Source of the DNA: an uncultured Acidimicrobiales bacterium
GTDB lineage: Bacteria > Actinomycetota > Acidimicrobiia > Acidimicrobiales > Bin134
DNA: 64,000 bases
Assembly (NCBI GenBank): GCA_951813555.1
Contig: OX638344.1
Coordinates: 1,887,076 to 1,951,075, forward strand
Reading direction: 5' to 3'
Within the stretch, counting starts at the first letter, position 1, and each line of letters begins with the position of its first letter. A program made the position numbers and the translations under genes. Shown piece by piece: positions 1 to 64,000 of the stretch. The notes beneath the pieces were generated by a model. That model did not search any database, had not been told where the DNA came from, and saw nothing but the letters and a program-made list of their open reading frames with translations.

Positions 1-1520
1 TGATCGAGGCTGGCAAGCGGATACCGGCCTTCTCCGACGCCGGTATCAAGACCGTGGTCAGCGGTCCGATCACCCATACTCCCGACTCCGGATACCTCAT
101 GGGACCGGCGCCGGGCCTGCGCAACTACTGGCTGTGCGCGGGGGCGTCCATCGGTATCACCCAGGGACCGGGCGCGGGCAAGTATCTGGCCCAGTGGATG
201 GCGCACGGCCAGACAGAGATCAACGTGGCGGAGATGGACCCCCGCCGCTTCGGCGACCACTGCGGCCCCACGGGCCGCTTCGCCATCGAGAAGGCCATCG
301 ACGAGTTCCACGAGATGTACGCCACCCGCCTCCCCGGCGAGCAGCGCTTCGCCGGACGACCCCAGAAGACCGACCCCATCTACGACCGGCTCGACGCTAG
401 GCAGGCGCAGTGGATGGAGATCTTCGGCTGGGAGCGCCCGCAGTACTACGGCGAGCCCGAGGCCCACACCTTCCGGCACTCCAACGCCTTCGACATCGTG
501 GGCGCCGAGTGCCGGGCCACCCGGGAGCGGGCCGGTATCGCCGACCTCACTGCCTTCTCCAAGTTCGAGGTGACCGGCGCCGACGCCGGGGCGCTGCTCG
601 ACCGCCTTACCGCCAACCGCATGCCGGCCAAAGACGGCGGGATGCGCCTAACCCACTTCTTGACCGAGCTGGGCGGCATCGAGACCGAGATGACCATCAC
701 CCGGCTGGCCCCCGATCGGTTCTACCTGAACTCGGCCATCGTCGGACAGTTCCACGACCGGGACTGGTTGACCCACCATGTGCAACCCGGCGAAGACGTC
801 ACCGTCACTGACAGAACTGACGACTTGGGCATCCTGGCCGTATCTGGCCCCCTTTCCCGCCAGATCATGGGGCCCCTCACCGATGCCGAGTTGGAGGCGC
901 CCGGGTTCCGCTGGCTCACCGGTCAGGAGATCGAGGTGGCCGGGGTGCCGTGTTTGGCCCTACGGGTGTCCTATGTGGGCGAGCTGGGCTGGGAACTGCA
1001 CCACTCCCAGGAGCACACCGCCGAGCTCTACGACGCCTTGGTGGAATCCGGTGAGCCGTTGGGCATGGTCCACTACGGCGCCTACGCCATGAACACCATG
1101 CGCATCGAGAAGGCCTACAAGGCGATGGGCTTCGAGCTCACCACCGAGATCACCCCGGTGGAGGCCGACCTGGGCCGGTTTGTGGACTGGTCGGGCGAGT
1201 TCCAGGGCAAAAAGGCCTCCGAGGAACGGCTGGCCATGGGCGACGATATCGAGATGATCCTGGTGTACTGCGAGGTGGACACCACCGACAACGACTGCCG
1301 GGGCAATGAGCCGGTGTACGACGGCGAAGAGCTCATCGGTCTGACCACCTCGGGCACATGGGGCCACACCACTGGGCGCGGTTTGGCCTTCGCCTACGTG
1401 AAACCCCAGTACAAAGCGCCGGGCACCCGATTCGAAGTGCAGCTGATGAGCGACCGCCGACCGGCGAAGGTGCTCGACGGCCCGGCCTACGATCCGAACA
1501 ACGAGAAACCGAGGGCTTGA
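1..1520 (+). CDS. Dimethylglycine/sarcosine dehydrogenase-family protein, C-terminal part (5' end outside window)
   Basis: Frame 3 is open from nt 3 to the stop at 1518-1520. The translation has a GcvT-like folate-binding region (SYVGELGWELH, KAYKAMGFELT). It is a paralog of the full-length gene at 29931-32462. Confidence 0.8.
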   Translation, partial: IEAGKRIPAFSDAGIKTVVSGPITHTPDSGYLMGPAPGLRNYWLCAGASIGITQGPGAGKYLAQWMAHGQTEINVAEMDPRRFGDHCGPTGRFAIEKAIDEFHEMYATRLPGEQRFAGRPQKTDPIYDRLDARQAQWMEIFGWERPQYYGEPEAHTFRHSNAFDIVGAECRATRERAGIADLTAFSKFEVTGADAGALLDRLTANRMPAKDGGMRLTHFLTELGGIETEMTITRLAPDRFYLNSAIVGQFHDRDWLTHHVQPGEDVTVTDRTDDLGILAVSGPLSRQIMGPLTDAELEAPGFRWLTGQEIEVAGVPCLALRVSYVGELGWELHHSQEHTAELYDALVESGEPLGMVHYGAYAMNTMRIEKAYKAMGFELTTEITPVEADLGRFVDWSGEFQGKKASEERLAMGDDIEMILVYCEVDTTDNDCRGNEPVYDGEELIGLTTSGTWGHTTGRGLAFAYVKPQYKAPGTRFEVQLMSDRRPAKVLDGPAYDPNNEKPRA

Positions 1521-1521
1521 T

Positions 1522-3051
1522 ATGGCGCGACGTGCAGGTGGCAGGGCTGCCCGGGTGGCCATGCGGGAGGCTCCGCCCGAAGCCGACGCCCGGGCCGTGT
1601 GGCCAGGGATGCCCGGCGGTGCCTACAAGCCGCTGTCCGAAGGGCAATGCGACGACGTTTTCGAGGCATCCCTTGGGCTGCTGGCCGATCTGGGCATGGG
1701 GCAGGCCACCCCGGAGATCATCGAGGCGGTCACCGCCAACGGGGGTCGAATGGACGACGACGGCCGCCTGCGGTTCCCCTCCGATCTCGTGAAGCGGATC
1801 GTGGACGGCGCCTGCAAGGAGTTCACCCTGCATGGCTTTGACCCCGACCGGGGCGTGGAGATCGGCGGCAACCGGGTGCACTTCTGCACCAGCGGGGCCG
1901 CGGTGATGATGCTCGACCACGACACCAAGCGCTTCCGTCCCAGCAACCTGGCCGACCTCTACGACGTGGCCCGGATCGTCGACACCCTCGACAACATCCA
2001 CGTGTTTGTCCGGACACTGGTGGCCCGCGACATGGAGACCGCCCGGGAGTTGGACATCAACACCGCCTACGCCATCCTGGCCGGCACCACCAAGCCCCTG
2101 GGCACGGCCATGTTCCAACCCGAACACGTTCACGAGTGCGTAGACCTCTTCGACATGGCGCTGGGCAGCGAGGGGGAGTTCGCCCGCCGCCCCTTCTGTA
2201 TCGCCAACAACACCTTCGTGGTGCCGCCCCTGCGCTACGCGGAAGATTCGGCCCTGTGTCTGCTCGAACAGGCCCGCCGGGGCATGCCCATCAACCTGCT
2301 GTCGGCCGGGCAGGCCGGAGCCACCTCACCGGCTGCGCTGGCCGGCTCGCTGGTGCAGGCCCTGGCTGAGTGCCTGGCCGGGTTGACCGCGGTGAACCTG
2401 GTCGTGCCCGGCCATCCCTGCGTGATGGGCATGTGGCCGTTCGTGTCCGACCTGCGCACCGGGGCGATGAGCGGGGGCAGCGGCGAGGAGGCCATCATCA
2501 ACGCGGCTGCCGCCCAAGTGGTGAACTACCTGGGCCTGCCGTCGGGGGTGGCCGCCGGCATGGCCGACTCCAAACTGCCCGACAACCAGGCCGGTGCCGA
2601 GAAGGCCAACGCCATCACCCTGGCGGCCAATGCCGGGGCCAACATGATCAATGAGACGGCCGGGATGCTGGCCAGCATCATGGCCTGCTCGCTGGAGGCG
2701 CTGGTTATCGACAACGACATGCTGGGCTCCATCAACCGCACCGTGCGGGGCATCGAGATTACCCCCGAGACGCTGTCGGCCCAGGTGATCGCCGACGTGG
2801 TACACGGCGAGGGCCACTTCCTCGGCCAACCCCAGACGCTGTCACTCATGCAAACCGAATACGTCTACCCCCTGATCGGCGACCGCCTCAGCCCCGACGA
2901 CTGGGTGGACGCCGGCGCCCGGCTGATGGACGACGTGGCCCACGACTACGTCACCGAAGTGCTCAATCGCCCCAAACCCGACCACATCACCCCCCAAGCC
3001 GACGCCCGCATCCGCGAAGCCTTCCCCATCCACCTCCCCCCCATCCGCTGA
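1522..3051 (+). CDS. MttB-superfamily (trimethylamine methyltransferase family) quaternary-amine:corrinoid methyltransferase, non-pyrrolysine type
   Basis: 509-aa ORF starting 1 nt after the upstream stop. Length and sequence are typical of the MttB family. There is no in-frame TAG. It is a paralog of 49510-51045. Confidence 0.85.
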   Translation: MARRAGGRAARVAMREAPPEADARAVWPGMPGGAYKPLSEGQCDDVFEASLGLLADLGMGQATPEIIEAVTANGGRMDDDGRLRFPSDLVKRIVDGACKEFTLHGFDPDRGVEIGGNRVHFCTSGAAVMMLDHDTKRFRPSNLADLYDVARIVDTLDNIHVFVRTLVARDMETARELDINTAYAILAGTTKPLGTAMFQPEHVHECVDLFDMALGSEGEFARRPFCIANNTFVVPPLRYAEDSALCLLEQARRGMPINLLSAGQAGATSPAALAGSLVQALAECLAGLTAVNLVVPGHPCVMGMWPFVSDLRTGAMSGGSGEEAIINAAAAQVVNYLGLPSGVAAGMADSKLPDNQAGAEKANAITLAANAGANMINETAGMLASIMACSLEALVIDNDMLGSINRTVRGIEITPETLSAQVIADVVHGEGHFLGQPQTLSLMQTEYVYPLIGDRLSPDDWVDAGARLMDDVAHDYVTEVLNRPKPDHITPQADARIREAFPIHLPPIR

Positions 3052-3091
3052 CAAAGCGCGCCGTTAGGCGCGGCTCATCTAGGGTCGGAGG

Positions 3092-4393
3092 ATGGCCTGG
3101 GATTTTTCTACTGACCCTGAATTTCAAGATCATCTGGACTGGCTCACCGAGCTGATGCGCACGGATATCGAGCCGCTAGATCACTACTTCCGGGGTCGGT
3201 CGCCGTTCGACAAGACCGACGAGGAGGTGCAGTCGCAACTGCGCCGCATCCAAGAGAAGGTGAAAGACCGGGGTCTGTGGGCCTGCCACCTCAAGCCCGA
3301 GATGGGCGGCATGGGATTCGGCCAGGTGCAGTTGGCGCTGATGAACGAGATCCTGGGCCGCTCCTCGTTCGGACCCTCCGCGTTCGGCAGCCAGGCCCCC
3401 GACTCGGGCAATGCCGAGATATTGGCCCACTACGGCAACGATGAGCAGAAGGAGAAGTACCTCAAGCCGCTGCTGGCCGGGGAGATCTCCACCTGCTACT
3501 CCATGACCGAGCCCCAGGGCGGGTCCGACCCCAACCACTTCACCTGCACCGCCCATCGCGACGGCGACGAGTGGGTAATCAACGGGGAGAAGTGGTTCGC
3601 CTCCAACTACCCGCGGGCCGAGTTCTTGATTGTGATGCTCATCACCAACCCCGACGTCTCGGTGTATCGGGGATCGTCGATGATGCTGGTGCCCCACGAT
3701 GCCCCCGGCTTGGAGCTGGTCCGCAACGTCGGGGTGGGCGGCGAGCGCCGCGGCCACGGCTCCCACAGCTACCTGCGGTTCAACGAGTGCCGCGTCCCGG
3801 CCGAGAACCTAATGGGCGAGGAGGGGGCCGGGTTCAAGATCGCCCAGACCCGCCTGGGCGGGGGCCGGGTACACCACGCCATGCGCTCGGTGGGCACGGC
3901 CAAAAAGGCGTTCGACATGATGTGCGAGCGGGCCCTCAGCCGGGAGACCAAGGGGTCGCTGCTGGCCGAGAAGCAGGCGGTGCAGCACATGATCGCCGAC
4001 TCCTGGGTCCAGGTCGAGCAGTTCCGCTTGCAGGTGCTGCACGCCGCTTGGCAGATCGACCAGTCCGACACCTCCAAGGCCCGGCTGTACATCGCCGGGG
4101 TGAAGGTGGCCACCCCCCGGGTGCTTATGGACGTGGTCTTCCGATCCATGCAGATCCACGGGTCGCTGGGCATGTCCAACGAGACCCCTCTGGCCAACAT
4201 GTGGATGATGGCGCCCACCTTCGGGGTGGCCGACGGCCCCACCGAGGTCCACAAAGACACCATCGCCAAGCAGGTGCTGAAGGACTACCGCCCGTCTGAG
4301 GGCCTGTTCCCCACCGAGCACCTGCCCGCCAAAATCGAATGGGCGCAACAAGTGATGGCCGAGCGCATCGAAGAGGAACTGCTGAACGCCTGA
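3092..4393 (+). CDS. Acyl-CoA dehydrogenase
   Basis: 433-aa ORF with ACAD-like sequence throughout (CYSMTEPQGGSDP, GGRVHHAMRSVG). GGAGG lies upstream of the ATG. Confidence 0.85.
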   Translation: MAWDFSTDPEFQDHLDWLTELMRTDIEPLDHYFRGRSPFDKTDEEVQSQLRRIQEKVKDRGLWACHLKPEMGGMGFGQVQLALMNEILGRSSFGPSAFGSQAPDSGNAEILAHYGNDEQKEKYLKPLLAGEISTCYSMTEPQGGSDPNHFTCTAHRDGDEWVINGEKWFASNYPRAEFLIVMLITNPDVSVYRGSSMMLVPHDAPGLELVRNVGVGGERRGHGSHSYLRFNECRVPAENLMGEEGAGFKIAQTRLGGGRVHHAMRSVGTAKKAFDMMCERALSRETKGSLLAEKQAVQHMIADSWVQVEQFRLQVLHAAWQIDQSDTSKARLYIAGVKVATPRVLMDVVFRSMQIHGSLGMSNETPLANMWMMAPTFGVADGPTEVHKDTIAKQVLKDYRPSEGLFPTEHLPAKIEWAQQVMAERIEEELLNA

Positions 4394-4412
4394 GCTGGTC
4401 TCCTAGCCCAGC

Positions 4413-6179
4413 TCAGCGGGACAGCAGGTCGGCCACTCGCCAGGAGTTGGCCATGATGGACAGGACGGGGTTGACGCCGCCGTTGGTGACGTGCAGCGAG
4501 GAGTCGGCCACGTAGGTCCGCTCGCAGCCCCACACCCTTCCCTGGGGGTCGACGGCGCCGCCTGCGGGGGTGTCGGACATGCGGGCGGTGCCGGCTTGGT
4601 GCTGGCCGCCGGACAATATCTGGAACCCCATGGAGCCCCCGGTCACGTCGTGGGCTCCGGTGGCAGTAATCCACTCCTTGGCCCGGTCGCCCAGGAACTC
4701 CGCGGTGCGGAGGTCCTCCTCGTGTTGAACGCCGAAGAACCGGGCCACGGGGAGGCCCCACTTGTCCCGCACCTCAGCCGAAAGGTCCAGTCCGGCTGAG
4801 CGGGTGGGGATCTCCTGGATCGGGCCCATGATCATGATCGTGCGGCGGTAGGTGTCCCGCAGGGCTTGGCGGGCCGAGGCCCCCGTCGGACGGCCGTACT
4901 CGTCAGTCTCGCCGGCGGCCTCGGCCGCTCGTTGGTGTTCGGGCCTAAACCATGACCCCATCACCCAGTGCTGGGCCGGTGATACCGCGTACTCGTCGGC
5001 GATCATGCCGCCGCCGATGATCCCGTCGTTGTGGTGGCAGTGCTCCCGGGTGGCCATGGCGAGGCCGGGGCCGACACCGTCGCTGAGCGGGGTGTCGGTG
5101 TCGACGTGGCCGTGGGCCAACACGTAGGTGTGGCCCTGAAGGCACCGGCCCACCCAGTCGTTGCCCAGCCCGCTCAACATCAGCAGTCGGGCGGTTTCCA
5201 CCGCCCCCGCGGCCAGCACGATCCGGTCGGCCCGTACGGTGCGCTGGCCTTGCTCGGAGCGCAGTTCCACCTCGCCTCGGCCGTCGTCCACCCGTACAGC
5301 CTGGGAATCGCACAGTATGTGGGCACCGGCCGCGGTGGCCCGGGGGAGCAGGGTGTTGTGGACCCCGTTTTTGGCGTCTACCGGACAGGGGTGGCCCACG
5401 CACTGGCTGCAACCCGCGCACTGGGGCCTGCCGCCGTAGGGCCGCGAGTTCACCAGCAGGGGAACGGGCGCGGTGGCCCAGCCCAGGCCAGCGGCGGCGT
5501 CGGCCAGCATCTCCCCTCCGCGGTCGGGCGGGAACGGGGGGAGCGGGTAGCCCCGGGACCGGGGTCCGTCGCCGGTGTGGCCAGCAGCGCCGGCCACGCC
5601 TACCTCCCACTCCACCAGGTCGTAGTAGGGCTCGAGGTCGTCGTAGGTGATGGGCCAGTCGGCCAGGGCCGACCCCTCGGGGATGCCGTACTCGCTGGCC
5701 ATACGGAATGTCTCCGGCGCGAACCGCCACCCTTGGCAGCCGTACAGCCGGGGGCCGCCGCCCAGCACCACGGCGTTGTTGTGGTAGCGGAAGTCATGGG
5801 GCTCGACCGCCTGCTCGCTATCCCCATCCCTGACCGCTCGGGGGTTCCCGACCGGCGTTACGCCTTCGCCGAACCCGAACACGGCCGTGCGGTGGTTGCG
5901 CACCGGGTCCCAGCCGATCTCCGTTGACCTATAGGGGCGGCCCCGCTCCACTACCAGCACCGAGCATCCGGCCGCGGCCAGCACGTGGGCGGCCACTCCA
6001 CCGCCGGCTCCGCTGCCGATCACCACTGCGTCGTAGTGGTCCCGCACCTCGTCCCAACCGATCACTGGCGGCACGGTGTCGACCAGTTCCGGCTCGCCGA
6101 GGGGGAACCGCTGGTAGCCCAGCTCCTCCCAGCACCCCGATTCGGGATCGGTCAGCCAGCGCAGGGTCTCCTGGTCCAT
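4413..6179 (-). CDS. GMC-family FAD-dependent oxidoreductase
   Basis: 588-aa ORF with an N-terminal dinucleotide fold (AVVIGSGAGGGVAAHVLAAAGCSVLVVERG) and a GMC-like C-terminus. Confidence 0.8.
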   Translation of the reverse strand: MDQETLRWLTDPESGCWEELGYQRFPLGEPELVDTVPPVIGWDEVRDHYDAVVIGSGAGGGVAAHVLAAAGCSVLVVERGRPYRSTEIGWDPVRNHRTAVFGFGEGVTPVGNPRAVRDGDSEQAVEPHDFRYHNNAVVLGGGPRLYGCQGWRFAPETFRMASEYGIPEGSALADWPITYDDLEPYYDLVEWEVGVAGAAGHTGDGPRSRGYPLPPFPPDRGGEMLADAAAGLGWATAPVPLLVNSRPYGGRPQCAGCSQCVGHPCPVDAKNGVHNTLLPRATAAGAHILCDSQAVRVDDGRGEVELRSEQGQRTVRADRIVLAAGAVETARLLMLSGLGNDWVGRCLQGHTYVLAHGHVDTDTPLSDGVGPGLAMATREHCHHNDGIIGGGMIADEYAVSPAQHWVMGSWFRPEHQRAAEAAGETDEYGRPTGASARQALRDTYRRTIMIMGPIQEIPTRSAGLDLSAEVRDKWGLPVARFFGVQHEEDLRTAEFLGDRAKEWITATGAHDVTGGSMGFQILSGGQHQAGTARMSDTPAGGAVDPQGRVWGCERTYVADSSLHVTNGGVNPVLSIMANSWRVADLLSR

Positions 6180-6183
6180 TCGA

Positions 6184-8667
6184 TCAGCCTTCGGTCACGG
6201 TGAGGCGGCAGGTGGCGGGGGCGAGGCCGTCGGCGGTGAAGGCGAGGTCGACGGTTCCCGGGCCGGTGGGGCGTATCACGGCCAGAGCTTGGCCGTCGTA
6301 GGTGGTGCAGGTGGGCGATCCGAAGGGTTCGGTGGACATGTGGTCGGCGCTGGCGAAGCCCTGAACCATTCCTGGGCCCTCCACAGTGACCTCAACGGGC
6401 CGATTGGCACCCGGGTTCACGATGCCGTCGGCGTCAACTAGGCGTACGGCAACGTAGGCCAGGTCGGTGTCACCCGCGGAGATCTCGGTGCGGTCGGGCT
6501 CGGCGACCAGACTCAGCGGGCCAGTGGCGGTTCGCAAGGTAGTTCGGGCCGTTTCCTGGCCGTCGGCGTAGGCGATGGCCACCAGCTCGCCAGGCTCATA
6601 GGCCGCCGTGAACCTGGTGCGGAATTCATCGGTGGGCTGGCGGCCTAGGGACTGGCCGTTGAGCACCAACTCCACCTCGTCGTCGGCCGAGTACACCTCG
6701 ACGTCCACGGTGGTGCCCTCGTGTCCGTCCCACGACCAGCTGTCGAGGCCGTCGCTCCACGACCACGGGCCGGAGTAGGCGATCTGCTTGTGGGCGTAGG
6801 CTGGCCGCTGCACCGCGATGAAGGGCTCTTGGCGCAGGCCGAAGACGATCTCCCGGTAATAGGAGGCCGGACGCCGATCACCGGTGATGTGGATGTCGCC
6901 GGTGTGGGCCACCAGCCAGGGGAACGGTGCGACCACGCCGGGAACGCCCGCGTCGACTGGATCTTCGTCGTCGTAGCCGATGCGGCCGATGCCCACCTCG
7001 CCGAGGTAGTCCCAGCCGGTCCAGGTGAAATCGCCGATCAGATGGGGGTGGGCGCAGATGACCGGCCAGTCCCGGCCCAGGTCGGTCACGTTGGTCTCGG
7101 AACCGACGATCACCCGGTTGGAGAACAGCTCGTGGTCGATGAGGTAGCGGTTGGAGACGTAGTTGTAGCCCACCACATCGAGCGAGGCGCTCACCTCCTC
7201 GAGGCCCTCGGCGATGACCGGTGACTGCATCACCTGGTCTTTCACCATGGCCCACATGGCCATTTGGGTGTTCACCCCTTGCGACTCCCCCTCATCCGCG
7301 GGGGGCGGCGCGGCCTCGTCGGAGGAGTCAGGGGCTTCCATCAGCCCGAGGATCTCGGGAATCTTGGCGATTAGCCCCCGGATGGCCAGCATCGGCTGGA
7401 CGCCGGTGGTCACGTAGCGGTGGGGGTCGAGCGAGCGAACGTGCTCGGCGATGTCGCGGGCTCGGGCGGCGCCGAGGGGCGAGCCGACCTCGGGGATCTC
7501 GTTGCCGGTGGAGTAGAGCACCACGCTGGGATGGTTGCGGTCTTTGCGCACCAGGGTGGCCACGTCGCTGCGCCATCGCTCCTCGAACCGCAGGGCGAAG
7601 TCGTGGTTCACCTTGTTCTCGGTCCACATGTCCCAGGTCTCGTCCGTCACGATCACCCCTAGGCGGTCGCAGGCATCCAACATGGCCCGGCTCATCGGGT
7701 TGTGGGCACTGCGCAGGGAGTTGAACCCGGCAGCTTTGAGCAGCTCCACCCGCCGCTCCTCGGCCCGGCTGATGGTGGCCGCGCCGATGGGCCCGTTGTC
7801 GTGGTGGACGCAGGCGCCCCTCAGCTTCACCGTCTCGCCGTTGATGCGCAGACCGTGGGCGGGGTCGAGCTGGAGCGACCGGATGCCGAAGGAGGTGACG
7901 TCGGAGTCCAACTCTGAGCCAGCTTCGGCCACCGTGGTGGTGCAGGAGTAGAGGTGGGGCTGGTCGGAGCTCCAACGGGCCGGATTGGCCAACGCCAGCC
8001 GCTGGCGGGCTGTGGCTGTGGTGTGGGGGCGCAGGGTCACGGGGATATCGCCTGAGGCCACCGTCTTGCCATCCGGGTCGCGCACTTCGCAGGCCACGCG
8101 CACCGTCACCGTGTGGGCGGTGTCGTTCTGCACTTCGGCGGCAACCTCCACCACTGCGCCGTGGTCGTCGATCTCTGGGGTGGTGACCCACACCCCGTCG
8201 ATGGCCAGGTGTACCGGGTTTTTCACCCACAGGTGTACCGGGCGGTAAATGCCCGCGCCGGAATACCACCGGGAATCCTCACCGGTCCGGCAATCCACCT
8301 TGATGGTGTTCTCCTCGCCGTAGCGTAGGAACGGGTCGAGGTCGACGATGAACTCGGCATAGCCATTGGGTTCGGAAGCGGCGAAGTCGTCGTTCACGTA
8401 GACCATGGCGTCTCGGTAAACACCCTCGAACTGAAGGGCGACCCGGCGGTCGCGCCACTCGGCGGGGACCTCGAACGCCTTGGTGTACTCCCACACCCCG
8501 CCGGGGAAATAGGCGATGTCGTGGGAGGCGGAGGGATTCCGCTCAGTGCCGATCATGGCGTCGTGGGGCAGCGTCACCGGCTCGGGCGTGCTCTTTGCCC
8601 CCGTCAACTCCGAGAACGGGTTTTGCTTGGGTCGCACTGCCCAGCCCGGGTTGAACGACGATCTCAT
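6184..8667 (-). CDS. Glycoside hydrolase family 2 (beta-galactosidase/glucuronidase-like)
   Basis: GH2-like sequence including NHPSVVLYSTGNEIPE. Start placed at the internal ATG 8665-8667 (MRSSFNPGW). The upstream 86 codons of the 913-aa ORF are Arg/Pro-rich and overlap the divergent gene. Confidence 0.8.
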   Translation of the reverse strand: MRSSFNPGWAVRPKQNPFSELTGAKSTPEPVTLPHDAMIGTERNPSASHDIAYFPGGVWEYTKAFEVPAEWRDRRVALQFEGVYRDAMVYVNDDFAASEPNGYAEFIVDLDPFLRYGEENTIKVDCRTGEDSRWYSGAGIYRPVHLWVKNPVHLAIDGVWVTTPEIDDHGAVVEVAAEVQNDTAHTVTVRVACEVRDPDGKTVASGDIPVTLRPHTTATARQRLALANPARWSSDQPHLYSCTTTVAEAGSELDSDVTSFGIRSLQLDPAHGLRINGETVKLRGACVHHDNGPIGAATISRAEERRVELLKAAGFNSLRSAHNPMSRAMLDACDRLGVIVTDETWDMWTENKVNHDFALRFEERWRSDVATLVRKDRNHPSVVLYSTGNEIPEVGSPLGAARARDIAEHVRSLDPHRYVTTGVQPMLAIRGLIAKIPEILGLMEAPDSSDEAAPPPADEGESQGVNTQMAMWAMVKDQVMQSPVIAEGLEEVSASLDVVGYNYVSNRYLIDHELFSNRVIVGSETNVTDLGRDWPVICAHPHLIGDFTWTGWDYLGEVGIGRIGYDDEDPVDAGVPGVVAPFPWLVAHTGDIHITGDRRPASYYREIVFGLRQEPFIAVQRPAYAHKQIAYSGPWSWSDGLDSWSWDGHEGTTVDVEVYSADDEVELVLNGQSLGRQPTDEFRTRFTAAYEPGELVAIAYADGQETARTTLRTATGPLSLVAEPDRTEISAGDTDLAYVAVRLVDADGIVNPGANRPVEVTVEGPGMVQGFASADHMSTEPFGSPTCTTYDGQALAVIRPTGPGTVDLAFTADGLAPATCRLTVTEG

Positions 8668-8735
8668 CGGCACCTCCAGTCGGCACAGAGTAGGGGAATG
8701 GCCTGCAACTGCCCTTGTCGCGGTAGCGTCCGGCC

Positions 8736-9710
8736 ATGACCGTTCGATGGGGAATTGCCGGACCAGGGGGCATTGCCGTTGGGTTTGCCAACGGGCTCCA
8801 ATTGCTGGACGACGCCGAGATCTACGCCGTTGGGTCGCGCTCGGCCGATCGGGCGCAGGACTTCGCCGCCAAATACGGGGCTCCGGCGGCCTACGGAAGC
8901 TATGAGGACCTGGCCGCCGATCCAAACGTGGACGCGGTGTATGTGGCCACCCCCCAGTCCCGCCACGAGCAGGACACGCTGATGTTCTTGGAAGCGGGCA
9001 AGCCGGTGTTGTGCGAGAAGCCCTTTGCCCTCAACCAAGCCCAGAGCCAGCGGATGGTCGATGCCGCCCGGGAGCGGGGGCTGCTCTTGATGGAGGCCAT
9101 GTGGAGCCGCTTTCTTCCCGCCTATCGGGTGTTGGCCGACTTGCTGGACGAGCAGGCCATAGGCCAGCCCCAACTGGTGGAGGCCGATTTCGGATTCCAT
9201 CAGTCGTTCGATCCCGACCATCGGCTGTACGACCCCGAACGGGGCGGCGGCGGGCTCCTCGACCTGGGGGTTTATCCCGTTCAATTCGCCTCGCTGGTTC
9301 TGGGCCCGCCGACCAGCGTGGCGGCCCAGGGCCGTATCGGTCAGTCCGGAGTGGACGAGCAAGTGGCCGCCGTTCTCGGCCACGCCGGCGGCGAGTTGGC
9401 GGTGGTCAAGGCGGCCATCGCCACCAACTTGGGCTGCACCGCCCGCATCGCCGGCACCGAGGGCACCATCGAGATTCCCGCGTTCATGCACTGCCCAGGG
9501 TCGCTCACGGTCGTGCGAGGCTTTGAGCGGGAAGAGATCGACGGCTCCTGGGAGGGCGACGGCCTCCGCTTCCAGGTAGAGGAGTTCCACCGCTGCCTGG
9601 CTGCCGGCGAGACTGAGAGCCCCGTGATCTCCCACGCCGAGACTCTGTCGATCATGGGCACCCTCGACCAGGTCCGCAATCAGATCGGACTGCGGTTTCC
9701 CGGGGAGTGA
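8736..9710 (+). CDS. Gfo/Idh/MocA-family NAD(P)-dependent oxidoreductase
   Basis: 324 aa. N-terminal Rossmann motif VRWGIAGPGGIA and an EKP motif (VLCEKPFAL). Confidence 0.85.
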   Translation: MTVRWGIAGPGGIAVGFANGLQLLDDAEIYAVGSRSADRAQDFAAKYGAPAAYGSYEDLAADPNVDAVYVATPQSRHEQDTLMFLEAGKPVLCEKPFALNQAQSQRMVDAARERGLLLMEAMWSRFLPAYRVLADLLDEQAIGQPQLVEADFGFHQSFDPDHRLYDPERGGGGLLDLGVYPVQFASLVLGPPTSVAAQGRIGQSGVDEQVAAVLGHAGGELAVVKAAIATNLGCTARIAGTEGTIEIPAFMHCPGSLTVVRGFEREEIDGSWEGDGLRFQVEEFHRCLAAGETESPVISHAETLSIMGTLDQVRNQIGLRFPGE

Positions 9711-9738
9711 GACTCTGAGTTTCCCTGCTGGCGGGAGG

Positions 9739-11373
9739 CTAGAGGGCACCTTCGCGGAGAAGGGACCGGAGGTCGACCTTTCGGATCTTGCCTGAAGCGG
9801 TGCGGGGGTAGTCATCCACCAGGCGCAGTTCCTCGGGCCATTTCTGGCGGGCCAGTCCGACTTGCTCCAGATGGGGGATGAGAGCGGGCAGGTCGATGGG
9901 GTCTGCGTCGGGCAGCAGGCGGACCACCGCGCAGGCGTGCTCGCCGAGGCGTTCGTCGGGGGCGGCCACCACCGCCACCTCGGCTACGCCGGGAACCTTG
10001 GCGATGACCTCCTCGATCTCGGCCGCCGATAGGTTCTCGCCGCCGCGGATGATGATGTCCTTCACCCGGTCGGTGATGGTCAAACAGCCGTGCTCGTCGA
10101 GCACCCCGATGTCGCCGGTGTGATACCAGCCGTCGTCGTCGAAGGCGACGTTGAGGTCGGGATTGGTGTAGCCCAGGCACAGCTCGGGCCCCCGAGACAC
10201 GATCTCTCCGGGCGTGCCCGCGGGCAGGTCGGTGCCGTCTTCGTCCACGATCCGCATCTCAACTCCAGGCCGGGGACGCCCGTCGGTGTTGTGGCGGGTC
10301 TCGGCGGGATCCTCATATCTTGAGCCGGTGATCGAGGGGTGCTCGGTGGATCCGTAGGCCCGGATGATCTTGATGCCCAGCGCCTCGGCCCGCTGGCCCA
10401 CCGCCGCGGGCACCGGTGCTCCGCCCAGCCCCACCCGGGCCATCTTGACGGTGTGCTCCTGGGTGAAGTCGGGGTGGTCGAGCAGGCTGGTGAGAAAGAT
10501 CGAGGCCCCCACCCCTCCACCGATGTCGCAGGCCAGCATCACTTCAAGGGCGTGGCCGGGGTCCCATCGGTCGGTCAAGTGGATGTCGCTGGCGATGTAC
10601 AGGGGCCCGAGCACCCCGCCCAGCATCCCGGTGGCATGGGCCACCGGCGATCCCATCAGGTTGGGCCGCCCCGGCGTCATCCACGCCGCCATGTGCTCCA
10701 GCTCGCTGAGCAGAGTTCGATGATCGTGGATAGCGCCCTTCGGATCGCTAGTGGTGCCCGACGTGTAGGCCAGCACCGCCACATCGTCGGAGGCCAATTC
10801 GGGCAGTTCGGCGGCTGGCTGGCAAGCCTCCAGTTCTGTCCAGGCCATACGGAGCACGCCTCCGGGGGCAGGCCGGCGCGCCTCGCCGCCGACCACGAGG
10901 TGAAGGCGGAGGCTGGCCGGGGCGTGGCCGTCGATGATCTCAGCAAAGTCCACGCGTCCGTAGGCCACCGGGGAGATATAGGCCTCGGCGGCACACTCGT
11001 CGAGGATGAACGACACCTCCTTGCGCCCGTAGATATGGGTGATCGGCACGAGGATGTAGCCGCCCATGGCCAGCCCGGCAAAGGCCACCACCGCCTCCCG
11101 CCAGTTGGGGAGCTGGAAGGCCACCACCGCGCCGGGTCCGATGCCCTCGTTGCGCAACAACGACACCAGCCGACGAGCTTCGGAGTCGACATCGGCGAAG
11201 GTGCCGTGCCAGTCGTGAGTGCGGGAGTGGATGTGGACCGCGGAGCCGGGGGCGGCGGCCAGCCATTCGGCCACTCGTCCGCTGAGTGTGGCGTCGGTCC
11301 ACCACCCCTGGTTCACATAGCGCTCCTGTAAGTGACCGGGCACCCCCCGCAACCCCCACCGAGATTCGCTCAC
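9739..11373 (-). CDS. AMP-dependent synthetase/ligase (acyl-CoA ligase)
   Basis: 544 aa with the AMP-binding signature LAYTSGTTSDPKGA and C-terminal YHTGD / GKIRK motifs. Confidence 0.85.
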   Translation of the reverse strand: MSESRWGLRGVPGHLQERYVNQGWWTDATLSGRVAEWLAAAPGSAVHIHSRTHDWHGTFADVDSEARRLVSLLRNEGIGPGAVVAFQLPNWREAVVAFAGLAMGGYILVPITHIYGRKEVSFILDECAAEAYISPVAYGRVDFAEIIDGHAPASLRLHLVVGGEARRPAPGGVLRMAWTELEACQPAAELPELASDDVAVLAYTSGTTSDPKGAIHDHRTLLSELEHMAAWMTPGRPNLMGSPVAHATGMLGGVLGPLYIASDIHLTDRWDPGHALEVMLACDIGGGVGASIFLTSLLDHPDFTQEHTVKMARVGLGGAPVPAAVGQRAEALGIKIIRAYGSTEHPSITGSRYEDPAETRHNTDGRPRPGVEMRIVDEDGTDLPAGTPGEIVSRGPELCLGYTNPDLNVAFDDDGWYHTGDIGVLDEHGCLTITDRVKDIIIRGGENLSAAEIEEVIAKVPGVAEVAVVAAPDERLGEHACAVVRLLPDADPIDLPALIPHLEQVGLARQKWPEELRLVDDYPRTASGKIRKVDLRSLLREGAL

Positions 11374-11415
11374 GCCTGCACCTCAGAGCTGTTTCCGATG
11401 TCCATCTCCTGAGGC

Positions 11416-12435
11416 CTATTTGAGGGCGATGGGATTTATGGGCGAGCCCACCGCGCCGGGGATGTTGAGCGGCGGGGCGACCAGCATGAACTCGTAGCGG
11501 CCGTCGTCGGCGCAGTCGGCGGCCAGTTCGTCGAGCACCCAGAACTCGCCCAAGGGCAGCCCTCGGTCGACCAGTGCACCGCAGTGGACGGGGTGTTTTC
11601 GGGCCTCGGGGTTTTCGGGCACCAGCACCTCAACGGCGATGGTGTCGGAGGCCACCGCGGAGATGTCGTTGCGGTCGCACCAGTTGAGCGCGTCCACTCC
11701 GAAACCGGGCGAGCCGCCGAAGTACTCCCCCTGCTGGTCGGGGGTGAAGGCCGGATCCCACAAGGCCATGTAGCCGGTGCGGATCAAGGCGATGTCGCCG
11801 GGCTCCACGGCGGTCCCTTGGGACTCGGCACAGCTATCCAGCATGGCCGAGTCGATGACAGTGGCCGGCGCCAGCGGATCACAGCCCTCGGCGCGGGCCA
11901 GGTCCAACAACACAGATCGGCCCACGAAGCTCTCCCGGTGATTCTCGATGCCGAGCACTGATGCGCCCCCGTAGGCGGTGACGTTGCCCGCCCAGTAGCC
12001 GTTGTACATCGTGTCCCGGTAGATCACGTGGGCGAAGCCGTCCCACTGGGTGGAGCCCTGGAGGGGCATCTGGAACATGTCGTCGTTCCACTGGAAGTCG
12101 GGGTCGGCGGCGCTATAAGGGGAGCCAACCACCTGGTCGGAGCCGGACATCAAGAACCAGTGCAGCGGCGCTGGACGGGTATGAAACCGCGGGCCCTCGG
12201 CATCGATGGGCAGGGCCAAGGAGAACACCTTGCCCGACTGGACCAGCGAGGCGGCCCGGATGCGCTGGTCGGGGCCAATGAGGTTCTGGGTGCCGCGCTG
12301 GTCGTCGTCGCCCCACCGCCCCCAGTTGTTGGGTCCTTCGGGCACATAGCCGCCTACCACTTTGCCGTTGTCGTCCACGGTGTAGTCAGGAGCTGACCAG
12401 TGCTTGGCGTAGCTGGCGTAGTCGTCTCGACCCAT
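11416..12435 (-). CDS. Cyclase-family protein (kynurenine-formamidase-like fold)
   Basis: 339 aa. The N-terminal NWGRWGDDDQRGTQNLI motif and the QWDGFAH motif are characteristic of actinobacterial putative cyclases. Confidence 0.6.
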   Translation of the reverse strand: MGRDDYASYAKHWSAPDYTVDDNGKVVGGYVPEGPNNWGRWGDDDQRGTQNLIGPDQRIRAASLVQSGKVFSLALPIDAEGPRFHTRPAPLHWFLMSGSDQVVGSPYSAADPDFQWNDDMFQMPLQGSTQWDGFAHVIYRDTMYNGYWAGNVTAYGGASVLGIENHRESFVGRSVLLDLARAEGCDPLAPATVIDSAMLDSCAESQGTAVEPGDIALIRTGYMALWDPAFTPDQQGEYFGGSPGFGVDALNWCDRNDISAVASDTIAVEVLVPENPEARKHPVHCGALVDRGLPLGEFWVLDELAADCADDGRYEFMLVAPPLNIPGAVGSPINPIALK

Positions 12436-12450
12436 GGGTCCTCCTAGTGG

Positions 12451-13428
12451 TCAGAGCTGGATGAGGCGGGGGGCGCTGTCCTGCGACAGCAGTCTGTTTC
12501 CAATTTCGATGGGGAGCGAGCTGGCCGAGCCGAACAGGGTGTCGATCACCAGAGTCCGCTTCATCCAGCGGTGGAACTGGTGTTCGGCGGTGAATCCGAT
12601 TCCGGCCAGCACCTGCTGGGCGTGGGTCGCAGTGGTGAGGGCGGCTTGGCCGGCCAGCGACTTGGCCAGCGCGGCCAAAAGCGGATCGGGATCGTGAAGG
12701 CAACCTTGGGCTACCGACTCCGCTCCCTCGATCAGCACCAGCGATTCGGCCAGCTTGTGGCGAATGGCTTGGAACGACGCCACCGCGCGTCCGAACTGCA
12801 CCCGGTCGATGGCGTGCTGGCGGGCCTCGGCCAGCATCCAGCGGGCCCCGCCGAGAAGCTGATGGGCCAGCGCCGAATGGGCGGCGGCCACGGCTGCTTC
12901 CCAGGTGCCACTCGTTGCCAGCGGCGTCAAGGCGTCGGCCGCTATCTCCACGGACAACCGGCGGTAGGCGTGGCCAGGGTCGACCCCTTTGGCCGCGGTT
13001 ACGTGGAGCAATGCGGCGTCGACGGCGGTCGCTACAGCCCCGTCTCCATTCTCCACAGCCAGCGCCGCGGTATTCGCTCGTTCTAGGCGGGCCGACACCA
13101 GCCCATCGATCACTACGGTGTCGCCCCTGCGCTGTGCTGGCGCGGTTGCCTGGTGGGGGGAGGGGAACACAACGCAGGTATCCGGAGAAACGGCGGTGCC
13201 CAGCGCTTGGGCCACCACGTCGTCGAGCAAGCAAGCGGCCGAATTGGTTTTTCCGAGCGCGCTGAACGCGGTGGCTGACCCCTGGGAAGAGGCTGCGTCG
13301 AGCAACTCGGCCCACCCGAGGTCGAAGAGAGCCTGGTCGGCCTCGCCCGGGGCGGGCGCTTCGGCCATGGCCGCCTCGAATCCGGTAGCCAGCAGCGCTA
13401 GGTCGTCGGCTTCGATGAGCTCGCTCAT
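12451..13428 (-). CDS. Acyl-CoA dehydrogenase-family protein, short subunit (probable partner of 13425-14567)
   Basis: 325 aa with an ACAD C-terminal-domain-like sequence. 4-nt overlap with the upstream ACAD gene. Confidence 0.7.
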   Translation of the reverse strand: MSELIEADDLALLATGFEAAMAEAPAPGEADQALFDLGWAELLDAASSQGSATAFSALGKTNSAACLLDDVVAQALGTAVSPDTCVVFPSPHQATAPAQRRGDTVVIDGLVSARLERANTAALAVENGDGAVATAVDAALLHVTAAKGVDPGHAYRRLSVEIAADALTPLATSGTWEAAVAAAHSALAHQLLGGARWMLAEARQHAIDRVQFGRAVASFQAIRHKLAESLVLIEGAESVAQGCLHDPDPLLAALAKSLAGQAALTTATHAQQVLAGIGFTAEHQFHRWMKRTLVIDTLFGSASSLPIEIGNRLLSQDSAPRLIQL

Positions 13429-14567
13429 GACTCCGGCCCCAAATCAAGCAATCGCCGGGCGACAATGTTGCGCTGGATTTCGGCGGTGCCCCCGTAGATG
13501 GGCGCTGCCTTGGAGTAGAGGTAGTCGGTTCGCCACATGGCCGCGTCGAGATCGTCGTCGAACTCCACCACCCCTCCGAGCAGGTCGCGGGCCGCCTCGA
13601 ACAGCTCCAGTTCGGCCGATGTGATGAGGATCTTGTCGATCGACGTCTCCACGCCGAGCTGCTGGCCGCCGGCCAAGCGGTGCTGTGTGTCTCGGGATCG
13701 GCAGCGGAAGGCGACCAGCGACTGGAATGCCTGACCTAGGGCTTTGGCCGCGGTATCGCTGCGATCGCCCGATGCCGCCATCTGGGCCACCAGGTCGGAG
13801 AAGCGCCGGTGCAGCAGGGCTCCCCGGTGCCAGAACGTGGTGGACCGCTCGTAGGGGAGGATGTCCATGGCAACCTGCCAGCCCCCATCCTCCTCGCCGA
13901 TGAGCCGTTCGTCAGGTACGAACACCTCGTCGTAGTGGACCTCGGCGAAGTCATGCCGTCCGTGCATGGTCTCGATCGGGCTATAGGAGACGCCCGGGGA
14001 GTCGACATCCACCAGCAAGGCAGTGATGCCCCGGTGAGCGCTGCCCGGCTCTCCCGTGCGGACCAACAGCACGCAGCGCTGGGCGTACTGGATGAAGCTG
14101 GTCCAGATCTTCTGGCCGCTCACCACCCAGCCACCGTCGGTCTTGTCCGCCCGGCACGATATGGAGGCCAGGTCGCTGCCCGCATCGGGTTCGGAGAATC
14201 CCTGGCACCACATCTCGTCGCCGCGAATGAACGGCGGCACCAGGCTGGCAGCAATCTCGGGCCGGGCGAAGTCGATGACGGTGGGGGCCAGCACTTCGAT
14301 CATCGTCCAGGGGCTGGGGTCGGCCAGCCCCCGCAGGTTGATCTCCTCGCCGACGATGGCCCGCAGAAGCGGTGAGCCTCCCAACCCGTTGACCGATTCC
14401 GGCCATCCGTACCGGCCGAAATCGGCATCGTAGAGGGCTCGTTTCACATGGGAGTAGTGGGCCAATTGCTCGTCCATCGTGCCCGCGCCCTCATAGGGCG
14501 GGGTCAGCTCTTGGGTGTTGGCGTCGAGCCATGCCTCCAGTTCGCGCCGAAATGTCGCGGTATCCAT
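13425..14567 (-). CDS. Acyl-CoA dehydrogenase
   Basis: ACAD sequence (WCQGFSEPDAGSDLA). Start placed at ATG 14565-14567 (MDTATFRRELEAW). The longer 502-aa ORF has an Arg/Pro-rich extension that overlaps the gene at 14588-14929 in another frame. Confidence 0.8.
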   Translation of the reverse strand: MDTATFRRELEAWLDANTQELTPPYEGAGTMDEQLAHYSHVKRALYDADFGRYGWPESVNGLGGSPLLRAIVGEEINLRGLADPSPWTMIEVLAPTVIDFARPEIAASLVPPFIRGDEMWCQGFSEPDAGSDLASISCRADKTDGGWVVSGQKIWTSFIQYAQRCVLLVRTGEPGSAHRGITALLVDVDSPGVSYSPIETMHGRHDFAEVHYDEVFVPDERLIGEEDGGWQVAMDILPYERSTTFWHRGALLHRRFSDLVAQMAASGDRSDTAAKALGQAFQSLVAFRCRSRDTQHRLAGGQQLGVETSIDKILITSAELELFEAARDLLGGVVEFDDDLDAAMWRTDYLYSKAAPIYGGTAEIQRNIVARRLLDLGPES

Positions 14568-14587
14568 TGCTGCCAAGACGATTGACG

Positions 14588-14929
14588 TTACAGCGGTGGC
14601 TCGCGGACCATCTCCAGATCGGCCGATCCGCTGTCGGGGACGCGGGGCTGGCGCCACGCCTCTACCGGGAACGACGCCTCGCACAGGGAGAACGACATCA
14701 GCAACAGGTTGCGGGCATCGTCGGGCAGGTCGTAGAGGTCGAGGCTGTCGCAGTGCTCGAGGATCTCGGTCAGCCGGGGCATCATGGCGTCGTAGAAGGC
14801 CTGCATCTCGTCCATCGACGAGGCCAGGCGCTTCTCGTAGCGCTCCCGCCAAGTGTCGAGAGCCCAATCGGCGAAGGGGGCGAGGTCGGCGAAGCCGGCG
14901 GGAAGCGTTGCGGTGTCGCTCATAATCAC
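14588..14929 (-). CDS. Small acidic hypothetical protein coupled to the Rieske oxygenase
   Basis: 113-aa ORF with balanced, non-shadow amino-acid composition. 4-nt overlap (ATGA) with the upstream Rieske gene. No family recognised. Confidence 0.5.
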   Translation of the reverse strand: MIMSDTATLPAGFADLAPFADWALDTWRERYEKRLASSMDEMQAFYDAMMPRLTEILEHCDSLDLYDLPDDARNLLLMSFSLCEASFPVEAWRQPRVPDSGSADLEMVREPPL

Positions 14930-16236
14930 TCACCGTTGGCCGATGCCGGGGCCGGCATCCATGGGTAGCTGGTCGGGCGGCCGCCGGCTTTCACCTGCTC
15001 TCGAACCGCGGCGTGGTGGTGGCGGCAGAGGATCTCCTGGTCGTTGAGCATAAAGGTGTCCACCACCTCGCTCTCGATCATGGTCTGGGTGGCCTCCAGG
15101 GTGTTGGCGTCTTGGAAGGCATACTCCTTGAATGTGGAGAAGGCGAACTCCTGGGCGGCGCGTTGGCTGGCATTCTCAGGCGGAGCGAAGTTGAGGGTGG
15201 ACTCGAACAAGTGCTTGCTCGGGCCGAGCGGCCAGTAGGAGTAGGTGAGATACCAGCCCGTCTCCCAGAACAGGATCATGAAGTTGGGCCACACCAGAAA
15301 CGAGTCGATGCCCCAGGCCCGGTGCTTGGACGGATTGAGCAGCGGGGGGAGGTCTTGGTTGTCGTTGACCGCGGCGGGCTTGTCCCACGGGCCAAACAAC
15401 CCGCTGCGCAGCAGGTTCTCGATGGGCTTGACCATTCTGGGGTCTTTGGGGGGAGACATGCCGCCCCATGACGACACCATCGAATGGGGGCTGAACAGCT
15501 GGTAGTGGAGGCCCTCGAAGCCAATGCTGGCCAGCTTCTGGGACTCCTCGGCGGTGGCTTGGCGCTGGTGCAGCACCGGTGCGTGGTAGAACTCGACGAA
15601 GGCGTCGATGAACAGCTTCCAGTTGCTGTCGACCTCCGAGCGCACCTCGTAGGTCTGGGTCATCTCGCCGAACGGGTAGCCGGCCAGGCCCTCGGAAAGC
15701 GGGGCAAGGGCCTCGGCCAGCGTTTGCTGGGGCTCGGGGTCGAGGTTTACGAAGATGAATCCTTCCCACACGTCGCAGGCCACCGGCACCAGTCCCAGGG
15801 CATCCTTGTCAACGTCGAAGAACTCCTCTTCCTGCTGGATGAATGTGAGCGAGCCGTCTAGGTCGTAGCGCCAGCCGTGGTACTTGCAGGAGAACTGGCG
15901 GCACACCCCGGAGGTCTCCTCGTTGGGGTAGTCGTCCCACACCAGCTTGTTGCCCCGGTGGCGGCACACGTTGTAGAACGCCCGCACGGTGCCGTCGCGG
16001 TCTTTCACCACCACGATGCTCCGCTTGGCCCAGGGGAACTCCCTTGTGAAGTAGCTGCCACCTCGCCCCAGTCGCTCCACGCGCCCGACGCACAGCCACT
16101 CCTTCTTGAAGATTGTGTCGATCTCCTGCTGCCAGTAGTCGGGGTCGTAGGAGTCTTTGTAGGACACCGGCGCGGTTCCCAGCCCGGGATAATGCTCGGT
16201 CCAACTGCCCTCGGCTGGTTTGGGGAAATGGGCCAT
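14926..16236 (-). CDS. Rieske [2Fe-2S] aromatic-ring-hydroxylating oxygenase, alpha subunit-like
   Basis: 436 aa. Rieske ligands CRHRG...CKYHGW are read in the translation. Confidence 0.85.
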   Translation of the reverse strand: MAHFPKPAEGSWTEHYPGLGTAPVSYKDSYDPDYWQQEIDTIFKKEWLCVGRVERLGRGGSYFTREFPWAKRSIVVVKDRDGTVRAFYNVCRHRGNKLVWDDYPNEETSGVCRQFSCKYHGWRYDLDGSLTFIQQEEEFFDVDKDALGLVPVACDVWEGFIFVNLDPEPQQTLAEALAPLSEGLAGYPFGEMTQTYEVRSEVDSNWKLFIDAFVEFYHAPVLHQRQATAEESQKLASIGFEGLHYQLFSPHSMVSSWGGMSPPKDPRMVKPIENLLRSGLFGPWDKPAAVNDNQDLPPLLNPSKHRAWGIDSFLVWPNFMILFWETGWYLTYSYWPLGPSKHLFESTLNFAPPENASQRAAQEFAFSTFKEYAFQDANTLEATQTMIESEVVDTFMLNDQEILCRHHHAAVREQVKAGGRPTSYPWMPAPASANGE

Positions 16237-16245
16237 GGGGCCTCC

Positions 16246-17472
16246 TTAGCGCTTGTAGGCCTTGCCGTTTTTCATCACGAACTGCACTCGTTGGATTTCG
16301 GTCAGCGGGTCGCCGGGCATCCCGATGATGTCGGCCAGCATCCCGGGGGCGATGCGGCCGAGGTCGGGAGCGTCGATGAGGTCGGCGCTGACTGTGGTTG
16401 CGGCCCGAATGGCCCCCAGCGGGGTCATGCCCCGCTTGACCAGGGTCACCAGTTCCTCGGCGTTGCGGCCGTGCCAGATGGCGGGGGCGTCGCTGCCGGT
16501 GGCGATCTTCACCCCAGCCTCTATGGCCTTGGAGATGGTCTGGCGGGCCTTGGGAAACACCTTGGCCGCCTTTTCCTGGAGTTCAGGGGCCTGGTCGCTC
16601 ACGTCCCAGTTCTCGGTCAGCGCGGTGGTGCTCACCAGAAACGTGCCGGTGTCCACCATGAGTTGGATGGTGTCGTCTTCCATCAAAAAGCCGTGCTCGA
16701 TGCAGTCGATTCCGGCCTCGATGGCCGAGCGAACGGCCTCGTCGCCGTGGCAGTGGGTGGCCACCTTGAGCCCTCGGCGATGGGCCTCGTCGGCAATGGC
16801 GGCCAGCTCCTGGGTGGAATACTGCTGGGCCCCGGCTGGCCCGGTGTGCGACATCACTCCGCCGGAGCCGCAGCACTTGATCACCTGGGCGCCGTATTTG
16901 ATCTGGTAGCGCACGGCCCGTCGAATCTGGTCGATGCCGTCGGCCACCCCTTCCTCCACCGTTATCGGCAATACGTCGGGGGCGAGGGCCTGGAACATGG
17001 TGGGGTCGAGGTGGCCGCCGGTAGGCGTGATGGCGTGACCGGCGGGCACGATGCGGGGACCGTCCACCCAGCCGGCTTCGATGGCCTCGCCAAGGGCCAC
17101 ATCGAGAAGGTATCCCCCGGTCTTCACGAACAAGCCCAAGTTTCGCACCGTGGTGAACCCGGCTCGCAGCGTGCGCCGGGCGTTGGCGGTGGCCCGCAGC
17201 GTCATCTTGGCCGGATTGGTCTGCACCGGGTCGAACAACCCCGCGCCCGGGCCGCCCATGAACAGGTTGACCTCCATGTCCATGAGGCCCGGTAGCAAGG
17301 TGAGCTCGGGAAGCTCGATTACCTCGTCGCAGTCGCTGGCGATGCTGCTGTCGGCGCCAACCTCGGCAATGCGGTTGCCCTCTACCCGCACATAGCCCGG
17401 CTCGATTACCTCGCCGGCGTCGATGTCGAGCACCCCTCGCCCATGCAAGGCGGTGGCCGTAGGGTTGCGCAT
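16246..17472 (-). CDS. Amidohydrolase-family protein (COG1228-like) with an atypical first metal motif
   Basis: Start at ATG 17470-17472 (MRNPTATALHG). Motifs VIKCCGSGG, ATHCHGD, IEHG and GSDAP are present. The usual HxH is replaced by MDMEVN. Confidence 0.8.
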   Translation of the reverse strand: MRNPTATALHGRGVLDIDAGEVIEPGYVRVEGNRIAEVGADSSIASDCDEVIELPELTLLPGLMDMEVNLFMGGPGAGLFDPVQTNPAKMTLRATANARRTLRAGFTTVRNLGLFVKTGGYLLDVALGEAIEAGWVDGPRIVPAGHAITPTGGHLDPTMFQALAPDVLPITVEEGVADGIDQIRRAVRYQIKYGAQVIKCCGSGGVMSHTGPAGAQQYSTQELAAIADEAHRRGLKVATHCHGDEAVRSAIEAGIDCIEHGFLMEDDTIQLMVDTGTFLVSTTALTENWDVSDQAPELQEKAAKVFPKARQTISKAIEAGVKIATGSDAPAIWHGRNAEELVTLVKRGMTPLGAIRAATTVSADLIDAPDLGRIAPGMLADIIGMPGDPLTEIQRVQFVMKNGKAYKR

Positions 17473-17568
17473 CGCGGTTCCTTTCCCGATACTCGGAATG
17501 TTGTTGCGATAATAGGGGAATCTCATTCCCAGCCTATCCTTGACCCAAGTTACCCCTAGGAGGCGGCA

Positions 17569-18885
17569 ATGGCATTTGCCCCCAAGGAACTCACACTCAT
17601 CAGCGTCGACGACCACATCATCGAGCCTCCTGACCTCTTCGACGCCCATCTTCCCGAGCGGTTTAAGGCCGACGCCCCTCGCATAGTTCGCCGCGACGAC
17701 GGTGCCGACGTGTGGCGGTTCGGCGAGGTGGAGGTGCCCAACGTGGCCCTTAACGCCGTGGCCGGGCGGCCCAAGGAGGAGTACGGGGTGGAACCCCAGT
17801 CGCTGGAGGAGATCCGACCGGGGTGCTTCATCGTGGATGAGCGGGTCAAGGACATGAACGCGTGCGGGGTGCTGTCGTCGATGAACTTCCCCTCGTTTCC
17901 CGGCTTCGCCGCCCGCCTGTTCGCGGTCGAAGACGAGGAGTTCGGCCTGGCCTTGGTGCGGGCCTACAACGACTGGCACATCGACGAGTGGTGCGGCGCC
18001 CATCCGGGACGTTTCATCCCCATGGCGCTGCCGGTGATCTGGGACGCCGAGAAGTGCGCACAGGAGGTGCGACGGGTGGCCGCCAAGGGCTGCCACTCGC
18101 TCTCGTTCACCGAGAACCCGGCTGCGCTGGGGTATCCGAGCTTCCACGATCCCTATTGGGATCCGCTGTGGACCGCGGTGTGCGACACCGACACGGTGCT
18201 GTCGATCCATCTGGGATCGTCGGGCCAGCTCAGCTTTCCGGCACCTGACTCACCCCCTGATGTGATGATCACGCTTCAGCCGATGAACATCCAGTCGGCT
18301 GCCGCCGACCTGTTGTGGTCGCGGGTGCTCAAGGAGTTCCCCGCCATCCGCATCGCCTTGTCGGAGGGGAGCACCGGGTGGGTGCCTTACTTCTTGGAGC
18401 GGGTCGACCGCACCTACGACATGCATCACCGCTGGACCGGCCAGGACTTCGGCGACCGGATGCCCAGCGACGTATTCCGCGAGCACTTTCTCACCTGCTT
18501 CATCTCCGACCACACCGGGGTGTACCTGCGCAACCAGATCGGCATCGACAACATCAGCTGGGAGTGCGACTACCCCCACAGCGACTCGGCTTGGCCCGAT
18601 GCCCCCGAGGAGCTGGCCCAGCTCATGACCGAGGCCGGGGTGACCGAGGTCGAGGCGGCCAAGATCACCCATGAGAACGCCATGAGGTGGTACTCGTTCG
18701 ACCCCTTCGCCCATGTGCCCCGCGAACAGGCCACCGTAGGGGCGCTGCGAGAGGCGGCTGCCGGGCACGACGTGAGTATCCGGGCGATGAGCAATCGCGA
18801 GAAGCTGACTGCCGAGCAAGTCCAGGCCCGCTGGCAGAACATGGGCCAGGGCGGTGCCGGGACCGGCGCTGAGCGGGCTAGCTAG
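17569..18885 (+). CDS. Amidohydrolase_2 (ACMSD-like) family protein
   Basis: 438 aa. The N-terminal ISVDDHIIEPPDLF motif is typical of this family. GGAGG lies upstream. Confidence 0.75.
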   Translation: MAFAPKELTLISVDDHIIEPPDLFDAHLPERFKADAPRIVRRDDGADVWRFGEVEVPNVALNAVAGRPKEEYGVEPQSLEEIRPGCFIVDERVKDMNACGVLSSMNFPSFPGFAARLFAVEDEEFGLALVRAYNDWHIDEWCGAHPGRFIPMALPVIWDAEKCAQEVRRVAAKGCHSLSFTENPAALGYPSFHDPYWDPLWTAVCDTDTVLSIHLGSSGQLSFPAPDSPPDVMITLQPMNIQSAAADLLWSRVLKEFPAIRIALSEGSTGWVPYFLERVDRTYDMHHRWTGQDFGDRMPSDVFREHFLTCFISDHTGVYLRNQIGIDNISWECDYPHSDSAWPDAPEELAQLMTEAGVTEVEAAKITHENAMRWYSFDPFAHVPREQATVGALREAAAGHDVSIRAMSNREKLTAEQVQARWQNMGQGGAGTGAERAS

Positions 18886-18889
18886 GGCG

Positions 18890-19543
18890 ATGAAGGTAGA
18901 CGAGCGGGCCGGCGACACGGTATGGCGGGATCGGGCCATCGAGCGCTCGACTCGGAACGCCCGGGAGCGGGCGGCCAAGCGGGTACAGCAGTTCCTTGAT
19001 GCAGCTCGCGATGTGATCGCGGCGAAGGCTTCGACGGAGTTCACCGTTCAAGAGGTGGTTGATCAGTCCAAGCAGTCGGTGCGGAGCTTTTACCAGTACT
19101 TCGACAGCAAGCACGAACTTCTGCTGGTGCTGTTCGAAGAGGAGATGGGCATCGCGGTGGCCCGCATCCGTGAGGCGACCGCCGACGGCGACCCGCTCGA
19201 CCGGCTGGAGCAGGTAGTGCTGATGCTGTACGACCTGTGTGCGCCGGGGCGGGTGTCTGAGCAGCCGCTTTTTGCCGAGTTTGCCCAGCGGCTCTTGGTG
19301 GACCACCCCGAGGAGGTGGTGGCTGCTTATGCCCCGGCGACCGAGTACGTGGCCGAAATCGTGGAGTTGATTGGCAAGCAAGGCCTGCTGCGCGAGGGCC
19401 GTCCTCGCCGGTTGGCGGCCATCGTCTTGCAGACCGCCACCGTCACCGCCGGCCGGAGCACTGGGGTGCGCCAGCCGATCACCGGCGAAGAGGTCTGGCA
19501 GTTCTGCCTCCACGCCATCGTCCCCGATCACAAACTGTCGTAG
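18890..19543 (+). CDS. TetR-family transcriptional regulator
   Basis: HTH region FTVQEVVDQSKQSVRSFYQYFDSKHELL. ATG 18890 lies 4 nt after the upstream stop. The track ORF starts at an upstream GTG at 18854. Confidence 0.8.
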   Translation: MKVDERAGDTVWRDRAIERSTRNARERAAKRVQQFLDAARDVIAAKASTEFTVQEVVDQSKQSVRSFYQYFDSKHELLLVLFEEEMGIAVARIREATADGDPLDRLEQVVLMLYDLCAPGRVSEQPLFAEFAQRLLVDHPEEVVAAYAPATEYVAEIVELIGKQGLLREGRPRRLAAIVLQTATVTAGRSTGVRQPITGEEVWQFCLHAIVPDHKLS

Positions 19544-19830
19544 TCGACCACCGCGTCGCAGTCGGGGACTGACTGGCAGGTGAGGATGAAACCCTCTTCC
19601 ACCTCGTCGGGTTCCAGCGCTTCGTTGGCCCGCATAGTGACACTTCCCTCGGCGAGAAACGCCATGCAAGTGGCACAGTTGCCGGCCTCGCAAGAGAACG
19701 GCGGGCTGAGCCCGGCCCGGCGGGCCGACTCCAGCACCGTGTCGCCTTCGATGTAGTCCATTGTGCGGCGCTTGCCCCGGAAGATGATGGTCAAGCTGAT
19801 GGGGTTGTTCATCTCGTCCGATGGCTGCAT
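19528..19830 (-). CDS. Plant-type [2Fe-2S] ferredoxin
   Basis: Cys pattern SCEAGNCATC...LTC. The true start may be the internal ATG (MNNPISL) at 19812. Confidence 0.8.
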   Translation of the reverse strand: MQPSDEMNNPISLTIIFRGKRRTMDYIEGDTVLESARRAGLSPPFSCEAGNCATCMAFLAEGSVTMRANEALEPDEVEEGFILTCQSVPDCDAVVDYDSL

Positions 19831-19840
19831 CTTGGAAGCT

Positions 19841-20165
19841 TCATTTCTGGCAAACGGCGGCGATCACTCCGCCATCGACCAAGATGTCGGTGCCGGTGAT
19901 GAACGAGGCCGCGGGCGAGCACAGAAAGGCGACCACCGCGGCAATCTCCTCGGGGCGTCCAGGGCGGGCTAGCGGTCCAATCTCCATGAGCTCTTTGGCC
20001 CCTGAACCTGAATCCATCTCGGCGTTGCCCATTGGAGTTGCGATCAGTGATGTCGCAGGCCACATCGCCTCCGGAGATGTCGGCCACCAGAGCGGTTCCC
20101 GGCAAAAGCGGCACGGTGGCAGCCCCGATGCCTGAGGCTCCGCCGATGACGACGTTCATAGCCAT
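19841..20165 (-). pseudogene. Short-chain dehydrogenase/reductase remnant (internal deletion plus frameshift)
   Basis: An SDR N-terminus ([17 protein letters not shown]) sits in one frame (ORF 19809-20165). An SDR C-terminus ([31 protein letters not shown]) sits in another frame (19841-20065). The total span is only ~325 nt, versus ~750 nt for an intact SDR. Confidence 0.55.
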
Positions 20166-20258
20166 AGCGATTCGACGGTACCATCAACCTATCGAAGCAT
20201 CGGCGGCGGACAAGCGGTTGCGAAGGGCGTCCAGTCGACAGAAAAGCAATGGGCGGGG

Positions 20259-21320
20259 GTGCTCGTGTCAGATCAGAACCTGTCACCGGTGAGGGGCCGT
20301 CGGGTTGTGCAGTGGGCGACCGGCAATATCGGGCTGAGAGCACTGCGCCATGTGATCGAGCACCCTGGCTTCGAGTTGGTCGGCGTGCGGGTCTATGACC
20401 CCGAGAAGGTGGGCACCGACGCCGGCGAACTGTGCGGCTTGGCATCGGTCGGCGTCGAGGCGGTCGGCGATGACGATGCTGTAGTGGCCCTTCGGCCCGA
20501 CTGCGTGCTCTACATGCCGCGGGAGGCCGATGCCAGCGCCCTTTGCCGCCTACTGGAAGCGGGGATCAACGTGGTCTCGACCTGCGGGACGATTCACCAC
20601 CCGCCGAGCATGGATCCCGGGTTGCGGTCGCGCCTCGAAGAGGCCTGCGAGCGGGGCGGGGCCACCATTCACGCCACCGGCAGCAGCCCCGGTTTCATCA
20701 CCGAGGCGGTCCCGCTGGTGCTGGCATCCATCCAGCGCCGGCTCGACCATCTCACCATTGATGAGTTCGCCAACCTGTCCCAGCGTCCATCGCCCGACCT
20801 CCTATTCGGTCAGATGGGTTTCGGCCGCCCGCTGGCTGAAATGGATCCGAGGCGCTTTACTCATGGTCGGGAGAGCTTTGGGCCGTCGTTGCGGCTGGTG
20901 GCCGACGCCCTGTCGATCCCGCTTGACGATCTGGTTGCCGGCGGCGAGATGGCGGTGGCCGCTCGGTCGGTGGACATCGTGGCCGGCACCATCGAGGCCG
21001 GCACGGTGGCGGCCCAGCGGATCACCGTCGGCGGGATGCGGAACGGCCGCGAGGTGCTGACGTTTCGGGCCACGTGGTACTGCACTGAGGACATCGAACC
21101 CGCCTGGCCTCTGATGTCGACCGGTTGGCGGGTCTCGGTGGAGGGCGACGCTCCGCTGGAAGTCGATCTCCGGTTTCCGGTCACCCTCAGCCAGATGGCC
21201 ACGGTGACCCCGGGTTATACCGCCAACCGAGCGGTTAACGCCGTGCCCATGGTGTGCGACGCCCCTCCGGGAATCCGCACCACGCTCGATTTGCCGCCGA
21301 TTGTGCCGGTGCTGAGCTGA
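20259..21320 (+). CDS. DapB-N-like NAD(P)-binding protein (amine dehydrogenase/dihydrodipicolinate reductase-like family)
   Basis: 353 aa. The N-terminal VVQWATGNIGLRALRHVIEHPGFELVGV is typical of this family. GTG start. Confidence 0.6.
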   Translation: MLVSDQNLSPVRGRRVVQWATGNIGLRALRHVIEHPGFELVGVRVYDPEKVGTDAGELCGLASVGVEAVGDDDAVVALRPDCVLYMPREADASALCRLLEAGINVVSTCGTIHHPPSMDPGLRSRLEEACERGGATIHATGSSPGFITEAVPLVLASIQRRLDHLTIDEFANLSQRPSPDLLFGQMGFGRPLAEMDPRRFTHGRESFGPSLRLVADALSIPLDDLVAGGEMAVAARSVDIVAGTIEAGTVAAQRITVGGMRNGREVLTFRATWYCTEDIEPAWPLMSTGWRVSVEGDAPLEVDLRFPVTLSQMATVTPGYTANRAVNAVPMVCDAPPGIRTTLDLPPIVPVLS

Positions 21321-21337
21321 GATCGGGGATCTGATCG

Positions 21338-21769
21338 CTAACTTGCCTCTGGGGCCGGTCGGCCGGGGTCGTGGGGCCGGCCGGAGTCGCGGGATCCGCT
21401 GCGGCGCAGGAAGGTCATAGAGCGGGTGGCCAGCCGCCAACCCTTGTCGGTGCGGCGGTAGGTGTCGTTGTAGTAGCCGATCCGCATGTCGTGGTTGGAT
21501 TGGTCGACGAAGCACAGCGGCTGGGTTCCGGTGGCTTCGTCGCCGTCGAGGTCGATCTCGGGGGGGCCGACCAGGAACAGGCCCTTGGGGGCGGCGGCCA
21601 CCAGCCGGGGGAAGTCAGCCAGGGCGTACTCGTCGCCGAATGCGCTGTAGGTGCCGTCGTAGGTGAACACCTCCATAACGGTTTCGATGTCGTCTTTGGT
21701 CATACCGACGGCATAGCGGGCGAGCAACTGCTCGATCTCGATTATGTCGGCCATTTGCGCTTGGTCCAT
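21338..21769 (-). CDS. SnoaL-like / NTF2-fold protein
   Basis: 143 aa. The N-terminal IEIEQLLARYAVGMTKDD pattern is typical of SnoaL_4 proteins. Confidence 0.65.
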   Translation of the reverse strand: MDQAQMADIIEIEQLLARYAVGMTKDDIETVMEVFTYDGTYSAFGDEYALADFPRLVAAAPKGLFLVGPPEIDLDGDEATGTQPLCFVDQSNHDMRIGYYNDTYRRTDKGWRLATRSMTFLRRSGSRDSGRPHDPGRPAPEAS

Positions 21770-21772
21770 GGT

Positions 21773-22993
21773 TCAGGGGATCACATTCTGGAGTTTGAGC
21801 TCGATGATCTGGTCGTAGTCGAGGCCCAGAATCCGCTGGAGGATCTCGTCGCCGTGCTCGTTGAATTCGGGGGCCCGGAGGGGCGTGGCCGGCTGGCCGC
21901 CAAATTGGACGGGAGGTGAGACCAGGGTGAAGGGGAGGCCCTCGGCTGACTCGTAGCGCTGCACGTAGCCGTTGGCCACTGCCTGGGGGTCGACGGCCAC
22001 TTCGAGGGTGTCCTGCACCACCGCCCATTGCCCGGAGAAGTCCTCCAGGGCCTCGCGCCACTCGGCCAGGGTGCGCTCGGCGAAGGCCTCGGCCAACAGC
22101 TCCACACCCGCCGCCGCGTTCTCGGCAATCAAGCTGGCGTCGGCGAACTGCTCGTCTTCGGCCAGTTCGGGGCGGCCCACCACCGCGCAGGTCTCGGCCC
22201 AGTACTTGCCCGCTTGCAGGCAGGTGAGGAAGATGAACCGGCCGTCCTTGGTCCGATAGATGTTGCTCAGCGGGTTGCGAATCGTCATGTCTTTGGGGCG
22301 GCCCCGCCAGGGGGTCTGGTGCTGGAGCGACATGGCGATGGTCGCCCCCATCGACCACATGCCCACGCCGAGCAGGGACACATCCACGGTGGTGGCCTCT
22401 CCGGTGCGCTCCCGGTGGAACAGGGCGCCCATGATGCCCCCGGCGATGGTCATGGCCCCGATGGAGTCGCCGAACGCCGGTCCGGGCGGGCCGACCACCT
22501 CATCGTCGTCGGGGGGAGTGAGCGCCGCGGCCACGCTGGAGCGAGACCAGTAGGCCAGCGAGTCGTACGAGCCCTTGTCGCGGTCGGGCCCCTTCTCGCC
22601 CTGGCCGCCCCCGCACACGTAGATGATGTCGGGGTTGTGGGCTCGGATCTCGTCGAGGTCGATGTGCAGCTTCTGGCGGACGCTGGGCAGCTTGTTGGTG
22701 AGGAACACGTCGCTGGCCTCAGCCAGGCGGTACAAGATGTCGAGTCCTGCCTCTGAAGTCAGGTCGAGGCCGAGGCTCTGCTTGCCCCGGTTGGAGTGCT
22801 CCAGCAGCACGTGGGCGCCGCCGCCGAGCGAAACCGTGCCGCTAGAGGCCAGGCCCCGCATGGCGTCGCCCCGCTCCACATGTTCGATCTTGACTATCTC
22901 CGCGCCCCACTCGGCCAGAATCGCCGAAGCCGCGGGCACAAAGGTGTGCTCGGCCACCTCGAGGATGCGGACACCTTGCATGACATCGGTCAT
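21773..22993 (-). CDS. Family III CoA-transferase (CaiB/BaiF)
   Basis: 406 aa. The N-terminal GVRILEVAEHTFVPAASAILAEWGAEIVKIE is typical of the family. Confidence 0.85.
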   Translation of the reverse strand: MTDVMQGVRILEVAEHTFVPAASAILAEWGAEIVKIEHVERGDAMRGLASSGTVSLGGGAHVLLEHSNRGKQSLGLDLTSEAGLDILYRLAEASDVFLTNKLPSVRQKLHIDLDEIRAHNPDIIYVCGGGQGEKGPDRDKGSYDSLAYWSRSSVAAALTPPDDDEVVGPPGPAFGDSIGAMTIAGGIMGALFHRERTGEATTVDVSLLGVGMWSMGATIAMSLQHQTPWRGRPKDMTIRNPLSNIYRTKDGRFIFLTCLQAGKYWAETCAVVGRPELAEDEQFADASLIAENAAAGVELLAEAFAERTLAEWREALEDFSGQWAVVQDTLEVAVDPQAVANGYVQRYESAEGLPFTLVSPPVQFGGQPATPLRAPEFNEHGDEILQRILGLDYDQIIELKLQNVIP

Positions 22994-23029
22994 CGGGCCC
23001 TCCGGTTCAGATGAGTGCGAGGCCGCGAG

Positions 23030-23518
23030 TCAGCTCTGCTGTTGGGCGAGCTGGCGGGCGTGGGCGTAGACGCCCTGGTCGTAGGAGAACTCCACCATGT
23101 TCCCATCGGGGTCGGCCAGCATGCAGATGTACCCGATGGGAGGCGGCATGTCGGTGGGGGGCATGGCCAGACACCCGCCGGCGCCTCCCTTGGCGGCCGC
23201 TTCCTCGACTGCCTCCCGGCTGGTGAGCTCCATGCCCAGGTGGGCGAAGGGGGCCAGTTTGGCGATGGGCGAGCCCTTGAACGGGTCGGTATCGGGGAAG
23301 AACTGGGCCAGCACCAAGATGAACGGCGAGTCGGGGGAATCGCCGTGGCCCAGCCAGGCCCCGTAGCCCATGTCGTCCTCGCGCCGGTCCAACAGGCGCA
23401 TGGGGGTGTAGGTGGTGTACCAGTCGATGGTGGCGTCCATGTTGGCCACCCGCAGGGCGATGTGAGTCCAGCGGGCGGCCGGGGGGTGTACGTCGTAGAC
23501 GGGATCGTGGTCTGCCAC
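23030..23518 (-). CDS. VOC (glyoxalase/bleomycin-resistance/dioxygenase) family protein
   Basis: 162 aa with VOC-like beta-alpha-beta-beta-beta sequence pattern (HIALRVANMD..., FAHLGMEL...). Confidence 0.7.
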   Translation of the reverse strand: MADHDPVYDVHPPAARWTHIALRVANMDATIDWYTTYTPMRLLDRREDDMGYGAWLGHGDSPDSPFILVLAQFFPDTDPFKGSPIAKLAPFAHLGMELTSREAVEEAAAKGGAGGCLAMPPTDMPPPIGYICMLADPDGNMVEFSYDQGVYAHARQLAQQQS

Positions 23519-23525
23519 GGCAGCC

Positions 23526-24014
23526 TTACTCGTCGGTCCAGCCGTCGGGGATCTGGGGGTCGTCGCCGCCCTTGGTCCACAAGATCAGCGTGTTGCCCCA
23601 CGGGTCCTTGAAAGCGGCGTTGAACCCGTTGAACTCGGCCCAGTAGTGGTCGCGCCACAGCTCGGTGGCCCCTCGGGCCACGGCCCGTTCCATGATGGCG
23701 TCGGAGTCGTCGTCGCTGACCAGTATCCAGATCCGCACGCTGCGGCCGTCATGCGACAGGCCGCGGGGCTCCACGCCGGCGGGGTCGGGGTGGGGGCGGG
23801 CGTTGGCCGCGTTGTGGATCCCCATGTGCAGGTTGCCGATCTCGCTCTGGGAGCCGTCGTCCAGCTGGAAGTTCTGGCCGGGGACTATACGGTGGAACAC
23901 GCCAGCGGGGCGAGGCTCCACCTCCCAGCCGAATACCTCGTGGTAGAAGGCGGCTGACGCCTCAGGGTCATCGGAGGCGAAGTCAACGAAGATAAGAGTG
24001 TTTGGATAGGTCAT
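23526..24014 (-). CDS. VOC family protein
   Basis: 162 aa. FYHEVFGWEV is a typical glyoxalase-fold N-terminus. Tandem with the preceding VOC gene. Confidence 0.7.
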   Translation of the reverse strand: MTYPNTLIFVDFASDDPEASAAFYHEVFGWEVEPRPAGVFHRIVPGQNFQLDDGSQSEIGNLHMGIHNAANARPHPDPAGVEPRGLSHDGRSVRIWILVSDDDSDAIMERAVARGATELWRDHYWAEFNGFNAAFKDPWGNTLILWTKGGDDPQIPDGWTDE

Positions 24015-24042
24015 CGTTCCTATTTCTAGTTCATCCTCGGGG

Positions 24043-25476
24043 TCATCGCAGGGGCCAGAGCGAGCGCGGTTGGATGCCGGATCGCTCGATGAGGGATCGG
24101 GCGGCTAGACGGGCCTCGGCTTGCCGCGAGTCGACGTCCACCGTGGTGCAGCGGCCGTCGGCAACTACTAGGTGGCCGTCGACTAGAACGTCGGTGACTG
24201 AACGGCCTCCGCTCGCCCACACCAGTTGCAGGATCGGGTCGGGGCTGGGCGGCTGCCATTGGATTCCGGAGCGGTCGATCACGACGATGTCGGCGGCCTT
24301 GCCCGCCTCCAGGGAGCCGATCCGGTCGGCCATGCCCACCGCTTCGGCCCCGGCGATGGTCAACAGCTCGAAGGCGTGGTGGGCGCCGAACGCGGTGGGG
24401 TCGGCGGAGGTGTCCTTGGCCAGACCGGCGAACAGGGCCGCGGCCCGCAGACCGTCGATGGCGTCGCCGGCGTTCTCGGTGTCGCACCCCAGCGCCAGCC
24501 GGCCGTCCCGCCGCCAAAGGTCCAGATGGGCGAAGCGTTCGGTGAGACCTTGTCCCAGCCGCAGATAGGCCCACGGGCAGGAGGCCACCGCAGTGCCGGT
24601 GGCCACCAGGGCTTCCAGTTCGGCGTCGTCAATGTGTACGGCGTGGCCCACCAGCACATTCGGGCCGAGCACCCCCAAGCGGTCGAGGTGTACCAGTGGG
24701 CGGTGGCCAGTTCTCTCCAAGTAGCTAGCTGCGTCGTTGGGGGTGGGGGATAGGTGGAAGCTCAGCCGCCTTCCGGTGGGGCGGGCCAGATCGGCGGCAG
24801 CCACCACCAAGTCGTCGGACATCAGGTCGTGGCCCACCAATGTGACCGACGCATCCACCAGGCCGCCGGGCGGGTACCGCTCCAAGAGGTCCCGTTGGGC
24901 GTCGATCACCTCGTCGACCGGGCCGGACTGGGGCAGACCGTCGGCGTCCGACCCCCAGCGGCCGATGGCCCCTCGGACGCCCACCGCGGCCATGGCCTGG
25001 GCCACCCGGTCGGGGTGGGCCACCGTGCCCGCGTCGATGGTGGTGGTGATGCCGTTGGTCACCGCCTCAATCAGCCCCAAGGTGGCGGCCAGCTCGTCAT
25101 CGTCGCCGGTGACGTGCTCGTGAACGGGGACGATCCACTCGAAGATGGCCGCGCCGGGGGGCAGATCGTCGGGGATGGCCGAGGCCACCAGCCGGTCGGC
25201 GGTCAGGTGCTGATGGGCGTTGACGAAGCCGGGAGTGACCAGCGATCCCGGAGAGCCCCGCTCCGGAGAGTCGGGGAATTGCTGCCGAATATCGTCGGCC
25301 TTGCCCACCGCGGCGATTGTGTTGCCAGTCACCGCCACCGCGCCGCCCGCAACGATGGTGCGCTCGGCGTCCATGGTCACGATGTCGCCGGTGATAACCC
25401 AGTCAGCCGTGGCCACGGCTATCGACCCTACTGGCGCATTGATGTGGGAACACGAAATGGGCGACGGGGGTAACAT
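24043..25476 (-). CDS. Amidohydrolase (ATZ/TRZ / aminodeaminase-like)
   Basis: HxH motif GFVNAHQHL. ATG 25474-25476 would lie only 6 nt from the divergent start at 25483, so the alternative GTG at 25416 (VATADWVITGD) is plausible. Confidence 0.8.
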   Translation of the reverse strand: MLPPSPISCSHINAPVGSIAVATADWVITGDIVTMDAERTIVAGGAVAVTGNTIAAVGKADDIRQQFPDSPERGSPGSLVTPGFVNAHQHLTADRLVASAIPDDLPPGAAIFEWIVPVHEHVTGDDDELAATLGLIEAVTNGITTTIDAGTVAHPDRVAQAMAAVGVRGAIGRWGSDADGLPQSGPVDEVIDAQRDLLERYPPGGLVDASVTLVGHDLMSDDLVVAAADLARPTGRRLSFHLSPTPNDAASYLERTGHRPLVHLDRLGVLGPNVLVGHAVHIDDAELEALVATGTAVASCPWAYLRLGQGLTERFAHLDLWRRDGRLALGCDTENAGDAIDGLRAAALFAGLAKDTSADPTAFGAHHAFELLTIAGAEAVGMADRIGSLEAGKAADIVVIDRSGIQWQPPSPDPILQLVWASGGRSVTDVLVDGHLVVADGRCTTVDVDSRQAEARLAARSLIERSGIQPRSLWPLR

Positions 25477-25482
25477 CGGCCC

Positions 25483-26505
25483 ATGAAGGGGAACGGCGAT
25501 TCTGGCCAACTTGTTGGGCAGCCGGCACTGGATCACCAGTGGTATCCGATAGCCCTTGTCGAGGACATCTCGCCGGGGCCGGTGGGAATCCAGGTGCTGG
25601 GCCGTCGCTACGTGTTGTGGCGCTCAGAGGACGGGTCGCTCACCGCGGCGCCCGACCGCTGCCCTCACCGGGAGTCTCCGCTGTCTGAGGGCCGCATGGT
25701 AGACGGCTGCGTGGAGTGCCCCTATCACGGGTGGCGGTTCGGAGCCGGGGGCCGGTGCGAGATGGTGCCTTCGTCGCCGCCTGGCACCCCGGTGCCCCCC
25801 AAGGCCCACCTCAACACCGTTTCTGTGGAGGAGCGCTACGGGTTGGCGTGGCTGTGTCCGGGCAAACCGCTGGGGAGGATTCCCGAGATTCCCCAGGAGG
25901 CCAATCCCTCGTTCCGGCGGCTCAATACCCCCTTCCAGCAGTGGGCGGTGTCGGCCACCCGGATTACCGACAACTTCATGGACTTCTCCCACTTCCCCTT
26001 CGTCCACACCGCCACTTTCGGCTTGGCCCAGGAAACGGTGGTGCCGCCGCTGGAGATGGGCGACCTGCCCGACGGCTATCGGGGCTATGTGTATGAGGTA
26101 AACGCCAACAACACCAGCGACGCGGGCCAGACCGTCACCGGCCAGGAAGACGACGTGCTGCACCGCCGGATGACCACCGGATACGTGCTGCCGTTCTCGG
26201 TGCGCAGCACCATCGCCTATGAATCCGGTTTGGAGCACATCTTGTTGTTGCTGACCACACCGATGGACGATGTGAATTCGCTGTTCAACTTCGTGGTGTG
26301 GCGCAACGACGACTTCTCAGTGCCCGCTGATGAGATCATGCAGTTCGACCTGGCCATCGGCGCCGAAGACAAAGCCATGCTGGAGAAGCTCGAAGGCGTC
26401 CTCCCCATGGACCTAACCGCCACCGTCAGCGTCCAATCCGACCGCCCCTCAGTCGAATGGCGCCGCAGCCTCGCCGCCCTACTAGCCGAAGGCGGCGCGG
26501 GCTAG
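25483..26505 (+). CDS. Rieske [2Fe-2S] domain oxygenase (PaO/VanA-like, ~340 aa)
   Basis: Rieske ligands CPHRE...CPYHGW. The start is uncertain (see the divergent neighbour). Confidence 0.8.
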   Translation: MKGNGDSGQLVGQPALDHQWYPIALVEDISPGPVGIQVLGRRYVLWRSEDGSLTAAPDRCPHRESPLSEGRMVDGCVECPYHGWRFGAGGRCEMVPSSPPGTPVPPKAHLNTVSVEERYGLAWLCPGKPLGRIPEIPQEANPSFRRLNTPFQQWAVSATRITDNFMDFSHFPFVHTATFGLAQETVVPPLEMGDLPDGYRGYVYEVNANNTSDAGQTVTGQEDDVLHRRMTTGYVLPFSVRSTIAYESGLEHILLLLTTPMDDVNSLFNFVVWRNDDFSVPADEIMQFDLAIGAEDKAMLEKLEGVLPMDLTATVSVQSDRPSVEWRRSLAALLAEGGAG

Positions 26506-26531
26506 CGGGCGGTCGCAGCCTCCAGAGAAGG

Positions 26532-26603
26532 TCTATCTTCCGATTTATGGGAAATCTATCTTCTATTTTGGGGACTTTTTGTCTTCAGTTTTGTAACTAG
26601 GGG
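26532..26603 (+). repeat. Degenerate ~21-23 bp tandem repeats in a short AT-rich intergenic patch
   Basis: TCTATCTTCCGATTTATGGG (26532-26551), TCTATCTTCTATTTTGGGG (26555-26573), and a weaker third unit ending TAGGGG (about 26577-26603). Confidence 0.4.
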
Positions 26604-26664
26604 ATGGCAGGCGCATAGGACTCGGTATATTGGGCATCAGATATTGCCTGAGAGGGATACCGCA

Positions 26665-26847
26665 ATGTCAGCAAAGTCTTTGCTCCAGTGGCCGGTGACT
26701 GCACTGGCGAGCCGTCGTGAGCGTCGCGCTGCCGCAGAAGACTCCCAGGCCAGCATTCCGGATCCCCATGGCGATATCGCAGCGGGAAGGTACACCCGCT
26801 ATCTCAACTCTGATGAGTTCTTGGCGTCATTCGAAGAGGACGCGTGA
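26665..26847 (+). CDS. Putative antitoxin-like small protein (partner of 26857-27165)
   Basis: 60-aa ORF. GAGAGGGA lies 6-7 nt upstream of the ATG and the ORF ends 9 nt before the next gene. It is loosely similar to 55877-56080. No family recognised. Confidence 0.4.
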   Translation: MSAKSLLQWPVTALASRRERRAAAEDSQASIPDPHGDIAAGRYTRYLNSDEFLASFEEDA

Positions 26848-26856
26848 TCTTGGGCA

Positions 26857-27165
26857 GTGCCCACGTATGACAAGACCGAGACATTTCGACGCGGTTACAA
26901 ACATCTGAGTAGACGGGATCAGGAGCAATTTCTGGCTGCCCTGAGGTCGTTCATCGAGGACTTGGAAGCTAGGGACGCTGGACAGGCCTTGGGTACCCCA
27001 TTCCGCCCCGCTCTACGCGTTAAGCGAGTGCAAGGGGAACGAGGGGTGTGGGAGATGACATGGGCCCCGGACGGACGGGCAACCTTCACCTATGGGAAGC
27101 CGATCCTGGACGACACGACGCACATCGTCTGGCTTGACATAGGAGGTCACGAGATCCTCCCTTGA
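26857..27165 (+). CDS. RelE/ParE-superfamily-like toxin candidate
   Basis: 102 aa with a GTG start. The pattern F..gyk.L...........l..fi.dL......LRVKRVQG..GVWEMTW..DGRATF......HIVWLDIGGHEIL matches the RelE/ParE sequence logic. Paralog at 56103-56405. Confidence 0.55.
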   Translation: MPTYDKTETFRRGYKHLSRRDQEQFLAALRSFIEDLEARDAGQALGTPFRPALRVKRVQGERGVWEMTWAPDGRATFTYGKPILDDTTHIVWLDIGGHEILP

Positions 27166-27198
27166 GAGCCGATGGCGTTGCGGCTTTGGTAGCCGGCA

Positions 27199-28875
27199 TT
27201 AGCGGGAATCGATCACGAGTCCCGGCGCGGCGCCTTCTAGGTCGAGGCCGTTGCGGCGGGTGGGGGTGCCGTTTATCCAGATGTGCTCTATGCCCTGGCT
27301 GCGAGCAATCAGACGATCGCCGTCAGCGGGGAAATCCCAGGCCCGCTCGGGGTGGGTTTCGCCGACGGTGTCGGCATCGAAAGCCACCAGGTCGGCGGCT
27401 TTGCCCACCTCAACCGTGCCTCGGTCGGCTAGCCCCCACAGATGTGCCGGTTGGCCGCTCATTCGCCACACCGCTTGTTCCAGGGTCATGGCCTGCTCCT
27501 CTCGCACCCAATAGCGCAGGGTGTAGCTCGGGTAGCAGGAGTCGCACAGCATGTCGACGTGGGCACCGGCGTCGTGGGCGCCGAGAACGGTGCGGGGATC
27601 GGTGACGAGCTCGGTCAGCTCGGCCTTGTCGGTACGGGGCAGGTTGCGGAACCGTGTGGTCAAGTTGTCTTCCAGAGCCAGGTCCAGCATCACTTCCAGC
27701 GGATGGCCGCCTCGAGCGGCAGCCACATCGGCCAGGGGAACACCCCGCAGGTCGAAGTGGCAGCCAGTCTCCTCTACCGAGGTGCGGCGGAAGTAGCCGT
27801 CGATGTCACCGTCGAGGAAGTCAGTTTGGTCTGCGATGGACTCCATCTGGCGCTGGGCCCGCTCCCGCCAAGCGGGGTCGGAATAGGCCGTGGCCATGGC
27901 TTCGACGCCTCGGCCCAGAACTTCGGCGAACGCCGGAATCCGGCTCCATTGGTAGGGGTTCTCCAGGCTCATCTGGGTGGTGATGAACCGGGTGCTTGTC
28001 TGGGGCCACAGCTGGCCGCCGACGGAGGTGCCCCGCTCCAGCATGTCCATGGCCGAACCGGCCGGGCCGAACAGGCCGGGCAGCACCGCGCCCCAGGTAA
28101 TCGGCACGCCGTGTTTCTTGGACAACTGGGCCACTTCCTCGATCTCCATCAGCGGCCCATAGGTGATCTCGATGATGCCCCGGCCAACCTCGGCCAGGGT
28201 TTCCACCAGGGCGGCCACCTCTCGAACGTCGGCGAACCGGCTGGGCACCGGCCGGCCCTGTGGCCCCTGGTGCGACGGCGCCTGGGAGGTGGAGATGCCC
28301 ACCGCCCCCGCGTCCATGGCCTCCCGGATGATCCGGCGGATCTCGTCCAGCTCGGCATCGGTGGCAATGCGGGAGAACGCGGCGTCGGGACCCATTACGT
28401 AGAGCCGCACCATGCTGTGGGGCACGAATGCGCCCAGGTTGATCCGCTTGGGCAGGGCTCGCACGGCATCCAAGTATTGGGGGAACGTCTCGAAACACCA
28501 GTCGATGCCCTCCCGCAGGGTATCGACCCGCATCCCCTCCACCAGCTCCAGCGTCTCCATGACAAGGTCGCGGTCTTGCGGCCTGGTGGGGGCCACCCCG
28601 AATCCGCAGTTCCCCTGCACCACGGTGGTGACGCCGTGCCATGAAGACGGGGTGAGGTCGGGATCCCAGAACACCTGGGCGTCAAAGTGGGTGTGGATGT
28701 CCACGAACCCCGGCGAAACGACCAAACCCGACACGTCTACTTCGGTACTGCCGCCGCAGCGGGGGATGTCGCCCACCGCGGCGATCCGCCCGCCGGCCAC
28801 CTCCACATCAGCCCGCCGCGCCGGATCGCCGGTGCCGTCGACGACGATTCCCCCTCGCAGTGTGAAGTGCTCCAT
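27199..28875 (-). CDS. N-acyl-D-amino-acid deacylase (D-aminoacylase) family amidohydrolase
   Basis: 558 aa. N-terminal GGIVVDGTG...GRIAAVGD...SPGFVDIHTHFD. Confidence 0.8.
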   Translation of the reverse strand: MEHFTLRGGIVVDGTGDPARRADVEVAGGRIAAVGDIPRCGGSTEVDVSGLVVSPGFVDIHTHFDAQVFWDPDLTPSSWHGVTTVVQGNCGFGVAPTRPQDRDLVMETLELVEGMRVDTLREGIDWCFETFPQYLDAVRALPKRINLGAFVPHSMVRLYVMGPDAAFSRIATDAELDEIRRIIREAMDAGAVGISTSQAPSHQGPQGRPVPSRFADVREVAALVETLAEVGRGIIEITYGPLMEIEEVAQLSKKHGVPITWGAVLPGLFGPAGSAMDMLERGTSVGGQLWPQTSTRFITTQMSLENPYQWSRIPAFAEVLGRGVEAMATAYSDPAWRERAQRQMESIADQTDFLDGDIDGYFRRTSVEETGCHFDLRGVPLADVAAARGGHPLEVMLDLALEDNLTTRFRNLPRTDKAELTELVTDPRTVLGAHDAGAHVDMLCDSCYPSYTLRYWVREEQAMTLEQAVWRMSGQPAHLWGLADRGTVEVGKAADLVAFDADTVGETHPERAWDFPADGDRLIARSQGIEHIWINGTPTRRNGLDLEGAAPGLVIDSR

Positions 28876-28947
28876 GCCAGACTCCCCGAACTCAATGCTC
28901 CTGGAACCCTACTCCCGCCCCGTTTCCAGCCGGGCGCTCGGGCTGGG

Positions 28948-29808
28948 TCAGCTGTGGAGGAGGGCTTGTTGCCAGGCGGCGGTGGGCTCTACTTGGTTGA
29001 AGGTGAAGATGTGGAGGCTGATTATGCCGAGCGGAGTTAACTGGCTGCTTAGGGCATCCAGCAGGTCGGAGGGGTCGTGGGCCGATGAGCCCAGCAGCTT
29101 GGCCACCGATCGGCGGTTCTTGCGGAGATAGCGCAGTGACTGGCCGACTCCGAGGCGGGCGCCGATGGTGAGCAGCCTGGTCCGCTCAACTGCGCCGGGG
29201 ATGCCCAGGTGTACCGGCAGCGTCAGCCCGTCGCTCCTCTCGGCCTTCAACCAGGCGATGATCCTGGCCGGGTCGAAGCACATCTGAGTGCTGCAAAAGC
29301 CCCGCAGCCCGGCCTCGGCCAGAAGATCCTGCTTGGCGAACAGGGCATCTCGGCGCACGTCCTCGCTGATGAGGGGATGGCCGTCGGGATATGCCGCCAC
29401 GCCAACCGTGCACAAGCCGTGATCGTGCTCGAACAGGTTCTGCATGAAGCTGAGGGCGTCGGGATAGGCCCCCGGGTCGGTGGCGTCGCCGCCGATCACG
29501 AAGGCGGTGGTCACCTCGTTGTCCTTGGCCCAGGCGGCCAGGTCTTTGACTTGGCCGCGGTCTCTCATCAGCCGGGCCGAGAAATGGGGAATGGCGTAGT
29601 GGCCGCGATCAATAAGCAGTTCGGCCAATTCCAGCGTGGCATCTTGTCCCTTGGTGGCCGATGCGGTCACCGAAACCCTTGATTTCTCGGGCAGCGCGTC
29701 AATGGCTTCAACTGCGTTGTTCAGGGGAATTATCTCGAAAACCGCGCTCCGGACGATTTCTTGGACATCCAGATTAGGACCGGTCGGATGCGGTTCTTCC
29801 CACTGCAT
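28948..29808 (-). CDS. Methylenetetrahydrofolate reductase (MetF-like)
   Basis: MTHFR-like sequence (FEIIPLNNA..., HFSARLM..., TAFVIGGDA). Start moved to ATG 29806-29808 (MQWEEPHP) because the longer ORF would run through the operator palindromes at 29824-29857. Confidence 0.75.
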   Translation of the reverse strand: MQWEEPHPTGPNLDVQEIVRSAVFEIIPLNNAVEAIDALPEKSRVSVTASATKGQDATLELAELLIDRGHYAIPHFSARLMRDRGQVKDLAAWAKDNEVTTAFVIGGDATDPGAYPDALSFMQNLFEHDHGLCTVGVAAYPDGHPLISEDVRRDALFAKQDLLAEAGLRGFCSTQMCFDPARIIAWLKAERSDGLTLPVHLGIPGAVERTRLLTIGARLGVGQSLRYLRKNRRSVAKLLGSSAHDPSDLLDALSSQLTPLGIISLHIFTFNQVEPTAAWQQALLHS

Positions 29809-29823
29809 TAGACTGCCCAAGTC

Positions 29824-29857
29824 GTTCCGCATAACGGAACTGTACCATAATACGGAC
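29824..29857. promoter_or_regulatory. Paired operator-like palindromes in the MTHFR/DMGDH divergent intergenic region
   Basis: GTTCCGCATAACGGAAC (29824-29840), followed by GTACCATAATACGGAC (29842-29857). Related boxes occur at 37001-37017 and 55719-55753. Confidence 0.5.
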
Positions 29858-29930
29858 CAGGAGTGCAACGCTTGGGGGAGCGCAGCACTACCATTTGGGA
29901 GCTAGCTGGGCATCATGATGGAGGCAGGAC

Positions 29931-32462
29931 ATGGCTGAGGTCCCCGAGAAGGCCAAGTGCGTCGTTATCGGCGCGGGAATCGTGGGCAACTGCCTGGTCG
30001 GGCACCTGAGCAAGCTGGGGTGGACCGATCTGGTGTTGCTGGACAAGGGCCCGCTGCCCAACCCCGGAGGATCCACTGGCCACGCCTCCAACTTCATCTT
30101 CCCGGTGGACCACAACAAGGAGATGTGCCTGCTGGGGGTGCAAAGCGCAAACCAGTATCGCGACCTGGGGCTTTCCGTTGACTCCGGCGGCATCGAGGTG
30201 GCCCGGACCCAAGAGCGCGTCGACGAGCTCAAGCGGCGCATGACCTCGGCCACCGCCTGGGGGGTGGAGGCCCACCTTTTGACCCCCGAAGAGGTGAAAG
30301 AGCTGGTGCCGTTCGTCAACACCGACATCGTTTTGGAGGGCTTCTACTGCCCCACGGTGTCGGTGGTGGACTCGCTGGAGACCGGCACCCAGATGCGCAA
30401 TGTGGCCGTGAACGGGGGCTGCCATGTGGCGGCCAACACCGAGGTGCTCGACATAATCACCGAAGACGGTCCCAACCCCGGCGACCGCACCGTCAAAGCA
30501 GTGGTCACCGACAAGGGCACCATCGAGACCGAATACGTGGTGATCGCCTGCGGCGTGTGGTCGAACCGGGTGGCCAACATGGCCGACGCCTACATCCCCC
30601 TGGTGCCCGCCGTGCACCAGATGGTGGACGTCGGCCCGCTTGACATCCTGGCCGAGACCAACAACGAGATCGGCTACCCCATCGTTAGGGACATGGACAC
30701 CTTCTGCTACGAGCGCCAGTCGGCCGGGTCGATGGAGGTGGGGTCGTATGCCCACCGGCCCATCTTCCACCACCCCGACGAGATCCCCTCCAACGAGGAG
30801 GCCGCCCTTTCGCCCACCGAGATGCCGTTCACTGCCGATGACTTCGACCTCCAGATGGAGCAGGCCATCGACCTGATCGACATGCTGGGCGACGCCGAGA
30901 TCAAATACGCCATCAACGGCCTGCTGTCGCTCACCCCCGACGCCATGCCGTGTTTGGGAGAGCTGCCCGAAGTCCGCAACCTGTGGTCGGCCGCGGCCAT
31001 CTGGGTCAAGGAGGGGCCGGGCATGGCCCAGGTGGTGGCCGAGTGGATGACCTTCGGCTACCCCCGGGTGATCGACGTCCACGGCGCCGACGTGTCCCGC
31101 TTCTACGCCGAGGAGCGGGGCGACGATCACATCTGGGCCCGCTCCGCGGAGCACTTCAACAAGACCTACGGCATCGTGCATCCCCAAGAGCAGTGGGAGA
31201 GCCGTCGCAACCTCCGGGTCAGCCCCTACTTCTCCCGCCAGCAGGAACTGGCGGCCGAGTTCTTCCAGGCCCGCACCTGGGAGCGGCCCCAGTGGTTCGA
31301 GTCCAACGCCGATCTGGTGGACCGCTACGAGGTTGAGGGCCGGGAGGTGGAATGGGACGCCAGGTGGTGGAGCCCCATCACCGTGGCCGAGCACCTAAAC
31401 CTGCGGGAGAACTGCGGGATGGTGGACCTGAGCGCCTTTCAGATCTTCGAGCTGAGCGGGCCGGGCGCGGTGGCCTACGCCGACTATCTGGCGGTCAACA
31501 AGGTGGACGTGGCAGTGGGCCGTTCCATTTACACCCCGTGGTTGACTCCCGACGGCGGGTTCCACTCCGACCTGACCATGATGCGGATGGGCACCGAGCG
31601 GGTGCGCATTGTCACCGGTGTGTTCGACGGCGGCCGCGACGAGTTCTGGGCCCGCCGCCACCTGCCCACCGATGGGTCGGTGAGCTTTGCCAACATCACC
31701 GATCAGATCACCACCCTCGGGGTGTGGGGCCCCAATGCCCCCCAGGTGATCGGCGCGCTCACCAGCCAAGACCTCAGCCAGGCTGGGTCGCCCTATGGCT
31801 CGCTGGTGGAGGTGGAGCTGAACTGCGGGGGTCGCACCATTGAGGCCACGCTGTTTCGCATCTCCTATGTGGGCGACACCGGCTGGGAGATCTACGCCGC
31901 CTGGGACGACGGCCCCGCGCTGTGGGACGCGCTCATAGCGGTGGGCGCCGACTACGGACTGCGCGCCACCGGCGGCGGGGTGTACGGCACTTCGGGGCGC
32001 CTGGAGAAGGGCTACCGGCTCATGGGGGCCGAGCTGGAGAGCGAATACAACCCGCTGGAGGCCGGCCTAGCCCGGCCCAAGGTGAAGGCCGCGCCGTTCA
32101 TCGGCAAGGAGGCCTACCTGGCGGCTCGAGAAGCCGGCGATCCCGAGGTGTCGATGTGCGTGCTCACTGTGGAGGACCTGGCTGACAGCCAGGGCCGCAA
32201 GCGCTATATGCAGGGGGGCAACGAGCCCATCTTGACCCAAGACGGCCAGCGGATCACCGACTCCCACGGACGGGTGTCGCGGGTGACCACCGCGGGGCCG
32301 GGGCCGTCGGTGGGCAAGCACCTGCTGATGGCCTATCTCCCTGCCGAGCTGGCTCAGCCGGGCACCGATCTCCAGGTGATGTACATGAACGAGCTGTTCC
32401 CGGTGAGGGTGGCCGGCACCGGCGCGGTGTTCGATCCCGAAGACACCCGGATGAGGGGATAG
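29931..32462 (+). CDS. Dimethylglycine (or sarcosine) dehydrogenase, FAD-dependent with GcvT-like folate domain
   Basis: 843 aa. Contains VVIGAGIVGNCL, a covalent-FAD-type STGHASNF motif, and a C-terminal aminomethyltransferase-like domain. Confidence 0.85.
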   Translation: MAEVPEKAKCVVIGAGIVGNCLVGHLSKLGWTDLVLLDKGPLPNPGGSTGHASNFIFPVDHNKEMCLLGVQSANQYRDLGLSVDSGGIEVARTQERVDELKRRMTSATAWGVEAHLLTPEEVKELVPFVNTDIVLEGFYCPTVSVVDSLETGTQMRNVAVNGGCHVAANTEVLDIITEDGPNPGDRTVKAVVTDKGTIETEYVVIACGVWSNRVANMADAYIPLVPAVHQMVDVGPLDILAETNNEIGYPIVRDMDTFCYERQSAGSMEVGSYAHRPIFHHPDEIPSNEEAALSPTEMPFTADDFDLQMEQAIDLIDMLGDAEIKYAINGLLSLTPDAMPCLGELPEVRNLWSAAAIWVKEGPGMAQVVAEWMTFGYPRVIDVHGADVSRFYAEERGDDHIWARSAEHFNKTYGIVHPQEQWESRRNLRVSPYFSRQQELAAEFFQARTWERPQWFESNADLVDRYEVEGREVEWDARWWSPITVAEHLNLRENCGMVDLSAFQIFELSGPGAVAYADYLAVNKVDVAVGRSIYTPWLTPDGGFHSDLTMMRMGTERVRIVTGVFDGGRDEFWARRHLPTDGSVSFANITDQITTLGVWGPNAPQVIGALTSQDLSQAGSPYGSLVEVELNCGGRTIEATLFRISYVGDTGWEIYAAWDDGPALWDALIAVGADYGLRATGGGVYGTSGRLEKGYRLMGAELESEYNPLEAGLARPKVKAAPFIGKEAYLAAREAGDPEVSMCVLTVEDLADSQGRKRYMQGGNEPILTQDGQRITDSHGRVSRVTTAGPGPSVGKHLLMAYLPAELAQPGTDLQVMYMNELFPVRVAGTGAVFDPEDTRMRG

Positions 32463-32475
32463 CGGAGCAGTCGCC

Positions 32476-33252
32476 ATGAGGATCTTGTGCTGCGTCAAGC
32501 GGGTTGCGGCGCCCGGGGCCAAGATAAACGTGACCGACGACGGCCTGGCGGTGGACGCCACTCATCTGGGCTTCGCCACCAGCCCCCATGAGGAGTGCGG
32601 GGTGGAGGAGGCGGTGCAGCTCACCGAGCGCCACGGCGGCGAGGTGACCGTGCTGACGCTGGGACCGCCGGAGGCGGCCGACCAGCTGCGCTATGCCGCC
32701 TCGGTGGGCGCCCACCACGGGGTGCTGGTGGCCACCGACGGCTCAGCCTGGGATCCCCAGCGCACCGCCGCCGCGCTCACCGAGGCCATCCAAGACTTGG
32801 AGGCGGCCGACGGCCCCTTCGACCTGCTGGTGTTCGGCAACGAGTCGGCCGACTCCGGGGGCTTCCAGGTAGGGGTGCGGGTGGCCTACGCCCTGGGCCG
32901 TCCCATCGTCAACGGCATCAAGGGCATCGAGGCGGATTTCGAGTCCGGCGATGGGGAGGTGCGGGCTCGAAGGGAGATCGACGGCGGTTTCGAGGTGTAC
33001 GAGCTGCCCATGCCGGCGGCGGTCGGAGTCAAAGAGGGCATCAACCTGCCCCGGTACCCCACCATGAGGGGTCGGCTGGCGTCCAAGAAACTGGAGATCG
33101 CAGAGGTGGCCTCCGAGGCCGAGTCCGGCGGGCAGTCGCTGGTGCGGCTGCACCGGCCCCGCGAGGCGGTCACCGAGACAGTGGTATTGGGGAACGGCCC
33201 CGAAGCCGCGCCTGCCGTGGTGGACATGCTCGAAGAACTGGGCGTGCTGTGA
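32476..33252 (+). CDS. etfB: Electron transfer flavoprotein beta subunit
   Basis: 258 aa. MRILCCVKRV...ATSPHEE is a typical EtfB N-terminus. Confidence 0.9.
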   Translation: MRILCCVKRVAAPGAKINVTDDGLAVDATHLGFATSPHEECGVEEAVQLTERHGGEVTVLTLGPPEAADQLRYAASVGAHHGVLVATDGSAWDPQRTAAALTEAIQDLEAADGPFDLLVFGNESADSGGFQVGVRVAYALGRPIVNGIKGIEADFESGDGEVRARREIDGGFEVYELPMPAAVGVKEGINLPRYPTMRGRLASKKLEIAEVASEAESGGQSLVRLHRPREAVTETVVLGNGPEAAPAVVDMLEELGVL

Positions 33253-34229
33253 TGCTGCTCGTGGTGCTGGAGAACGACCGAGGCTCCATGGACGAGGCTG
33301 CTCGGGAGGCGTTGACCTTCGGGCGGGGGCTGGCAGCCCAGATGGGGATGCCGCTTCATGGCGCGCTCATCGGTGCCGACGATGCCGAGATGGTGTCCGA
33401 GGCCGGGGCCTACGGCGCCGAGGCGGTCTACACCGTTGCCCACGAGGTTTTGGCCGACTTCGGCCCTGAAGCATGGGGTGAGGCGGCAGCCGAGCTGGTG
33501 CGGCGTCTGGGTCCGGGCGCGGTGCTGGCCGGGGGCAGCGAGCGGGGCAACGAGGTCATGGCCCAGGCGGCTGCCCGCCTAGATCTGCCCCTGGTGGCCA
33601 ACTGCATCGGGGTGCAACCCGACGAAGGGGCAGGGGAGTGGACCATGACCCGTCAGCAATGGGGTGGGTCGCTGCTGGAAGACGCCAAGCTTGTATCTGA
33701 GCTGCCGATGATGACCACCGGCCTGCACGCGGTGGCTGCCAAGCCGTCCGAGTCGGCAGTGGAGCCCGTGGCCGAGGCAGTGGAGGTCGACTTGGACCAG
33801 TCGCTGGCCCGCACCATGGTCAAAGACCGGGTGGTGCTGGAGGCCGGGGTCACCCTGTCGACCGCGCCGGTGGTGATCGGCGGCGGTCGGGGGGTGGGAT
33901 CGGCCGAGGCGTTCGCTCCGCTTGAGGAACTGGCCGCCATGCTGGGAGGCCGGGTGGGTTGCAGCCGGGCGGTGACCAACAACGGCTGGCGGCCCCACTC
34001 CGACCAGGTGGGCCAGACCGGCACCCGCATCACCCCCGAGATCTACATCGCCTCGGGCATCTCCGGTGCTATCCAGCACTGGGTGGGGGCCAAAGCCAGC
34101 AAGCACATCTTGGCCATAAACATCGACCCCGAAGCCAACATGGTGGTCAAAGCCGACTGGGCCGTCATCGCCGACCTCCACGAGGTAATCCCCGCCATCA
34201 CCGAAGAAATCAAACGCCGCCGCGCCTGA
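33252..34229 (+). CDS. etfA: Electron transfer flavoprotein alpha subunit
   Basis: The ATG shares one nt with the etfB TGA (TGATG). The EtfA C-terminal FAD motif IYIASGISGAIQH is present. The 544-aa track ORF is an out-of-frame upstream extension. Confidence 0.9.
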   Translation: MLLVVLENDRGSMDEAAREALTFGRGLAAQMGMPLHGALIGADDAEMVSEAGAYGAEAVYTVAHEVLADFGPEAWGEAAAELVRRLGPGAVLAGGSERGNEVMAQAAARLDLPLVANCIGVQPDEGAGEWTMTRQQWGGSLLEDAKLVSELPMMTTGLHAVAAKPSESAVEPVAEAVEVDLDQSLARTMVKDRVVLEAGVTLSTAPVVIGGGRGVGSAEAFAPLEELAAMLGGRVGCSRAVTNNGWRPHSDQVGQTGTRITPEIYIASGISGAIQHWVGAKASKHILAINIDPEANMVVKADWAVIADLHEVIPAITEEIKRRRA

Positions 34230-34241
34230 CGTTTGCCGGGC

Positions 34242-35432
34242 TCAGCAGCCCTTGTAGTTGAGGACGGCGGTGAGGCGGTGGTCTACGTCAACGAGGTCTC
34301 GCTGGGCTTCCATCACCGCGGCGATGGAGCGGTAGGCGCCGGGGGCCTCGTCGGTCAGCTTGTCGGCCTGGTCGGCCTGCCAGGTTCGCCCGGCCATCAG
34401 CTCGGTGAGTTCCTCGGGGGTGATCTCCCGCTTGGCCCGGGTGCGGCTCATCAGCCGCCCCGCGCCGTGCGACGCTGAGTGGTAAGACTGGGAGCATCCC
34501 CTTCCCGACACGATGTAGGTGTCGTCTCCCATGCTGCCGGGAATGACTCCCCGGTCACCCTCGCGTGCCCGGATGGCTCCCTTGCGCGTCACCCACATCA
34601 CCGCACCGCCGTGAGTTTCCTTTTCGGCGTAGTTGTGGTGGCAGTCGATGGTGTCGGCCGAGGTGAAGTCCAGGCCGGTGGCGGCTCGCAGCGCGCCCAA
34701 CACCGCCTCGGTCATTAGCGACCGGTTGGCCCGGGCGTAGTCCTGGGCCCACAGCATGTCGGCTATGTAGGCGTCGAACCCGTCGTCGCCCTCGATCAGG
34801 TAGGCCAGGTCGAGGTCTTCCAGTTCCCGGCCCGCCTTCCGGCAGGTCTTCTGCGCAGCCTTGATGTGCATTTTGGCCAGGGCGTTGCCCACGCCCCGCG
34901 ATCCGGAGTGCAGCATCACCCATACGCCGTCTTCGGCGTCCAGGCTCATCTCAATGAAGTGGTTGCCACCACCCAGGGTGCCGAGCTGGGCACCCATCTT
35001 GGCCTTGACCTTGTTGTGGACTGCCGCCTTGTTGGGGAGGCGATGGTTTCGCAGCCAGTCGCGAGCCGCCATGGTGGCCTCCGAGTGGGCGTTGAATCCC
35101 GAGGGCACCGCGGCGGCAACTGCGTCAAGGGCTCCGTTTAGGTTGTCCGGCAGCTGCGACGCGGTATGCGAAGTGCGGACCGCGGTCATCCCGCAGCCCA
35201 AGTCCACGCCCACCGCGGCGGGAATGATGGCCGCTTCGGTGGGGATCACCGATCCGATGGTGGCCCCCATACCTATGTGGGCGTCAGCCATCAGCGCCAC
35301 CGGCCCCGATACCGCCGGGCTGCGGGCCGTCCGCTGAGCCTGCACCAAGGTTTCCGCTTCCGCGTCGAACGCCCAGCTCACCACCGAGCGTCCTGCCCCC
35401 GCTTCCACTGTCACCGGCCCGTTCCCGCTCAT
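34242..35432 (-). CDS. rtcB: RNA-splicing ligase RtcB
   Basis: Motifs MADAHIGMGATIGSV, GGGNHFIE and the SASHGAG... C-terminal part. Start at ATG 35430-35432 (MSGNGPV). Confidence 0.9.
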   Translation of the reverse strand: MSGNGPVTVEAGAGRSVVSWAFDAEAETLVQAQRTARSPAVSGPVALMADAHIGMGATIGSVIPTEAAIIPAAVGVDLGCGMTAVRTSHTASQLPDNLNGALDAVAAAVPSGFNAHSEATMAARDWLRNHRLPNKAAVHNKVKAKMGAQLGTLGGGNHFIEMSLDAEDGVWVMLHSGSRGVGNALAKMHIKAAQKTCRKAGRELEDLDLAYLIEGDDGFDAYIADMLWAQDYARANRSLMTEAVLGALRAATGLDFTSADTIDCHHNYAEKETHGGAVMWVTRKGAIRAREGDRGVIPGSMGDDTYIVSGRGCSQSYHSASHGAGRLMSRTRAKREITPEELTELMAGRTWQADQADKLTDEAPGAYRSIAAVMEAQRDLVDVDHRLTAVLNYKGC

Positions 35433-35473
35433 CGCCCCATTCTTTAGGATTTCAGGCACCGCGCCCCAGTGAT

Positions 35474-35902
35474 TTACCCGTCTGTAACTCTTAGCCCTTC
35501 GAGTTCCGCTGCTTCTGACAGGCGGCGGTCCAAGCACATGAACGACAGAGGCCGTCCGTCTAGCTGCTCATTGACCAACAAGGCCGCACCAAGCTGTCCC
35601 GCGTCTGCGGCCCTCAAGGGGTGCCGGGCCAGGAGCAAACTGGCACGCGACCTCACTGCCAAGACCTCGGTGACCTCATCCCAGGTGTCTGCGAAGGTGT
35701 CCAACCGCTCAAGCACCTGTCGCCGATCTCGACGCGAAACCGCACCCTCTCGGGCCCGCCGCTCGATTGCACTGGCAATTTCCACACGTGTCCACGCCCA
35801 CGTAACGATTTCGCTGTCCTCGGCGAGCCAGGTTCGGGCCAGTTCGGTGCTCGGTTCCGAGACGACCAGAGGGACAAGCGCTGACGCGTCCCAGTACCTC
35901 AC
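35474..35902 (-). CDS. vapC: PIN-domain toxin VapC
   Basis: 142 aa. The N-terminal YWDASALV is typical of the PIN Asp. 4-nt overlap with the upstream antitoxin. Confidence 0.8.
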   Translation of the reverse strand: MRYWDASALVPLVVSEPSTELARTWLAEDSEIVTWAWTRVEIASAIERRAREGAVSRRDRRQVLERLDTFADTWDEVTEVLAVRSRASLLLARHPLRAADAGQLGAALLVNEQLDGRPLSFMCLDRRLSEAAELEGLRVTDG

Positions 35903-36177
35903 AAGCGGTCGGCGCGGTCTTGATCCAGAGCTTCGGAGATGCTGGTTTGCAGCATTGGAGGCGACTCTTCCAGGATCGCGGCCGAATCTCCTTGGCCGGG
36001 GCGCAGAACCCCCGTGCTGATCAGCCGCTCCCTGTGGCTATCGCCGGAGAGGGCCGGGGGAACCAGCCGGGCGACCGGCTTTCCCCGGTCAAGAATTTGA
36101 ATCTCGCCACCACGCCGAACCTCACGAAGGTGGCGTGACAAGTTCGCCTTCAACTCAGAAACCGATACTGAACTCAT
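35899..36177 (-). CDS. Phd/YefM-type antitoxin
   Basis: MSSVSVSELKANLSRHLREVRRGGEIQILDRGKPVARLV is a typical Phd/YefM N-terminus. Start at ATG 36175-36177. Confidence 0.7.
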   Translation of the reverse strand: MSSVSVSELKANLSRHLREVRRGGEIQILDRGKPVARLVPPALSGDSHRERLISTGVLRPGQGDSAAILEESPPMLQTSISEALDQDRADRL

Positions 36178-36228
36178 CTTGACTAGTCTAGTCTTTTGAA
36201 CTTGACTATCACGGGCTGATAACAAGTC

Positions 36229-36972
36229 TCAGGCGGTGAGCTGGGCGGCGAGGCGGTTGGCGGCGGCTACTAGGGCGAGGCCGTGGTCGTGGGCTATGTC
36301 GGGGTCGGGGTAGCGGTAGGCGGGGCCGTGGACGTGGAGAGCGGCCAGTGGGAGACCGTCTTCGCCCAGTACGGGGGCGGCCACCGCGTTGATGCCCTCG
36401 GCGAATTCCTCGTAACCCCAGGCGTAGCCCAGGCTGCGGGCTTGGATCAGACGCTCCCGAAGCATGTCGGGATCGAGGTTGGTCCACGGGGTGCACTGCT
36501 CCAGCGGATGAGCCAGATAGGCCTCCTGCTCGTCGGCGGGCAGGTGGGCCAGCATGACCACCCCGGACGACACTGAGTGAAGGGGGGCGTACTCGCCGGT
36601 CCAGTCCCGCATCTGCACATCCGACGACGACTCGGTGTGGTCGAGGTAGTAGATCTGGCCGTTTTCGATGATCGACAGGCCGGCCACCTCTCCCAGCGAC
36701 TCCGCCAGCTCCAGCAGATGGGGCCGGGCGGCGGCGATGAGGCTGCGGCCTGCGGGCACTGCGCCGGCGATATCGATCACGCCATCTCCGATCCGGTAGG
36801 GCCCTCCAGCCTCGACCTGTTCCACTGCGCCCTCAGACTCCAGCGCAGCCAACAGCCGGGCCACCGTGCTCTTGGGCAACTCAACCCGATCGGCTAGATC
36901 GGTTACTCCCAACGGCCCTTGGGCCAGCGTGCGCAGCAGCAAGAACGCCCGCTCAACCGATTGCACCGCCAT
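36229..36972 (-). CDS. IclR-family transcriptional regulator
   Basis: 247 aa. N-terminal winged HTH (VQSVERAFLLLRTLAQGPLGVTDLADRVELPKSTVARLL) plus an IclR effector domain. Confidence 0.85.
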   Translation of the reverse strand: MAVQSVERAFLLLRTLAQGPLGVTDLADRVELPKSTVARLLAALESEGAVEQVEAGGPYRIGDGVIDIAGAVPAGRSLIAAARPHLLELAESLGEVAGLSIIENGQIYYLDHTESSSDVQMRDWTGEYAPLHSVSSGVVMLAHLPADEQEAYLAHPLEQCTPWTNLDPDMLRERLIQARSLGYAWGYEEFAEGINAVAAPVLGEDGLPLAALHVHGPAYRYPDPDIAHDHGLALVAAANRLAAQLTA

Positions 36973-37000
36973 TCCCGCAGGATACCGAGGCTTTGAGACC

Positions 37001-37017
37001 GTTCCGCAATGCGGAAC
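37001..37017. promoter_or_regulatory. Perfect 17-bp palindrome, candidate IclR autoregulatory operator
   Basis: GTTCCGCAATGCGGAAC lies 29 nt upstream of the IclR ATG. Confidence 0.5.
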
Positions 37018-37030
37018 AGGATTTGTCGGC

Positions 37031-37474
37031 CTATTTTGGCTGTTCGCGGGCGTGAATCTCGATATCTGTGTCGAGCCTGTGGTAATCGGAGGCGTCGTCG
37101 GCGTAGATGGCCAACTCAGTTGACAGCCCGGTGGGCGGGTCGAGGGTGCCGGCCCAGATTTCTATGGCGCTCAGCTTGTCTTGCCGTTCTCCCGGCGGTA
37201 CAGCTACGACCTTCCAAAATAGGGAGCTTCCGCACTCCCGGCAGAAGCCGTAGGCCACATCGGGTTGCTCCACAGGGTGGTACCAGGCCAGCGTGTCTTC
37301 GGATATGAGGCGGAGATCGTCGCGGCGGCAGCCCGTGGCCGCGGTGAAGTGCCCCGTCCACCGCCGACACCGGTCGCAATGGCAATTCCACACATCCCGA
37401 GCCGGCCCTTCGATCACATACCTCACGGCCCCGCACATACACCGCCCGCTCAATGTGTCACCCATGCATGGCAA
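37031..37474 (-). CDS. GFA (glutathione-dependent formaldehyde-activating / CENP-V) family protein
   Basis: Cys pattern CMCGAVRY...CHCDRCRRWTG...CRECGS. Confidence 0.8.
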   Translation of the reverse strand: MPCMGDTLSGRCMCGAVRYVIEGPARDVWNCHCDRCRRWTGHFTAATGCRRDDLRLISEDTLAWYHPVEQPDVAYGFCRECGSSLFWKVVAVPPGERQDKLSAIEIWAGTLDPPTGLSTELAIYADDASDYHRLDTDIEIHAREQPK

Positions 37475-37503
37475 ACTCTATTGGTCTAAGAGGCAAGAGG
37501 GGG

Positions 37504-39948
37504 ATGCTCTCTATGGGTGGTATGACAAACCGTGAGCTGTGCCGGGCGCTAGTGAAGGCCGAGTCAGAGAACGAAGCTATCCAGATACTGAAAAATGCCG
37601 GTTTGTGGAGCGATTTGGATTGTTGGACACCGCTTGGGGGTATCGACAACAACTACGGCACGATCATCAACCAGCAGGCTTCTGCTGAAGCGGCGCTGGC
37701 CGAGAAGATCACCAATAGCATCGACGCGAGGCTTATGGCCGAATGCCGCCGGGTCGGGCATGATCCGCAGGCGTCGCTCATGAGAGACGGTACTGAGATG
37801 CCGACCAGCCCACATGACGCTGTCGACACCTTTGGTTGCCACTGGAAGCACGTCGGTGAGAGGGCTGACGGGCTGACACCCCATGCCCAGAAAATTGCGG
37901 TGGTTGTGACGGGTAGGAAAAGGCCACACCCTGCATGTGTCTCGGTAGTAGACCAAGGAGAGGGTCAGACCCCGGATGCTTTCCCCGACACCTTTTGTTC
38001 CATCTATCGAAGCAATAAGAACAAGGTCAAATTCGTGCAGGGTCGCTACAACATGGGCGGCACCGGGACACTTCGATTCTGCGGCGACCACGGGGTCCAA
38101 CTAATCGTCTCCCGACGCGACCCGGCTATTGGCGATGACCCTGCATGGGGATTCACGGTGTTCCGCAAACTTCCCCCGGCCCATGACGAGCGCAATCCCT
38201 ACTGGGCCTACTTGGTTGCTCCGGTGGATGGCAGGGATGGAACGCCGCCAGGTCAGATACTCAGGTTTGCAGCTGACAGAGTGAAGCTACTGCCAAAAGG
38301 AGCCGCTGATGGTGGCCAGCAACAGCCCTGGACCGTGCCGGTAAGCCACGGCACGTTGGTGAAGCTCTACGACTTCATCAAGATCGGGAGCGCTTCCGAT
38401 ACGCGCCCTTCTGGACAGGCGATGTCGATGACAGCCCGACTGGAAGTTGAATTGGCAGATCCGGCTCTGCCCTTTCGGGTGCATGAATGCCGTTATGCGG
38501 ACTCAAGAGGGAATACAGCAGTCAATTGCGTAGGACTGGTCAACAGGTATGCAGCAAGGCGAAGCCAAAAGACGTTGGAAGACAGCTTCCCATTCACTGC
38601 CAAGCTGACCAGCCCTTCAAGCGTCAAGCCTTCAGGCCAGCAATTCAGTGTCGCCGTATATGCCTTCAAACAGGGTGAAGACGGACGTGCCCGAGGCGGT
38701 GAACGTCGCCGGGCCGAGCACGCCGTGGCTTTCACCGTCAATGGGCAGCTTCACGCAGGCTGGCACTCTCGGTTCTTCAGGAGAAAGGGTGTAGATCTTT
38801 CACTCTTGGCCGATGACCTCCTAGTGGTGGTCGACTGTTCGAAACTGTCCGATGAGGGGATCAGACAACTCTTTACCGGCGGGCGGGACAGGATGATTGA
38901 CGATTCGCCACTCAGGTCATGGGTTGAAAGTGAGTTGGAAGACGTGCTCAGTACCGACCAGCGACTCCGTAGCCTTCATCACGTTCGACTCGACGCTAGG
39001 CGAAAGAGCGAGCGCGGCAAGCGCGCCAAAGCCGCCGCTGAGATCGTTCAGAAGTTGCTGGCTGCTAACAAGAAGCTGGCCGAGTATCTGGCCGGAGGCG
39101 TGCTTCCCTCGGGAGAAGGGCCGGTTGGGCCCGGGCCGGTGAGCGAGCCTAGAGAGTTCATCGGGAATGACCCGCCGACATTTTTTAAATTGAGAGGCAA
39201 AGACAGACTGAACGCCCAAGTCAGCAAGTCCTGTTCTGTTGCGTTCACAACCGACGCGGTGAACGGGTACTTCGACCAGGGCCAGCACCTTCTCACGTTG
39301 GACAAGCAGTCAACACCTCTGATCCGCGAATACCTACACGATGGTCGTGCCAGCATCCGGTTTGAAATGCCCGAGAGTGCAGTTGCCGGAGACCACATTT
39401 CCGCTCGACTGGAGTCCTCGGGCCCTGGACTGCTCGCTCCTTTCGTCAACGAGTTCACCGTAGTTGTAATTGACCAGAGGGAAACGAATCCCGGACCCGA
39501 GGTCAACCCAGACCCTCCAGCTGGTTTCGATTTGCCTGACGCTCAAGAAGTCCGTAAACGCGATTGGAAGCGAGAAGAATTCACAGAATGGACAGGTGCC
39601 CGCCTTATCCCCGATGCAGACCCTTCTCAGAACCTGTGGCAGTGGAATTACGACCACCCGTTCCTCGTAGAAGTCCGGAATCGGCCGGAAGCTAGGGAGA
39701 AGCCGCAGGTCCAAGAGGTGCTGAATGAGAGATTCAAGAACTCAATGCTCGTCGTTGGCCTCTCCGCCCTGAGCGCGCACGCAGCTGCGCAAGACGCGGC
39801 GAAAAAGTCTATAGACGGAGAATCAGCAGCGCTGCTCGATCCTGCCGACTGGGTTGCAGTCGCAACCGATGCTCTTGCCCCAGTGGTATTTCCGGTCATC
39901 GAGTTCGGCGAGGCGATCACCGAGGTTCACCTGGAAGATGGCGACTAG
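37504..39948 (+). CDS. GHKL/Bergerat-fold ATPase (MORC-like / HATPase_c_3-like), large C-terminal region of unknown function
   Basis: N box EKITNSIDA, G1 box VVDQGEGQT, G2 box GRYNMGGTG. The start is uncertain (ATGs at 37504, 37513, 37522; AAGAGGGGG ends at 37503). The track ORF begins at 37453 and overlaps the GFA gene. Confidence 0.7.
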   Translation: MLSMGGMTNRELCRALVKAESENEAIQILKNAGLWSDLDCWTPLGGIDNNYGTIINQQASAEAALAEKITNSIDARLMAECRRVGHDPQASLMRDGTEMPTSPHDAVDTFGCHWKHVGERADGLTPHAQKIAVVVTGRKRPHPACVSVVDQGEGQTPDAFPDTFCSIYRSNKNKVKFVQGRYNMGGTGTLRFCGDHGVQLIVSRRDPAIGDDPAWGFTVFRKLPPAHDERNPYWAYLVAPVDGRDGTPPGQILRFAADRVKLLPKGAADGGQQQPWTVPVSHGTLVKLYDFIKIGSASDTRPSGQAMSMTARLEVELADPALPFRVHECRYADSRGNTAVNCVGLVNRYAARRSQKTLEDSFPFTAKLTSPSSVKPSGQQFSVAVYAFKQGEDGRARGGERRRAEHAVAFTVNGQLHAGWHSRFFRRKGVDLSLLADDLLVVVDCSKLSDEGIRQLFTGGRDRMIDDSPLRSWVESELEDVLSTDQRLRSLHHVRLDARRKSERGKRAKAAAEIVQKLLAANKKLAEYLAGGVLPSGEGPVGPGPVSEPREFIGNDPPTFFKLRGKDRLNAQVSKSCSVAFTTDAVNGYFDQGQHLLTLDKQSTPLIREYLHDGRASIRFEMPESAVAGDHISARLESSGPGLLAPFVNEFTVVVIDQRETNPGPEVNPDPPAGFDLPDAQEVRKRDWKREEFTEWTGARLIPDADPSQNLWQWNYDHPFLVEVRNRPEAREKPQVQEVLNERFKNSMLVVGLSALSAHAAAQDAAKKSIDGESAALLDPADWVAVATDALAPVVFPVIEFGEAITEVHLEDGD

Positions 39949-42900
39949 CCAGACTTTTCAGTCTGCGCGGGTAGCACGCCCATCCAGCAGACGACGCCGA
40001 TGTCTTCTTCGGTGATCTCGGGGGGTGGGGCGGAGGGGTCGATGTAGCGCAGGCCGTAGAACTCCACTAGATCGATGATCTGCTGGGCTGCTTCGGTTGG
40101 GGTTATGGCCTCGCGATCGAGTTCGCGTCTGATTTTGCCGAGGGGTTGTCGAATTTGGCTGCCTCGTTCTATTTCTAGGGCTTCATAGGCGGTGTGGGCG
40201 GTGGGTAGGGAGGATACGTCGGGGTGGTCCAGCACTTCGCGGGCCCACTGCTGGGTTGGTCCCAGGGAGCGTCCCGTGAGGTGGCGGGCGGCGTCGTTGT
40301 GCTCTTGGATGATCGAATCAGCCGCGGCCGACCACGCTGCTTCCAAGTCAATGGGCGGGCTGCTGACTCCAGGTGCCCGCCCGGGGTTGATGCGGCGCAA
40401 GATAACCGGCGGTGCTGACGACATGTCACCTTCGACGGAGATGTAGCGCCAGTGCCTTTCGCCGTCGCGAGTACGGCAGGCGAAGAATACGCCCGGCGGT
40501 CCGACTGATGGGACATCGGGTCCTTGGGAGAATGCTGCACCCACGCCCCAGGGCAACTCCTGCACCCTGTTCAGTTCGCCTTCGGAGCCGGCTCGTCGCA
40601 GTTCAGCTCTCAGCAATTCCGCGCTAAGGGCCTGCGGCACGTCTGCTGCGTCGGGTTCGTCAATCAGCGAGACGTCGCCTTCAGCCAAGCGGCGGGCATA
40701 CGACTGGATCTCCTCGTCGACATCTCCCTCCATCACCTCGATCTCCATCCCGTAGGGGCGGGCGGCCACGATCTTGCGGCGGATGGCGGCTTCGAGCCGA
40801 AGAAGCCGTTCCAAGTCGCCTTGTTCAGGCAGCATGGTGACAAGCGACACTTCCCGATGAGGGCTCTTCAGCCGAACTACGCGGCCGTACCGCTGCACCA
40901 CCCGTTGCGGGTTCCAGGGCATGTCGTAACTGATGACGGCCGCGGCTTGCTGAAGGTTCTGGCCCTCGGAGAGCACGTCATTGCCCAGCATCAGATCGAC
41001 TTCGCCGTTGGTTGGCTCATAGCCGGGACGAACTACTGTCTCAGGGCAGAAGTGAGCCAGCAGGTCGGTACGTTCGTCGGGGCTGGTATCGGCACCGATC
41101 ACCGTCACCCGGTGGCGTCCGTCTACTGGATCGGGCAGTTGATCGTCGAGATAGCGCACTGTGTCCGCGAACGCGGAAAAGACCACCACCTTCTGTGATG
41201 GGACTTGCTCCAGCAGTCGTCGAAGCAAAGCGAGCTTGGGATCGCCAGCGGCTTTGAGAGAGCGCAACGCCACCGCAGCTGCTTCTAGGCGGACGCGGTC
41301 GGCGGCCACATCATTGCGGTACTCGGGCCTGAATCTGCTTATCGGATCGGCATCAGTCTCGTCCAAGGTCTCAGACACCCACTCACTCAACCCAGTCTCG
41401 TCAAGTTCAAGCACAGCCGCCTCCCGCAGTGCGTTCCCGCTGAGCACCCGCCCTTGATCCCAGGCGTCGAGGAACACATTGTGGGCGGCGATCATGCGTT
41501 CGAGAGTGAGCAGACAAGCTTGCCAACATGACTCAAACCGTTTGAGAACCGCGGATTGCAGTAGCGCGCTAAGGACTGTCTCCTGTCCAGCTTCCTGGTC
41601 GCCGAGCCGATAGGAACTGGGCCTGTAGCGGGCCATGTTCAAGTGCTCGATATGGTAGGTGATGGTTTGGACCAGGCCTGGGTAGGCCGCATCCAGGTCA
41701 TAACGCTCGGTGGACAGAACCGGGGTGGGGAACGACACGGGGGTTCCGTCGGGGAAGGTCTCGTCGCTGTAGTGCCGTTCGATGAATCGGCGGTCTCGTC
41801 GGACGCTCACCCTGTCCGCCAGGGAGAACAGCACGTCGGGATTGAGGTTCTCGGGGTCGCGCTCATTGGCCCCGGCCCGCAGGAACAGCCGGCGCAGTGA
41901 CGGGATGCCATGGGAGGCAAACGCCCGATCGTGGTGGGCAAAGGCCATGACTAGGTGGTAGAGGTCCCACAATCCGTTGTTGATGGGGGTGGCGGTGAGC
42001 AGAGCTAAGTCCTTTTGCTGGCCGCCTAGGAGCCGCGTCGCGGCCCGGTACCAGGTGGTGTCAGGGGTGCGAAGTGCGTGCCCCTCGTCCATCACCACTA
42101 GCCGGTAGACGTCCTTGTCGCTGTGCAGGTGGCGGCGGGCGTTGGCGGTGCCTGCCCTCACCAACTGTTCATCGGCGGCAAGCTGGTGGTAGCTGACCAC
42201 TTGGGCGGGAAGCCGAGTTTGTCCCAATCGCTCCTGCCAATAGCTCACGAGTTGGGCAGGTGCCACCACTAGGGCGTGGGTGCCCCGGTGCAGCGCGTAT
42301 TCCTCGATGAGGGCGAGGCCGATCTCGGTCTTGCCCGTGCCCACGCCGTCGGCGTAGATCACCCCGTGATGTTCCTTGATGATCTGTAGCGCCCGATGAA
42401 ACCCGTCGCGCTGGAAGGCGGTCAGCTCCACGGCAGTGGGCGTCGGCCCTTCGGGCTGGTCGTCGTCGAGACCCAGCAGCTCCAACAACGCCCGCAAGTA
42501 GATGTCGCGAGGGTCGAGCAGTCCGACTTCGGGGAAGAGCAAGCCCCGCAAATCGGCTTTGAATTCTTGGGCTTCGTTCCACAGCCGTTCGAACCAGGCC
42601 ACGGCTTGCTTGGCCACCGGGGGGTCGTACTGCACCAGCCCCAACTCCAGGTTGGCGAACAGGCCGCCGCCGGTGAGGTTGGCTGAAGTGACCAGCGCGG
42701 CCCGGGCATCGTCTTTGTTGCCAAACAGATAGGCCTTGCCGTGGAGGAATTTGTCGGTGTAACGCCGCACCTCTACCTCGGGCCGCTCAAGCCAGACGTC
42801 GAGGTCAACCAGCTTGGCCGCAGCTCGGCTGGGCGGAAACCGGGCTAGGTCGCGGTCGGCCCGCAGCCCTTCGAGGGCCAACTCGAAACGGGAAACCGGC

Positions 42901-43124
42901 ACTTGAACGCCCAGGCCTGGGGCAGGTGCCACCCCCAGCAACAGCCGAATGGTGCGCCCGTCAGCCACCGCAGTAGCCAAGTGGTGCAGGCCCCCCAGAT
43001 TCACATAGCCGGTGGCAATGGAGAGTCCGTGGTGGGCGGCAAAGTCGTCGAGCAGGTAAGAGAGCGCGTCAGCGTGGCGGTTGCCGTCGGCCAAGTTGTC
43101 GAGCAGGTAGGGACGCTCGGGCAT
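39945..43124 (-). CDS. PLD (HKD) nuclease domain fused to SNF2-family helicase
   Basis: HKD motif FLHGKAYLF...ALVTSANLTGGG. Helicase motifs ADGVGTGKTEIG, VMDEGHALR, LLTATPINN, SEGQNLQ, MPWNPQRVVQRYGRVVR. The ATG overlaps the upstream TGA by 1 nt. Confidence 0.85.
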   Translation of the reverse strand: MPERPYLLDNLADGNRHADALSYLLDDFAAHHGLSIATGYVNLGGLHHLATAVADGRTIRLLLGVAPAPGLGVQVPVSRFELALEGLRADRDLARFPPSRAAAKLVDLDVWLERPEVEVRRYTDKFLHGKAYLFGNKDDARAALVTSANLTGGGLFANLELGLVQYDPPVAKQAVAWFERLWNEAQEFKADLRGLLFPEVGLLDPRDIYLRALLELLGLDDDQPEGPTPTAVELTAFQRDGFHRALQIIKEHHGVIYADGVGTGKTEIGLALIEEYALHRGTHALVVAPAQLVSYWQERLGQTRLPAQVVSYHQLAADEQLVRAGTANARRHLHSDKDVYRLVVMDEGHALRTPDTTWYRAATRLLGGQQKDLALLTATPINNGLWDLYHLVMAFAHHDRAFASHGIPSLRRLFLRAGANERDPENLNPDVLFSLADRVSVRRDRRFIERHYSDETFPDGTPVSFPTPVLSTERYDLDAAYPGLVQTITYHIEHLNMARYRPSSYRLGDQEAGQETVLSALLQSAVLKRFESCWQACLLTLERMIAAHNVFLDAWDQGRVLSGNALREAAVLELDETGLSEWVSETLDETDADPISRFRPEYRNDVAADRVRLEAAAVALRSLKAAGDPKLALLRRLLEQVPSQKVVVFSAFADTVRYLDDQLPDPVDGRHRVTVIGADTSPDERTDLLAHFCPETVVRPGYEPTNGEVDLMLGNDVLSEGQNLQQAAAVISYDMPWNPQRVVQRYGRVVRLKSPHREVSLVTMLPEQGDLERLLRLEAAIRRKIVAARPYGMEIEVMEGDVDEEIQSYARRLAEGDVSLIDEPDAADVPQALSAELLRAELRRAGSEGELNRVQELPWGVGAAFSQGPDVPSVGPPGVFFACRTRDGERHWRYISVEGDMSSAPPVILRRINPGRAPGVSSPPIDLEAAWSAAADSIIQEHNDAARHLTGRSLGPTQQWAREVLDHPDVSSLPTAHTAYEALEIERGSQIRQPLGKIRRELDREAITPTEAAQQIIDLVEFYGLRYIDPSAPPPEITEEDIGVVCWMGVLPAQTEKSG

Positions 43125-46100
43125 CAGCTCAGCTCGTGGAGTCGGCGGACCAGGGCTTCTCGATAGACAGGGGGAACCGCGTCAGTGGTGAAGTCTTCGA
43201 ACATTGTTTCCATGTCTGCCTCCGTGAGTTGCCAGGCCCGCGCCACCCGGGCATCGATGTCTATCCGCAGGCGTTGTCGCTTATCAGGCAGCAGGGGACC
43301 GCAATCAACTCCGGCGGCTGCAGCGAATTCGACATAGCGCTTGTCGATCGCCGATAGGCGGGCAGCCGCATTGGCAATTTCAACGAAATCCGAATTACTC
43401 AGATCAGGGACTGCCATTGCCTCGAGGAGAAAGAAATTGAAATTGGCCTCAACAAAGCGTCGAGCCTGCCAGTCGAACGGCAGGCTGTTCATGATTCCCA
43501 GGCAGGCTGCTTGGGCAAGTTCTGAACCAGAAATGAATGCCAAGTACGGAGCGCTATTTGCGAAAAAGACTTCTGATGGTGCTAGGCAGGCGCGCACTGT
43601 TCTGCTGTCGTCAGATCGCGAGATGCCTCGGAATGCCAGCCGAGCACGGTCCAGTTCAGCCGAAACTGCTTGGCGGCGGTCCTTCACCGGGGTGGACTCT
43701 GCGAGCACCGACTTCAACCCAGGCCGGGTCTTGCGGACCTTCTTCCAAACCATGTCATTGGTCGGGCATAGCCGGGCTTCAGCCCCGTGAGGGTCGTACT
43801 GGTCGAAGCTCTCGCCCTTCCACAGAGGCAGCCCTGTAGTTGCATTTCGCCACAGATGCTTGTCGTTCGTCTCATCAAGCTCTCGAACCGGAAAGCACTG
43901 CCATTTTCCACCCGCCCCCTTCGGAAATGGCGATCCTGTTCGGAGCTTGGCCAACAACTCGGCCTCTTCCTGTGACCGGAGCCTGGGAGTCATCCAACCG
44001 GAGGCGAATGCAGAGGGCGAGACAAGGATCCCCGGCGAAGAAGCCTGGTGCCGCCAAGCTTCAACCGAATCGGCGATACCGGCGATCTCAACCCTGTGAC
44101 TGGTGTCGGGAGTACATTTCGCCGCCACTGCGAGCACAATTCCATATTGAGGGTGGGTGTCGAATATCCAGAGCCGCCGGTTTACCAAGAAGTCGATTCG
44201 TCGGGCCGACATTTGGGTGTAGAGCCAATCTCGAAACCCTTCCGACCCCTTGTTGACAAATGCTCCGCCGGGAAGCACCACGCCGATTGCTCCGTCAGCG
44301 CGGACCAGGGTGCGGTAGCGCTGACAGAAGTACTTGTAGAGGTCAGGGTCGCCAGCGGTGGATTCGAACTCCCCGGAAGCTAAGGCCTCCCGTTGAGCCT
44401 TGGCCCGTCCTTGATCTGCGTCTAGCAATTCAGCAAGTTCGGGACGTTCGGCCAACAGGTCGGCCATTGCAGCGTCGCGTTCACTCTCGGGTAGCCCGTG
44501 TAACCCAGGGAGGTGCAATCCGCACAGTGACAGTTTCTCAACGGTTACTTCCTCCCACGGGGGATTGCCCACCACTACGTCGAAGCCAGGGCGGTCGCGA
44601 GAGAATGCCCGGGGAAATTGGAGCGGCCAGTGCAGGAAGGCGTGCGTGCTGCCGAGTTTGACGGCGTGCTGCACAATCGCCTGGCCGTTGTGGCCGTTTG
44701 TGCCAGCGATCACATCCCGGCCGTGTAGTTCGGCATGGCCCCGAGCGCCGATTAGGCCGAACCCCTCTGCTGTCCAAAGGTCGAAGAGCCGTTGCAGTCC
44801 CTCAGTGGCCTGGCGGGCTTCTTTATCGGCAGCCTTGCTGGCCTTCACCTCAGCGGGGGTGAGGTCGTCGATGTCGGCCAGCCGAGCGGAGGCCTCAGCG
44901 GCATCGGCTAGGGCGGTTTGCAAGGTGTCAGCTTGAAGTGTGCCCTCCCGGATCACGGTCTTGGCGTTGACCACCCCGATTAGGGAGTTGCCCACCACCA
45001 CGTTCCGGTCCAAATAGGCCAGCGACAGCCCCGGCACGAACGACGCAAGCCACAGCGACAGGGTGGCGATCTCCGCGCCCATGGGGCTGCGATCCACTCC
45101 GAACACACAGTGCTTGAGCACAAGTCGGCGCAGCAAGGCTACATCGGTGACTGCTGAACCCATCAAGGTGCTGTCGCGGAGCCGGTTCAGCGCCTCTCGC
45201 ACCCCAGGGAGCGGATGAGCGGCCAGAAAGGCCACAGTCTGATCGGCTAATTCCTCGGTTACCTGCACCAGAAAATGGGCACTGCCGCAGGCCGGATCCA
45301 GTACCGCGAAATCGAATAAGTCGCGGGCGGCCTGCTCCGGGTCGGTGTTGATCTGCTGGCGCACCCGTTCTAAGTGCTTTTGAAAGGCGGGCCGCACTGT
45401 GTGGCGCACCAAGTGTTCAACCAACGAGACCGGGGTGTAGTACACACCCCCCGCCTTGCGGCCTCCTTCGTTAGTCAGCCAAAGCAGCGACCCGGCGGCA
45501 ACCCCGGATTGATTCCCGTTCGTAGCCTGGTTCTCTGCTTGGCCTTGGTCGGGCAAGTAGCGGTCTATCTTCACGTCGTAGCGCAGCGCCCGGTCGGCCA
45601 CCGACAGCCGCAGGCTGAGCAGGGCTTCGTAGATGTGGCCCAAGTGGCCGACCTCCAACGACGAGTAGTCGATGCCGTGTCCGGTGGCGGTGTCGCGCCC
45701 CACAGCCAAGAGCACTCGAGCGAAGTGGGGGTCGGCCAATTCCAAGTGCTCCAACAGCTCGGCCCCCTCGAAATCGGTCGCCGCGAACAGTGCCCCGTTG
45801 TAGGCGGGCACCCCCCAGGCCGGGTTGCCGTCGCGCAAGGCGCCCACCAAGATCGTGAAGCTCTTCCACAGAGCCGTTGATTGCGGGGTCAATCTGCTCT
45901 TGGTCTTGTGAGCTTCGCCCACCAGCTCGGTGAGTGAGTGGCGCCGGTAGGTCTCGTTGTCCACCGGCAGAAAGTGGGAGCTCTCGGCGTAGAGCACGAA
46001 TAGCAACCGGAACAGCAGGGTCAACGCCGCCCTTTCCAACTCCAGCCGCTGCCGGTCGTCGCTGGCATCGAGGCCGCTCTGTCGGGTCCAATGATCGAGG

Positions 46101-47092
46101 CCCTCGGCCAGGGCGGGCAAGGCTTCTTGGCGGATGGTGTGGTCGAGCCGCTTGCGCAGCTCGATGCCGAAGGCTTGGGCTTCGGCTTGGAGTTCGGCCA
46201 GTCCGCCCTGAGCCAGATAGCGGGGGGAGAGCAGGGCCAGGTAGGGCCGGTTCTCTTGGCCGAGAAGGTCGGCGTCGAGGTCGAGCCACTCACCGGTGGT
46301 AGCGGACGGGTCGCAGTCGAACAGCCGGTATTGGTTGCGACACGCCATGATGCCGTAGCGGACGCCGTGCTGGTGGCAATCCGAGGCCAAAAGGCCCTCA
46401 GCGGGACGGCCCATTTCGTCGACACGGACGAAATGCTCAGGCTCGGCCCATGGGTGGACCATGGCCACCGGCCGGCCGTCAAATCGGGCCAGGTAGCCCC
46501 GTTGGGGGAGCATCTCAATTTCGTAACCCATCCCATGGAGCAGCGTCTTCCAGTCGCCGATGACTGACAGCCTCAGGGTGATCTCGCTCGCGTCTACCCA
46601 TCGGTCGGGATGATCGCGGAACCGAGCCTCCAGCGTGTGATGAGTGAGCAGACCGTGGACCACCTTGCCCCGACCGGCCAGCCGGACGACCTCACCGGCC
46701 AAGTGGCGGACTGCGTCGAGGCTGTGCATTGAGGCGGTGCCCTCGATGGCCGCGGACAGCTTTGCGCAGTCCACTGAGCGGATGGGCTCGTTGAAAGTAC
46801 GGGGGCCGAGGGTGCGGACGCTGTCGGGCCGCTCGGGATCGTCGATCACCAGCAAATAGCGGAAGTCCATCTTGTCGGCGTGCTCTCGCCAGCGGGCCCG
46901 CAGGCTGCGCTCTTCCGGCTTCTCGGCGATGGCCACCTCAATCTTGTTGACCCGCACCGACCGTCTGATGCCGGACCGGTTGGGCATCTCGCGAGCGATC
47001 CCCAGCCCCATCAGCCGGTTAAGCAGGTCGTCGGCATTCACCGACCTCAACTGTACGCGGCACCGATCAACGACAGCGGTGTTTGCCGCCAT
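43124..47092 (-). CDS. Large gamma-class N6-adenine DNA methyltransferase (Eco57I/MmeI/PglX-like architecture)
   Basis: 1322 aa. Motifs GVYYTP, VLDPACGSAHFL (motif I) and VVGNPPW (motif IV), plus the LLFRLLFVLYAES helix. Extra ~330-aa N-terminal region. Confidence 0.85.
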   Translation of the reverse strand: MAANTAVVDRCRVQLRSVNADDLLNRLMGLGIAREMPNRSGIRRSVRVNKIEVAIAEKPEERSLRARWREHADKMDFRYLLVIDDPERPDSVRTLGPRTFNEPIRSVDCAKLSAAIEGTASMHSLDAVRHLAGEVVRLAGRGKVVHGLLTHHTLEARFRDHPDRWVDASEITLRLSVIGDWKTLLHGMGYEIEMLPQRGYLARFDGRPVAMVHPWAEPEHFVRVDEMGRPAEGLLASDCHQHGVRYGIMACRNQYRLFDCDPSATTGEWLDLDADLLGQENRPYLALLSPRYLAQGGLAELQAEAQAFGIELRKRLDHTIRQEALPALAEGLDHWTRQSGLDASDDRQRLELERAALTLLFRLLFVLYAESSHFLPVDNETYRRHSLTELVGEAHKTKSRLTPQSTALWKSFTILVGALRDGNPAWGVPAYNGALFAATDFEGAELLEHLELADPHFARVLLAVGRDTATGHGIDYSSLEVGHLGHIYEALLSLRLSVADRALRYDVKIDRYLPDQGQAENQATNGNQSGVAAGSLLWLTNEGGRKAGGVYYTPVSLVEHLVRHTVRPAFQKHLERVRQQINTDPEQAARDLFDFAVLDPACGSAHFLVQVTEELADQTVAFLAAHPLPGVREALNRLRDSTLMGSAVTDVALLRRLVLKHCVFGVDRSPMGAEIATLSLWLASFVPGLSLAYLDRNVVVGNSLIGVVNAKTVIREGTLQADTLQTALADAAEASARLADIDDLTPAEVKASKAADKEARQATEGLQRLFDLWTAEGFGLIGARGHAELHGRDVIAGTNGHNGQAIVQHAVKLGSTHAFLHWPLQFPRAFSRDRPGFDVVVGNPPWEEVTVEKLSLCGLHLPGLHGLPESERDAAMADLLAERPELAELLDADQGRAKAQREALASGEFESTAGDPDLYKYFCQRYRTLVRADGAIGVVLPGGAFVNKGSEGFRDWLYTQMSARRIDFLVNRRLWIFDTHPQYGIVLAVAAKCTPDTSHRVEIAGIADSVEAWRHQASSPGILVSPSAFASGWMTPRLRSQEEAELLAKLRTGSPFPKGAGGKWQCFPVRELDETNDKHLWRNATTGLPLWKGESFDQYDPHGAEARLCPTNDMVWKKVRKTRPGLKSVLAESTPVKDRRQAVSAELDRARLAFRGISRSDDSRTVRACLAPSEVFFANSAPYLAFISGSELAQAACLGIMNSLPFDWQARRFVEANFNFFLLEAMAVPDLSNSDFVEIANAAARLSAIDKRYVEFAAAAGVDCGPLLPDKRQRLRIDIDARVARAWQLTEADMETMFEDFTTDAVPPVYREALVRRLHELS

Positions 47093-47136
47093 GGCTCCCC
47101 ACTTTGGAAGATAGATGTGTGGGGGAAGTTAGATGT

Positions 47137-47165
47137 ACTGTAATTACTGGAAAATCATCAGTCAA
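47137..47165 (-). promoter_or_regulatory. Sigma-70-like promoter candidate for the methyltransferase-helicase operon
   Basis: On the minus strand: TTGACT (47165-47160), a 17-nt spacer, then TACAGT (47142-47137). It lies ~45 nt upstream of the ATG. The imperfect palindrome CCAGTAATTACAGT overlaps the -10. Confidence 0.45.
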
Positions 47166-47199
47166 GAGACCTGAGTTAGGTCACATGATGGCTCAAGCA

Positions 47200-47775
47200 T
47201 CAGCGTTGAGCGTTGCGCCGACTTCGTTCTCTTGCAACTTGGCGCTCAACGCCTGTGGTGTTCCACCGGTATTGCGCCATTTTCCTAGTCACCCCAAATT
47301 TTCTTGCGATCTGCTCGATTGCTGCGTCTTCTCGAGCATGTTGGAGAAGGAGCTTTCGAGGTAGGAGCAAGGTCCCACCAAGGGCCGTGGCTTCCTCTTC
47401 TTGCCCTGGCTGGCAGGTGCGGAACGGGACTCCGTCCAGATACTGAATTTCTGCAAGTTCATGGTCGAGGATGATGTGTGCCAATTCGTGTGCGATGTCG
47501 CTGGCTTGCCGTCCAGCGCTCATGAGGGGATTAAACACAATGACGTGTCGTTCGTTGATCTCAAATGTGCAGGCCGAGAACGCATAAGTTTGAATGCGCT
47601 CGATCTCTTGAAGCCGCTCCAGCGGTACAAGATCGGCTGCTGAGATGACCTGTACATCTAGTTGCTCAGCCACCGCCGTGAGGTTTAGGGGTTTGGAGTT
47701 GGTAGCTCCGACCCTTGCTCGGAGCTCCTCAGCGATGCGCTCTGCTTGAGTCTTGAATCCGCGCGGAAGTGTCAC
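47200..47775 (-). CDS. ImmA/IrrE-family zinc metallopeptidase
   Basis: 191 aa with the HEXXH motif HELAHIILDH. It abuts the upstream XRE gene (stop and start are adjacent). Confidence 0.8.
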   Translation of the reverse strand: MTLPRGFKTQAERIAEELRARVGATNSKPLNLTAVAEQLDVQVISAADLVPLERLQEIERIQTYAFSACTFEINERHVIVFNPLMSAGRQASDIAHELAHIILDHELAEIQYLDGVPFRTCQPGQEEEATALGGTLLLPRKLLLQHAREDAAIEQIARKFGVTRKMAQYRWNTTGVERQVARERSRRNAQR

Positions 47776-48375
47776 TCACAGGACTCCATCGGCATCGAGT
47801 GCGTTGAGCTCGGAGCGCATTTCCTGGAGAAGGGCGCCGAGGCGGTCAGCAACCCCTGGCCGAAGAACAGAAGCAGCGCGCAAGTGGCATGCGACTGTTG
47901 GAGGATGCGAAGGCTCACGCGCCAGGGCTTCGTACATGTCCCGTACGACCGACGCAATCCTTGAAGCGGCATCTTGCTCAAGCCTGGGGTCGGTCAGAAG
48001 ATGCTGCAAGACGAGGTCTGGGGTCTCCGACTTGCGGGGGGCTGCCGAGATAAAGAACGTCTCAGGCGGAAGGTGAAGCCAAGCGCACAGCCTCAGGAAG
48101 GTTCTGAGGTCCGGCTGGGATCCCGCTTCGACGCGTGACCACGTCATGAAGCTGACCTCCGCGGTTTCAGCAGCTCTCCGCATCGATAGCCCAGCTGATG
48201 TTCGTCGTTCTCGTAGCATCTCTCCTAGAGCTGCTACGTCAAGGTGGGCAACGTCTTGGGCTCCGGAAGCGGTGTCGCTCGGATCTGACCCCGGAGAGGG
48301 CTTTGACGGCGGCACATGTTCACCGTAACAGCAAGCAGCTGGTGATACTTGGATGGGCTGGTGAACTAAACTCAT
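47776..48375 (-). CDS. XRE-family helix-turn-helix transcriptional regulator
   Basis: HTH LGEMLRERRTSAGLSMRRAAETAEVSFMTWSRVEAG. ATG at 48373-48375, with GTG one codon upstream. The N-terminal ~50 aa are low-complexity, so the true start may be internal. Confidence 0.75.
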   Translation of the reverse strand: MSLVHQPIQVSPAACCYGEHVPPSKPSPGSDPSDTASGAQDVAHLDVAALGEMLRERRTSAGLSMRRAAETAEVSFMTWSRVEAGSQPDLRTFLRLCAWLHLPPETFFISAAPRKSETPDLVLQHLLTDPRLEQDAASRIASVVRDMYEALAREPSHPPTVACHLRAASVLRPGVADRLGALLQEMRSELNALDADGVL

Positions 48376-48500
48376 CACCTAACGGGCATTGCCCCTTTGC
48401 TGTGTCATCTCTCTGATATGGTGATGGCACGTCTGGCCTCGTGGCGCGGCGCACGAATGCAGGCATCGCGACCACTCGGACGCGATTTCGAGAGAGGCAA

Positions 48501-48701
48501 ATGTTAGTGATTGTCAAGAGGAAGAGGTTCCTTGGAAACACCAACACGTTGGAGGTGCATGACACCCACAACGAGAAGAACGGGTGCCAGCTTGACAAGA
48601 TCAAGTTGGAGCACCGCAGGTGGTACGACTCCCTCGCGGAGGCGAAGCGCGACAAGCGCTATGACAACTGCCATTGGTGCCTCGGTGGTAGCACTCGATG
48701 A
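48501..48701 (+). CDS. Small Cys-containing protein resembling the Ada-type zinc-binding domain
   Basis: 66 aa from ATG 48501, with GAGAGAGG upstream. The pattern VHDTHNEKNGCQLDKI......YDSLAEAKRDKRYDNCHWC resembles YH..C..i....f.s..eA...Gy..C..C. Confidence 0.5.
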   Translation: MLVIVKRKRFLGNTNTLEVHDTHNEKNGCQLDKIKLEHRRWYDSLAEAKRDKRYDNCHWCLGGSTR

Positions 48702-48743
48702 ACGATTCGACACCTCTTACGAATTGGGAAAGGGGGTGAGACT

Positions 48744-48857
48744 ATGGCAAAGCAAAAAGCGCATCGCTCGGCAGTGACGGGCCGCTACGTGAAGGCTTCG
48801 ACTGCAAAGCGAAACCCGCGTACGACTGTGTCTGAGACCGTCAAGCGTCGTAAGTGA
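48744..48857 (+). CDS. 37-aa highly basic small protein (below the ORF-track cutoff)
   Basis: ATG 48744 is preceded by AAGGGGGTGAG. Translation: MAKQKAHRSAVTGRYVKASTAKRNPRTTVSETVKRRK. A strong hairpin follows immediately. Confidence 0.5.
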   Translation: MAKQKAHRSAVTGRYVKASTAKRNPRTTVSETVKRRK

Positions 48858-48861
48858 GCAT

Positions 48862-48900
48862 TTGTTGGCGCGGCCGGAGATTTTCTGGCCGCGCCAACAA
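48862..48900. terminator. Perfect 14-bp stem hairpin (terminator-like)
   Basis: TTGTTGGCGCGGCC (48862-48875), 11-nt loop, GGCCGCGCCAACAA (48887-48900). There is no clear T-tract. Confidence 0.6.
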
Positions 48901-48910
48901 AGTTCCATCA

Positions 48911-49396
48911 ATGGATTTATTTAGAAGAACTAATGTAGAGCGAAAGAGAGGAATTGTGGTCATCAAAAGGGTGATGCATCCAACTATCCTGACCATCGTT
49001 GCAGTCCACTATTCCATATTGTTTGCCGCGAGTGCTAACGATTTAGAGTTGAATGATAGAATGAGGTACCTATATCTTATCTCTGCGGGTCTATTTTCTG
49101 TTGTATGGGGCGGGGCAATTTCTTGGCTCTACATCCATAGAGATTCAGATTCCAAAGGGGATTTTGACCAGTCTAGAGATAGCATGCAACAACTCGCGCT
49201 ATTCAGTCCAGCACTAATCATCTCGCTAGTTCTTGCGGGATTATCTTCTATCTTTCGTTCGTCTGAAGGATGGGTCGATGCTATTTCGATTGCGTATCTC
49301 GTTTCCTTGCTCGTAATAATCCCAGCGGTTCTTGTTATGATTATTACGCACTTTTATCAAGTGAGGGAGCGAAGTAAATCCAGCCAGCGAAGCTGA
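48911..49396 (+). CDS. Four-TM membrane protein, very AT-rich gene, no family recognised
   Basis: 161 aa from ATG 48911. Four hydrophobic segments: ILTIVAVHYSILFAA, YLYLISAGLFSVVWGGAISWLYI, LALFSPALIISLVLAGLSSIF, AISIAYLVSLLVIIPAVLVMIITHF. A hand count of line 49021-49080 gives 23/60 G+C. Confidence 0.65.
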   Translation: MDLFRRTNVERKRGIVVIKRVMHPTILTIVAVHYSILFAASANDLELNDRMRYLYLISAGLFSVVWGGAISWLYIHRDSDSKGDFDQSRDSMQQLALFSPALIISLVLAGLSSIFRSSEGWVDAISIAYLVSLLVIIPAVLVMIITHFYQVRERSKSSQRS

Positions 49397-49509
49397 TGGA
49401 AGTTGTCTAGTGGAGCACAGCCTCTAGTTTCCAGCGACTGCCAGAGCCACTAATGCCGACTTTCTTGGATATGCCTAGTATAAGTTGCTTGTAGTCGGCA
49501 GAGTCATAG

Positions 49510-51045
49510 TCAAGCTTGCTGTTCAGCTAATTCGGCCTTGCGGCGGGCGATGAAATCTTGCAGTTCGGCGTCGATGGCGCCGTCTATAGGGGGCGGCTGG
49601 TAGTCGGCCAGCAGTTCTTTCCAGCGGGTGTTGGCCCGCTGCGCCGCGGTGAGGGCGCCCTCCTCCGACCATTGCTCGAAGCTGTTGCTGTCGGCCACCT
49701 CTGAGCGCCAGAAGGCGGTCTCGAAGTTGGCCAAGGTGTGGGCATTGCCCAAGAAGTGGTCGCCGTGGGTATTAGTGCGGAACGCCTCCATGGCCTGGCC
49801 GTTGTCGGTCAAGTCGACGCCGCGGGCGTGAACCTCCATGGCGCCGAGCTGGTCGGCGTCCATGATGAGCTTCTCGTAGCCCAGGGTCAGGCCCCCCTCC
49901 AGCCACCCGGCGGCGTGGAGCACGAAGTTGACCCCGGCCTGCACGGTGGGCAAAAGCGTGTGGGCCGACTCGTAGGCCGCCTGGGCGTCGGGGGCCTTGG
50001 ACGCGGTGAGCTGACCGCCGGAGCGGAACGGCACCCCGCACCGCCGGGCCAGCGCCGCCATGACGTAGATGGCCTGGCCAGCCTCGGGGGTGCCGAACGT
50101 GGGGGCGCCGGTGGCCATCGACATCGACGAGGCGAAGGTGCCGAACACCACCGGCGAGCCGGGCCGCACCAGTTGCAGGTAGGCCATGCCCGACAGCGCC
50201 TCGGCCAGGGCTTGGGCGGCCAAGCCGGCCACCGTCACCGGCGACATGGCGCCGGCCAGGATGAAGGGGCTGATCACGCTGGCCTGGTTGGCCCGGGCGT
50301 AGGTGGTGGCTGCGCCCAGCATGGTGGCGTCCCAGCGCATGGGGGAGGAGGCGTTGATCAGCGAGGTCATCACCGTGCGGTCGGCCAGGTCGCCCCCGAA
50401 GGCGATGCGGGCCAGCTCCACCGAGTCGGCGGCCCGCTCGGCGCTGGTCACCGAGCCCATGAAGGGCTTGTCGCTGTAGCGCAGGTGGGCGTACACCATG
50501 TCGAGGTGGCGAAAGTCCACCGGCACGTCCACCGGCTCGCACACCGTGCCCCCGCTGTGGTGCAGGTGGGGGAGCCGGTAGGCCAGCTTCACCACGTTCT
50601 CGAAGTCGGCCAGGGTGGCGTAGCGCCGGCCCTGGTCCAAGTCGGTGACGAACGGCGAGCCGTAGTTGGGGACGAACACGGTGGTGTTTCCGCCGATGCT
50701 CACGCTGCGCTCGGGGTTGCGGGCGTGCTGGATGTAGGCAGCGGGGGCGTTCTCGGCCACGATCTGGCGGCACATCCCCCGGGGGAACCGCACCAGCTCG
50801 CCGTCGACGTCGGCGCCCGCGTTGCGCCACAGGTCCAGAGCGTCGGGATAGTCCTGGAAAGCGATGCCCACCTCGGCCAGGATGGTCTCGGCGTTCTCCT
50901 CGATCTGGGCCAGTCCGGCCTCGTCGATGATCTCCACCGGCGGTAAACGCCGTTCCAGCACGGGGGCGGCCAACACCTGGCTGGCCGCTCGGGCTGCCTG
51001 TCGCCCGGCCCGTCCACCGCCGCGTCTGCCTTGTCGCTCGCTCAT
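49510..51045 (-). CDS. MttB-superfamily quaternary-amine:corrinoid methyltransferase (non-pyrrolysine)
   Basis: 511 aa, MttB-family-like throughout, no in-frame TAG. It is the last gene of a 4-nt-overlap operon. Confidence 0.85.
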   Translation of the reverse strand: MSERQGRRGGGRAGRQAARAASQVLAAPVLERRLPPVEIIDEAGLAQIEENAETILAEVGIAFQDYPDALDLWRNAGADVDGELVRFPRGMCRQIVAENAPAAYIQHARNPERSVSIGGNTTVFVPNYGSPFVTDLDQGRRYATLADFENVVKLAYRLPHLHHSGGTVCEPVDVPVDFRHLDMVYAHLRYSDKPFMGSVTSAERAADSVELARIAFGGDLADRTVMTSLINASSPMRWDATMLGAATTYARANQASVISPFILAGAMSPVTVAGLAAQALAEALSGMAYLQLVRPGSPVVFGTFASSMSMATGAPTFGTPEAGQAIYVMAALARRCGVPFRSGGQLTASKAPDAQAAYESAHTLLPTVQAGVNFVLHAAGWLEGGLTLGYEKLIMDADQLGAMEVHARGVDLTDNGQAMEAFRTNTHGDHFLGNAHTLANFETAFWRSEVADSNSFEQWSEEGALTAAQRANTRWKELLADYQPPPIDGAIDAELQDFIARRKAELAEQQA

Positions 51046-53111
51046 CGTTGCTCCTGGGTTGCACGTTGCCGGCGGGCTGGTCTGCGCCGCTTGGGTCCGG
51101 CAGTCTCGATATCGGCTGCAGATCGCGAGGGCAAATCCACCGCCTCGGCCAAGTGGGGAGTGGGAGCGGTCTCATGGGGCAGCGACATGGCGGCCACGAA
51201 CAGCTCCTGGAAGCGGGCCTCGGTGGCGGTCTCGATCTTGACCACTTCCCGGGCGGCTCGCTCGGTCTCGGCTCGCTGTGACCCCGAAACCAGCATCCGG
51301 GCCGCGCCCGCTCCCGAGGCGTTTCCCACCCCTTTGACTCCTTCTACCGGCCCGTCGGGCACCAAGCCCAGCACCATGGCGTGAACCGGGCTGATGTGGG
51401 CGCCGAACGCTCCGGCCAACCTCACATCGGCCACCTCGGCGATCCCGGCGTGCTCGAATAGCAGGTCGATGCCGGCCCGCAGCGCGGCCTTGGCCAACTG
51501 AACCGCTCGCACGTCGTTTTGGGTCACCAACAGCGGTACCGGCTGGACTTGAAGCACATAGGAAAACGTCCGACCGTCGGCGATGATGCGGGGACTGCGA
51601 TCGGCCAGCTCGCCGCCGATGACCCCTCGGTGGTCGATGATCCCGACCAAGAACATCTCGGCAATCACCTCGATGATTCCCGAACCGCACAGCCCGGACA
51701 CCTCCAAAGAGCCCAACGCGTCGTCAAAGCCGGGGTCGTCGGACCACAGATCGCAGCCGATGACCTTGAAGCGGGGCTCCAGCGTGGCGGGGTCGATCCG
51801 CACCCCTTCGATTGCTCCGGCGGCGGCCCGCTGTCCGCAGCTGATCTGGGCGCCTTCGAATGCGGGTCCGGTGGGGCTCGACGCGGCCCATACCTTCTGG
51901 CCGTCGCCCAAAACGATCTCAGCGTTGGTGCCCACGTCGACGAGGAGTTGCGGGCGGGGCGACCGGTGCGGACCCTCGGCCAGCATGGCAGCCGCCGCGT
52001 CGGCCCCCACGTGTCCAGCGATGCACGGCCCCATATAGAGGGAGGCGCCGGGAAGGTCCACGTCGATGTCGGCTGCGTTGGCCCATACCCCGTCGCGCAC
52101 GGCCAAAGTGAACGGGGCTGCGCCCAGCGGAGTCGGGTCGATGCCCAGCACCAGGTGGTGCATGATCGGATTTCCCACCACTACGAGATCGCAGACGTCA
52201 GATCGGTCGATGCACGCGGCCTCACAGAGTTCGCCGATCACGCTGTCGATGGCCGATCGCACCGCTGCGGTCAGCTCGGCAGTGCCGCCGGGGTTCAACA
52301 TGGCGTAGGACACTCGGCTCATCAGGTCCTCGCCGAAGCGGATCTGCGGGTTCATTCGCCCTGCGGTAGCGGCCACCTCCCCGGTGGCCAGATCCAGCAG
52401 GTAGCCGGCCACGGTGGTTGAGCCCACATCCACCGCCACGCCGAATTCCGCATCGGAATAGCCTGGTCGCACTGTCAGCACCCGTCGCTCAACCACCTCG
52501 CCGTCTTCGCCTCGCTTGGTGTACAGCCGCCGGGTGTGGACTACAGCGGTGACCGCCCCGTTTCCCTCCGCGATCGCCGAGCACAATGCGGGCAGCGCGC
52601 CTGCGGGAACTTTGACGTCGGACAAGTCCCAGTCTTCGGCCAAAGCGCCGACCAGCCGCTCGGCATCGGAGATCTCGTCGCCCAGCTCGGCGGTGGTCAG
52701 CTCCAGGTAGTGGAGGGTCACCACCGGGTCGACGGTGATCTCACCCAGGTCGACGGCCTTTCTCACCACCGGGCTGTGTACTTGGCTCTGGGGCGGGACG
52801 TCGATCACCACGTCACCCAGCAAAACGGCCTGACAGCTCAACCGATGGCCTGGTTCCAACCGGCGCCGACCCCGGTAGTCGAGCTCGGTGGGGCCGGGCA
52901 TCGACAGGGCGTCGTCAGAGCTGGTCAGCCCCCATTTGGCGAACTGTCCGTTGCCGGGGGCCACCTGGCAACGGCCGCACAGCCCCCGGCCACCGCACAC
53001 CGAGTCGATGTCCACCCCGGCGGTTCGGGCCGCGTCGAGCACCGTCGATCCTTCGGGGGCGGCCGCTTCGATGCCGCTGGGGGTGAACACCACTCGGTGT
53101 TCTGGACTCAT
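51042..53111 (-). CDS. Corrinoid activation/regeneration protein (RACo/RamA-like; 2Fe-2S ferredoxin + ASKHA ATPase)
   Basis: N-terminal ferredoxin motif CGGRGLCGRCQV followed by a long ASKHA-like region. Start at ATG 53109-53111 (MSPEHRVVF), forming ATGA with the upstream stop. Confidence 0.8.
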   Translation of the reverse strand: MSPEHRVVFTPSGIEAAAPEGSTVLDAARTAGVDIDSVCGGRGLCGRCQVAPGNGQFAKWGLTSSDDALSMPGPTELDYRGRRRLEPGHRLSCQAVLLGDVVIDVPPQSQVHSPVVRKAVDLGEITVDPVVTLHYLELTTAELGDEISDAERLVGALAEDWDLSDVKVPAGALPALCSAIAEGNGAVTAVVHTRRLYTKRGEDGEVVERRVLTVRPGYSDAEFGVAVDVGSTTVAGYLLDLATGEVAATAGRMNPQIRFGEDLMSRVSYAMLNPGGTAELTAAVRSAIDSVIGELCEAACIDRSDVCDLVVVGNPIMHHLVLGIDPTPLGAAPFTLAVRDGVWANAADIDVDLPGASLYMGPCIAGHVGADAAAAMLAEGPHRSPRPQLLVDVGTNAEIVLGDGQKVWAASSPTGPAFEGAQISCGQRAAAGAIEGVRIDPATLEPRFKVIGCDLWSDDPGFDDALGSLEVSGLCGSGIIEVIAEMFLVGIIDHRGVIGGELADRSPRIIADGRTFSYVLQVQPVPLLVTQNDVRAVQLAKAALRAGIDLLFEHAGIAEVADVRLAGAFGAHISPVHAMVLGLVPDGPVEGVKGVGNASGAGAARMLVSGSQRAETERAAREVVKIETATEARFQELFVAAMSLPHETAPTPHLAEAVDLPSRSAADIETAGPKRRRPARRQRATQEQR

Positions 53112-54010
53112 ACTGCGGCCCGACGACGGCCCCCTCGACGGCGGGCAGCTCCCTCCCCAGCAGCGGTCGGATCCCGGTTCTCGGCAATCCACGCCATGCA
53201 GTCCTGATCGTGGCCGGCCAGCACGTCGGCGGCCATTACCGCCTGCTTCACCTCGGCGTGCAGCGGGTTCATGATGGCCGAGGACATCCCCGCGCCGATG
53301 GCCATGGCCAGAAACGTGCCGGTGATCGAGTGACGGTTGGGCAGCCCGAAGCTCACGTTGCTGGCCCCGCAGGTGGTGTTCACCTTGAGCTCTTCGCGTA
53401 TGCGGCGAACCAGGCGGAACACCTGTTGGCCGGCGGTTCCCATGGCCCCGATGGGCATGACCAGAGGATCGACCACCACGTCGGAGTTTGGGATGCCGTG
53501 GTCGGCGGCCCGCTCCACGATCTTGCGGGCCACCTCGAAGCGGACGTCGGGATTCTCGCTGATGCCGGTCTCGTCGTTGGATATGGCCACCACTGCGGCG
53601 CTGTGGCGGGCCACCAGCGGCAGCACCCGCTCCAGCACCTCGTCCTCGCCGGTGACCGAGTTGATCAGCGGCTTGCCGTTGTACACCGCAATGCCCGCCT
53701 CCAGCGCCTCGATGATCGAGGAGTCGATGGACAGCGGCACGTCGGTCACCGACTGCACCAGCTTGATCGCCCGGGCCAGCAGCGCAGGCTCGTCGGCCAG
53801 GGGGATGCCGGCGTTCACATCCAGCATGTGGGCTCCGGCGGCCACCTGGGCCAGGGCATCGGCTTCCACCCGGCTGAAGTCGCCGGCCTTCATCTCCTCG
53901 GTCAGCAGCTTGCGCCCGGTGGGGTTGATCCGCTCGCCGATCATCACGAACGGACGGCCGAAACCGATCACCACCTCCTTGGTTGCCGAGCTGATCACGG
54001 TGTCGGTCAC
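53108..54010 (-). CDS. Methyltetrahydrofolate:corrinoid methyltransferase (pterin-binding, MeTr/MtgA-like)
   Basis: IGERINPTGRKLL and MLDVNAG motifs of pterin-binding domains. GTG start at 54008-54010, overlapping the upstream stop (GTGA). Confidence 0.8.
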   Translation of the reverse strand: MTDTVISSATKEVVIGFGRPFVMIGERINPTGRKLLTEEMKAGDFSRVEADALAQVAAGAHMLDVNAGIPLADEPALLARAIKLVQSVTDVPLSIDSSIIEALEAGIAVYNGKPLINSVTGEDEVLERVLPLVARHSAAVVAISNDETGISENPDVRFEVARKIVERAADHGIPNSDVVVDPLVMPIGAMGTAGQQVFRLVRRIREELKVNTTCGASNVSFGLPNRHSITGTFLAMAIGAGMSSAIMNPLHAEVKQAVMAADVLAGHDQDCMAWIAENRDPTAAGEGAARRRGGRRRAAV

Positions 54011-54363
54011 GTTGCCGCCTCCTGGGGACTCACGGTTGCGTTGTCGGGATCCCAGCCGCCAGTGGCCACAAACTCCTTGAGCCGCTCCCGGGGGAATGCG
54101 GCCTCGAGTTCCTCGGCAGCTCGCAGGGCGGCGCCTTCGGGATCGTCGGGATCGCCTGGTATCAGTTTCCGGCGCCACTCGCCGACGTATTGTGATGCCT
54201 GGGTCTTGCCGGCCACCATGGCGGCTTCGTCGATGGCCCGTTGGAAGCGGCGGGGGAGGATGCGCTGGATCTTTGAGGATCCCGAGCCTGCGTTAACCTG
54301 AGCGGGGATGTCCCGCCAGCAGATCACCACTAGGTTGCCGTTACTCCCCCGCCGCCGACTCAC
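54007..54363 (-). CDS. Small conserved protein of corrinoid-methyltransferase clusters (I recall similar proteins annotated as 'virulence factor' family), function unknown
   Basis: 118 aa with 4-nt overlaps on both sides. The family name is from memory only. Confidence 0.55.
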   Translation of the reverse strand: MSRRRGSNGNLVVICWRDIPAQVNAGSGSSKIQRILPRRFQRAIDEAAMVAGKTQASQYVGEWRRKLIPGDPDDPEGAALRAAEELEAAFPRERLKEFVATGGWDPDNATVSPQEAAT

Positions 54364-54983
54364 GCGGCTCGCTCCCGGATCTCTACCAGCGCATCGACCA
54401 ATCCTCCATAGCCGGTTGCCACCCTCTCGAAGCGCAGCCCCAGGCGATCAGCCGCTTGTCGTGCCTGCCGATCCAGTTCGGGGTCTGGCTCCTGAGACAG
54501 GTGCACCAGCCGGGAGTAGTTCTTGAAATAGATCTCTTGCAGCTCGGGGTGGTCAGAGATGCCCAGCCCCTCCAGAATCAGGCGCTCGAAGTGCCGTACC
54601 AGGTAGTCGGTCAAATAGAGCGTTCCCAGCTCCTGCTCCTGCAGCTGGGTGAAGGCCTCGGTCCCGGCGTAGAGCTCGTAGCAGTGTGGGCCGGGGAGGC
54701 GCTCCACCCCCTCCTCTTCGCAGACCTTGTCGAGCAGGCCCCCAGTGCCGCAGTCGGCGTAGCCCACCAAGACGGTGCGGTATTGGTCGCGGGCGGCCCG
54801 GACCCGCTGGCGCACCGACTCGGGAATCAGCTCTGGCCGGTTGTGCAGCTTGGCCGGGAGGCATTCCAGGTCGATGCCGCGGCTGCCGCCCTCCAGATCG
54901 AATGCCGCGATCAGATGGCGCAGTTCCTTGGCCAGTGCCCCGCAAGCAACCACGAGCACCCGGTCGCGGCTCGACATGGTCAC
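54360..54983 (-). CDS. DUF1638-like protein
   Basis: 207 aa. VLVVACGALAKELRHL...VLVGYADCGTGG is typical of DUF1638 proteins found next to corrinoid methyltransferases. Confidence 0.7.
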   Translation of the reverse strand: MTMSSRDRVLVVACGALAKELRHLIAAFDLEGGSRGIDLECLPAKLHNRPELIPESVRQRVRAARDQYRTVLVGYADCGTGGLLDKVCEEEGVERLPGPHCYELYAGTEAFTQLQEQELGTLYLTDYLVRHFERLILEGLGISDHPELQEIYFKNYSRLVHLSQEPDPELDRQARQAADRLGLRFERVATGYGGLVDALVEIRERAA

Positions 54984-55681
54984 ACCGCGGCTCGGCGGGC
55001 AGCTATCAGCTCTTTGGCCGTCTCGGCGGCCACCGCCGCGTCACGACAGTAGGCATCGGCACCGATGGCCTCGCCGAACTCCTCGTTGAGGGGGGCGCCG
55101 CCCACCAGAACAATGAATTCCTCCCGCAGGCTCTTGTCGACCAGCGTGTCGATGACCACCTTCATGTAGGGCATGGTGGTGGTGAGCAATGCCGACATGC
55201 CCAAAATGTCGGGCTGGTGCTCGTCGAGTGCGGCGATGAACTCCTCCACGTCGGTGTTGATCCCCAGGTCGGTCACCTCGAATCCGGCGCCCTCCAGCAT
55301 CATGGCCACCAGGTTCTTGCCGATGTCGTGGATGTCGCCCTTCACCGTGCCGATCACCACGCTGCCAATGGGCTCGGCCCCGGTTTCGGCCAGAAGCGGT
55401 CGCAGGATGGCCATGCCCGCCTTCATGGCGTTGGCGGCCAAAAGAACCTCGGGCACAAACAAGATGCCGTCGCGGAAGTCGATGCCCACGATGCGCATCC
55501 CCTCCACCAGAGCCTCGTCCAGCACCTTGTCGGCCGGCCAACCCCGGTCCAGCAAGATTCTGGTGCCTTCGTCAATTTCTTCAGCGAGGCCGTCGTAAAG
55601 ATCGTCGTGCATCTGCGCACACAGGTCTTCGTCGTTCAGACTCGACAGATCGATGTCGTCGATCTCGGGCGTGTCAGTCAT
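54980..55681 (-). CDS. Corrinoid (B12-binding) protein
   Basis: DxHxxG motif GDIHDIGKN, followed by MSALLTTTM. Start at ATG 55679-55681 (MTDTPEIDD). The upstream part of the 371-aa track ORF was rejected. Confidence 0.85.
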   Translation of the reverse strand: MTDTPEIDDIDLSSLNDEDLCAQMHDDLYDGLAEEIDEGTRILLDRGWPADKVLDEALVEGMRIVGIDFRDGILFVPEVLLAANAMKAGMAILRPLLAETGAEPIGSVVIGTVKGDIHDIGKNLVAMMLEGAGFEVTDLGINTDVEEFIAALDEHQPDILGMSALLTTTMPYMKVVIDTLVDKSLREEFIVLVGGAPLNEEFGEAIGADAYCRDAAVAAETAKELIAARRAAV

Positions 55682-55718
55682 TCGACACACTCCTTCTGTG
55701 GTGCTGGACCCAGGGCGG

Positions 55719-55753
55719 GTTCCATACTGTGGACCAGTACCGCAATGCGGAAC
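55719..55753. promoter_or_regulatory. Paired operator-like boxes upstream of the corrinoid operon
   Basis: GTTCCATACTGTGGAC (55719-55734) and GTACCGCAATGCGGAAC (55737-55753). The second differs at 1 of 17 positions from the palindrome at 37001-37017. Confidence 0.5.
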
Positions 55754-55876
55754 AGTGTCACTGTAGCACGAAGAATCAGCGTCTGCCTGCGTCGAGTCCA
55801 AACCAGGATCGGCCGTCTGGTTTGAGCAACCCGCCGGGGTAGAGTGGGGAATCGAGTCGACCCTGGAGGACGGGCA

Positions 55877-56080
55877 ATGGCTGTCTTGGATCCAAAGCGC
55901 TGGCTTCCCTCGGCCCGCAAGCAGCGCAAAGATTCCCAGCCCGAGAAACTGTCTCTCGCAGACATCGACGCCGACACCGGCAAGGGGCCCGCAGCCGATC
56001 TTGACGAGGGCGAGTTTCACGCCACCACCGAGGACTTCATTGCCGCCATGAGAGCGCGGCGAAACGGGTCCTCTCAATAG
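55877..56080 (+). CDS. Putative antitoxin-like small protein (partner of 56103-56405)
   Basis: 67 aa. GGAGGA lies 6 nt upstream of ATG 55877. Loosely similar to 26665-26847. Confidence 0.4.
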   Translation: MAVLDPKRWLPSARKQRKDSQPEKLSLADIDADTGKGPAADLDEGEFHATTEDFIAAMRARRNGSSQ

Positions 56081-56102
56081 CTGCCTCCGCAACACCGGGC
56101 GA

Positions 56103-56405
56103 GTGCCGACTCACTTTGAGAACCCTTCGTTCCTGCGCGACCTCGAACGGCTGACCCCGGCACAGGTCTCTCTCTTCGAAGTCCGACTGCGGCAATTCGT
56201 CGCCGACCTGGCCGACATTGAAGACGGACGTCTCAGCTGGTTCCGATCAGGCTTGCGCGTCAAGAAAGTGAAAGGAGTTACCGGTGTCTATGAGATGACA
56301 TGGGCCCCGGACGGCCGGGCGACCTTTGCATGGGGCCCTCAGCAGACTCCCGGCAAGCGCCATGTCGTCTGGCTGCGGATCGGCAGTCACGACATCCTCC
56401 CGTGA
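56103..56405 (+). CDS. RelE/ParE-superfamily-like toxin candidate (paralog of 26857-27165)
   Basis: 100 aa with a GTG start. Sequence LRVKKVKGVTGVYEMTWAPDGRATFAWG...HVVWLRIGSHDILP. It shares the identical run EMTWAPDGRATF with the paralog. Confidence 0.55.
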   Translation: MPTHFENPSFLRDLERLTPAQVSLFEVRLRQFVADLADIEDGRLSWFRSGLRVKKVKGVTGVYEMTWAPDGRATFAWGPQQTPGKRHVVWLRIGSHDILP

Positions 56406-56422
56406 GAAGACATGTCATCGAG

Positions 56423-56496
56423 TACCCCCCCTGGGACTTGAACCCAGAACCTGCGGATTAAGAGTCCGTCGCTCTGCCAAATTGAGCTAGAGGGGC
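56423..56496 (-). tRNA. tRNA-Lys (anticodon CTT)
   Basis: Cloverleaf folded by hand: D arm GCTC/GAGC, anticodon loop CTCTTAA, T arm CTGGG-TTCAAGT-CCCAG. The acceptor stem has G1-U72 and U6-G67 wobble pairs. CCA is not encoded. Confidence 0.85.
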
Positions 56497-56500
56497 TTGT

Positions 56501-56579
56501 TGGGCGGACCGAGGGGATTTGAACCCCCGACCTCCGGGACCACAACCCGGCGCTCTAACCTAACTGAGCTACGGCCCGC
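56501..56579 (-). tRNA. tRNA-His (anticodon GTG)
   Basis: Anticodon arm CCGGG-TTGTGGT-CCCGG. An encoded G-1 sits opposite C73. T loop TTCAAAT. CCA is encoded. Confidence 0.9.
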
Positions 56580-56648
56580 ACGGCCCGGTCAGTCTAGGGC
56601 CGGTCTTGCCATGTGGGGAAACTGTTTGGGGTCCGGAGCGCAGCGCGC

Positions 56649-57581
56649 TCAGCCCAGCCAGGCGACGATGGCCTCGGCCAGCGCGGGGCCCTGGTCCTCT
56701 TGGATGAAGTGGCTGGCCGGGCGGAATTGGGCGTGAGGCTGGTTGGCCGCCCCGGGAATCCGCTCGCTGATGGCCGCCTGCCCGCCGCCCAGCACCGGGT
56801 CGTCGGGGGCCCACAGGGTGAGCACCGGCTTGGTCCACCGTTCCAATGCCTTCCAGGCCGCCCGGTTGGCGGGAACGGCGGGATCGGCCGGCGAGATCGG
56901 CACCAGCATTGGGAAATGGCGGGCCCCGGCCATGTAGAGCTCATCGGGGAACGGCGCCCGGTAGGCCTCCTGAGCAGCCTCGCTCAGGTCAGTGGCCGTG
57001 GCGTTGTCCACCAGCCGGCCGCAGTCGAGGAATTCGACGTCTTGGCTGAACTGGAGCCAGAACTCGAAGCCCGCCCCCGGTGACTGCCCCTCGGGCAGCC
57101 CGGTGTTGGCCAGAATCAGCCGGTCGAATAGATCGGGGTTCTCGGCGGCCACCCGCAAGCCAATCAGCCCGCCCCAGTCCTGGCCGAACAGATGCAGCGG
57201 CCCGCCGCCCCGCTCTGCGGCGGTGGCAGCCAAGAACTCCCGCATCCACTCCACATGGCCTTCATAGGAATAGGCCGAGCGCTCTAACGGCTTGTCGGAT
57301 CGCCCGAAGCCGATCAGGTCGGGCACCACCGCCCGGTACCCGGCTGCCACCAGCGGCGGGATCATCTTGCGGTACAAGTACCCCCAGGTGGGCTCGCCGT
57401 GCAGCAGCAAGAACGTGTCGGTGTCTTCGTCCGGTTGATCGGGTTCGGCCACCACATACCCCATCCGCAAACCATCCACCTCGACATAGCGCGGCTCATA
57501 CGGATAGTCGCCCAGCCCGCCAAACCGCTCCTCCGGAGTACGAACAAACGCCACCCCGCCTGAAGTGGTGAGTACATCCAT
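56649..57581 (-). CDS. Haloalkane dehalogenase-type alpha/beta hydrolase
   Basis: LLLHGEPTWGYLYRKMIP and the nucleophile motif FGQDWGG. Start at ATG 57579-57581 (MDVLTTSGG). Confidence 0.8.
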   Translation of the reverse strand: MDVLTTSGGVAFVRTPEERFGGLGDYPYEPRYVEVDGLRMGYVVAEPDQPDEDTDTFLLLHGEPTWGYLYRKMIPPLVAAGYRAVVPDLIGFGRSDKPLERSAYSYEGHVEWMREFLAATAAERGGGPLHLFGQDWGGLIGLRVAAENPDLFDRLILANTGLPEGQSPGAGFEFWLQFSQDVEFLDCGRLVDNATATDLSEAAQEAYRAPFPDELYMAGARHFPMLVPISPADPAVPANRAAWKALERWTKPVLTLWAPDDPVLGGGQAAISERIPGAANQPHAQFRPASHFIQEDQGPALAEAIVAWLG

Positions 57582-57657
57582 GCCAGCGACCCTACAGGGA
57601 CCGGCCTCTTCGCCTGGCACCCGTGTCTTTGTCTCTTGACAGGCGGTACTTGGCTGG

Positions 57658-58059
57658 CTACAGGTCCGCTCCGGGCGACACAACGGTCACACCGTTGTGA
57701 ACCGCGGCCTCGGCCAGTCGCGTGTCATAGGTGACGATGCCTTCCAGGTCATGGCCTAGGTCAAGGGCCGTGGCGAGGTGGATGGCGTCCAAGGAACGCA
57801 ACGCGGGTGGGTTCAGCAGGCCTGCCTGTTCGAAGACGCGCTCCCCCAACCTCATCAGCTGCACGGAGTCAAGCACTTCTCTCGCCACTTGAACGTGGGC
57901 TGGCGTCAGCTTTCGGGCGGCACGGAGAAGCTCCGTTTGCGCAAGATCTCCCGCCACCAGATCTCGATACCTCTGGGATCTCCAATATTGGAGCGCCTGC
58001 GTCTCCGGTTCCGCAGAAACCAGCTTCACGAGGGCAGATGTGTCGACATAGAACGCCAC
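57658..58059 (-). CDS. vapC: PIN-domain toxin VapC
   Basis: VAFYVDTSALVKL is a PIN N-terminus. The GTG start at 58057-58059 lies 1 nt after the antitoxin stop. Confidence 0.8.
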   Translation of the reverse strand: MAFYVDTSALVKLVSAEPETQALQYWRSQRYRDLVAGDLAQTELLRAARKLTPAHVQVAREVLDSVQLMRLGERVFEQAGLLNPPALRSLDAIHLATALDLGHDLEGIVTYDTRLAEAAVHNGVTVVSPGADL

Positions 58060-58060
58060 C

Positions 58061-58333
58061 TCAGTAGCGCTCTTCCTCGCGCATCTCAGCGAGCACTTCA
58101 GACAGGCTCGGGCCCTCGATGGGGTCGGGCAGATCAGCGATGTCTCTGGTGGCCGCTGCCACCAGACCGGCATCGGTTAGCTCCTGCAGGCGCGACTTCG
58201 GTATCGGCGTCATCAGAGCCACCGGGCGTCCCCGGCTGGTGATTGTCACGATCTCACCCGCGGCTGCCTTGGCCACCACCGCTGACGCATTCTGCTTGAG
58301 CGCCCGAATGCCCACTTCACTCATGTGCTTCAT
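58061..58333 (-). CDS. Phd/YefM-type antitoxin
   Basis: MKHMSEVGIRALKQNASAVVAKAAAGEIVTITSRGRPVALM. Start at ATG 58333, or alternatively 58324. Confidence 0.75.
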   Translation of the reverse strand: MKHMSEVGIRALKQNASAVVAKAAAGEIVTITSRGRPVALMTPIPKSRLQELTDAGLVAAATRDIADLPDPIEGPSLSEVLAEMREEERY

Positions 58334-58639
58334 TGTAGCACATAGGTCTCTCGGCGAAGCTAGGGAAGAGTCGTCCCACCCCTGAGAAAGCTCCTCGTAG
58401 CAGGCCAAACCAGACTCCTGGCCGTAGAGAGTCAGCTCTGGGGTCGGCGTACCAGCAGGTGTCGGCTCAGTAGAAGTGGCGATGGTCGGAGCGGGAGTGA
58501 GGGGTGAAGGCTCGGCGGCAGCCTGGACAGCCGTTGCAGTGGCTTGTGCGGCGGTCGGATCAAGTGAAGATGTGTGCGGGGCGGGAGGTTCCAACAGCAC
58601 CCCTCCGAACGCCCCGAAGCGGCCAAAACCCCGCGCCAA
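58334..58639 (-). pseudogene. Truncated duplicate of the lipoprotein gene at 59392-59976 (lacks signal peptide and C-terminus)
   Basis: The upstream part of ORF 58061-58639 encodes DPTAAQATATAVQAAAEPSPLTPAPTIATSTEPTPAGTPTP...GLACYEELSQGW. This parallels the lipoprotein segment DPTAAQITATAVQATAEPSPLTPVPTIATSTDPTPAGTPTP...GLACYGELSEGW. Confidence 0.5.
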
Positions 58640-58711
58640 CCCCCGCTACTGGCTTGATACTTTTGTTTCGCGCCGTTAAACGCGCCAGCACGCCCCTGTA
58701 GGCCGCAGTTG
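58370..58711. repeat. Direct repeat copy A (lipoprotein 5' part + tRNA-Arg upstream region + first 10 nt of tRNA-Arg)
   Basis: It aligns by eye to 59692-59886 plus 60077-60215. It ends in GCCCCTGTAG (58702-58711), which equals tRNA-Arg positions 1-10. Confidence 0.7.
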
Positions 58712-58809
58712 AGTGCGTCACCTGGAAGGTTGGGAAGGCACGGGCTGTAGGCGGGATGTCGGTCAGAGCCGGTTGTGTTAGTTGGGATGGCTGCTGTCTT
58801 GGTGGCGGG

Positions 58810-59310
58810 TCAGGGTTTGAGTGTGATTCCGAGAGCAGATCGGACCGCGGCGTCGTCGCAGTTTCCGCGATTGCGTGTCGTGTCTACGGTGAGGGCGGTT
58901 TTACCGTCGATGTCTTGTGCTACCAGTGTCGGGGGTTTTGGGCAAGCGGCGTCCCAGTAGTTCGCGATCACGTCGAATCCCATCGCGTCGGGCAACAGCA
59001 GAGTGGGACAGTCGGTGCCATCGGTGTAGACGAGGTGGGCGATGTCGGAGTGGACTATCTGCGAGCAGTCAAGGTCGAAGATTGCAGAAGATTTCGGGGA
59101 AGCCGGATGGCCCAGATGGTGAACTAGCGCCGGGAACTTCGTGGCTTCGAAATCGGGAATCTGCGTGACCGACTCGACCCTGTTCTTGGTATCGCCTTCG
59201 ATTCGAAGCCCGGATTCGCAACTCCGCACCAGCACAATCACCAAGACGATTGCCGCGACCACCAGGATCATTCCGTAGTAGGCAAACCTCTGGTTGAAGA
59301 CCTGCGCCAC
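58810..59310 (-). CDS. N-terminally membrane-anchored hypothetical protein
   Basis: 166 aa with a single N-terminal hydrophobic helix (YYGMILVVAAIVLVIVLV). No family recognised. Confidence 0.5.
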   Translation of the reverse strand: MAQVFNQRFAYYGMILVVAAIVLVIVLVRSCESGLRIEGDTKNRVESVTQIPDFEATKFPALVHHLGHPASPKSSAIFDLDCSQIVHSDIAHLVYTDGTDCPTLLLPDAMGFDVIANYWDAACPKPPTLVAQDIDGKTALTVDTTRNRGNCDDAAVRSALGITLKP

Positions 59311-59391
59311 ACGACCAGGCTACGAGGCTGGGCGCGGCTTGCTGTCATGAAGGAGAGCGTCGTGGGCCGTCTTTGGCTGTGGCGTGGCTGG

Positions 59392-59976
59392 TTATCCCCG
59401 TGTCCCGCCGCTTCTAGAGGTGCTTTCATCGAAGTAGACGCAGCCTGTTCCTGCGTCGATGATCCAACTGCCGTCTGGTAGTTGCGCGGCGTACACCACG
59501 ACCTGTGCGTTTCCACTGGCGTCGCGAAACGCCACCGAGTTGTCCTCGCTGGGGTATTGGGTGAGGTCTTCTGCGCTGATTGAGTATGTCCCATCGCGGC
59601 TGTGCCATGCCCGTGCCTCAGACTCGTTCTGCCACCAATGGGCTGCGGCTTCATCCACAGAGGGAAAACCGACCACGAGGTCGGGGACGAAGTCGTAGTT
59701 CCACCCCTCAGAAAGCTCCCCGTAGCAGGCCAAGCCCGACTTGTGCACGAAGAGAGTCTGCGCAGGGGTCGGCGTGCCAGCAGGCGTCGGATCGGTCGAA
59801 GTGGCGATGGTCGGAACGGGAGTGAGGGGTGAAGGCTCGGCGGTTGCCTGGACAGCCGTAGCGGTGATCTGTGCGGCGGTCGGATCGGGGGTGGCTGTGT
59901 CGCCGTTGGTGCCACAAGCGGCAGCGAGCAGCGCAGCAGCGGACACACCGGCGATGGTTCGCAGTGCTCTCCCCAT
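59392..59976 (-). CDS. Putative lipoprotein with Thr/Pro/Ala-rich linker
   Basis: Start at ATG 59974-59976. Signal peptide plus lipobox: MGRALRTIAGVSAAALLAAAC. Confidence 0.6.
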   Translation of the reverse strand: MGRALRTIAGVSAAALLAAACGTNGDTATPDPTAAQITATAVQATAEPSPLTPVPTIATSTDPTPAGTPTPAQTLFVHKSGLACYGELSEGWNYDFVPDLVVGFPSVDEAAAHWWQNESEARAWHSRDGTYSISAEDLTQYPSEDNSVAFRDASGNAQVVVYAAQLPDGSWIIDAGTGCVYFDESTSRSGGTRG

Positions 59977-60215
59977 GAGCAGAAAGCTACAACCGTCCAT
60001 GCTGCTTCTTCCGTCAGGGGTTCCCCGGTAGATGCGCAACCGTCATGGAAGGGGTACACAACCAGCCTGCGTGAAGCAGTGAAGGTGTGTGCGGGGCGGG
60101 AGGTTCAAACAGCACCCCTCCGAACACCCCGAAGCGGCAAAACTCCGCACCAACCTCCGCCACCGGCTTGATACTTTTGTTTCGCGCCGTTAAAGGCGCT
60201 AGCACGCCCCTGTAG
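59692..60215. repeat. Direct repeat copy B (intact version, includes ~190 nt absent from copy A)
   Basis: Counterpart of 58370-58711. The segment 59887-60076 (signal peptide and start of the lipoprotein gene) has no equivalent in copy A. Confidence 0.7.
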
Positions 60216-60280
60216 CTCAGTCCGGACAGAGCAGATGACTTCTAATCATCAGGTCGCAGGTTCGAATCCTGCCGGGGGCG
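60206..60280 (+). tRNA. tRNA-Arg (anticodon TCT)
   Basis: Acceptor GCCCCTG/CGGGGGC, D arm GCTC/GAGC, anticodon arm GATGA-CTTCTAA-TCATC, T arm GCAGG-TTCGAAT-CCTGC. Confidence 0.9.
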
Positions 60281-60287
60281 CTTTTTT

Positions 60288-60320
60288 CGATGTCCTGAAC
60301 CACCACACTTCCTGGGGTGC
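60288..60320. repeat. 33-bp direct repeat, copy 1 (immediately 3' of tRNA-Arg)
   Basis: CGATGTCCTGAACCACCACACTTCCTGGGGTGC. 32/33 identical to 60657-60689. Confidence 0.7.
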
Positions 60321-60357
60321 TCTTTCCGGAGGTACTCCGCCAAGCTGAGGTACTTGG

Positions 60358-60567
60358 TCAACGGGCTAGGCGCTCGAGGAGCTCTTTGTCTCGCTCCAAC
60401 AGCCGCTTGGCTCTTGCGATGAATTCCTCGTCGGCCTTTACCCGTTGAATCTCAGCGCGAAGCGAATCAACAACCAGTTGATTCATGCTTGATTCCCGGA
60501 CCCGGGCCAACGCCTCTGCCTCCTCGGCCAATTCATCCGGTAGCCGCACCGTCGTTTGCTTCGTCAT
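60358..60567 (-). CDS. Ribbon-helix-helix (CopG/Arc-like) protein, orphan antitoxin-like
   Basis: 69 aa from ATG 60565-60567: MTKQTTVRLPDELAEEAEALARVRESSMNQLVVDSLRAEIQR. The longer 144-aa track ORF was rejected. Confidence 0.6.
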   Translation of the reverse strand: MTKQTTVRLPDELAEEAEALARVRESSMNQLVVDSLRAEIQRVKADEEFIARAKRLLERDKELLERLAR

Positions 60568-60656
60568 GATGGTATGATATCGCGATATCACGATCCTGCC
60601 ACGCAATTTCCAGGAAGTGCAGTGCTTCGCCCAGCAGGGCAACCCATCAGAGTTTC

Positions 60657-60689
60657 CGATGTCCTGAACCACCACACTTCCTGGGGCGC
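60657..60689. repeat. 33-bp direct repeat, copy 2
   Basis: CGATGTCCTGAACCACCACACTTCCTGGGGCGC. Confidence 0.7.
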
Positions 60690-60754
60690 ATTTTGTGAAT
60701 TGGGGGGTTGCAGCGCTGCCGCCGGCGTGAGCCCTCGTTAATTCTTGGCCGACA

Positions 60755-62233
60755 TTGGCCGCGATTAGCTTGGCCTCGGTGCTGTTTCCCACCTTTACCT
60801 TTGCCGCGTTCTTCGCAGTGGTGCTGCCGGTGGGGTGGGCGCTGCGGCGGTGGCCGGTGCCGTGGAAGCTGTTCTTGCTGGGGGCCTCCTACTGGTTCTA
60901 CGCCGCCTGGGATACCCGATTCGTTCTGCTGCTAGTGGGCATGACCTTGGGAAATGCGGTGGCGGTGGCGATCAACGTGAGAGCGGCCACCGATCGGGTT
61001 CGCAAGGCGGCGGTGGCCGGCGGGGTAACGCTGAGTCTCAGCGTGCTGGCCTTTTTCAAGTACTACGACTTTTTCACCGACAGCCTCGACCGCAATCTGG
61101 GAATCTCCAGTCCGGCACTCGACATCGTGTTGCCGGTGGGGGTGTCGTTCTTCACGTTCCAGGCCATCAGCTATGTGGTGGACGTGCATCGGGGGCGCGC
61201 CGAAGAGGCCAACCTGCTCGACTTCGCGGTGTATTTGTCGTTCTTTCCCCAGTTGGTGGCCGGCCCCATTGTGAGGGCCACCGAGTTCTTGCCCCAGTTG
61301 CGCTCAGAGGCCCGCCCGGACCGGGCGGAGGTGGCCCATGCCGTCAAACTCATCGGCCGGGGCATGTTCAAGAAGGTGGTGATCGCCGACTTCCTGGCCC
61401 GAGCGGTAGTGAAGGATGCCTTCGAGGCTCCCGGCGAGCACGGGGCGCTGGACATTCTCGCCGGGATCTACGGCTACGCGGTGCAGATATACGCCGACTT
61501 CTCCGGCTACACCGACATGGCCATCGGCGTGGCCCTGCTGATGGGGTTCCGCTTCCCCCAGAACTTCGACGTGCCCTATGCGGCCGACTCCATCCAGGAC
61601 TTCTGGCGGCGGTGGCACATGACGCTGTCTCGCTGGCTGCGGGACTATCTCTACATCCCCCTGGGAGGCAACCGCAAGGGACGCCTGGCCACCTACCGGA
61701 ACCTGCTCTTGACCATGGCCTTGGGAGGCCTGTGGCACGGCGCGGCCGGGGCGTTCATCCTGTGGGGCGTCTACCACGGCGCCGGTTTGGCGGTGGAACG
61801 GTGGCGGGGCGAGGCCAAAGGGAGCGGCGCGCCGCGAGAGTTGAGCTTGAAGGGTTGGCGCTGGGGGCGGGACTGGCGCTGGACCCTCCCGCATACCGCT
61901 CGCCTGTGGATGCGGCGGCTCTGGGTCTTCCACTTCGTGTGCCTGGGCTGGGTGCTGTTCAACAGCGAGACGCTGGATCGCGCCGGTGATGTGCTGGCTC
62001 GGCTGTTCACCGGCTGGGGCACCGGTCCTGAGCTGTTGAACCCGTTGGTGGCCTTGGCCATCGTGGCCGCCCTTGCCGCCCAGTTCTTCCCCCGAGCGTG
62101 GGCCGAGAAGGGGTCGGAGGTGCTGGCGAAGGCTCCGATGGGCCTGACGGCGGTGGGCTTCTCGGTGTGGATCATGGTCGTTGTCGCCCTCGGCCCTGAG
62201 GGGGTCGCGGATTACATCTATTTCCAGTTCTGA
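60755..62233 (+). CDS. MBOAT-family membrane O-acyltransferase (AlgI/DltB-like)
   Basis: 492 aa, polytopic. Contains YADFSGYTDMAIG and the conserved His region FWRRWHMTLSRWLRDYLYIPLGGNRKG. TTG start. Confidence 0.85.
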   Translation: MAAISLASVLFPTFTFAAFFAVVLPVGWALRRWPVPWKLFLLGASYWFYAAWDTRFVLLLVGMTLGNAVAVAINVRAATDRVRKAAVAGGVTLSLSVLAFFKYYDFFTDSLDRNLGISSPALDIVLPVGVSFFTFQAISYVVDVHRGRAEEANLLDFAVYLSFFPQLVAGPIVRATEFLPQLRSEARPDRAEVAHAVKLIGRGMFKKVVIADFLARAVVKDAFEAPGEHGALDILAGIYGYAVQIYADFSGYTDMAIGVALLMGFRFPQNFDVPYAADSIQDFWRRWHMTLSRWLRDYLYIPLGGNRKGRLATYRNLLLTMALGGLWHGAAGAFILWGVYHGAGLAVERWRGEAKGSGAPRELSLKGWRWGRDWRWTLPHTARLWMRRLWVFHFVCLGWVLFNSETLDRAGDVLARLFTGWGTGPELLNPLVALAIVAALAAQFFPRAWAEKGSEVLAKAPMGLTAVGFSVWIMVVVALGPEGVADYIYFQF

Positions 62234-62261
62234 CGCCGCTGAATGGCGGCAAATCGACGAG

Positions 62262-62332
62262 AGCGGGTGACGAGAATCGAACTCGCGTCATCAGCTTGGA
62301 AGGCTGGGGTTCTACCACTGAACTACACCCGC
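62262..62332 (-). tRNA. tRNA-Gly (anticodon TCC)
   Basis: Acceptor GCGGGTG/CACCCGC, D arm GTTC/GAAC, anticodon loop CTTCCAA, T loop TTCGATT. Confidence 0.85.
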
Positions 62333-62418
62333 GGGGCTGGCTTGGAATGATAACTGCCCACCGCGGCCATCGGCTACGACACGAGGATTCGGGGGGTTGC
62401 CGGTAAAATGCCCAACCT

Positions 62419-63786
62419 GTGAAGAGCACGGTCGAGGCCTTGGAAAGCAACCGGGTCAAGGTGTCGGTGGACATCGATGCGGAGGAATTCGAGGAAAAGC
62501 TTGACGAGGCTTTCCGCAAGCTCGCCCGCCAGGTCCGCCTGCCCGGCTTCCGCCCCGGCAAAGCCCCTCGCCGAGTCCTGGAAGCCCGGCTGGGCCCCCA
62601 GGCGGCTCGGGGGGAGGCCCTCAGCGACGCGTTGCCCGAGTACTACGCCCAGGCTGTGGTCGACCACGACGTCGACGTGATCGCCCCGCCGGAGATTGAC
62701 ATCACCAGCGGAGCCGAGGACGGCTCGATCAGCTTCGACGCGGTGGTGGAGGTCCGCCCCCTGGTCACCATCACCGGATACGACCAGCTCAAGGCCGAGT
62801 TGCCCAGTCCCGAGCCCACCACCGAGGAGATCAGCCAGCAGGTGGACCAGCTCCGAAAGCAGTTCGGCGAGCTGGCCCCCGTCTCCCGGCCGGCGATCGA
62901 CGGCGACAACGTGACCATGGACATCTACGGGTCGTACAACGGCGAGGAAGTCGAGGGCCTCACCGTGGACGACTACGCCTATGAGGTGGGCCAGGGGGCC
63001 GTGGTGCCGGAGATCGACGAGCAGCTCCAGGGATCCAAGGCCGGAGACATCTTGGAATTCAACGCCGAGCACCCTGATCCCGGCGAAGACGGGCTATTGC
63101 GGTTCCGCATCCTGGTCAAGCAGGTGCAGGAGACGGTTCTGCCCGATTTCGACGATGAGTTCGCCCAAGAGGCCTCTGAGTTCGACACCGTTGACGAGCT
63201 GCGGGCTGACATCTCCGGAAACATCGCCCGAGCCAAGCGAGCCGACGCCCTGGCCTCGCTGGCAAACCAAGTGGGCGAGCAGCTCGCCGAGTTGGTGATC
63301 GACGACATTCCCGAGGCCTTGGTGGACGCCGAGGTGCAACACCGCCTCCGGACCCTCCAGATGCGACTGGCCAGCCAGGGCATTGAGATCGACACCTATT
63401 TGGAGGCCATCGGCCAGACCGCCGAGGAGCTGGCCGAGGCGCTTCGGGAACCGGCCCTCCAGGAGGCGAAAACCGACCTGGCTCTGCGGGCGGTGGCTGC
63501 GGCAGAGTCCATCGAGGCCACCGATGAAGACGTGGATTTGGAGCTGGCCATGCTGGCTGCTCAGGTGGGCCAGACCGTCGACGAGCTCAAGTCATCGGTA
63601 TTCGCTGACGATGAAAGCCGTCTCAAGGGGGTACGATTAGACGCAAAGATGCGCAGGACCCGGGAATGGGTATTGGAGCGGGTTGAGATAAAGGATCCCG
63701 ACGGAAACCCCATTGAGCGGTCTAGCCTGAACCCCGACAGCGAGTCTGACCTTCCCCCCACCACCACCGAGAGCCAAACCATATGA
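62419..63786 (+). CDS. tig: Trigger factor
   Basis: 455 aa. [43 protein letters not shown] is a typical trigger factor N-terminus. GTG start. Confidence 0.9.
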
Positions 63787-64000
63787 GACCTCAGAACTAC
63801 ATGGTGCCCGTTGTGGTCGAGCAGACCAACCGGGGCGAACGGTCGTTCGACCTGTATTCCCGACTGCTCAAGGAGAACATCATCTTCTTGGGCACTCCCA
63901 TTGACGACACGGTGGCCAATCTCATCTGCGCACAGCTTCTGCACTTGGAGTCGGAGAATCCCGACAAGGACATCAACCTCTACATCAACAGCCCGGGCGG
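63783..64000 (+). CDS. clpP: ATP-dependent Clp protease proteolytic subunit, N-terminal part (runs off window)
   Basis: My own translation: [76 protein letters not shown] 63783 overlaps the tig TGA. Alternative start at ATG 63801. Confidence 0.85.

Follow-up and report, generated by a model that had tools for sequence, protein, structure and literature searches.

The three large genes in a lower-GC island of the window (the whole 64,000-nucleotide stretch of DNA analysed, from an uncultured Acidimicrobiales bacterium) are probably two modification-linked defence units juxtaposed there by chance. Unit A comprises the genes of a large N6-adenine methylase and of a helicase fused to an HKD nuclease (HKD-SNF2 protein), and is most likely a widespread, previously uncharacterised, autonomous two-gene restriction-like system. 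Unit B is the gene of a protein whose predicted structure is that of a MORC-like GHKL+S5 ATPase. An earlier note on this DNA had taken the three genes for one module, a view that fails the co-occurrence test, the pair being autonomous and the GHKL gene independent of it. The three open reading frames of that note are all present and had been correctly read, its domain assignments agree with Pfam, PADLOC and the AlphaFold (AF2) model, and both the TGATG overlap within unit A (Table 1) and the island itself were found again, the latter with a GC content of 0.56-0.63 versus 0.65-0.70 in the flanks. Among the likely genes scanned across the window there is no PglZ, BrxC, DrmA, DrmB, DUF499, DUF3780 or Hsd gene, in line with the noted absence of canonical BREX, DISARM and Type I/III partner genes.

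Table 1. Genes, overlaps and protein regions of the locus (nucleotide positions are those of the window)
Feature	Position	Strand	Basis
MORC-like GHKL+S5 ATPase gene (predicted)	37453/37504-39948	+	ORF reading
GHKL+S5 ATPase module	aa 1-460 (numbering from 37522)		AF2 model
Long helix of GHKL protein	aa 463-524 (numbering from 37522)		AF2 model
Ig-like beta-sandwich of GHKL protein	aa 555-650 (numbering from 37522)		AF2 model
Small alpha/beta domain of GHKL protein	aa 674-720 (numbering from 37522)		AF2 model
Helical C-terminus of GHKL protein	C-terminal to the small alpha/beta domain		AF2 model
CTAG tail-to-tail overlap of GHKL and HKD-SNF2 stop codons	39945-39948		read directly
HKD-SNF2 gene, 1059 aa	39945-43124	-	ORF reading
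HKD (PLD-family) nuclease domain	aa 32-182		Pfam PLDc_2
SNF2-type SF2 motor	aa 231-417 and 630-760		Pfam SNF2-rel_dom, Helicase_C
HKD-SNF2 C-terminal region, no domain assigned	~250 aa		
TGATG stop/start overlap, methylase to HKD-SNF2 gene	43122-43126	-	read directly
Large N6-adenine methylase and specificity protein gene, 1322 aa	43124-47092	-	ORF reading
Methylase N-terminal domain, two alpha/beta subdomains	aa 1-345		
Methylase helical region	aa 350-530		
Methylase core, motif I DPACGSAHF, motif IV NPPW	aa 531-847		
Methylase variable C-terminal target-recognition half	aa 850-1322		
ImmA/IrrE-type M78 metallopeptidase gene	47200-47775	-	Pfam Peptidase_M78, E 8e-18
XRE-family HTH regulator gene	47776-48378	-	Pfam HTH_31, E 7e-10

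Linkage within unit A was counted over the 70 metagenome loci whose sequence extends 1 kb or more upstream of the helicase gene: a methylase homologue lies upstream on the same strand in 69 of them, and in 61 no more than 150 bp lie between the two. The loci compared share no conserved third gene next to the pair. The GHKL gene is present in two of the 39 pair loci with enough downstream sequence and absent from the remaining 37; both carriers encode a helicase 96% identical to that of the window and belong to the same lineage. The pair also occurs without the GHKL gene in independent contexts (L081-L084 and L087), even at 73-82% helicase identity (L084, L089). Its contexts include Gemmatimonadota and other phyla, with flanks of housekeeping or other defence genes, and a Mycobacterium gallinarum plasmid, pJCM6399, carries the same architecture at 34% identity.

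Among 80 GHKL loci, the HKD-SNF2 gene adjoins the GHKL gene only in L001, L002, L003, and L005; one GHKL homologue (L086, 79% identity) lacks the methylase/HKD-SNF2 pair, and another (L085, 54% identity) stands beside a different, c1-type methylase. The complete trio is restricted to the window's own Acidimicrobiia clade and to a single syntenic locus (IclR-GFA-trio-MTTB), which indicates one evolutionary event rather than repeated co-occurrence. There the three genes have stayed directly adjacent in two metagenome contigs and in at least five Acidimicrobiia genomes distinct at species level, a stable retention that might point to a functional link and not simply to shared synteny. A fairly unlikely alternative is one integrated three-gene system in this lineage, the pair having displaced the small methylase of the GHKL gene in situ. 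The large methylase would then mark self, leaving unmarked DNA as the target of both the MORC-like ATPase and the HKD-SNF2 protein; or one partner might be loaded or licensed by the GHKL protein, much as happens in MANTIS, where the methylase is loaded by MtsA, an AAA+ ATPase. Such a system would account for the position of the operon, which takes exactly the usual place of the c1 methylase, convergent with the GHKL gene and directly downstream of it, and for the purifying selection on all three genes (dN/dS 0.08-0.19) in relatives 78-88% identical. The combination of MORC/paraMORC, SF2 helicase, nuclease, and methylase is also a recurrent theme in Iyer et al. 2008 (PMC2292703). Modification genes of various sorts accompany relatives of the GHKL protein (c1 methylases, a fused C5+N6 methylase, DndB, and phosphorothioate genes of the Ssp type), so that re-wiring to the large methylase is plausible. 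The single ancestral origin, with no independent recurrence in 80 GHKL and 80 helicase loci, nevertheless argues against integration, as do the separate occurrence of the parts at high identity (L084, L086, L089) and the convergent orientation of the GHKL and HKD-SNF2 genes, which are hence not co-transcribed. The unequal divergence from L002 (dS 1.70 for the GHKL gene, 0.89 for the helicase gene) likewise hints at separate histories.

The HKD-SNF2 motifs reported earlier (FLHGKAYLF...ALVTSANLTGGG, GVGTGKTEIG, DEGH, TATPINN, and MPWNPQRVVQRYGR) are all present in the translation, and H128, K130, TSANLT, GVGTGKT, DExH, TPINN, and QRxxRxGR are invariant in 16 homologues. As had been proposed, the HKD domain is the only confident nuclease of the cluster. 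Each chain carries a single HKD motif, and dimerisation would therefore be expected for catalysis, by analogy with the PLD nucleases Nuc and BfiI. The methylase motifs GVYYTP, VLDPACGSAHFL, VVGNPPW, and LLFRLLFVLYAES can likewise be read in the translation; the catalytic motifs are invariant among homologues, and the protein matches Pfam Eco57I (54 bits) and N6_Mtase. Its target-recognition half diverges much faster than both the rest of the protein and the helicase (e.g., 50-61% identity to L088 in the C-terminal half versus 87-97% in aa 1-700), a pattern typical of specificity modules. Unit A would constitute a translationally coupled R-M-like system: the variable C-terminal half of the methylase is predicted to recognise the sequence, host sites would receive N6-adenine methylation, and the HKD-SNF2 protein would act as the restriction arm. 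The SNF2 motor may load onto unmethylated sites itself or be brought to them, and then translocate on dsDNA with ATP, until two HKD domains, one from each chain, meet and cut the DNA.

Alternatively, the 1322-aa protein might be a Type IIG enzyme complete in itself, its N-terminus supplying a PD-(D/E)xK nuclease; the partner HKD-SNF2 protein would then be an accessory or a separate effector. Its top PADLOC match is indeed REase_MTase_IIG (PDLC03620, 377 bits, aa 265-1302), but the alignment covers profile positions 274-1353 of 1378 and leaves the N-terminal domain of the protein and the first ~270 profile positions outside. The model of that domain (pLDDT 87) weakly and locally resembles Hjc (E 0.07), a splicing endonuclease, BpuSI (E 0.49), and HsdR; its top PDB match is YddE (E 3.5e-3), and there is no Foldseek match at E<=1e-3. 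Moreover, neither an invariant Lys nor a D...(D/E)xK triad is present in the N-terminal 345 aa among 42 homologues, and the almost invariable pairing with the HKD-SNF2 gene suggests that the partner supplies cleavage, which makes a self-sufficient Type IIG enzyme clearly improbable.

Upstream of the methylase gene and on the same strand, an XRE HTH gene abuts an M78 peptidase gene with no gap. Both are specific to the window, the former being absent from relatives and the latter from L001-L005, L088, and L090. Inserted in this genome alone, they may gate the expression of unit A, possibly as a switch resembling CapH/CapP in front of the operon.

Tested for membership, the cluster belongs to none of MANTIS, DISARM, BREX, and MADS. 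In MANTIS (MtsABCD; Gao_RL / Type-2 BREX-related), MtsD combines an N-terminal HKD/PLD nuclease with an SF2 motor (bioRxiv 10.64898/2026.09.23.753747; PMC12839542), and the N6-adenine methylase MtsC gives specificity and directs this PLD-SF2 effector (bioRxiv 10.64898/2026.09.23.753747). Unit A would share this nuclease-motor and methylase logic with the MtsC/MtsD arm, but the cluster lacks the DUF499 AAA+ ATPase (MtsA) and the small co-regulator MtsB (DUF3780 per PMC12839542). Its methylase is of the Eco57I/Type IIG-like kind with its own target-recognition half, whereas the MtsC type needs loading, and the top PADLOC model of the helicase, 'HKD+Snf2' (C3a139), is matched only partially (132 bits, aa 103-417). 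Class 1 DISARM consists of DrmA, DrmB, DrmC (a PLD nuclease), DrmD (a SNF2 helicase), and DrmMI (an Eco57I-like N6A methylase). The SNF2, PLD, and Eco57I-like methylase domain types are all present here with HMM matches (e.g., PADLOC DrmD, 94 bits; PADLOC DrmMI, 226 bits in the core only); however, DrmA, the core helicase, and DrmB (DUF1998) are missing, PLD and SNF2 are joined in one protein, and scores are far under the NCBIfam cutoffs (DrmD 107 vs 610, DrmC 37 vs 133). In Type ISP (LlaGI/LlaBIII) and Type III enzymes, a methylase/target-recognition module is coupled to an SF2 ATPase-nuclease, and cleavage requires ATP-driven communication along DNA. The proposed logic of unit A resembles a Type ISP enzyme divided between two polypeptides, or a Mod/Res pair, but its nuclease is HKD/PLD instead of PD-(D/E)xK, its motor SNF2-type instead of Res/Rad25-like, and its methylase of the large Eco57I/MmeI type, without sequence-level membership. 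PLD-family nucleases are also coupled to helicase-like ATPases in CglI/NgoAVII (ATP-dependent Type II) and SauUSI (bioRxiv 10.64898/2026.09.23.753747), and the HKD-SNF2 protein has a weak match to the Pfam PLD family RE_NgoFVII. CglI/NgoAVII, however, encode R and N separately, with a B3-like DNA-binding domain, and use different types of methylase, while SauUSI is modification-dependent and has no methylase. The match to PADLOC Hma proposed in the earlier note did not hold. Hma (the Type-1 BREX-related system) is also worded as helicase, methylase, and ATPase, but comprises a SNF2 helicase with a C-terminal PD-(D/E)xK nuclease (DUF3883), a DUF1156 methylase, and a DUF499 AAA+ ATPase (PMC8565338, PMC11232893, PMC12839542), carried by HmaA, HmaB, and HmaC, respectively (PMC11232893, PMC12839542). 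None of these defining architectures is found in the cluster, where the HmaA model matches the C-terminal helicase lobe of the HKD-SNF2 protein (66 bits), and the GHKL protein matches no PADLOC or NCBIfam model.

Translation from 37504, directly 3' of a Shine-Dalgarno-like run (GAGGGGG), yields a GHKL protein of 814 aa, equal to the homologue length. Its Pfam HATPase_c_3 score is sub-threshold (20 bits, E 7e-4; cutoff 25 bits), but its identity as a GHKL ATPase, on which the earlier finding hinged, is upheld by the motifs EKITNSIDA, DQGEG, and GRYNMGGTG, all found in the translation, and by the AF2 model (pLDDT 81), which matches the GHKL+S5 modules of MORC3, MORC2, SMCHD1, and TRAP1 (E ~2e-7, 420-500 columns). 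E61/N65/D68, D144xGEGQ, and the G2 box are invariant or nearly so in 61 homologues. The unassigned C-terminal tail, formerly put at ~550 aa, is corrected to ~350 aa because the ATPase module (GHKL and S5 transducer) reaches ~aa 460; no nuclease is recognisable in the protein. Iyer, Abhiman, and Aravind predicted MORC-like GHKL ATPases in prokaryotic R-M contexts in 2008 and proposed ATP-driven DNA looping or clamping as their role (PMC2292703). The general resemblance to that prediction holds (PMC2292703): a GHKL+S5 module lies near methylases, SF2 helicases, and nucleases and has a patchy, laterally mobile distribution, and the protein of unit B is probably an ATP-driven dimeric DNA clamp. 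It could not be placed in any of paraMORC1-5. It has neither the RecB-like/DUF4263 nuclease of paraMORC3, which has since been grouped with Shedu (PMC12137116), nor the paraMORC4 TIR domain. Furthermore, the bare GHKL and methylase pair is the commonest arrangement here but a minority theme in the 2008 paper (PMC2292703).

The GHKL gene is under purifying selection (dN/dS 0.08-0.10) with an intact ORF. A restriction-side protein left without its protecting methylase ought to disappear; this gene is nevertheless conserved, which runs counter to the two-unit reading. That the GHKL gene has no part in defence and owes its position to accident, being for instance a decaying remnant or the gene of a housekeeping ATPase of chromatin or repair, is most improbable: it would suit the lack of a nuclease domain or defence HMM match and the ~7/72 GHKL loci without a nearby methylase, but not the methylase linkage in ~70% of loci, the integrases, toxin-antitoxin, SIR2, DUF262, and phosphorothioate genes at other loci (defence-island or mobile contexts), the patchy distribution across phyla, or the intact ORF with its dN/dS of ~0.09. 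The two-unit reading places unit B in a large, so far unannotated family (1409 clusters at 50% identity, E<=1e-30). A convergent c1 methylase (~400 aa) adjoins the GHKL gene in 44/72 loci and is found in 54/80, and with this usual neighbour the family appears to supply the non-methylase arm of another modification-based system. At the present locus unit B would be without its usual c1 methylase, the unit A operon taking the same convergent position, and it is possible, if on the unlikely side, that the MORC-like protein uses its neighbour's methylation mark.

The locus is most aptly read as two adjacent, uncharacterised modules, each a variant of a familiar type of modification-based defence. 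The earlier note had treated the three adjacent genes, which encode a MORC-like GHKL ATPase, an HKD-SNF2 helicase, and a large Eco57I-type N6-adenine methylase, as one module; however, when co-occurrence was run from both sides, the trio appeared only in close relatives. The helicase-side scan comprised 80 metagenome loci with 49-96% helicase identity. The methylase precedes the helicase on the same strand in 69 of the 70 loci with enough sequence (gap of at most 150 bp in 61 of those). Of 39 metagenome loci, 2 contain the GHKL gene, and in each of these the helicase shares 96% identity with that of the window. Neighbour clustering of the 80 loci found no conserved third partner beside the methylase/HKD-SNF2 pair, and methylase followed by helicase, without the GHKL gene, occurs in four independent contexts (Gemmatimonadota and others, 62-73% helicase identity). 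The two-gene layout is also found on the Mycobacterium gallinarum plasmid pJCM6399 (34% identity), where the genes are annotated "hypothetical protein" and "helicase-related protein". On the GHKL side, scanned with one genome per species, the HKD-SNF2 gene and the large methylase adjoin the GHKL gene only in four Acidimicrobiia genomes among the best 80 of at least 561 loci. These genomes are 78-88% identical to the window, and since their whole IclR-GFA-GHKL-helicase-methylase-MTTB-RACo order is syntenic with it, the trio constitutes one inherited arrangement. The pair forms an autonomous unit that is widespread among bacteria from soil, marine habitats, and sponges and is also found on plasmids, with RefSeq labels of only "hypothetical" or "helicase-related"; the GHKL gene is a member of a different, independently mobile family.

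All three open reading frames were found as the earlier note had placed them (see the table), the motifs it quoted were read in the three translations, and the TGATG overlap of the methylase stop and the helicase start is seen in the sequence. The GHKL and helicase genes converge, with CTAG common to their stop codons. In its longest form (ATG at 37453), the GHKL reading frame would share 22 bp with the 5' end of the divergently oriented GFA gene; a start at 37504 (814 aa) or 37513 agrees better with the lengths of homologues and with a GAGGGGG run.

Features of the window discussed in the text
Feature	Position (strand)	Remark
Metabolism region	1-36000 and 49500-57700	broken up by the island
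RtcB RNA ligase	34242-35537 (-)	in the flank; no link to the cluster found
GFA gene	37031-37474 (-)	
GHKL+S5 ATPase	37504-39948 (+)	814 aa
HKD-SNF2 helicase	39945-43124 (-)	1059 aa
Methylase	43124-47092 (-)	1322 aa
Putative target-recognition domain of the methylase	43127-44700	aa ~800-1322
XRE-HTH and M78 (ImmA/IrrE) pair, 180-aa ORF without family match	47200-49396	between methylase and MTTB
PIN-domain protein, probable VapC-type toxin	57658-58176 (-)	in the flank; no link to the cluster found

The lower-GC island described in the earlier note is real: GC is 0.56-0.63 over approximately 36-50 kb vs 0.65-0.70 elsewhere in the window. The rest of the 64 kb is devoted to one-carbon, betaine, or general metabolism. 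The island breaks up a large betaine, methylamine, and one-carbon metabolism region, which contains two MttB-family methyltransferases, RACo, corrinoid and pterin-binding proteins, ETF alpha and beta, and two dimethylglycine-oxidase-like GCV_T fusions; the nearest genomes are sponge-associated Acidimicrobiia MAGs (Candidatus Poriferisocius/Poriferisodalis). The note had also raised the possibility of missing components just outside the island, but BREX, DISARM, or BR components there were rejected, as the flanks consist of syntenic one-carbon/betaine genes in the window and its relatives. The XRE-HTH and M78 genes, which lie upstream of the methylase, and the more distal 180-aa ORF occur in this window only, and their insertion coincides with its lowest GC (0.556). 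As they are missing in all syntenic relatives, the XRE/M78 genes were rejected as a conserved part of the system. HTH/M78 switches are known from other defence operons, and by analogy the two genes may form a CapH/CapP-like regulatory switch for the methylase/HKD-SNF2 pair.

The domain assignments of the earlier note are reproduced by Pfam, with PLDc_2, SNF2-rel_dom, and Helicase_C in the helicase and Eco57I/N6_Mtase in the methylase. Catalytic residues of the HKD nuclease and the SNF2 motor are all invariant among the helicase homologues, and so are methylase motifs I and IV. Between the window and a homologous locus, L088 (6015-9998), the helicase is 96% and methylase residues 1-700 are 87-97% identical vs only 50-61% for residues 800-1300, which looks like a swapped or fast-evolving target-recognition domain. 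Because its C-terminal half has diverged in this manner, the methylase most likely carries the sequence specificity. Its N-terminal 345 residues form two alpha/beta subdomains (model pLDDT 87), for which Foldseek gave no match at E<=1e-3 (best YddE, 3.5e-3). This domain has neither an invariant Lys nor a canonical PD-(D/E)xK triad, and its matches to PD-(D/E)xK nuclease folds are weak and non-significant (E>=0.07); given these matches and the missing conserved Lys, the protein is not called a complete Type IIG enzyme. Sequence searches against PDB chains yielded nothing useful for the methylase or the GHKL protein and only generic SNF2/RapA matches for the helicase. All three genes are under purifying selection (dN/dS 0.08-0.19). 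Relative to the homologous locus L002, dS is higher for the island genes (0.46-1.7) than for the flanking MTTB gene (0.31) and is unequal among them (1.70 for the GHKL gene, 0.89 for the helicase), which hints at allele exchange or separate histories inside the syntenic locus.

The HATPase_c_3 model scores the GHKL protein at 20 bits vs a 25-bit Pfam cutoff, and the assignment therefore needed independent support. Among 61 family members, the Bergerat residues (E61/N65/D68, D144xGEGQ, and the G2 box) show little or no variation and are accompanied by a QTK-like NGQTHG loop. The AlphaFold model (pLDDT 81, pTM 0.71) is matched by the GHKL+S5 modules of MORC3, MORC2, SMCHD1, and TRAP1 at E ~2e-7 over 420-500 columns (Foldseek). 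These motifs and the MORC-like GHKL+S5 fold bear out the earlier identification of the third protein as a GHKL ATPase, and from the structure matches the ATPase module extends to about residue 460. C-terminal to it, the model has a long helix and a disordered linker, then an Ig-like beta-sandwich and a small alpha/beta domain, and helices at the end. The protein shows neither the fold nor a motif of a nuclease, no further Pfam domains were found in the 61 family members, and no NCBIfam model matches it. PADLOC gave no defence-family match for the window protein, five distant homologues, and three plasmid relatives, the sole score being 16 bits (E 0.0025) to QatB for one homologue. The homologue search recovered full-length proteins of ~800 aa from many phyla, all annotated as hypothetical, and the profile search delineated 1409 clusters at 50% identity (E<=1e-30).

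The usual neighbour of this family is an alpha-class methylase of ~400 aa (c1), with motif I preceding a TSPPY motif IV; Pfam assigns it to N6_N4_Mtase and PADLOC to Type II MTases. Among the best 80 of at least 561 loci it is present in 54, and it lies directly downstream and convergent in 44 of 72. An example is L010 from Roseobacter cerasinus (GHKL gene at 10001-12340, convergent methylase at ~12391-13560), and further loci are found among L006-L080. The GHKL gene is often preceded by variable winged-helix genes that are Mrr_N-like, DndB-like, or of no known type. Neither the GHKL protein nor the c1 methylase has a recognisable nuclease. Together they represent a candidate two-gene MORC-like modification-based system. 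Other modification genes also occur near GHKL relatives, including a C5+N6 fusion methylase in two loci (L048 and L076) and DndB. Distant relatives (26-33% identity) from Ensifer adhaerens pC (L169), a Devosia neptuniae plasmid (L170), and a Hymenobacter plasmid (L171) adjoin Ssp-type phosphorothioation genes (PAPS reductase, DUF4007, cysteine desulfurase, and a large ATP-binding protein). Two of the three also carry another GHKL protein, with the label 'sensor histidine kinase', and a hypothetical protein of 635-680 aa, and SIR2 and DUF262 genes are adjacent in Hymenobacter. The linkage of the family to several kinds of DNA-modification genes suggests that the GHKL protein belongs to the restriction side and can be combined with one mark or another.

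The methylase/HKD-SNF2 pair of the window fills exactly the convergent slot that usually belongs to the c1 methylase, and the orphan GHKL gene has been conserved. A search of the window for relics of the c1 methylase or of the upstream wHTH genes found none. A 54%-identical GHKL homologue (L085) adjoins a c1-type methylase, and a 79%-identical one (L086) lies beside prs, pth, and mfd, without the helicase or the related methylase. Owing to the modification links of the family, the position of the pair in the c1 slot, and the conservation of the orphan gene, functional coupling of the GHKL gene and the pair in this lineage is possible, albeit doubtful. More improbable still is the full reading in which the GHKL family comprises modification-sensing, non-cutting restriction effectors. 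The GHKL protein would detect the host modification, mostly that of the small partner methylase and, in distant relatives, Ssp-type phosphorothioation; unmodified DNA would be neutralised without cleavage, through clamping or compaction driven by ATP; and this Acidimicrobiia lineage would have re-wired the protein to the mark of the Type IIG-like methylase. Clamping or compaction as a restriction mode of a nuclease-less MORC-like protein is a guess.

The view that the locus fits no canonical class stands, and none of the three proteins passes the cutoff of an NCBIfam model. As in Type IIG restriction-modification enzymes, the window methylase has its target-recognition domain in the same polypeptide, and PADLOC REase_MTase_IIG matches residues 265-1302 with 377 bits. 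In functional terms, the pair resembles a Type III or Type ISP system that is divided into one subunit for methylation and specificity and a PLD-SNF2 subunit that combines nuclease and motor. A published gene-context table lists a Type II R-M CDS beside a PLD+SNF CDS (PMC9881135), a likeness of architecture alone; the arrangement had thus been noticed before but, as far as we found, never named or studied. The GHKL protein has, like MORC/paraMORC-type ATPases, a Bergerat-fold GHKL domain whose ATP motifs are intact and an S5 transducer behind it, and it fits the general theme of MORC-like ATPases in R-M systems predicted by Iyer et al. 2008 (PMC2292703), in line with the earlier note.

The nearest effector architecture is MtsD of MANTIS/Gao_RL/Type-2 BR, with an N-terminal HKD nuclease and an SF2 motor, directed by an N6A methylase (PMC12839542; bioRxiv 10.64898/2026.09.23.753747); the likeness is architectural only. 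The MANTIS methylase differs in type, and MtsA (DUF499) and MtsB (DUF3780) were found neither among the likely genes scanned in the window (with small ORFs scanned in part) nor in the syntenic flanks of relatives. The DrmA helicase and DrmB (DUF1998) of Class 1 DISARM were likewise not found among the genes scanned in the window, and its DrmD, DrmC, and DrmMI models give only partial matches far below cutoff (NCBIfam DrmD 107 vs 610, DrmC 37 vs 133; the PADLOC DrmMI match spans the methylase core only). The resemblance to Hma proposed earlier does not hold. Hma, since reclassified as a Type-1 BREX-related system (PMC12839542), is made up of an SNF2 helicase that ends in a PD-(D/E)xK nuclease, a methylase of DUF1156 type, and an AAA+ ATPase of DUF499 type (PMC8565338, PMC11232893), and none of the three architectures is present here. 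HmaC is an ORC/Cdc6-clade DUF499 protein, whereas the window ATPase has a GHKL fold and no Pfam match to DUF499; the HmaA nuclease is C-terminal (DUF3883/NOV_C) rather than an N-terminal HKD, and the HmaA model in PADLOC matches only helicase residues 643-752; HmaB is of DUF1156 type, whereas the window methylase matches only Eco57I, N6_Mtase, and MmeI_Mtase in Pfam. BREX PglZ and BrxC were not found among the scanned genes either, PglX models score ~20 bits vs cutoffs of 500-900, and NCBIfam MADS2 scores 23 bits vs 720. The comparison with Shedu/paraMORC3 is negative as well. The GHKL protein has neither the DUF4263/RecB nuclease of paraMORC3 nor the TIR domain of paraMORC4.

The pair represents a minimal two-protein form of the methylase plus PLD-motor-nuclease logic, for which MANTIS and Class 1 DISARM use four or five proteins, and would offer a simple system in which to ask how a methylase passes an unmodified site to an HKD-SNF2 nuclease. 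If the trio acts as one system, the locus would be two defence lineages merging around one methylation mark; if the re-wiring is true, it would combine three parts, with two effectors of different mechanism that read a single epigenetic mark, and would be a bacterial counterpart of eukaryotic methylation-linked MORC silencing. The MORC-like family is the more unusual item of the two, and as a whole the GHKL and methylase family is a more novel lead than the trio. A literature search for a characterised bacterial defence system of this composition returned only Iyer 2008, a two-component-system paper, and paraMORC3/Shedu work. The 2008 prediction that bacterial MORC relatives act in modification-based immunity has had tests only for the nuclease-bearing paraMORC3/Shedu branch, and a GHKL and methylase pair without an evident nuclease would make it directly testable.

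Follow-up and report, generated by a model that had tools for sequence, protein, structure and literature searches.

A gene pair encoding an XRE repressor and a zinc peptidase stands directly upstream of a methylase-helicase operon in the window, the 64,000-nucleotide stretch of DNA that was analysed. The genome from which the window comes is assembled as one 3.8-Mb contig, and its relatives are sponge-associated Acidimicrobiales MAGs. The initial annotation had suggested that this pair might make the operon inducible by DNA damage or infection.

The pair and the operon share an island of ~12 kb, flanked by a GFA/IclR gene pair and the mttB operon, whose G+C content is 55–63% against about 67% around it (Table 1). 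On the other side of the pair, a gene for a zinc-ribbon-like protein of 66 aa is read divergently, with a gene for a 4-TM protein beside it on the plus strand. Inspection of 37475–49509 found no tRNA, integrase, excisionase or phage genes in the island. Toxin–antitoxin (TA) genes occur around it, with Phd/VapC nearby, and related loci hold PIN/Phd genes. The XRE, peptidase and small divergent genes have dN/dS values of 0.06–0.20, which indicate purifying selection on all three.

Table 1. Genes and sequence elements of the island, in window coordinates
Feature	Position	Strand	Remark
GHKL-like protein, 831 aa	37453–39948	+	convergent with PLD-SNF2 gene
PLD(HKD) nuclease and SNF2 helicase fusion, 1059 aa	39945–43124	-	overlaps methylase stop
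Type-IIG/Eco57I/DrmMI-like N6-adenine methyltransferase, 1322 aa	43124–47092	-	first gene of the operon
Leader with anti-Shine-Dalgarno element	47095–47128	-	conserved in 22 loci
Promoter of the methylase operon, TTGACT-17-TACAGT	47137–47165	-	inside the 107-nt gap
M78 (ImmA/IrrE/CapP-like) zinc peptidase, 191 aa	47200–47775	-	Pfam and PADLOC matches
XRE repressor gene (CapH-like), 179 aa from GTG at 48315	47776–48315	-	frame open to 48378
Extended -10 (TGTTACGGT) of XRE promoter	48322–48330	-	sequence reading
Box B (AAGTATCACCA), candidate operator	48340–48350	-	two mismatches to AAGTnnCAnTG; over XRE promoter -35
Box A (AAGGGGCAATG), candidate operator	48387–48397	-	over -35 edge of small-gene promoter
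Extended -10-like element (TGATATGGT), divergent small gene	48414–48422	+	sequence reading only
Zinc-ribbon-like protein, 66 aa	48501–48701	+	divergent from XRE

The repressor and the peptidase

The initial annotation had recognised an XRE helix-turn-helix gene and an HEXXH peptidase gene that abut, lie upstream of the operon and run in its direction, and all of this held on closer analysis. The XRE open reading frame (47776–48378) matches Pfam HTH_31 (E=7.3e-10, residues 50–106), and the peptidase matches Pfam Peptidase_M78 (E=7.8e-18) and the PADLOC capP profile (E=3.7e-13). The XRE stop codon TGA (47778–47776) is followed directly by the peptidase GTG (47775–47773), and this abutment or a 4-nt overlap recurs in relatives. 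Both genes are on the minus strand together with the operon, and the peptidase gene is separated from the methylase gene by 107 nt. A likeness to the ImmR/ImmA, DdrO/IrrE and CapH/CapP pairs had also been proposed and is borne out by relatives of 51–68% identity, whose divergent neighbours are CBASS operons and ubiquitin-like (Bub) operons. The pair belongs to the CapH/CapP kind of repressor/protease module.

The first ~21 codons of the XRE frame are doubtful. The orthologue in locus L001, which is 98% identical, has a stop codon within the stretch upstream of the GTG equivalent to 48315, so translation probably starts at that GTG and yields 179 aa. The structure model of the repressor comprises an HTH (27–87) and a helical, four-helix C-terminal domain (97–175), with an invariant CHLRAA..RPGV stretch (residues 143–155) in a lower-confidence part of the model. 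A fold search with this model matched the HTH domain alone and gave no C-terminal match to CapH or DdrO; the C-terminal domain, of ~80 residues and four helices, has no detectable match to that of CapH. Among PDB sequences the best match of the HTH was C.BclI (E=0.024). The controller (C) proteins C.BclI and C.AhdI of restriction-modification (R-M) systems offer a parallel to the window, as their XRE-type HTH genes directly precede an R-M-like operon and run in its direction. These C proteins, however, are HTH-only, with 70–100 aa and no peptidase partner, whereas the window repressor, at 179 aa, is paired with a peptidase and has a further domain.

The catalytic site of the peptidase is intact, with an H-E-x-x-H motif (HELAH, 96–100) and a downstream Glu ligand, E126. 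Across 43 relatives H96, E97, H100, C121, E126 and R89 are invariant, and in the AlphaFold model (pLDDT 89) a beta-hairpin insert (109–120) directly precedes C121. Because a single-sequence search of PDB sequences gave no relevant match and a profile of the 43 sequences reached CapP, IrrE and PprI only marginally (E about 0.5), a fold search was needed to place the protein. It matched the model to IrrE and to PprI with ssDNA (3dti, 8sln; TM 0.48–0.57), and also to an HTH-peptidase regulator of M. tuberculosis (6cz6/6cyj, TM 0.56), which ranked ahead of them. The model stops after a helical linker, without a C-terminal GAF domain, and the capP profile match covers positions 4–154 of 242.

Our reference for CapH/CapP was the work of the Corbett laboratory on the CBASS of E. 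coli MS115-1 and Thauera sp. K11 (PDB 7t5t, 7t5u). As in these modules, a defence island of the window has an XRE gene with the gene for an M78 HExxH peptidase immediately behind it. Two features of the peptidase are likewise shared, namely an insert with an invariant cysteine that precedes the third zinc ligand and follows HExxH, and an invariant arginine seven residues before the first histidine (R89, corresponding to R90 of CapP). C121 brings to mind the cysteine-switch loop seen in roughly a third of CapPs, but the spacing differs, the cysteine lying 21 residues after the second histidine as against 13 for C113/C114 of CapP. Unlike CapP, the window peptidase has only 191 aa and is missing the GAF domain, which in canonical CapP forms half of the ssDNA groove (PMC13228613). 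This GAF-less form is new, and a CapP without that half of the groove raises the question of how sensing works. A short, GAF-less ImmA-type peptidase with an XRE protein is likewise found in ImmR/ImmA modules (ICEBs1, phage phi105), a likeness from which autoregulation would be expected; unlike those modules, the window pair has no int/xis, conjugation or phage genes beside it and no relatives in phage collections. The DdrO/IrrE (PprI) system of Deinococcus shares the peptidase fold and, by analogy, may share the same repressor-cleavage logic, but IrrE has an HTH and a GAF domain and a chromosomal regulon, and the Deinococcus genes are unlinked.

Promoters on either side of the pair

The gap that separates the peptidase and methylase genes contains a promoter with homologues both in loci that carry the pair and in loci that lack it. 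In the leader that belongs to it, an anti-Shine-Dalgarno sequence, CTTCCCCCAC (47128–47119), can pair with and mask the ribosome site of the methylase gene, GTGGGGAG (47102–47095); its general form is a CTTCCC(C) element 20–25 nt before a GGGAAG/GGGGAG ribosome site. The arrangement of promoter and leader is present in 22 Acidimicrobiia loci (among L001–L014 and L046–L073), most of them without the pair. In the automatic alignment the base pairs of the leader hairpin are conserved, and compensatory changes are absent. No terminator-like site was found between the peptidase and methylase genes, which makes induction by read-through possible.

Two candidate elements near this gap were tried and rejected. 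A 10-bp inverted repeat in the 3′-terminal part of M78, considered as a terminator, is unconserved and has no U-tract. The palindrome GTAATTAC, which covers the -10 of the promoter in the gap, was considered as an XRE operator. It occurs in the window and L001 alone and is not conserved in orthologous promoters; it was discarded for that reason and because the promoter occurs without the pair.

A natural deletion in two related loci separates the operon from the repressor. In L068 (6371–6378) and L069, 730 bp equivalent to 47880–48609 are missing, so that nearly the whole of XRE is lost together with the two divergent promoters and the 5′ part of the small gene. These loci retain intact genes for the methylase, PLD-SNF2 and GHKL proteins, and an orphan, intact M78 gene stands before the operon. 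The suggestion that the operon is off until induced finds no support in these observations, since most homologues of the operon have no pair, loss of XRE spares the operon, and the gap is free of the candidate operators described next.

In the window and its relatives, the extended -10 of the XRE promoter sits 6 nt before GTG 48315, and the sequence TGnTACnnT upstream of XRE is kept in all relatives inspected. So short a distance suggests that the XRE mRNA would be leaderless or near-leaderless. Relatives carry two copies of AAGTnnCAnTG upstream of XRE at conserved positions. The exact motif occurs in only 16 of 89 loci, and 15 of its 22 matches fall in XRE-upstream regions; from this enrichment we infer that the boxes are candidate XRE operators. 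The two boxes of the window are degenerate, with one and two mismatches, and are confined to 48340–48397. Box A, whose position is constant across relatives, lies in the palindrome GGGCAATGCCC. The gap (47093–47199) contains no copy of AAGTnnCAnTG, even with one mismatch allowed. The window differs here from the C-protein systems, in which C-boxes are bound before both the regulator's own gene and the nuclease gene, and it differs from them also in having the methylase gene first in the operon. The refined motif replaced a first guess, AAAGTGTCA, that was barely above shuffles.

The zinc-ribbon-like family to which the 66-aa protein belongs has 77 clusters and no Pfam model, with H20, C29, H38 and C60 invariant and C57 almost so. 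Searches with the window protein against Pfam, NCBIfam, PADLOC and PDB sequences returned no match; its likeness to the Ada zinc domain is one of motif spacing only. The small gene is found beside the pair in all methylase-type loci and only in those, with remnants in L068–L070; its place as the conserved divergent partner of the pair is new. In Gallaecimonas sp. GXIMD4217 (L089 6967–8785) a homologue is read divergently from a BrxR/WYL regulator, and a YdjM-family gene follows it. The role of the zinc-ribbon protein is of interest because its gene adjoins two damage-responsive regulator classes.

Neighbours of the pair and of the operon

CapH+CapP regulators beside defence systems, including DISARM, have already been published (10.1101/2022.04.27.489752; PMC13373217). 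We surveyed the family of the window pair in metagenome contigs, after a sample of 400 genomes of the phylum had yielded no close homologue of the peptidase. The survey comprised 70 non-redundant loci (50–62% identity). A divergent gene run was present in 26 of the 32 loci that had 2 kb or more of upstream DNA, and its genes were mostly ThiF (20), Multi_ubiq (9), DUF6791 (6) and SMODS (5). A sizeable co-directional downstream gene was present in only 11 of the 40 loci with sufficient downstream DNA; among these genes no family recurred and R-M genes were absent, so regulation of a downstream operon is not a habit of the family. The neighbourhood pattern of the metagenome loci is the published CapH+CapP pattern.

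The neighbourhoods of eleven pair relatives and one small-gene homologue were inspected individually. One relative is divergent from a type III CBASS, another from a type II CBASS carried by a conjugative element, and another from an operon containing E2. The relative in Amycolatopsis japonica stands beside a Bub operon and that in Actinomadura beside a SMODS gene. In one further case the divergent neighbours are a pair of genes without known identity, in another the surroundings consist of small unannotated genes only, and some relatives share the methylase-type layout of the window. One relative lies 16 nt upstream of hsdM in a co-directional type I R-M operon, a gap that implies co-transcription there. 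In published CapH/CapP loci the operon is on the opposite strand, and the relatives follow this rule with their CBASS and Bub operons. In the window, by contrast, the opposite-strand slot holds only the 66-aa gene, and the methylase operon is co-directional and downstream. This co-directional arrangement in series with restriction-type operons is new. CapH/CapP switches are known as regulators of abortive-infection operons that are always divergent from them, and placement in series with a restriction operon would bear on how first- and second-line defences are coordinated.

A DISARM locus of Nocardia wallacei that has a CapH-CapP fusion (Lau et al. 2022) resembles the window in joining a DrmMI-like methylase, SNF2/PLD and a regulator of the CapH/CapP type. 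The window, however, is without DrmA/DrmB, its regulator consists of two genes, and the orientation differs. Searches for the DISARM core returned only DrmMI-like and DrmD/DrmC-like matches, all under the NCBIfam cut-offs, and no DrmA/DrmB in the island.

Viewed from the operon, the link to the pair proved weaker than the initial annotation had supposed. A close copy of the pair lies within 8 kb in only 3 of 66 related operons (L001, L002 and L051), and a Pfam tally of the genes preceding 57 operons counted four ORFs with M78. Methylase and PLD-SNF2 are themselves direct neighbours at most of the 66 related loci; where there is enough sequence, almost every locus has them at least linked. Within the genus, 11 of 40 genomes have an orthologous PLD-SNF2 and three have the peptidase, and the pair is present in three of the 11 members that carry the operon; in one close relative, G403, the contig ends inside the methylase gene. 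At five loci (L003, L010, L012, L014 and L046) the operon begins ~150 nt past mttB with nothing between. The PLD-SNF2 tree places pair-bearing operons in two Acidimicrobiia sub-clades, interleaved with pair-less ones. Pair and operon diverge in step (about 70% vs 72% identity), and, as the loci are all at one chromosomal hotspot, vertical descent could explain this.

The hotspot also shows variation in the operon and its surroundings. Locus L002 (880–8033) contains XRE, M78 and a truncated methylase remnant, then a duplicated 3′ fragment of mttB, after which comes a complete methylase-PLD/SNF2 operon with an L009-type promoter; read from its sequence, the arrangement looks like a cassette replacement at the mttB/IclR hotspot. 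The methylase of the window is 87% identical to that of L001 (8001–11984), and the PLD-SNF2 and M78 proteins are 97% and 99% identical, respectively. The methylase differences cluster in residues 781–1260 (minimum 53% at 961–1020) and 481–540, a pattern as expected if target-recognition regions had been swapped. The GHKL-like gene is present in only ~8 of the 66 methylase-containing related loci, plus L068/L069 and G403. Present or absent independently of the XRE/M78 pair, it is a second optional accessory of the operon.

What the switch may control

The explanation that we prefer is a CapH/CapP-type stress switch that acts on itself and the small gene and gives an inducible top-up to a constitutive operon; taken whole, it has in our judgement an even chance of being right. 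From the boxes and from what is known of the family, XRE would bind the two AAGTnnCAnTG-like boxes in the 185-bp region 48316–48500, and once bound would silence its own near-leaderless XRE-M78 transcript and the gene for the 66-aa zinc-ribbon protein. Upon DNA damage or infection, the GAF-less M78 peptidase would cut the C-terminal domain of XRE, and both promoters would open. The methylase-PLD/SNF2 operon would be expressed constitutively from its own promoter, and induced transcripts that continue into it by read-through would make the switch an inducible boost. The switch probably controls mainly the small zinc-protein gene on its other side, and to the expression of the operon it would contribute a top-up at most.

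Of the earlier proposal that the operon is inducible, the possibility of read-through survives, there being no terminator, but there is no support for the operon being held off, as it has its own promoter in loci without the pair too. The accompanying argument, that methylation delayed relative to the nuclease would be self-toxic, largely falls away, because the methylase gene comes first and a basal promoter exists; with the methylase transcribed first and the genome already modified, a boost would not be self-toxic. An XRE/ImmA pair before a defence operon should accordingly not be annotated as implying that the operon is silent until induced, because the operon here has its own conserved promoter and leader.

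A possible, though clearly less probable, reading is that the switch regulates itself and the zinc-ribbon gene only, the operon being fully constitutive and brought close by packing at the hotspot. Control of a divergent operon is the norm of the family (metagenome survey; Lau et al. 2022), and the constant company of the small gene and the pair at methylase-type loci fits such control, as does the position of the Gallaecimonas homologue beside BrxR/WYL, another damage-responsive class. The operon's own promoter, the many operon homologues without the pair and locus L070, which keeps the pair at the same hotspot with the methylase operon missing, point the same way. Against this stand the lack of a terminator-like site between pair and operon, the abutment of the peptidase stop on the operon promoter in L051 and L073, and the co-transcription implied at the type I R-M locus.

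The two remaining explanations place the function of the pair elsewhere or in the past. It is unlikely, in our view, that the pair is a remnant of prophage or ICE immunity (ImmR/ImmA), or a decaying switch whose original divergent cargo was lost, even if the divergent slot has tiny genes only, the window boxes are degenerate and L068/L069 and L070 are deletion derivatives. A decayed prophage or ICE immunity region had been considered in the initial annotation and finds no support here: the island is without integrase, excisionase or phage genes, a search of 50,697 phage records found no pair relative, and 2.9 million viral contigs gave only two distant matches, of 32–33%. The low dN/dS values, moreover, indicate working genes. 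An addiction module of TA type, in which the pair would stabilise the island with the peptidase as a toxin or as an antitoxin-degrading factor, seems very unlikely. COG2856-Xre pairs were predicted as TA-like modules by Makarova et al. (PMC2701414, PMC3632139), and the TA-rich surroundings, with their Phd/VapC and PIN/Phd genes, would suit that role. Characterised members of the superfamily, however, act as regulators, and the family is consistently beside immune operons. The orphan peptidase tolerated without XRE in L068/L069 also argues against a toxin that needs an antitoxin.

Extending the stress-switch explanation, we tentatively put forward a broader proposal, which we think rather doubtful in its entirety. 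The zinc-ribbon protein, of 63–66 aa, would be an undescribed damage-inducible factor in stress or defence that was captured independently by two unrelated, ssDNA-responsive regulator classes, BrxR/CapW-like in Gallaecimonas and CapH/CapP-like here. The short CapP would sense by means other than the published peptidase-GAF groove, and sponge-symbiont Acidimicrobiia would have wired the module in series before a methylation-dependent restriction operon, giving that operon a damage-inducible boost.

Pair-bearing defence islands often also hold an HTH-M78 fusion protein of 380–393 aa, which in L071/L072, L076 and P0076 is placed on the opposite strand a few kb off. The window's own genome encodes a 373-aa HTH-M78 fusion protein at C1:3136295.
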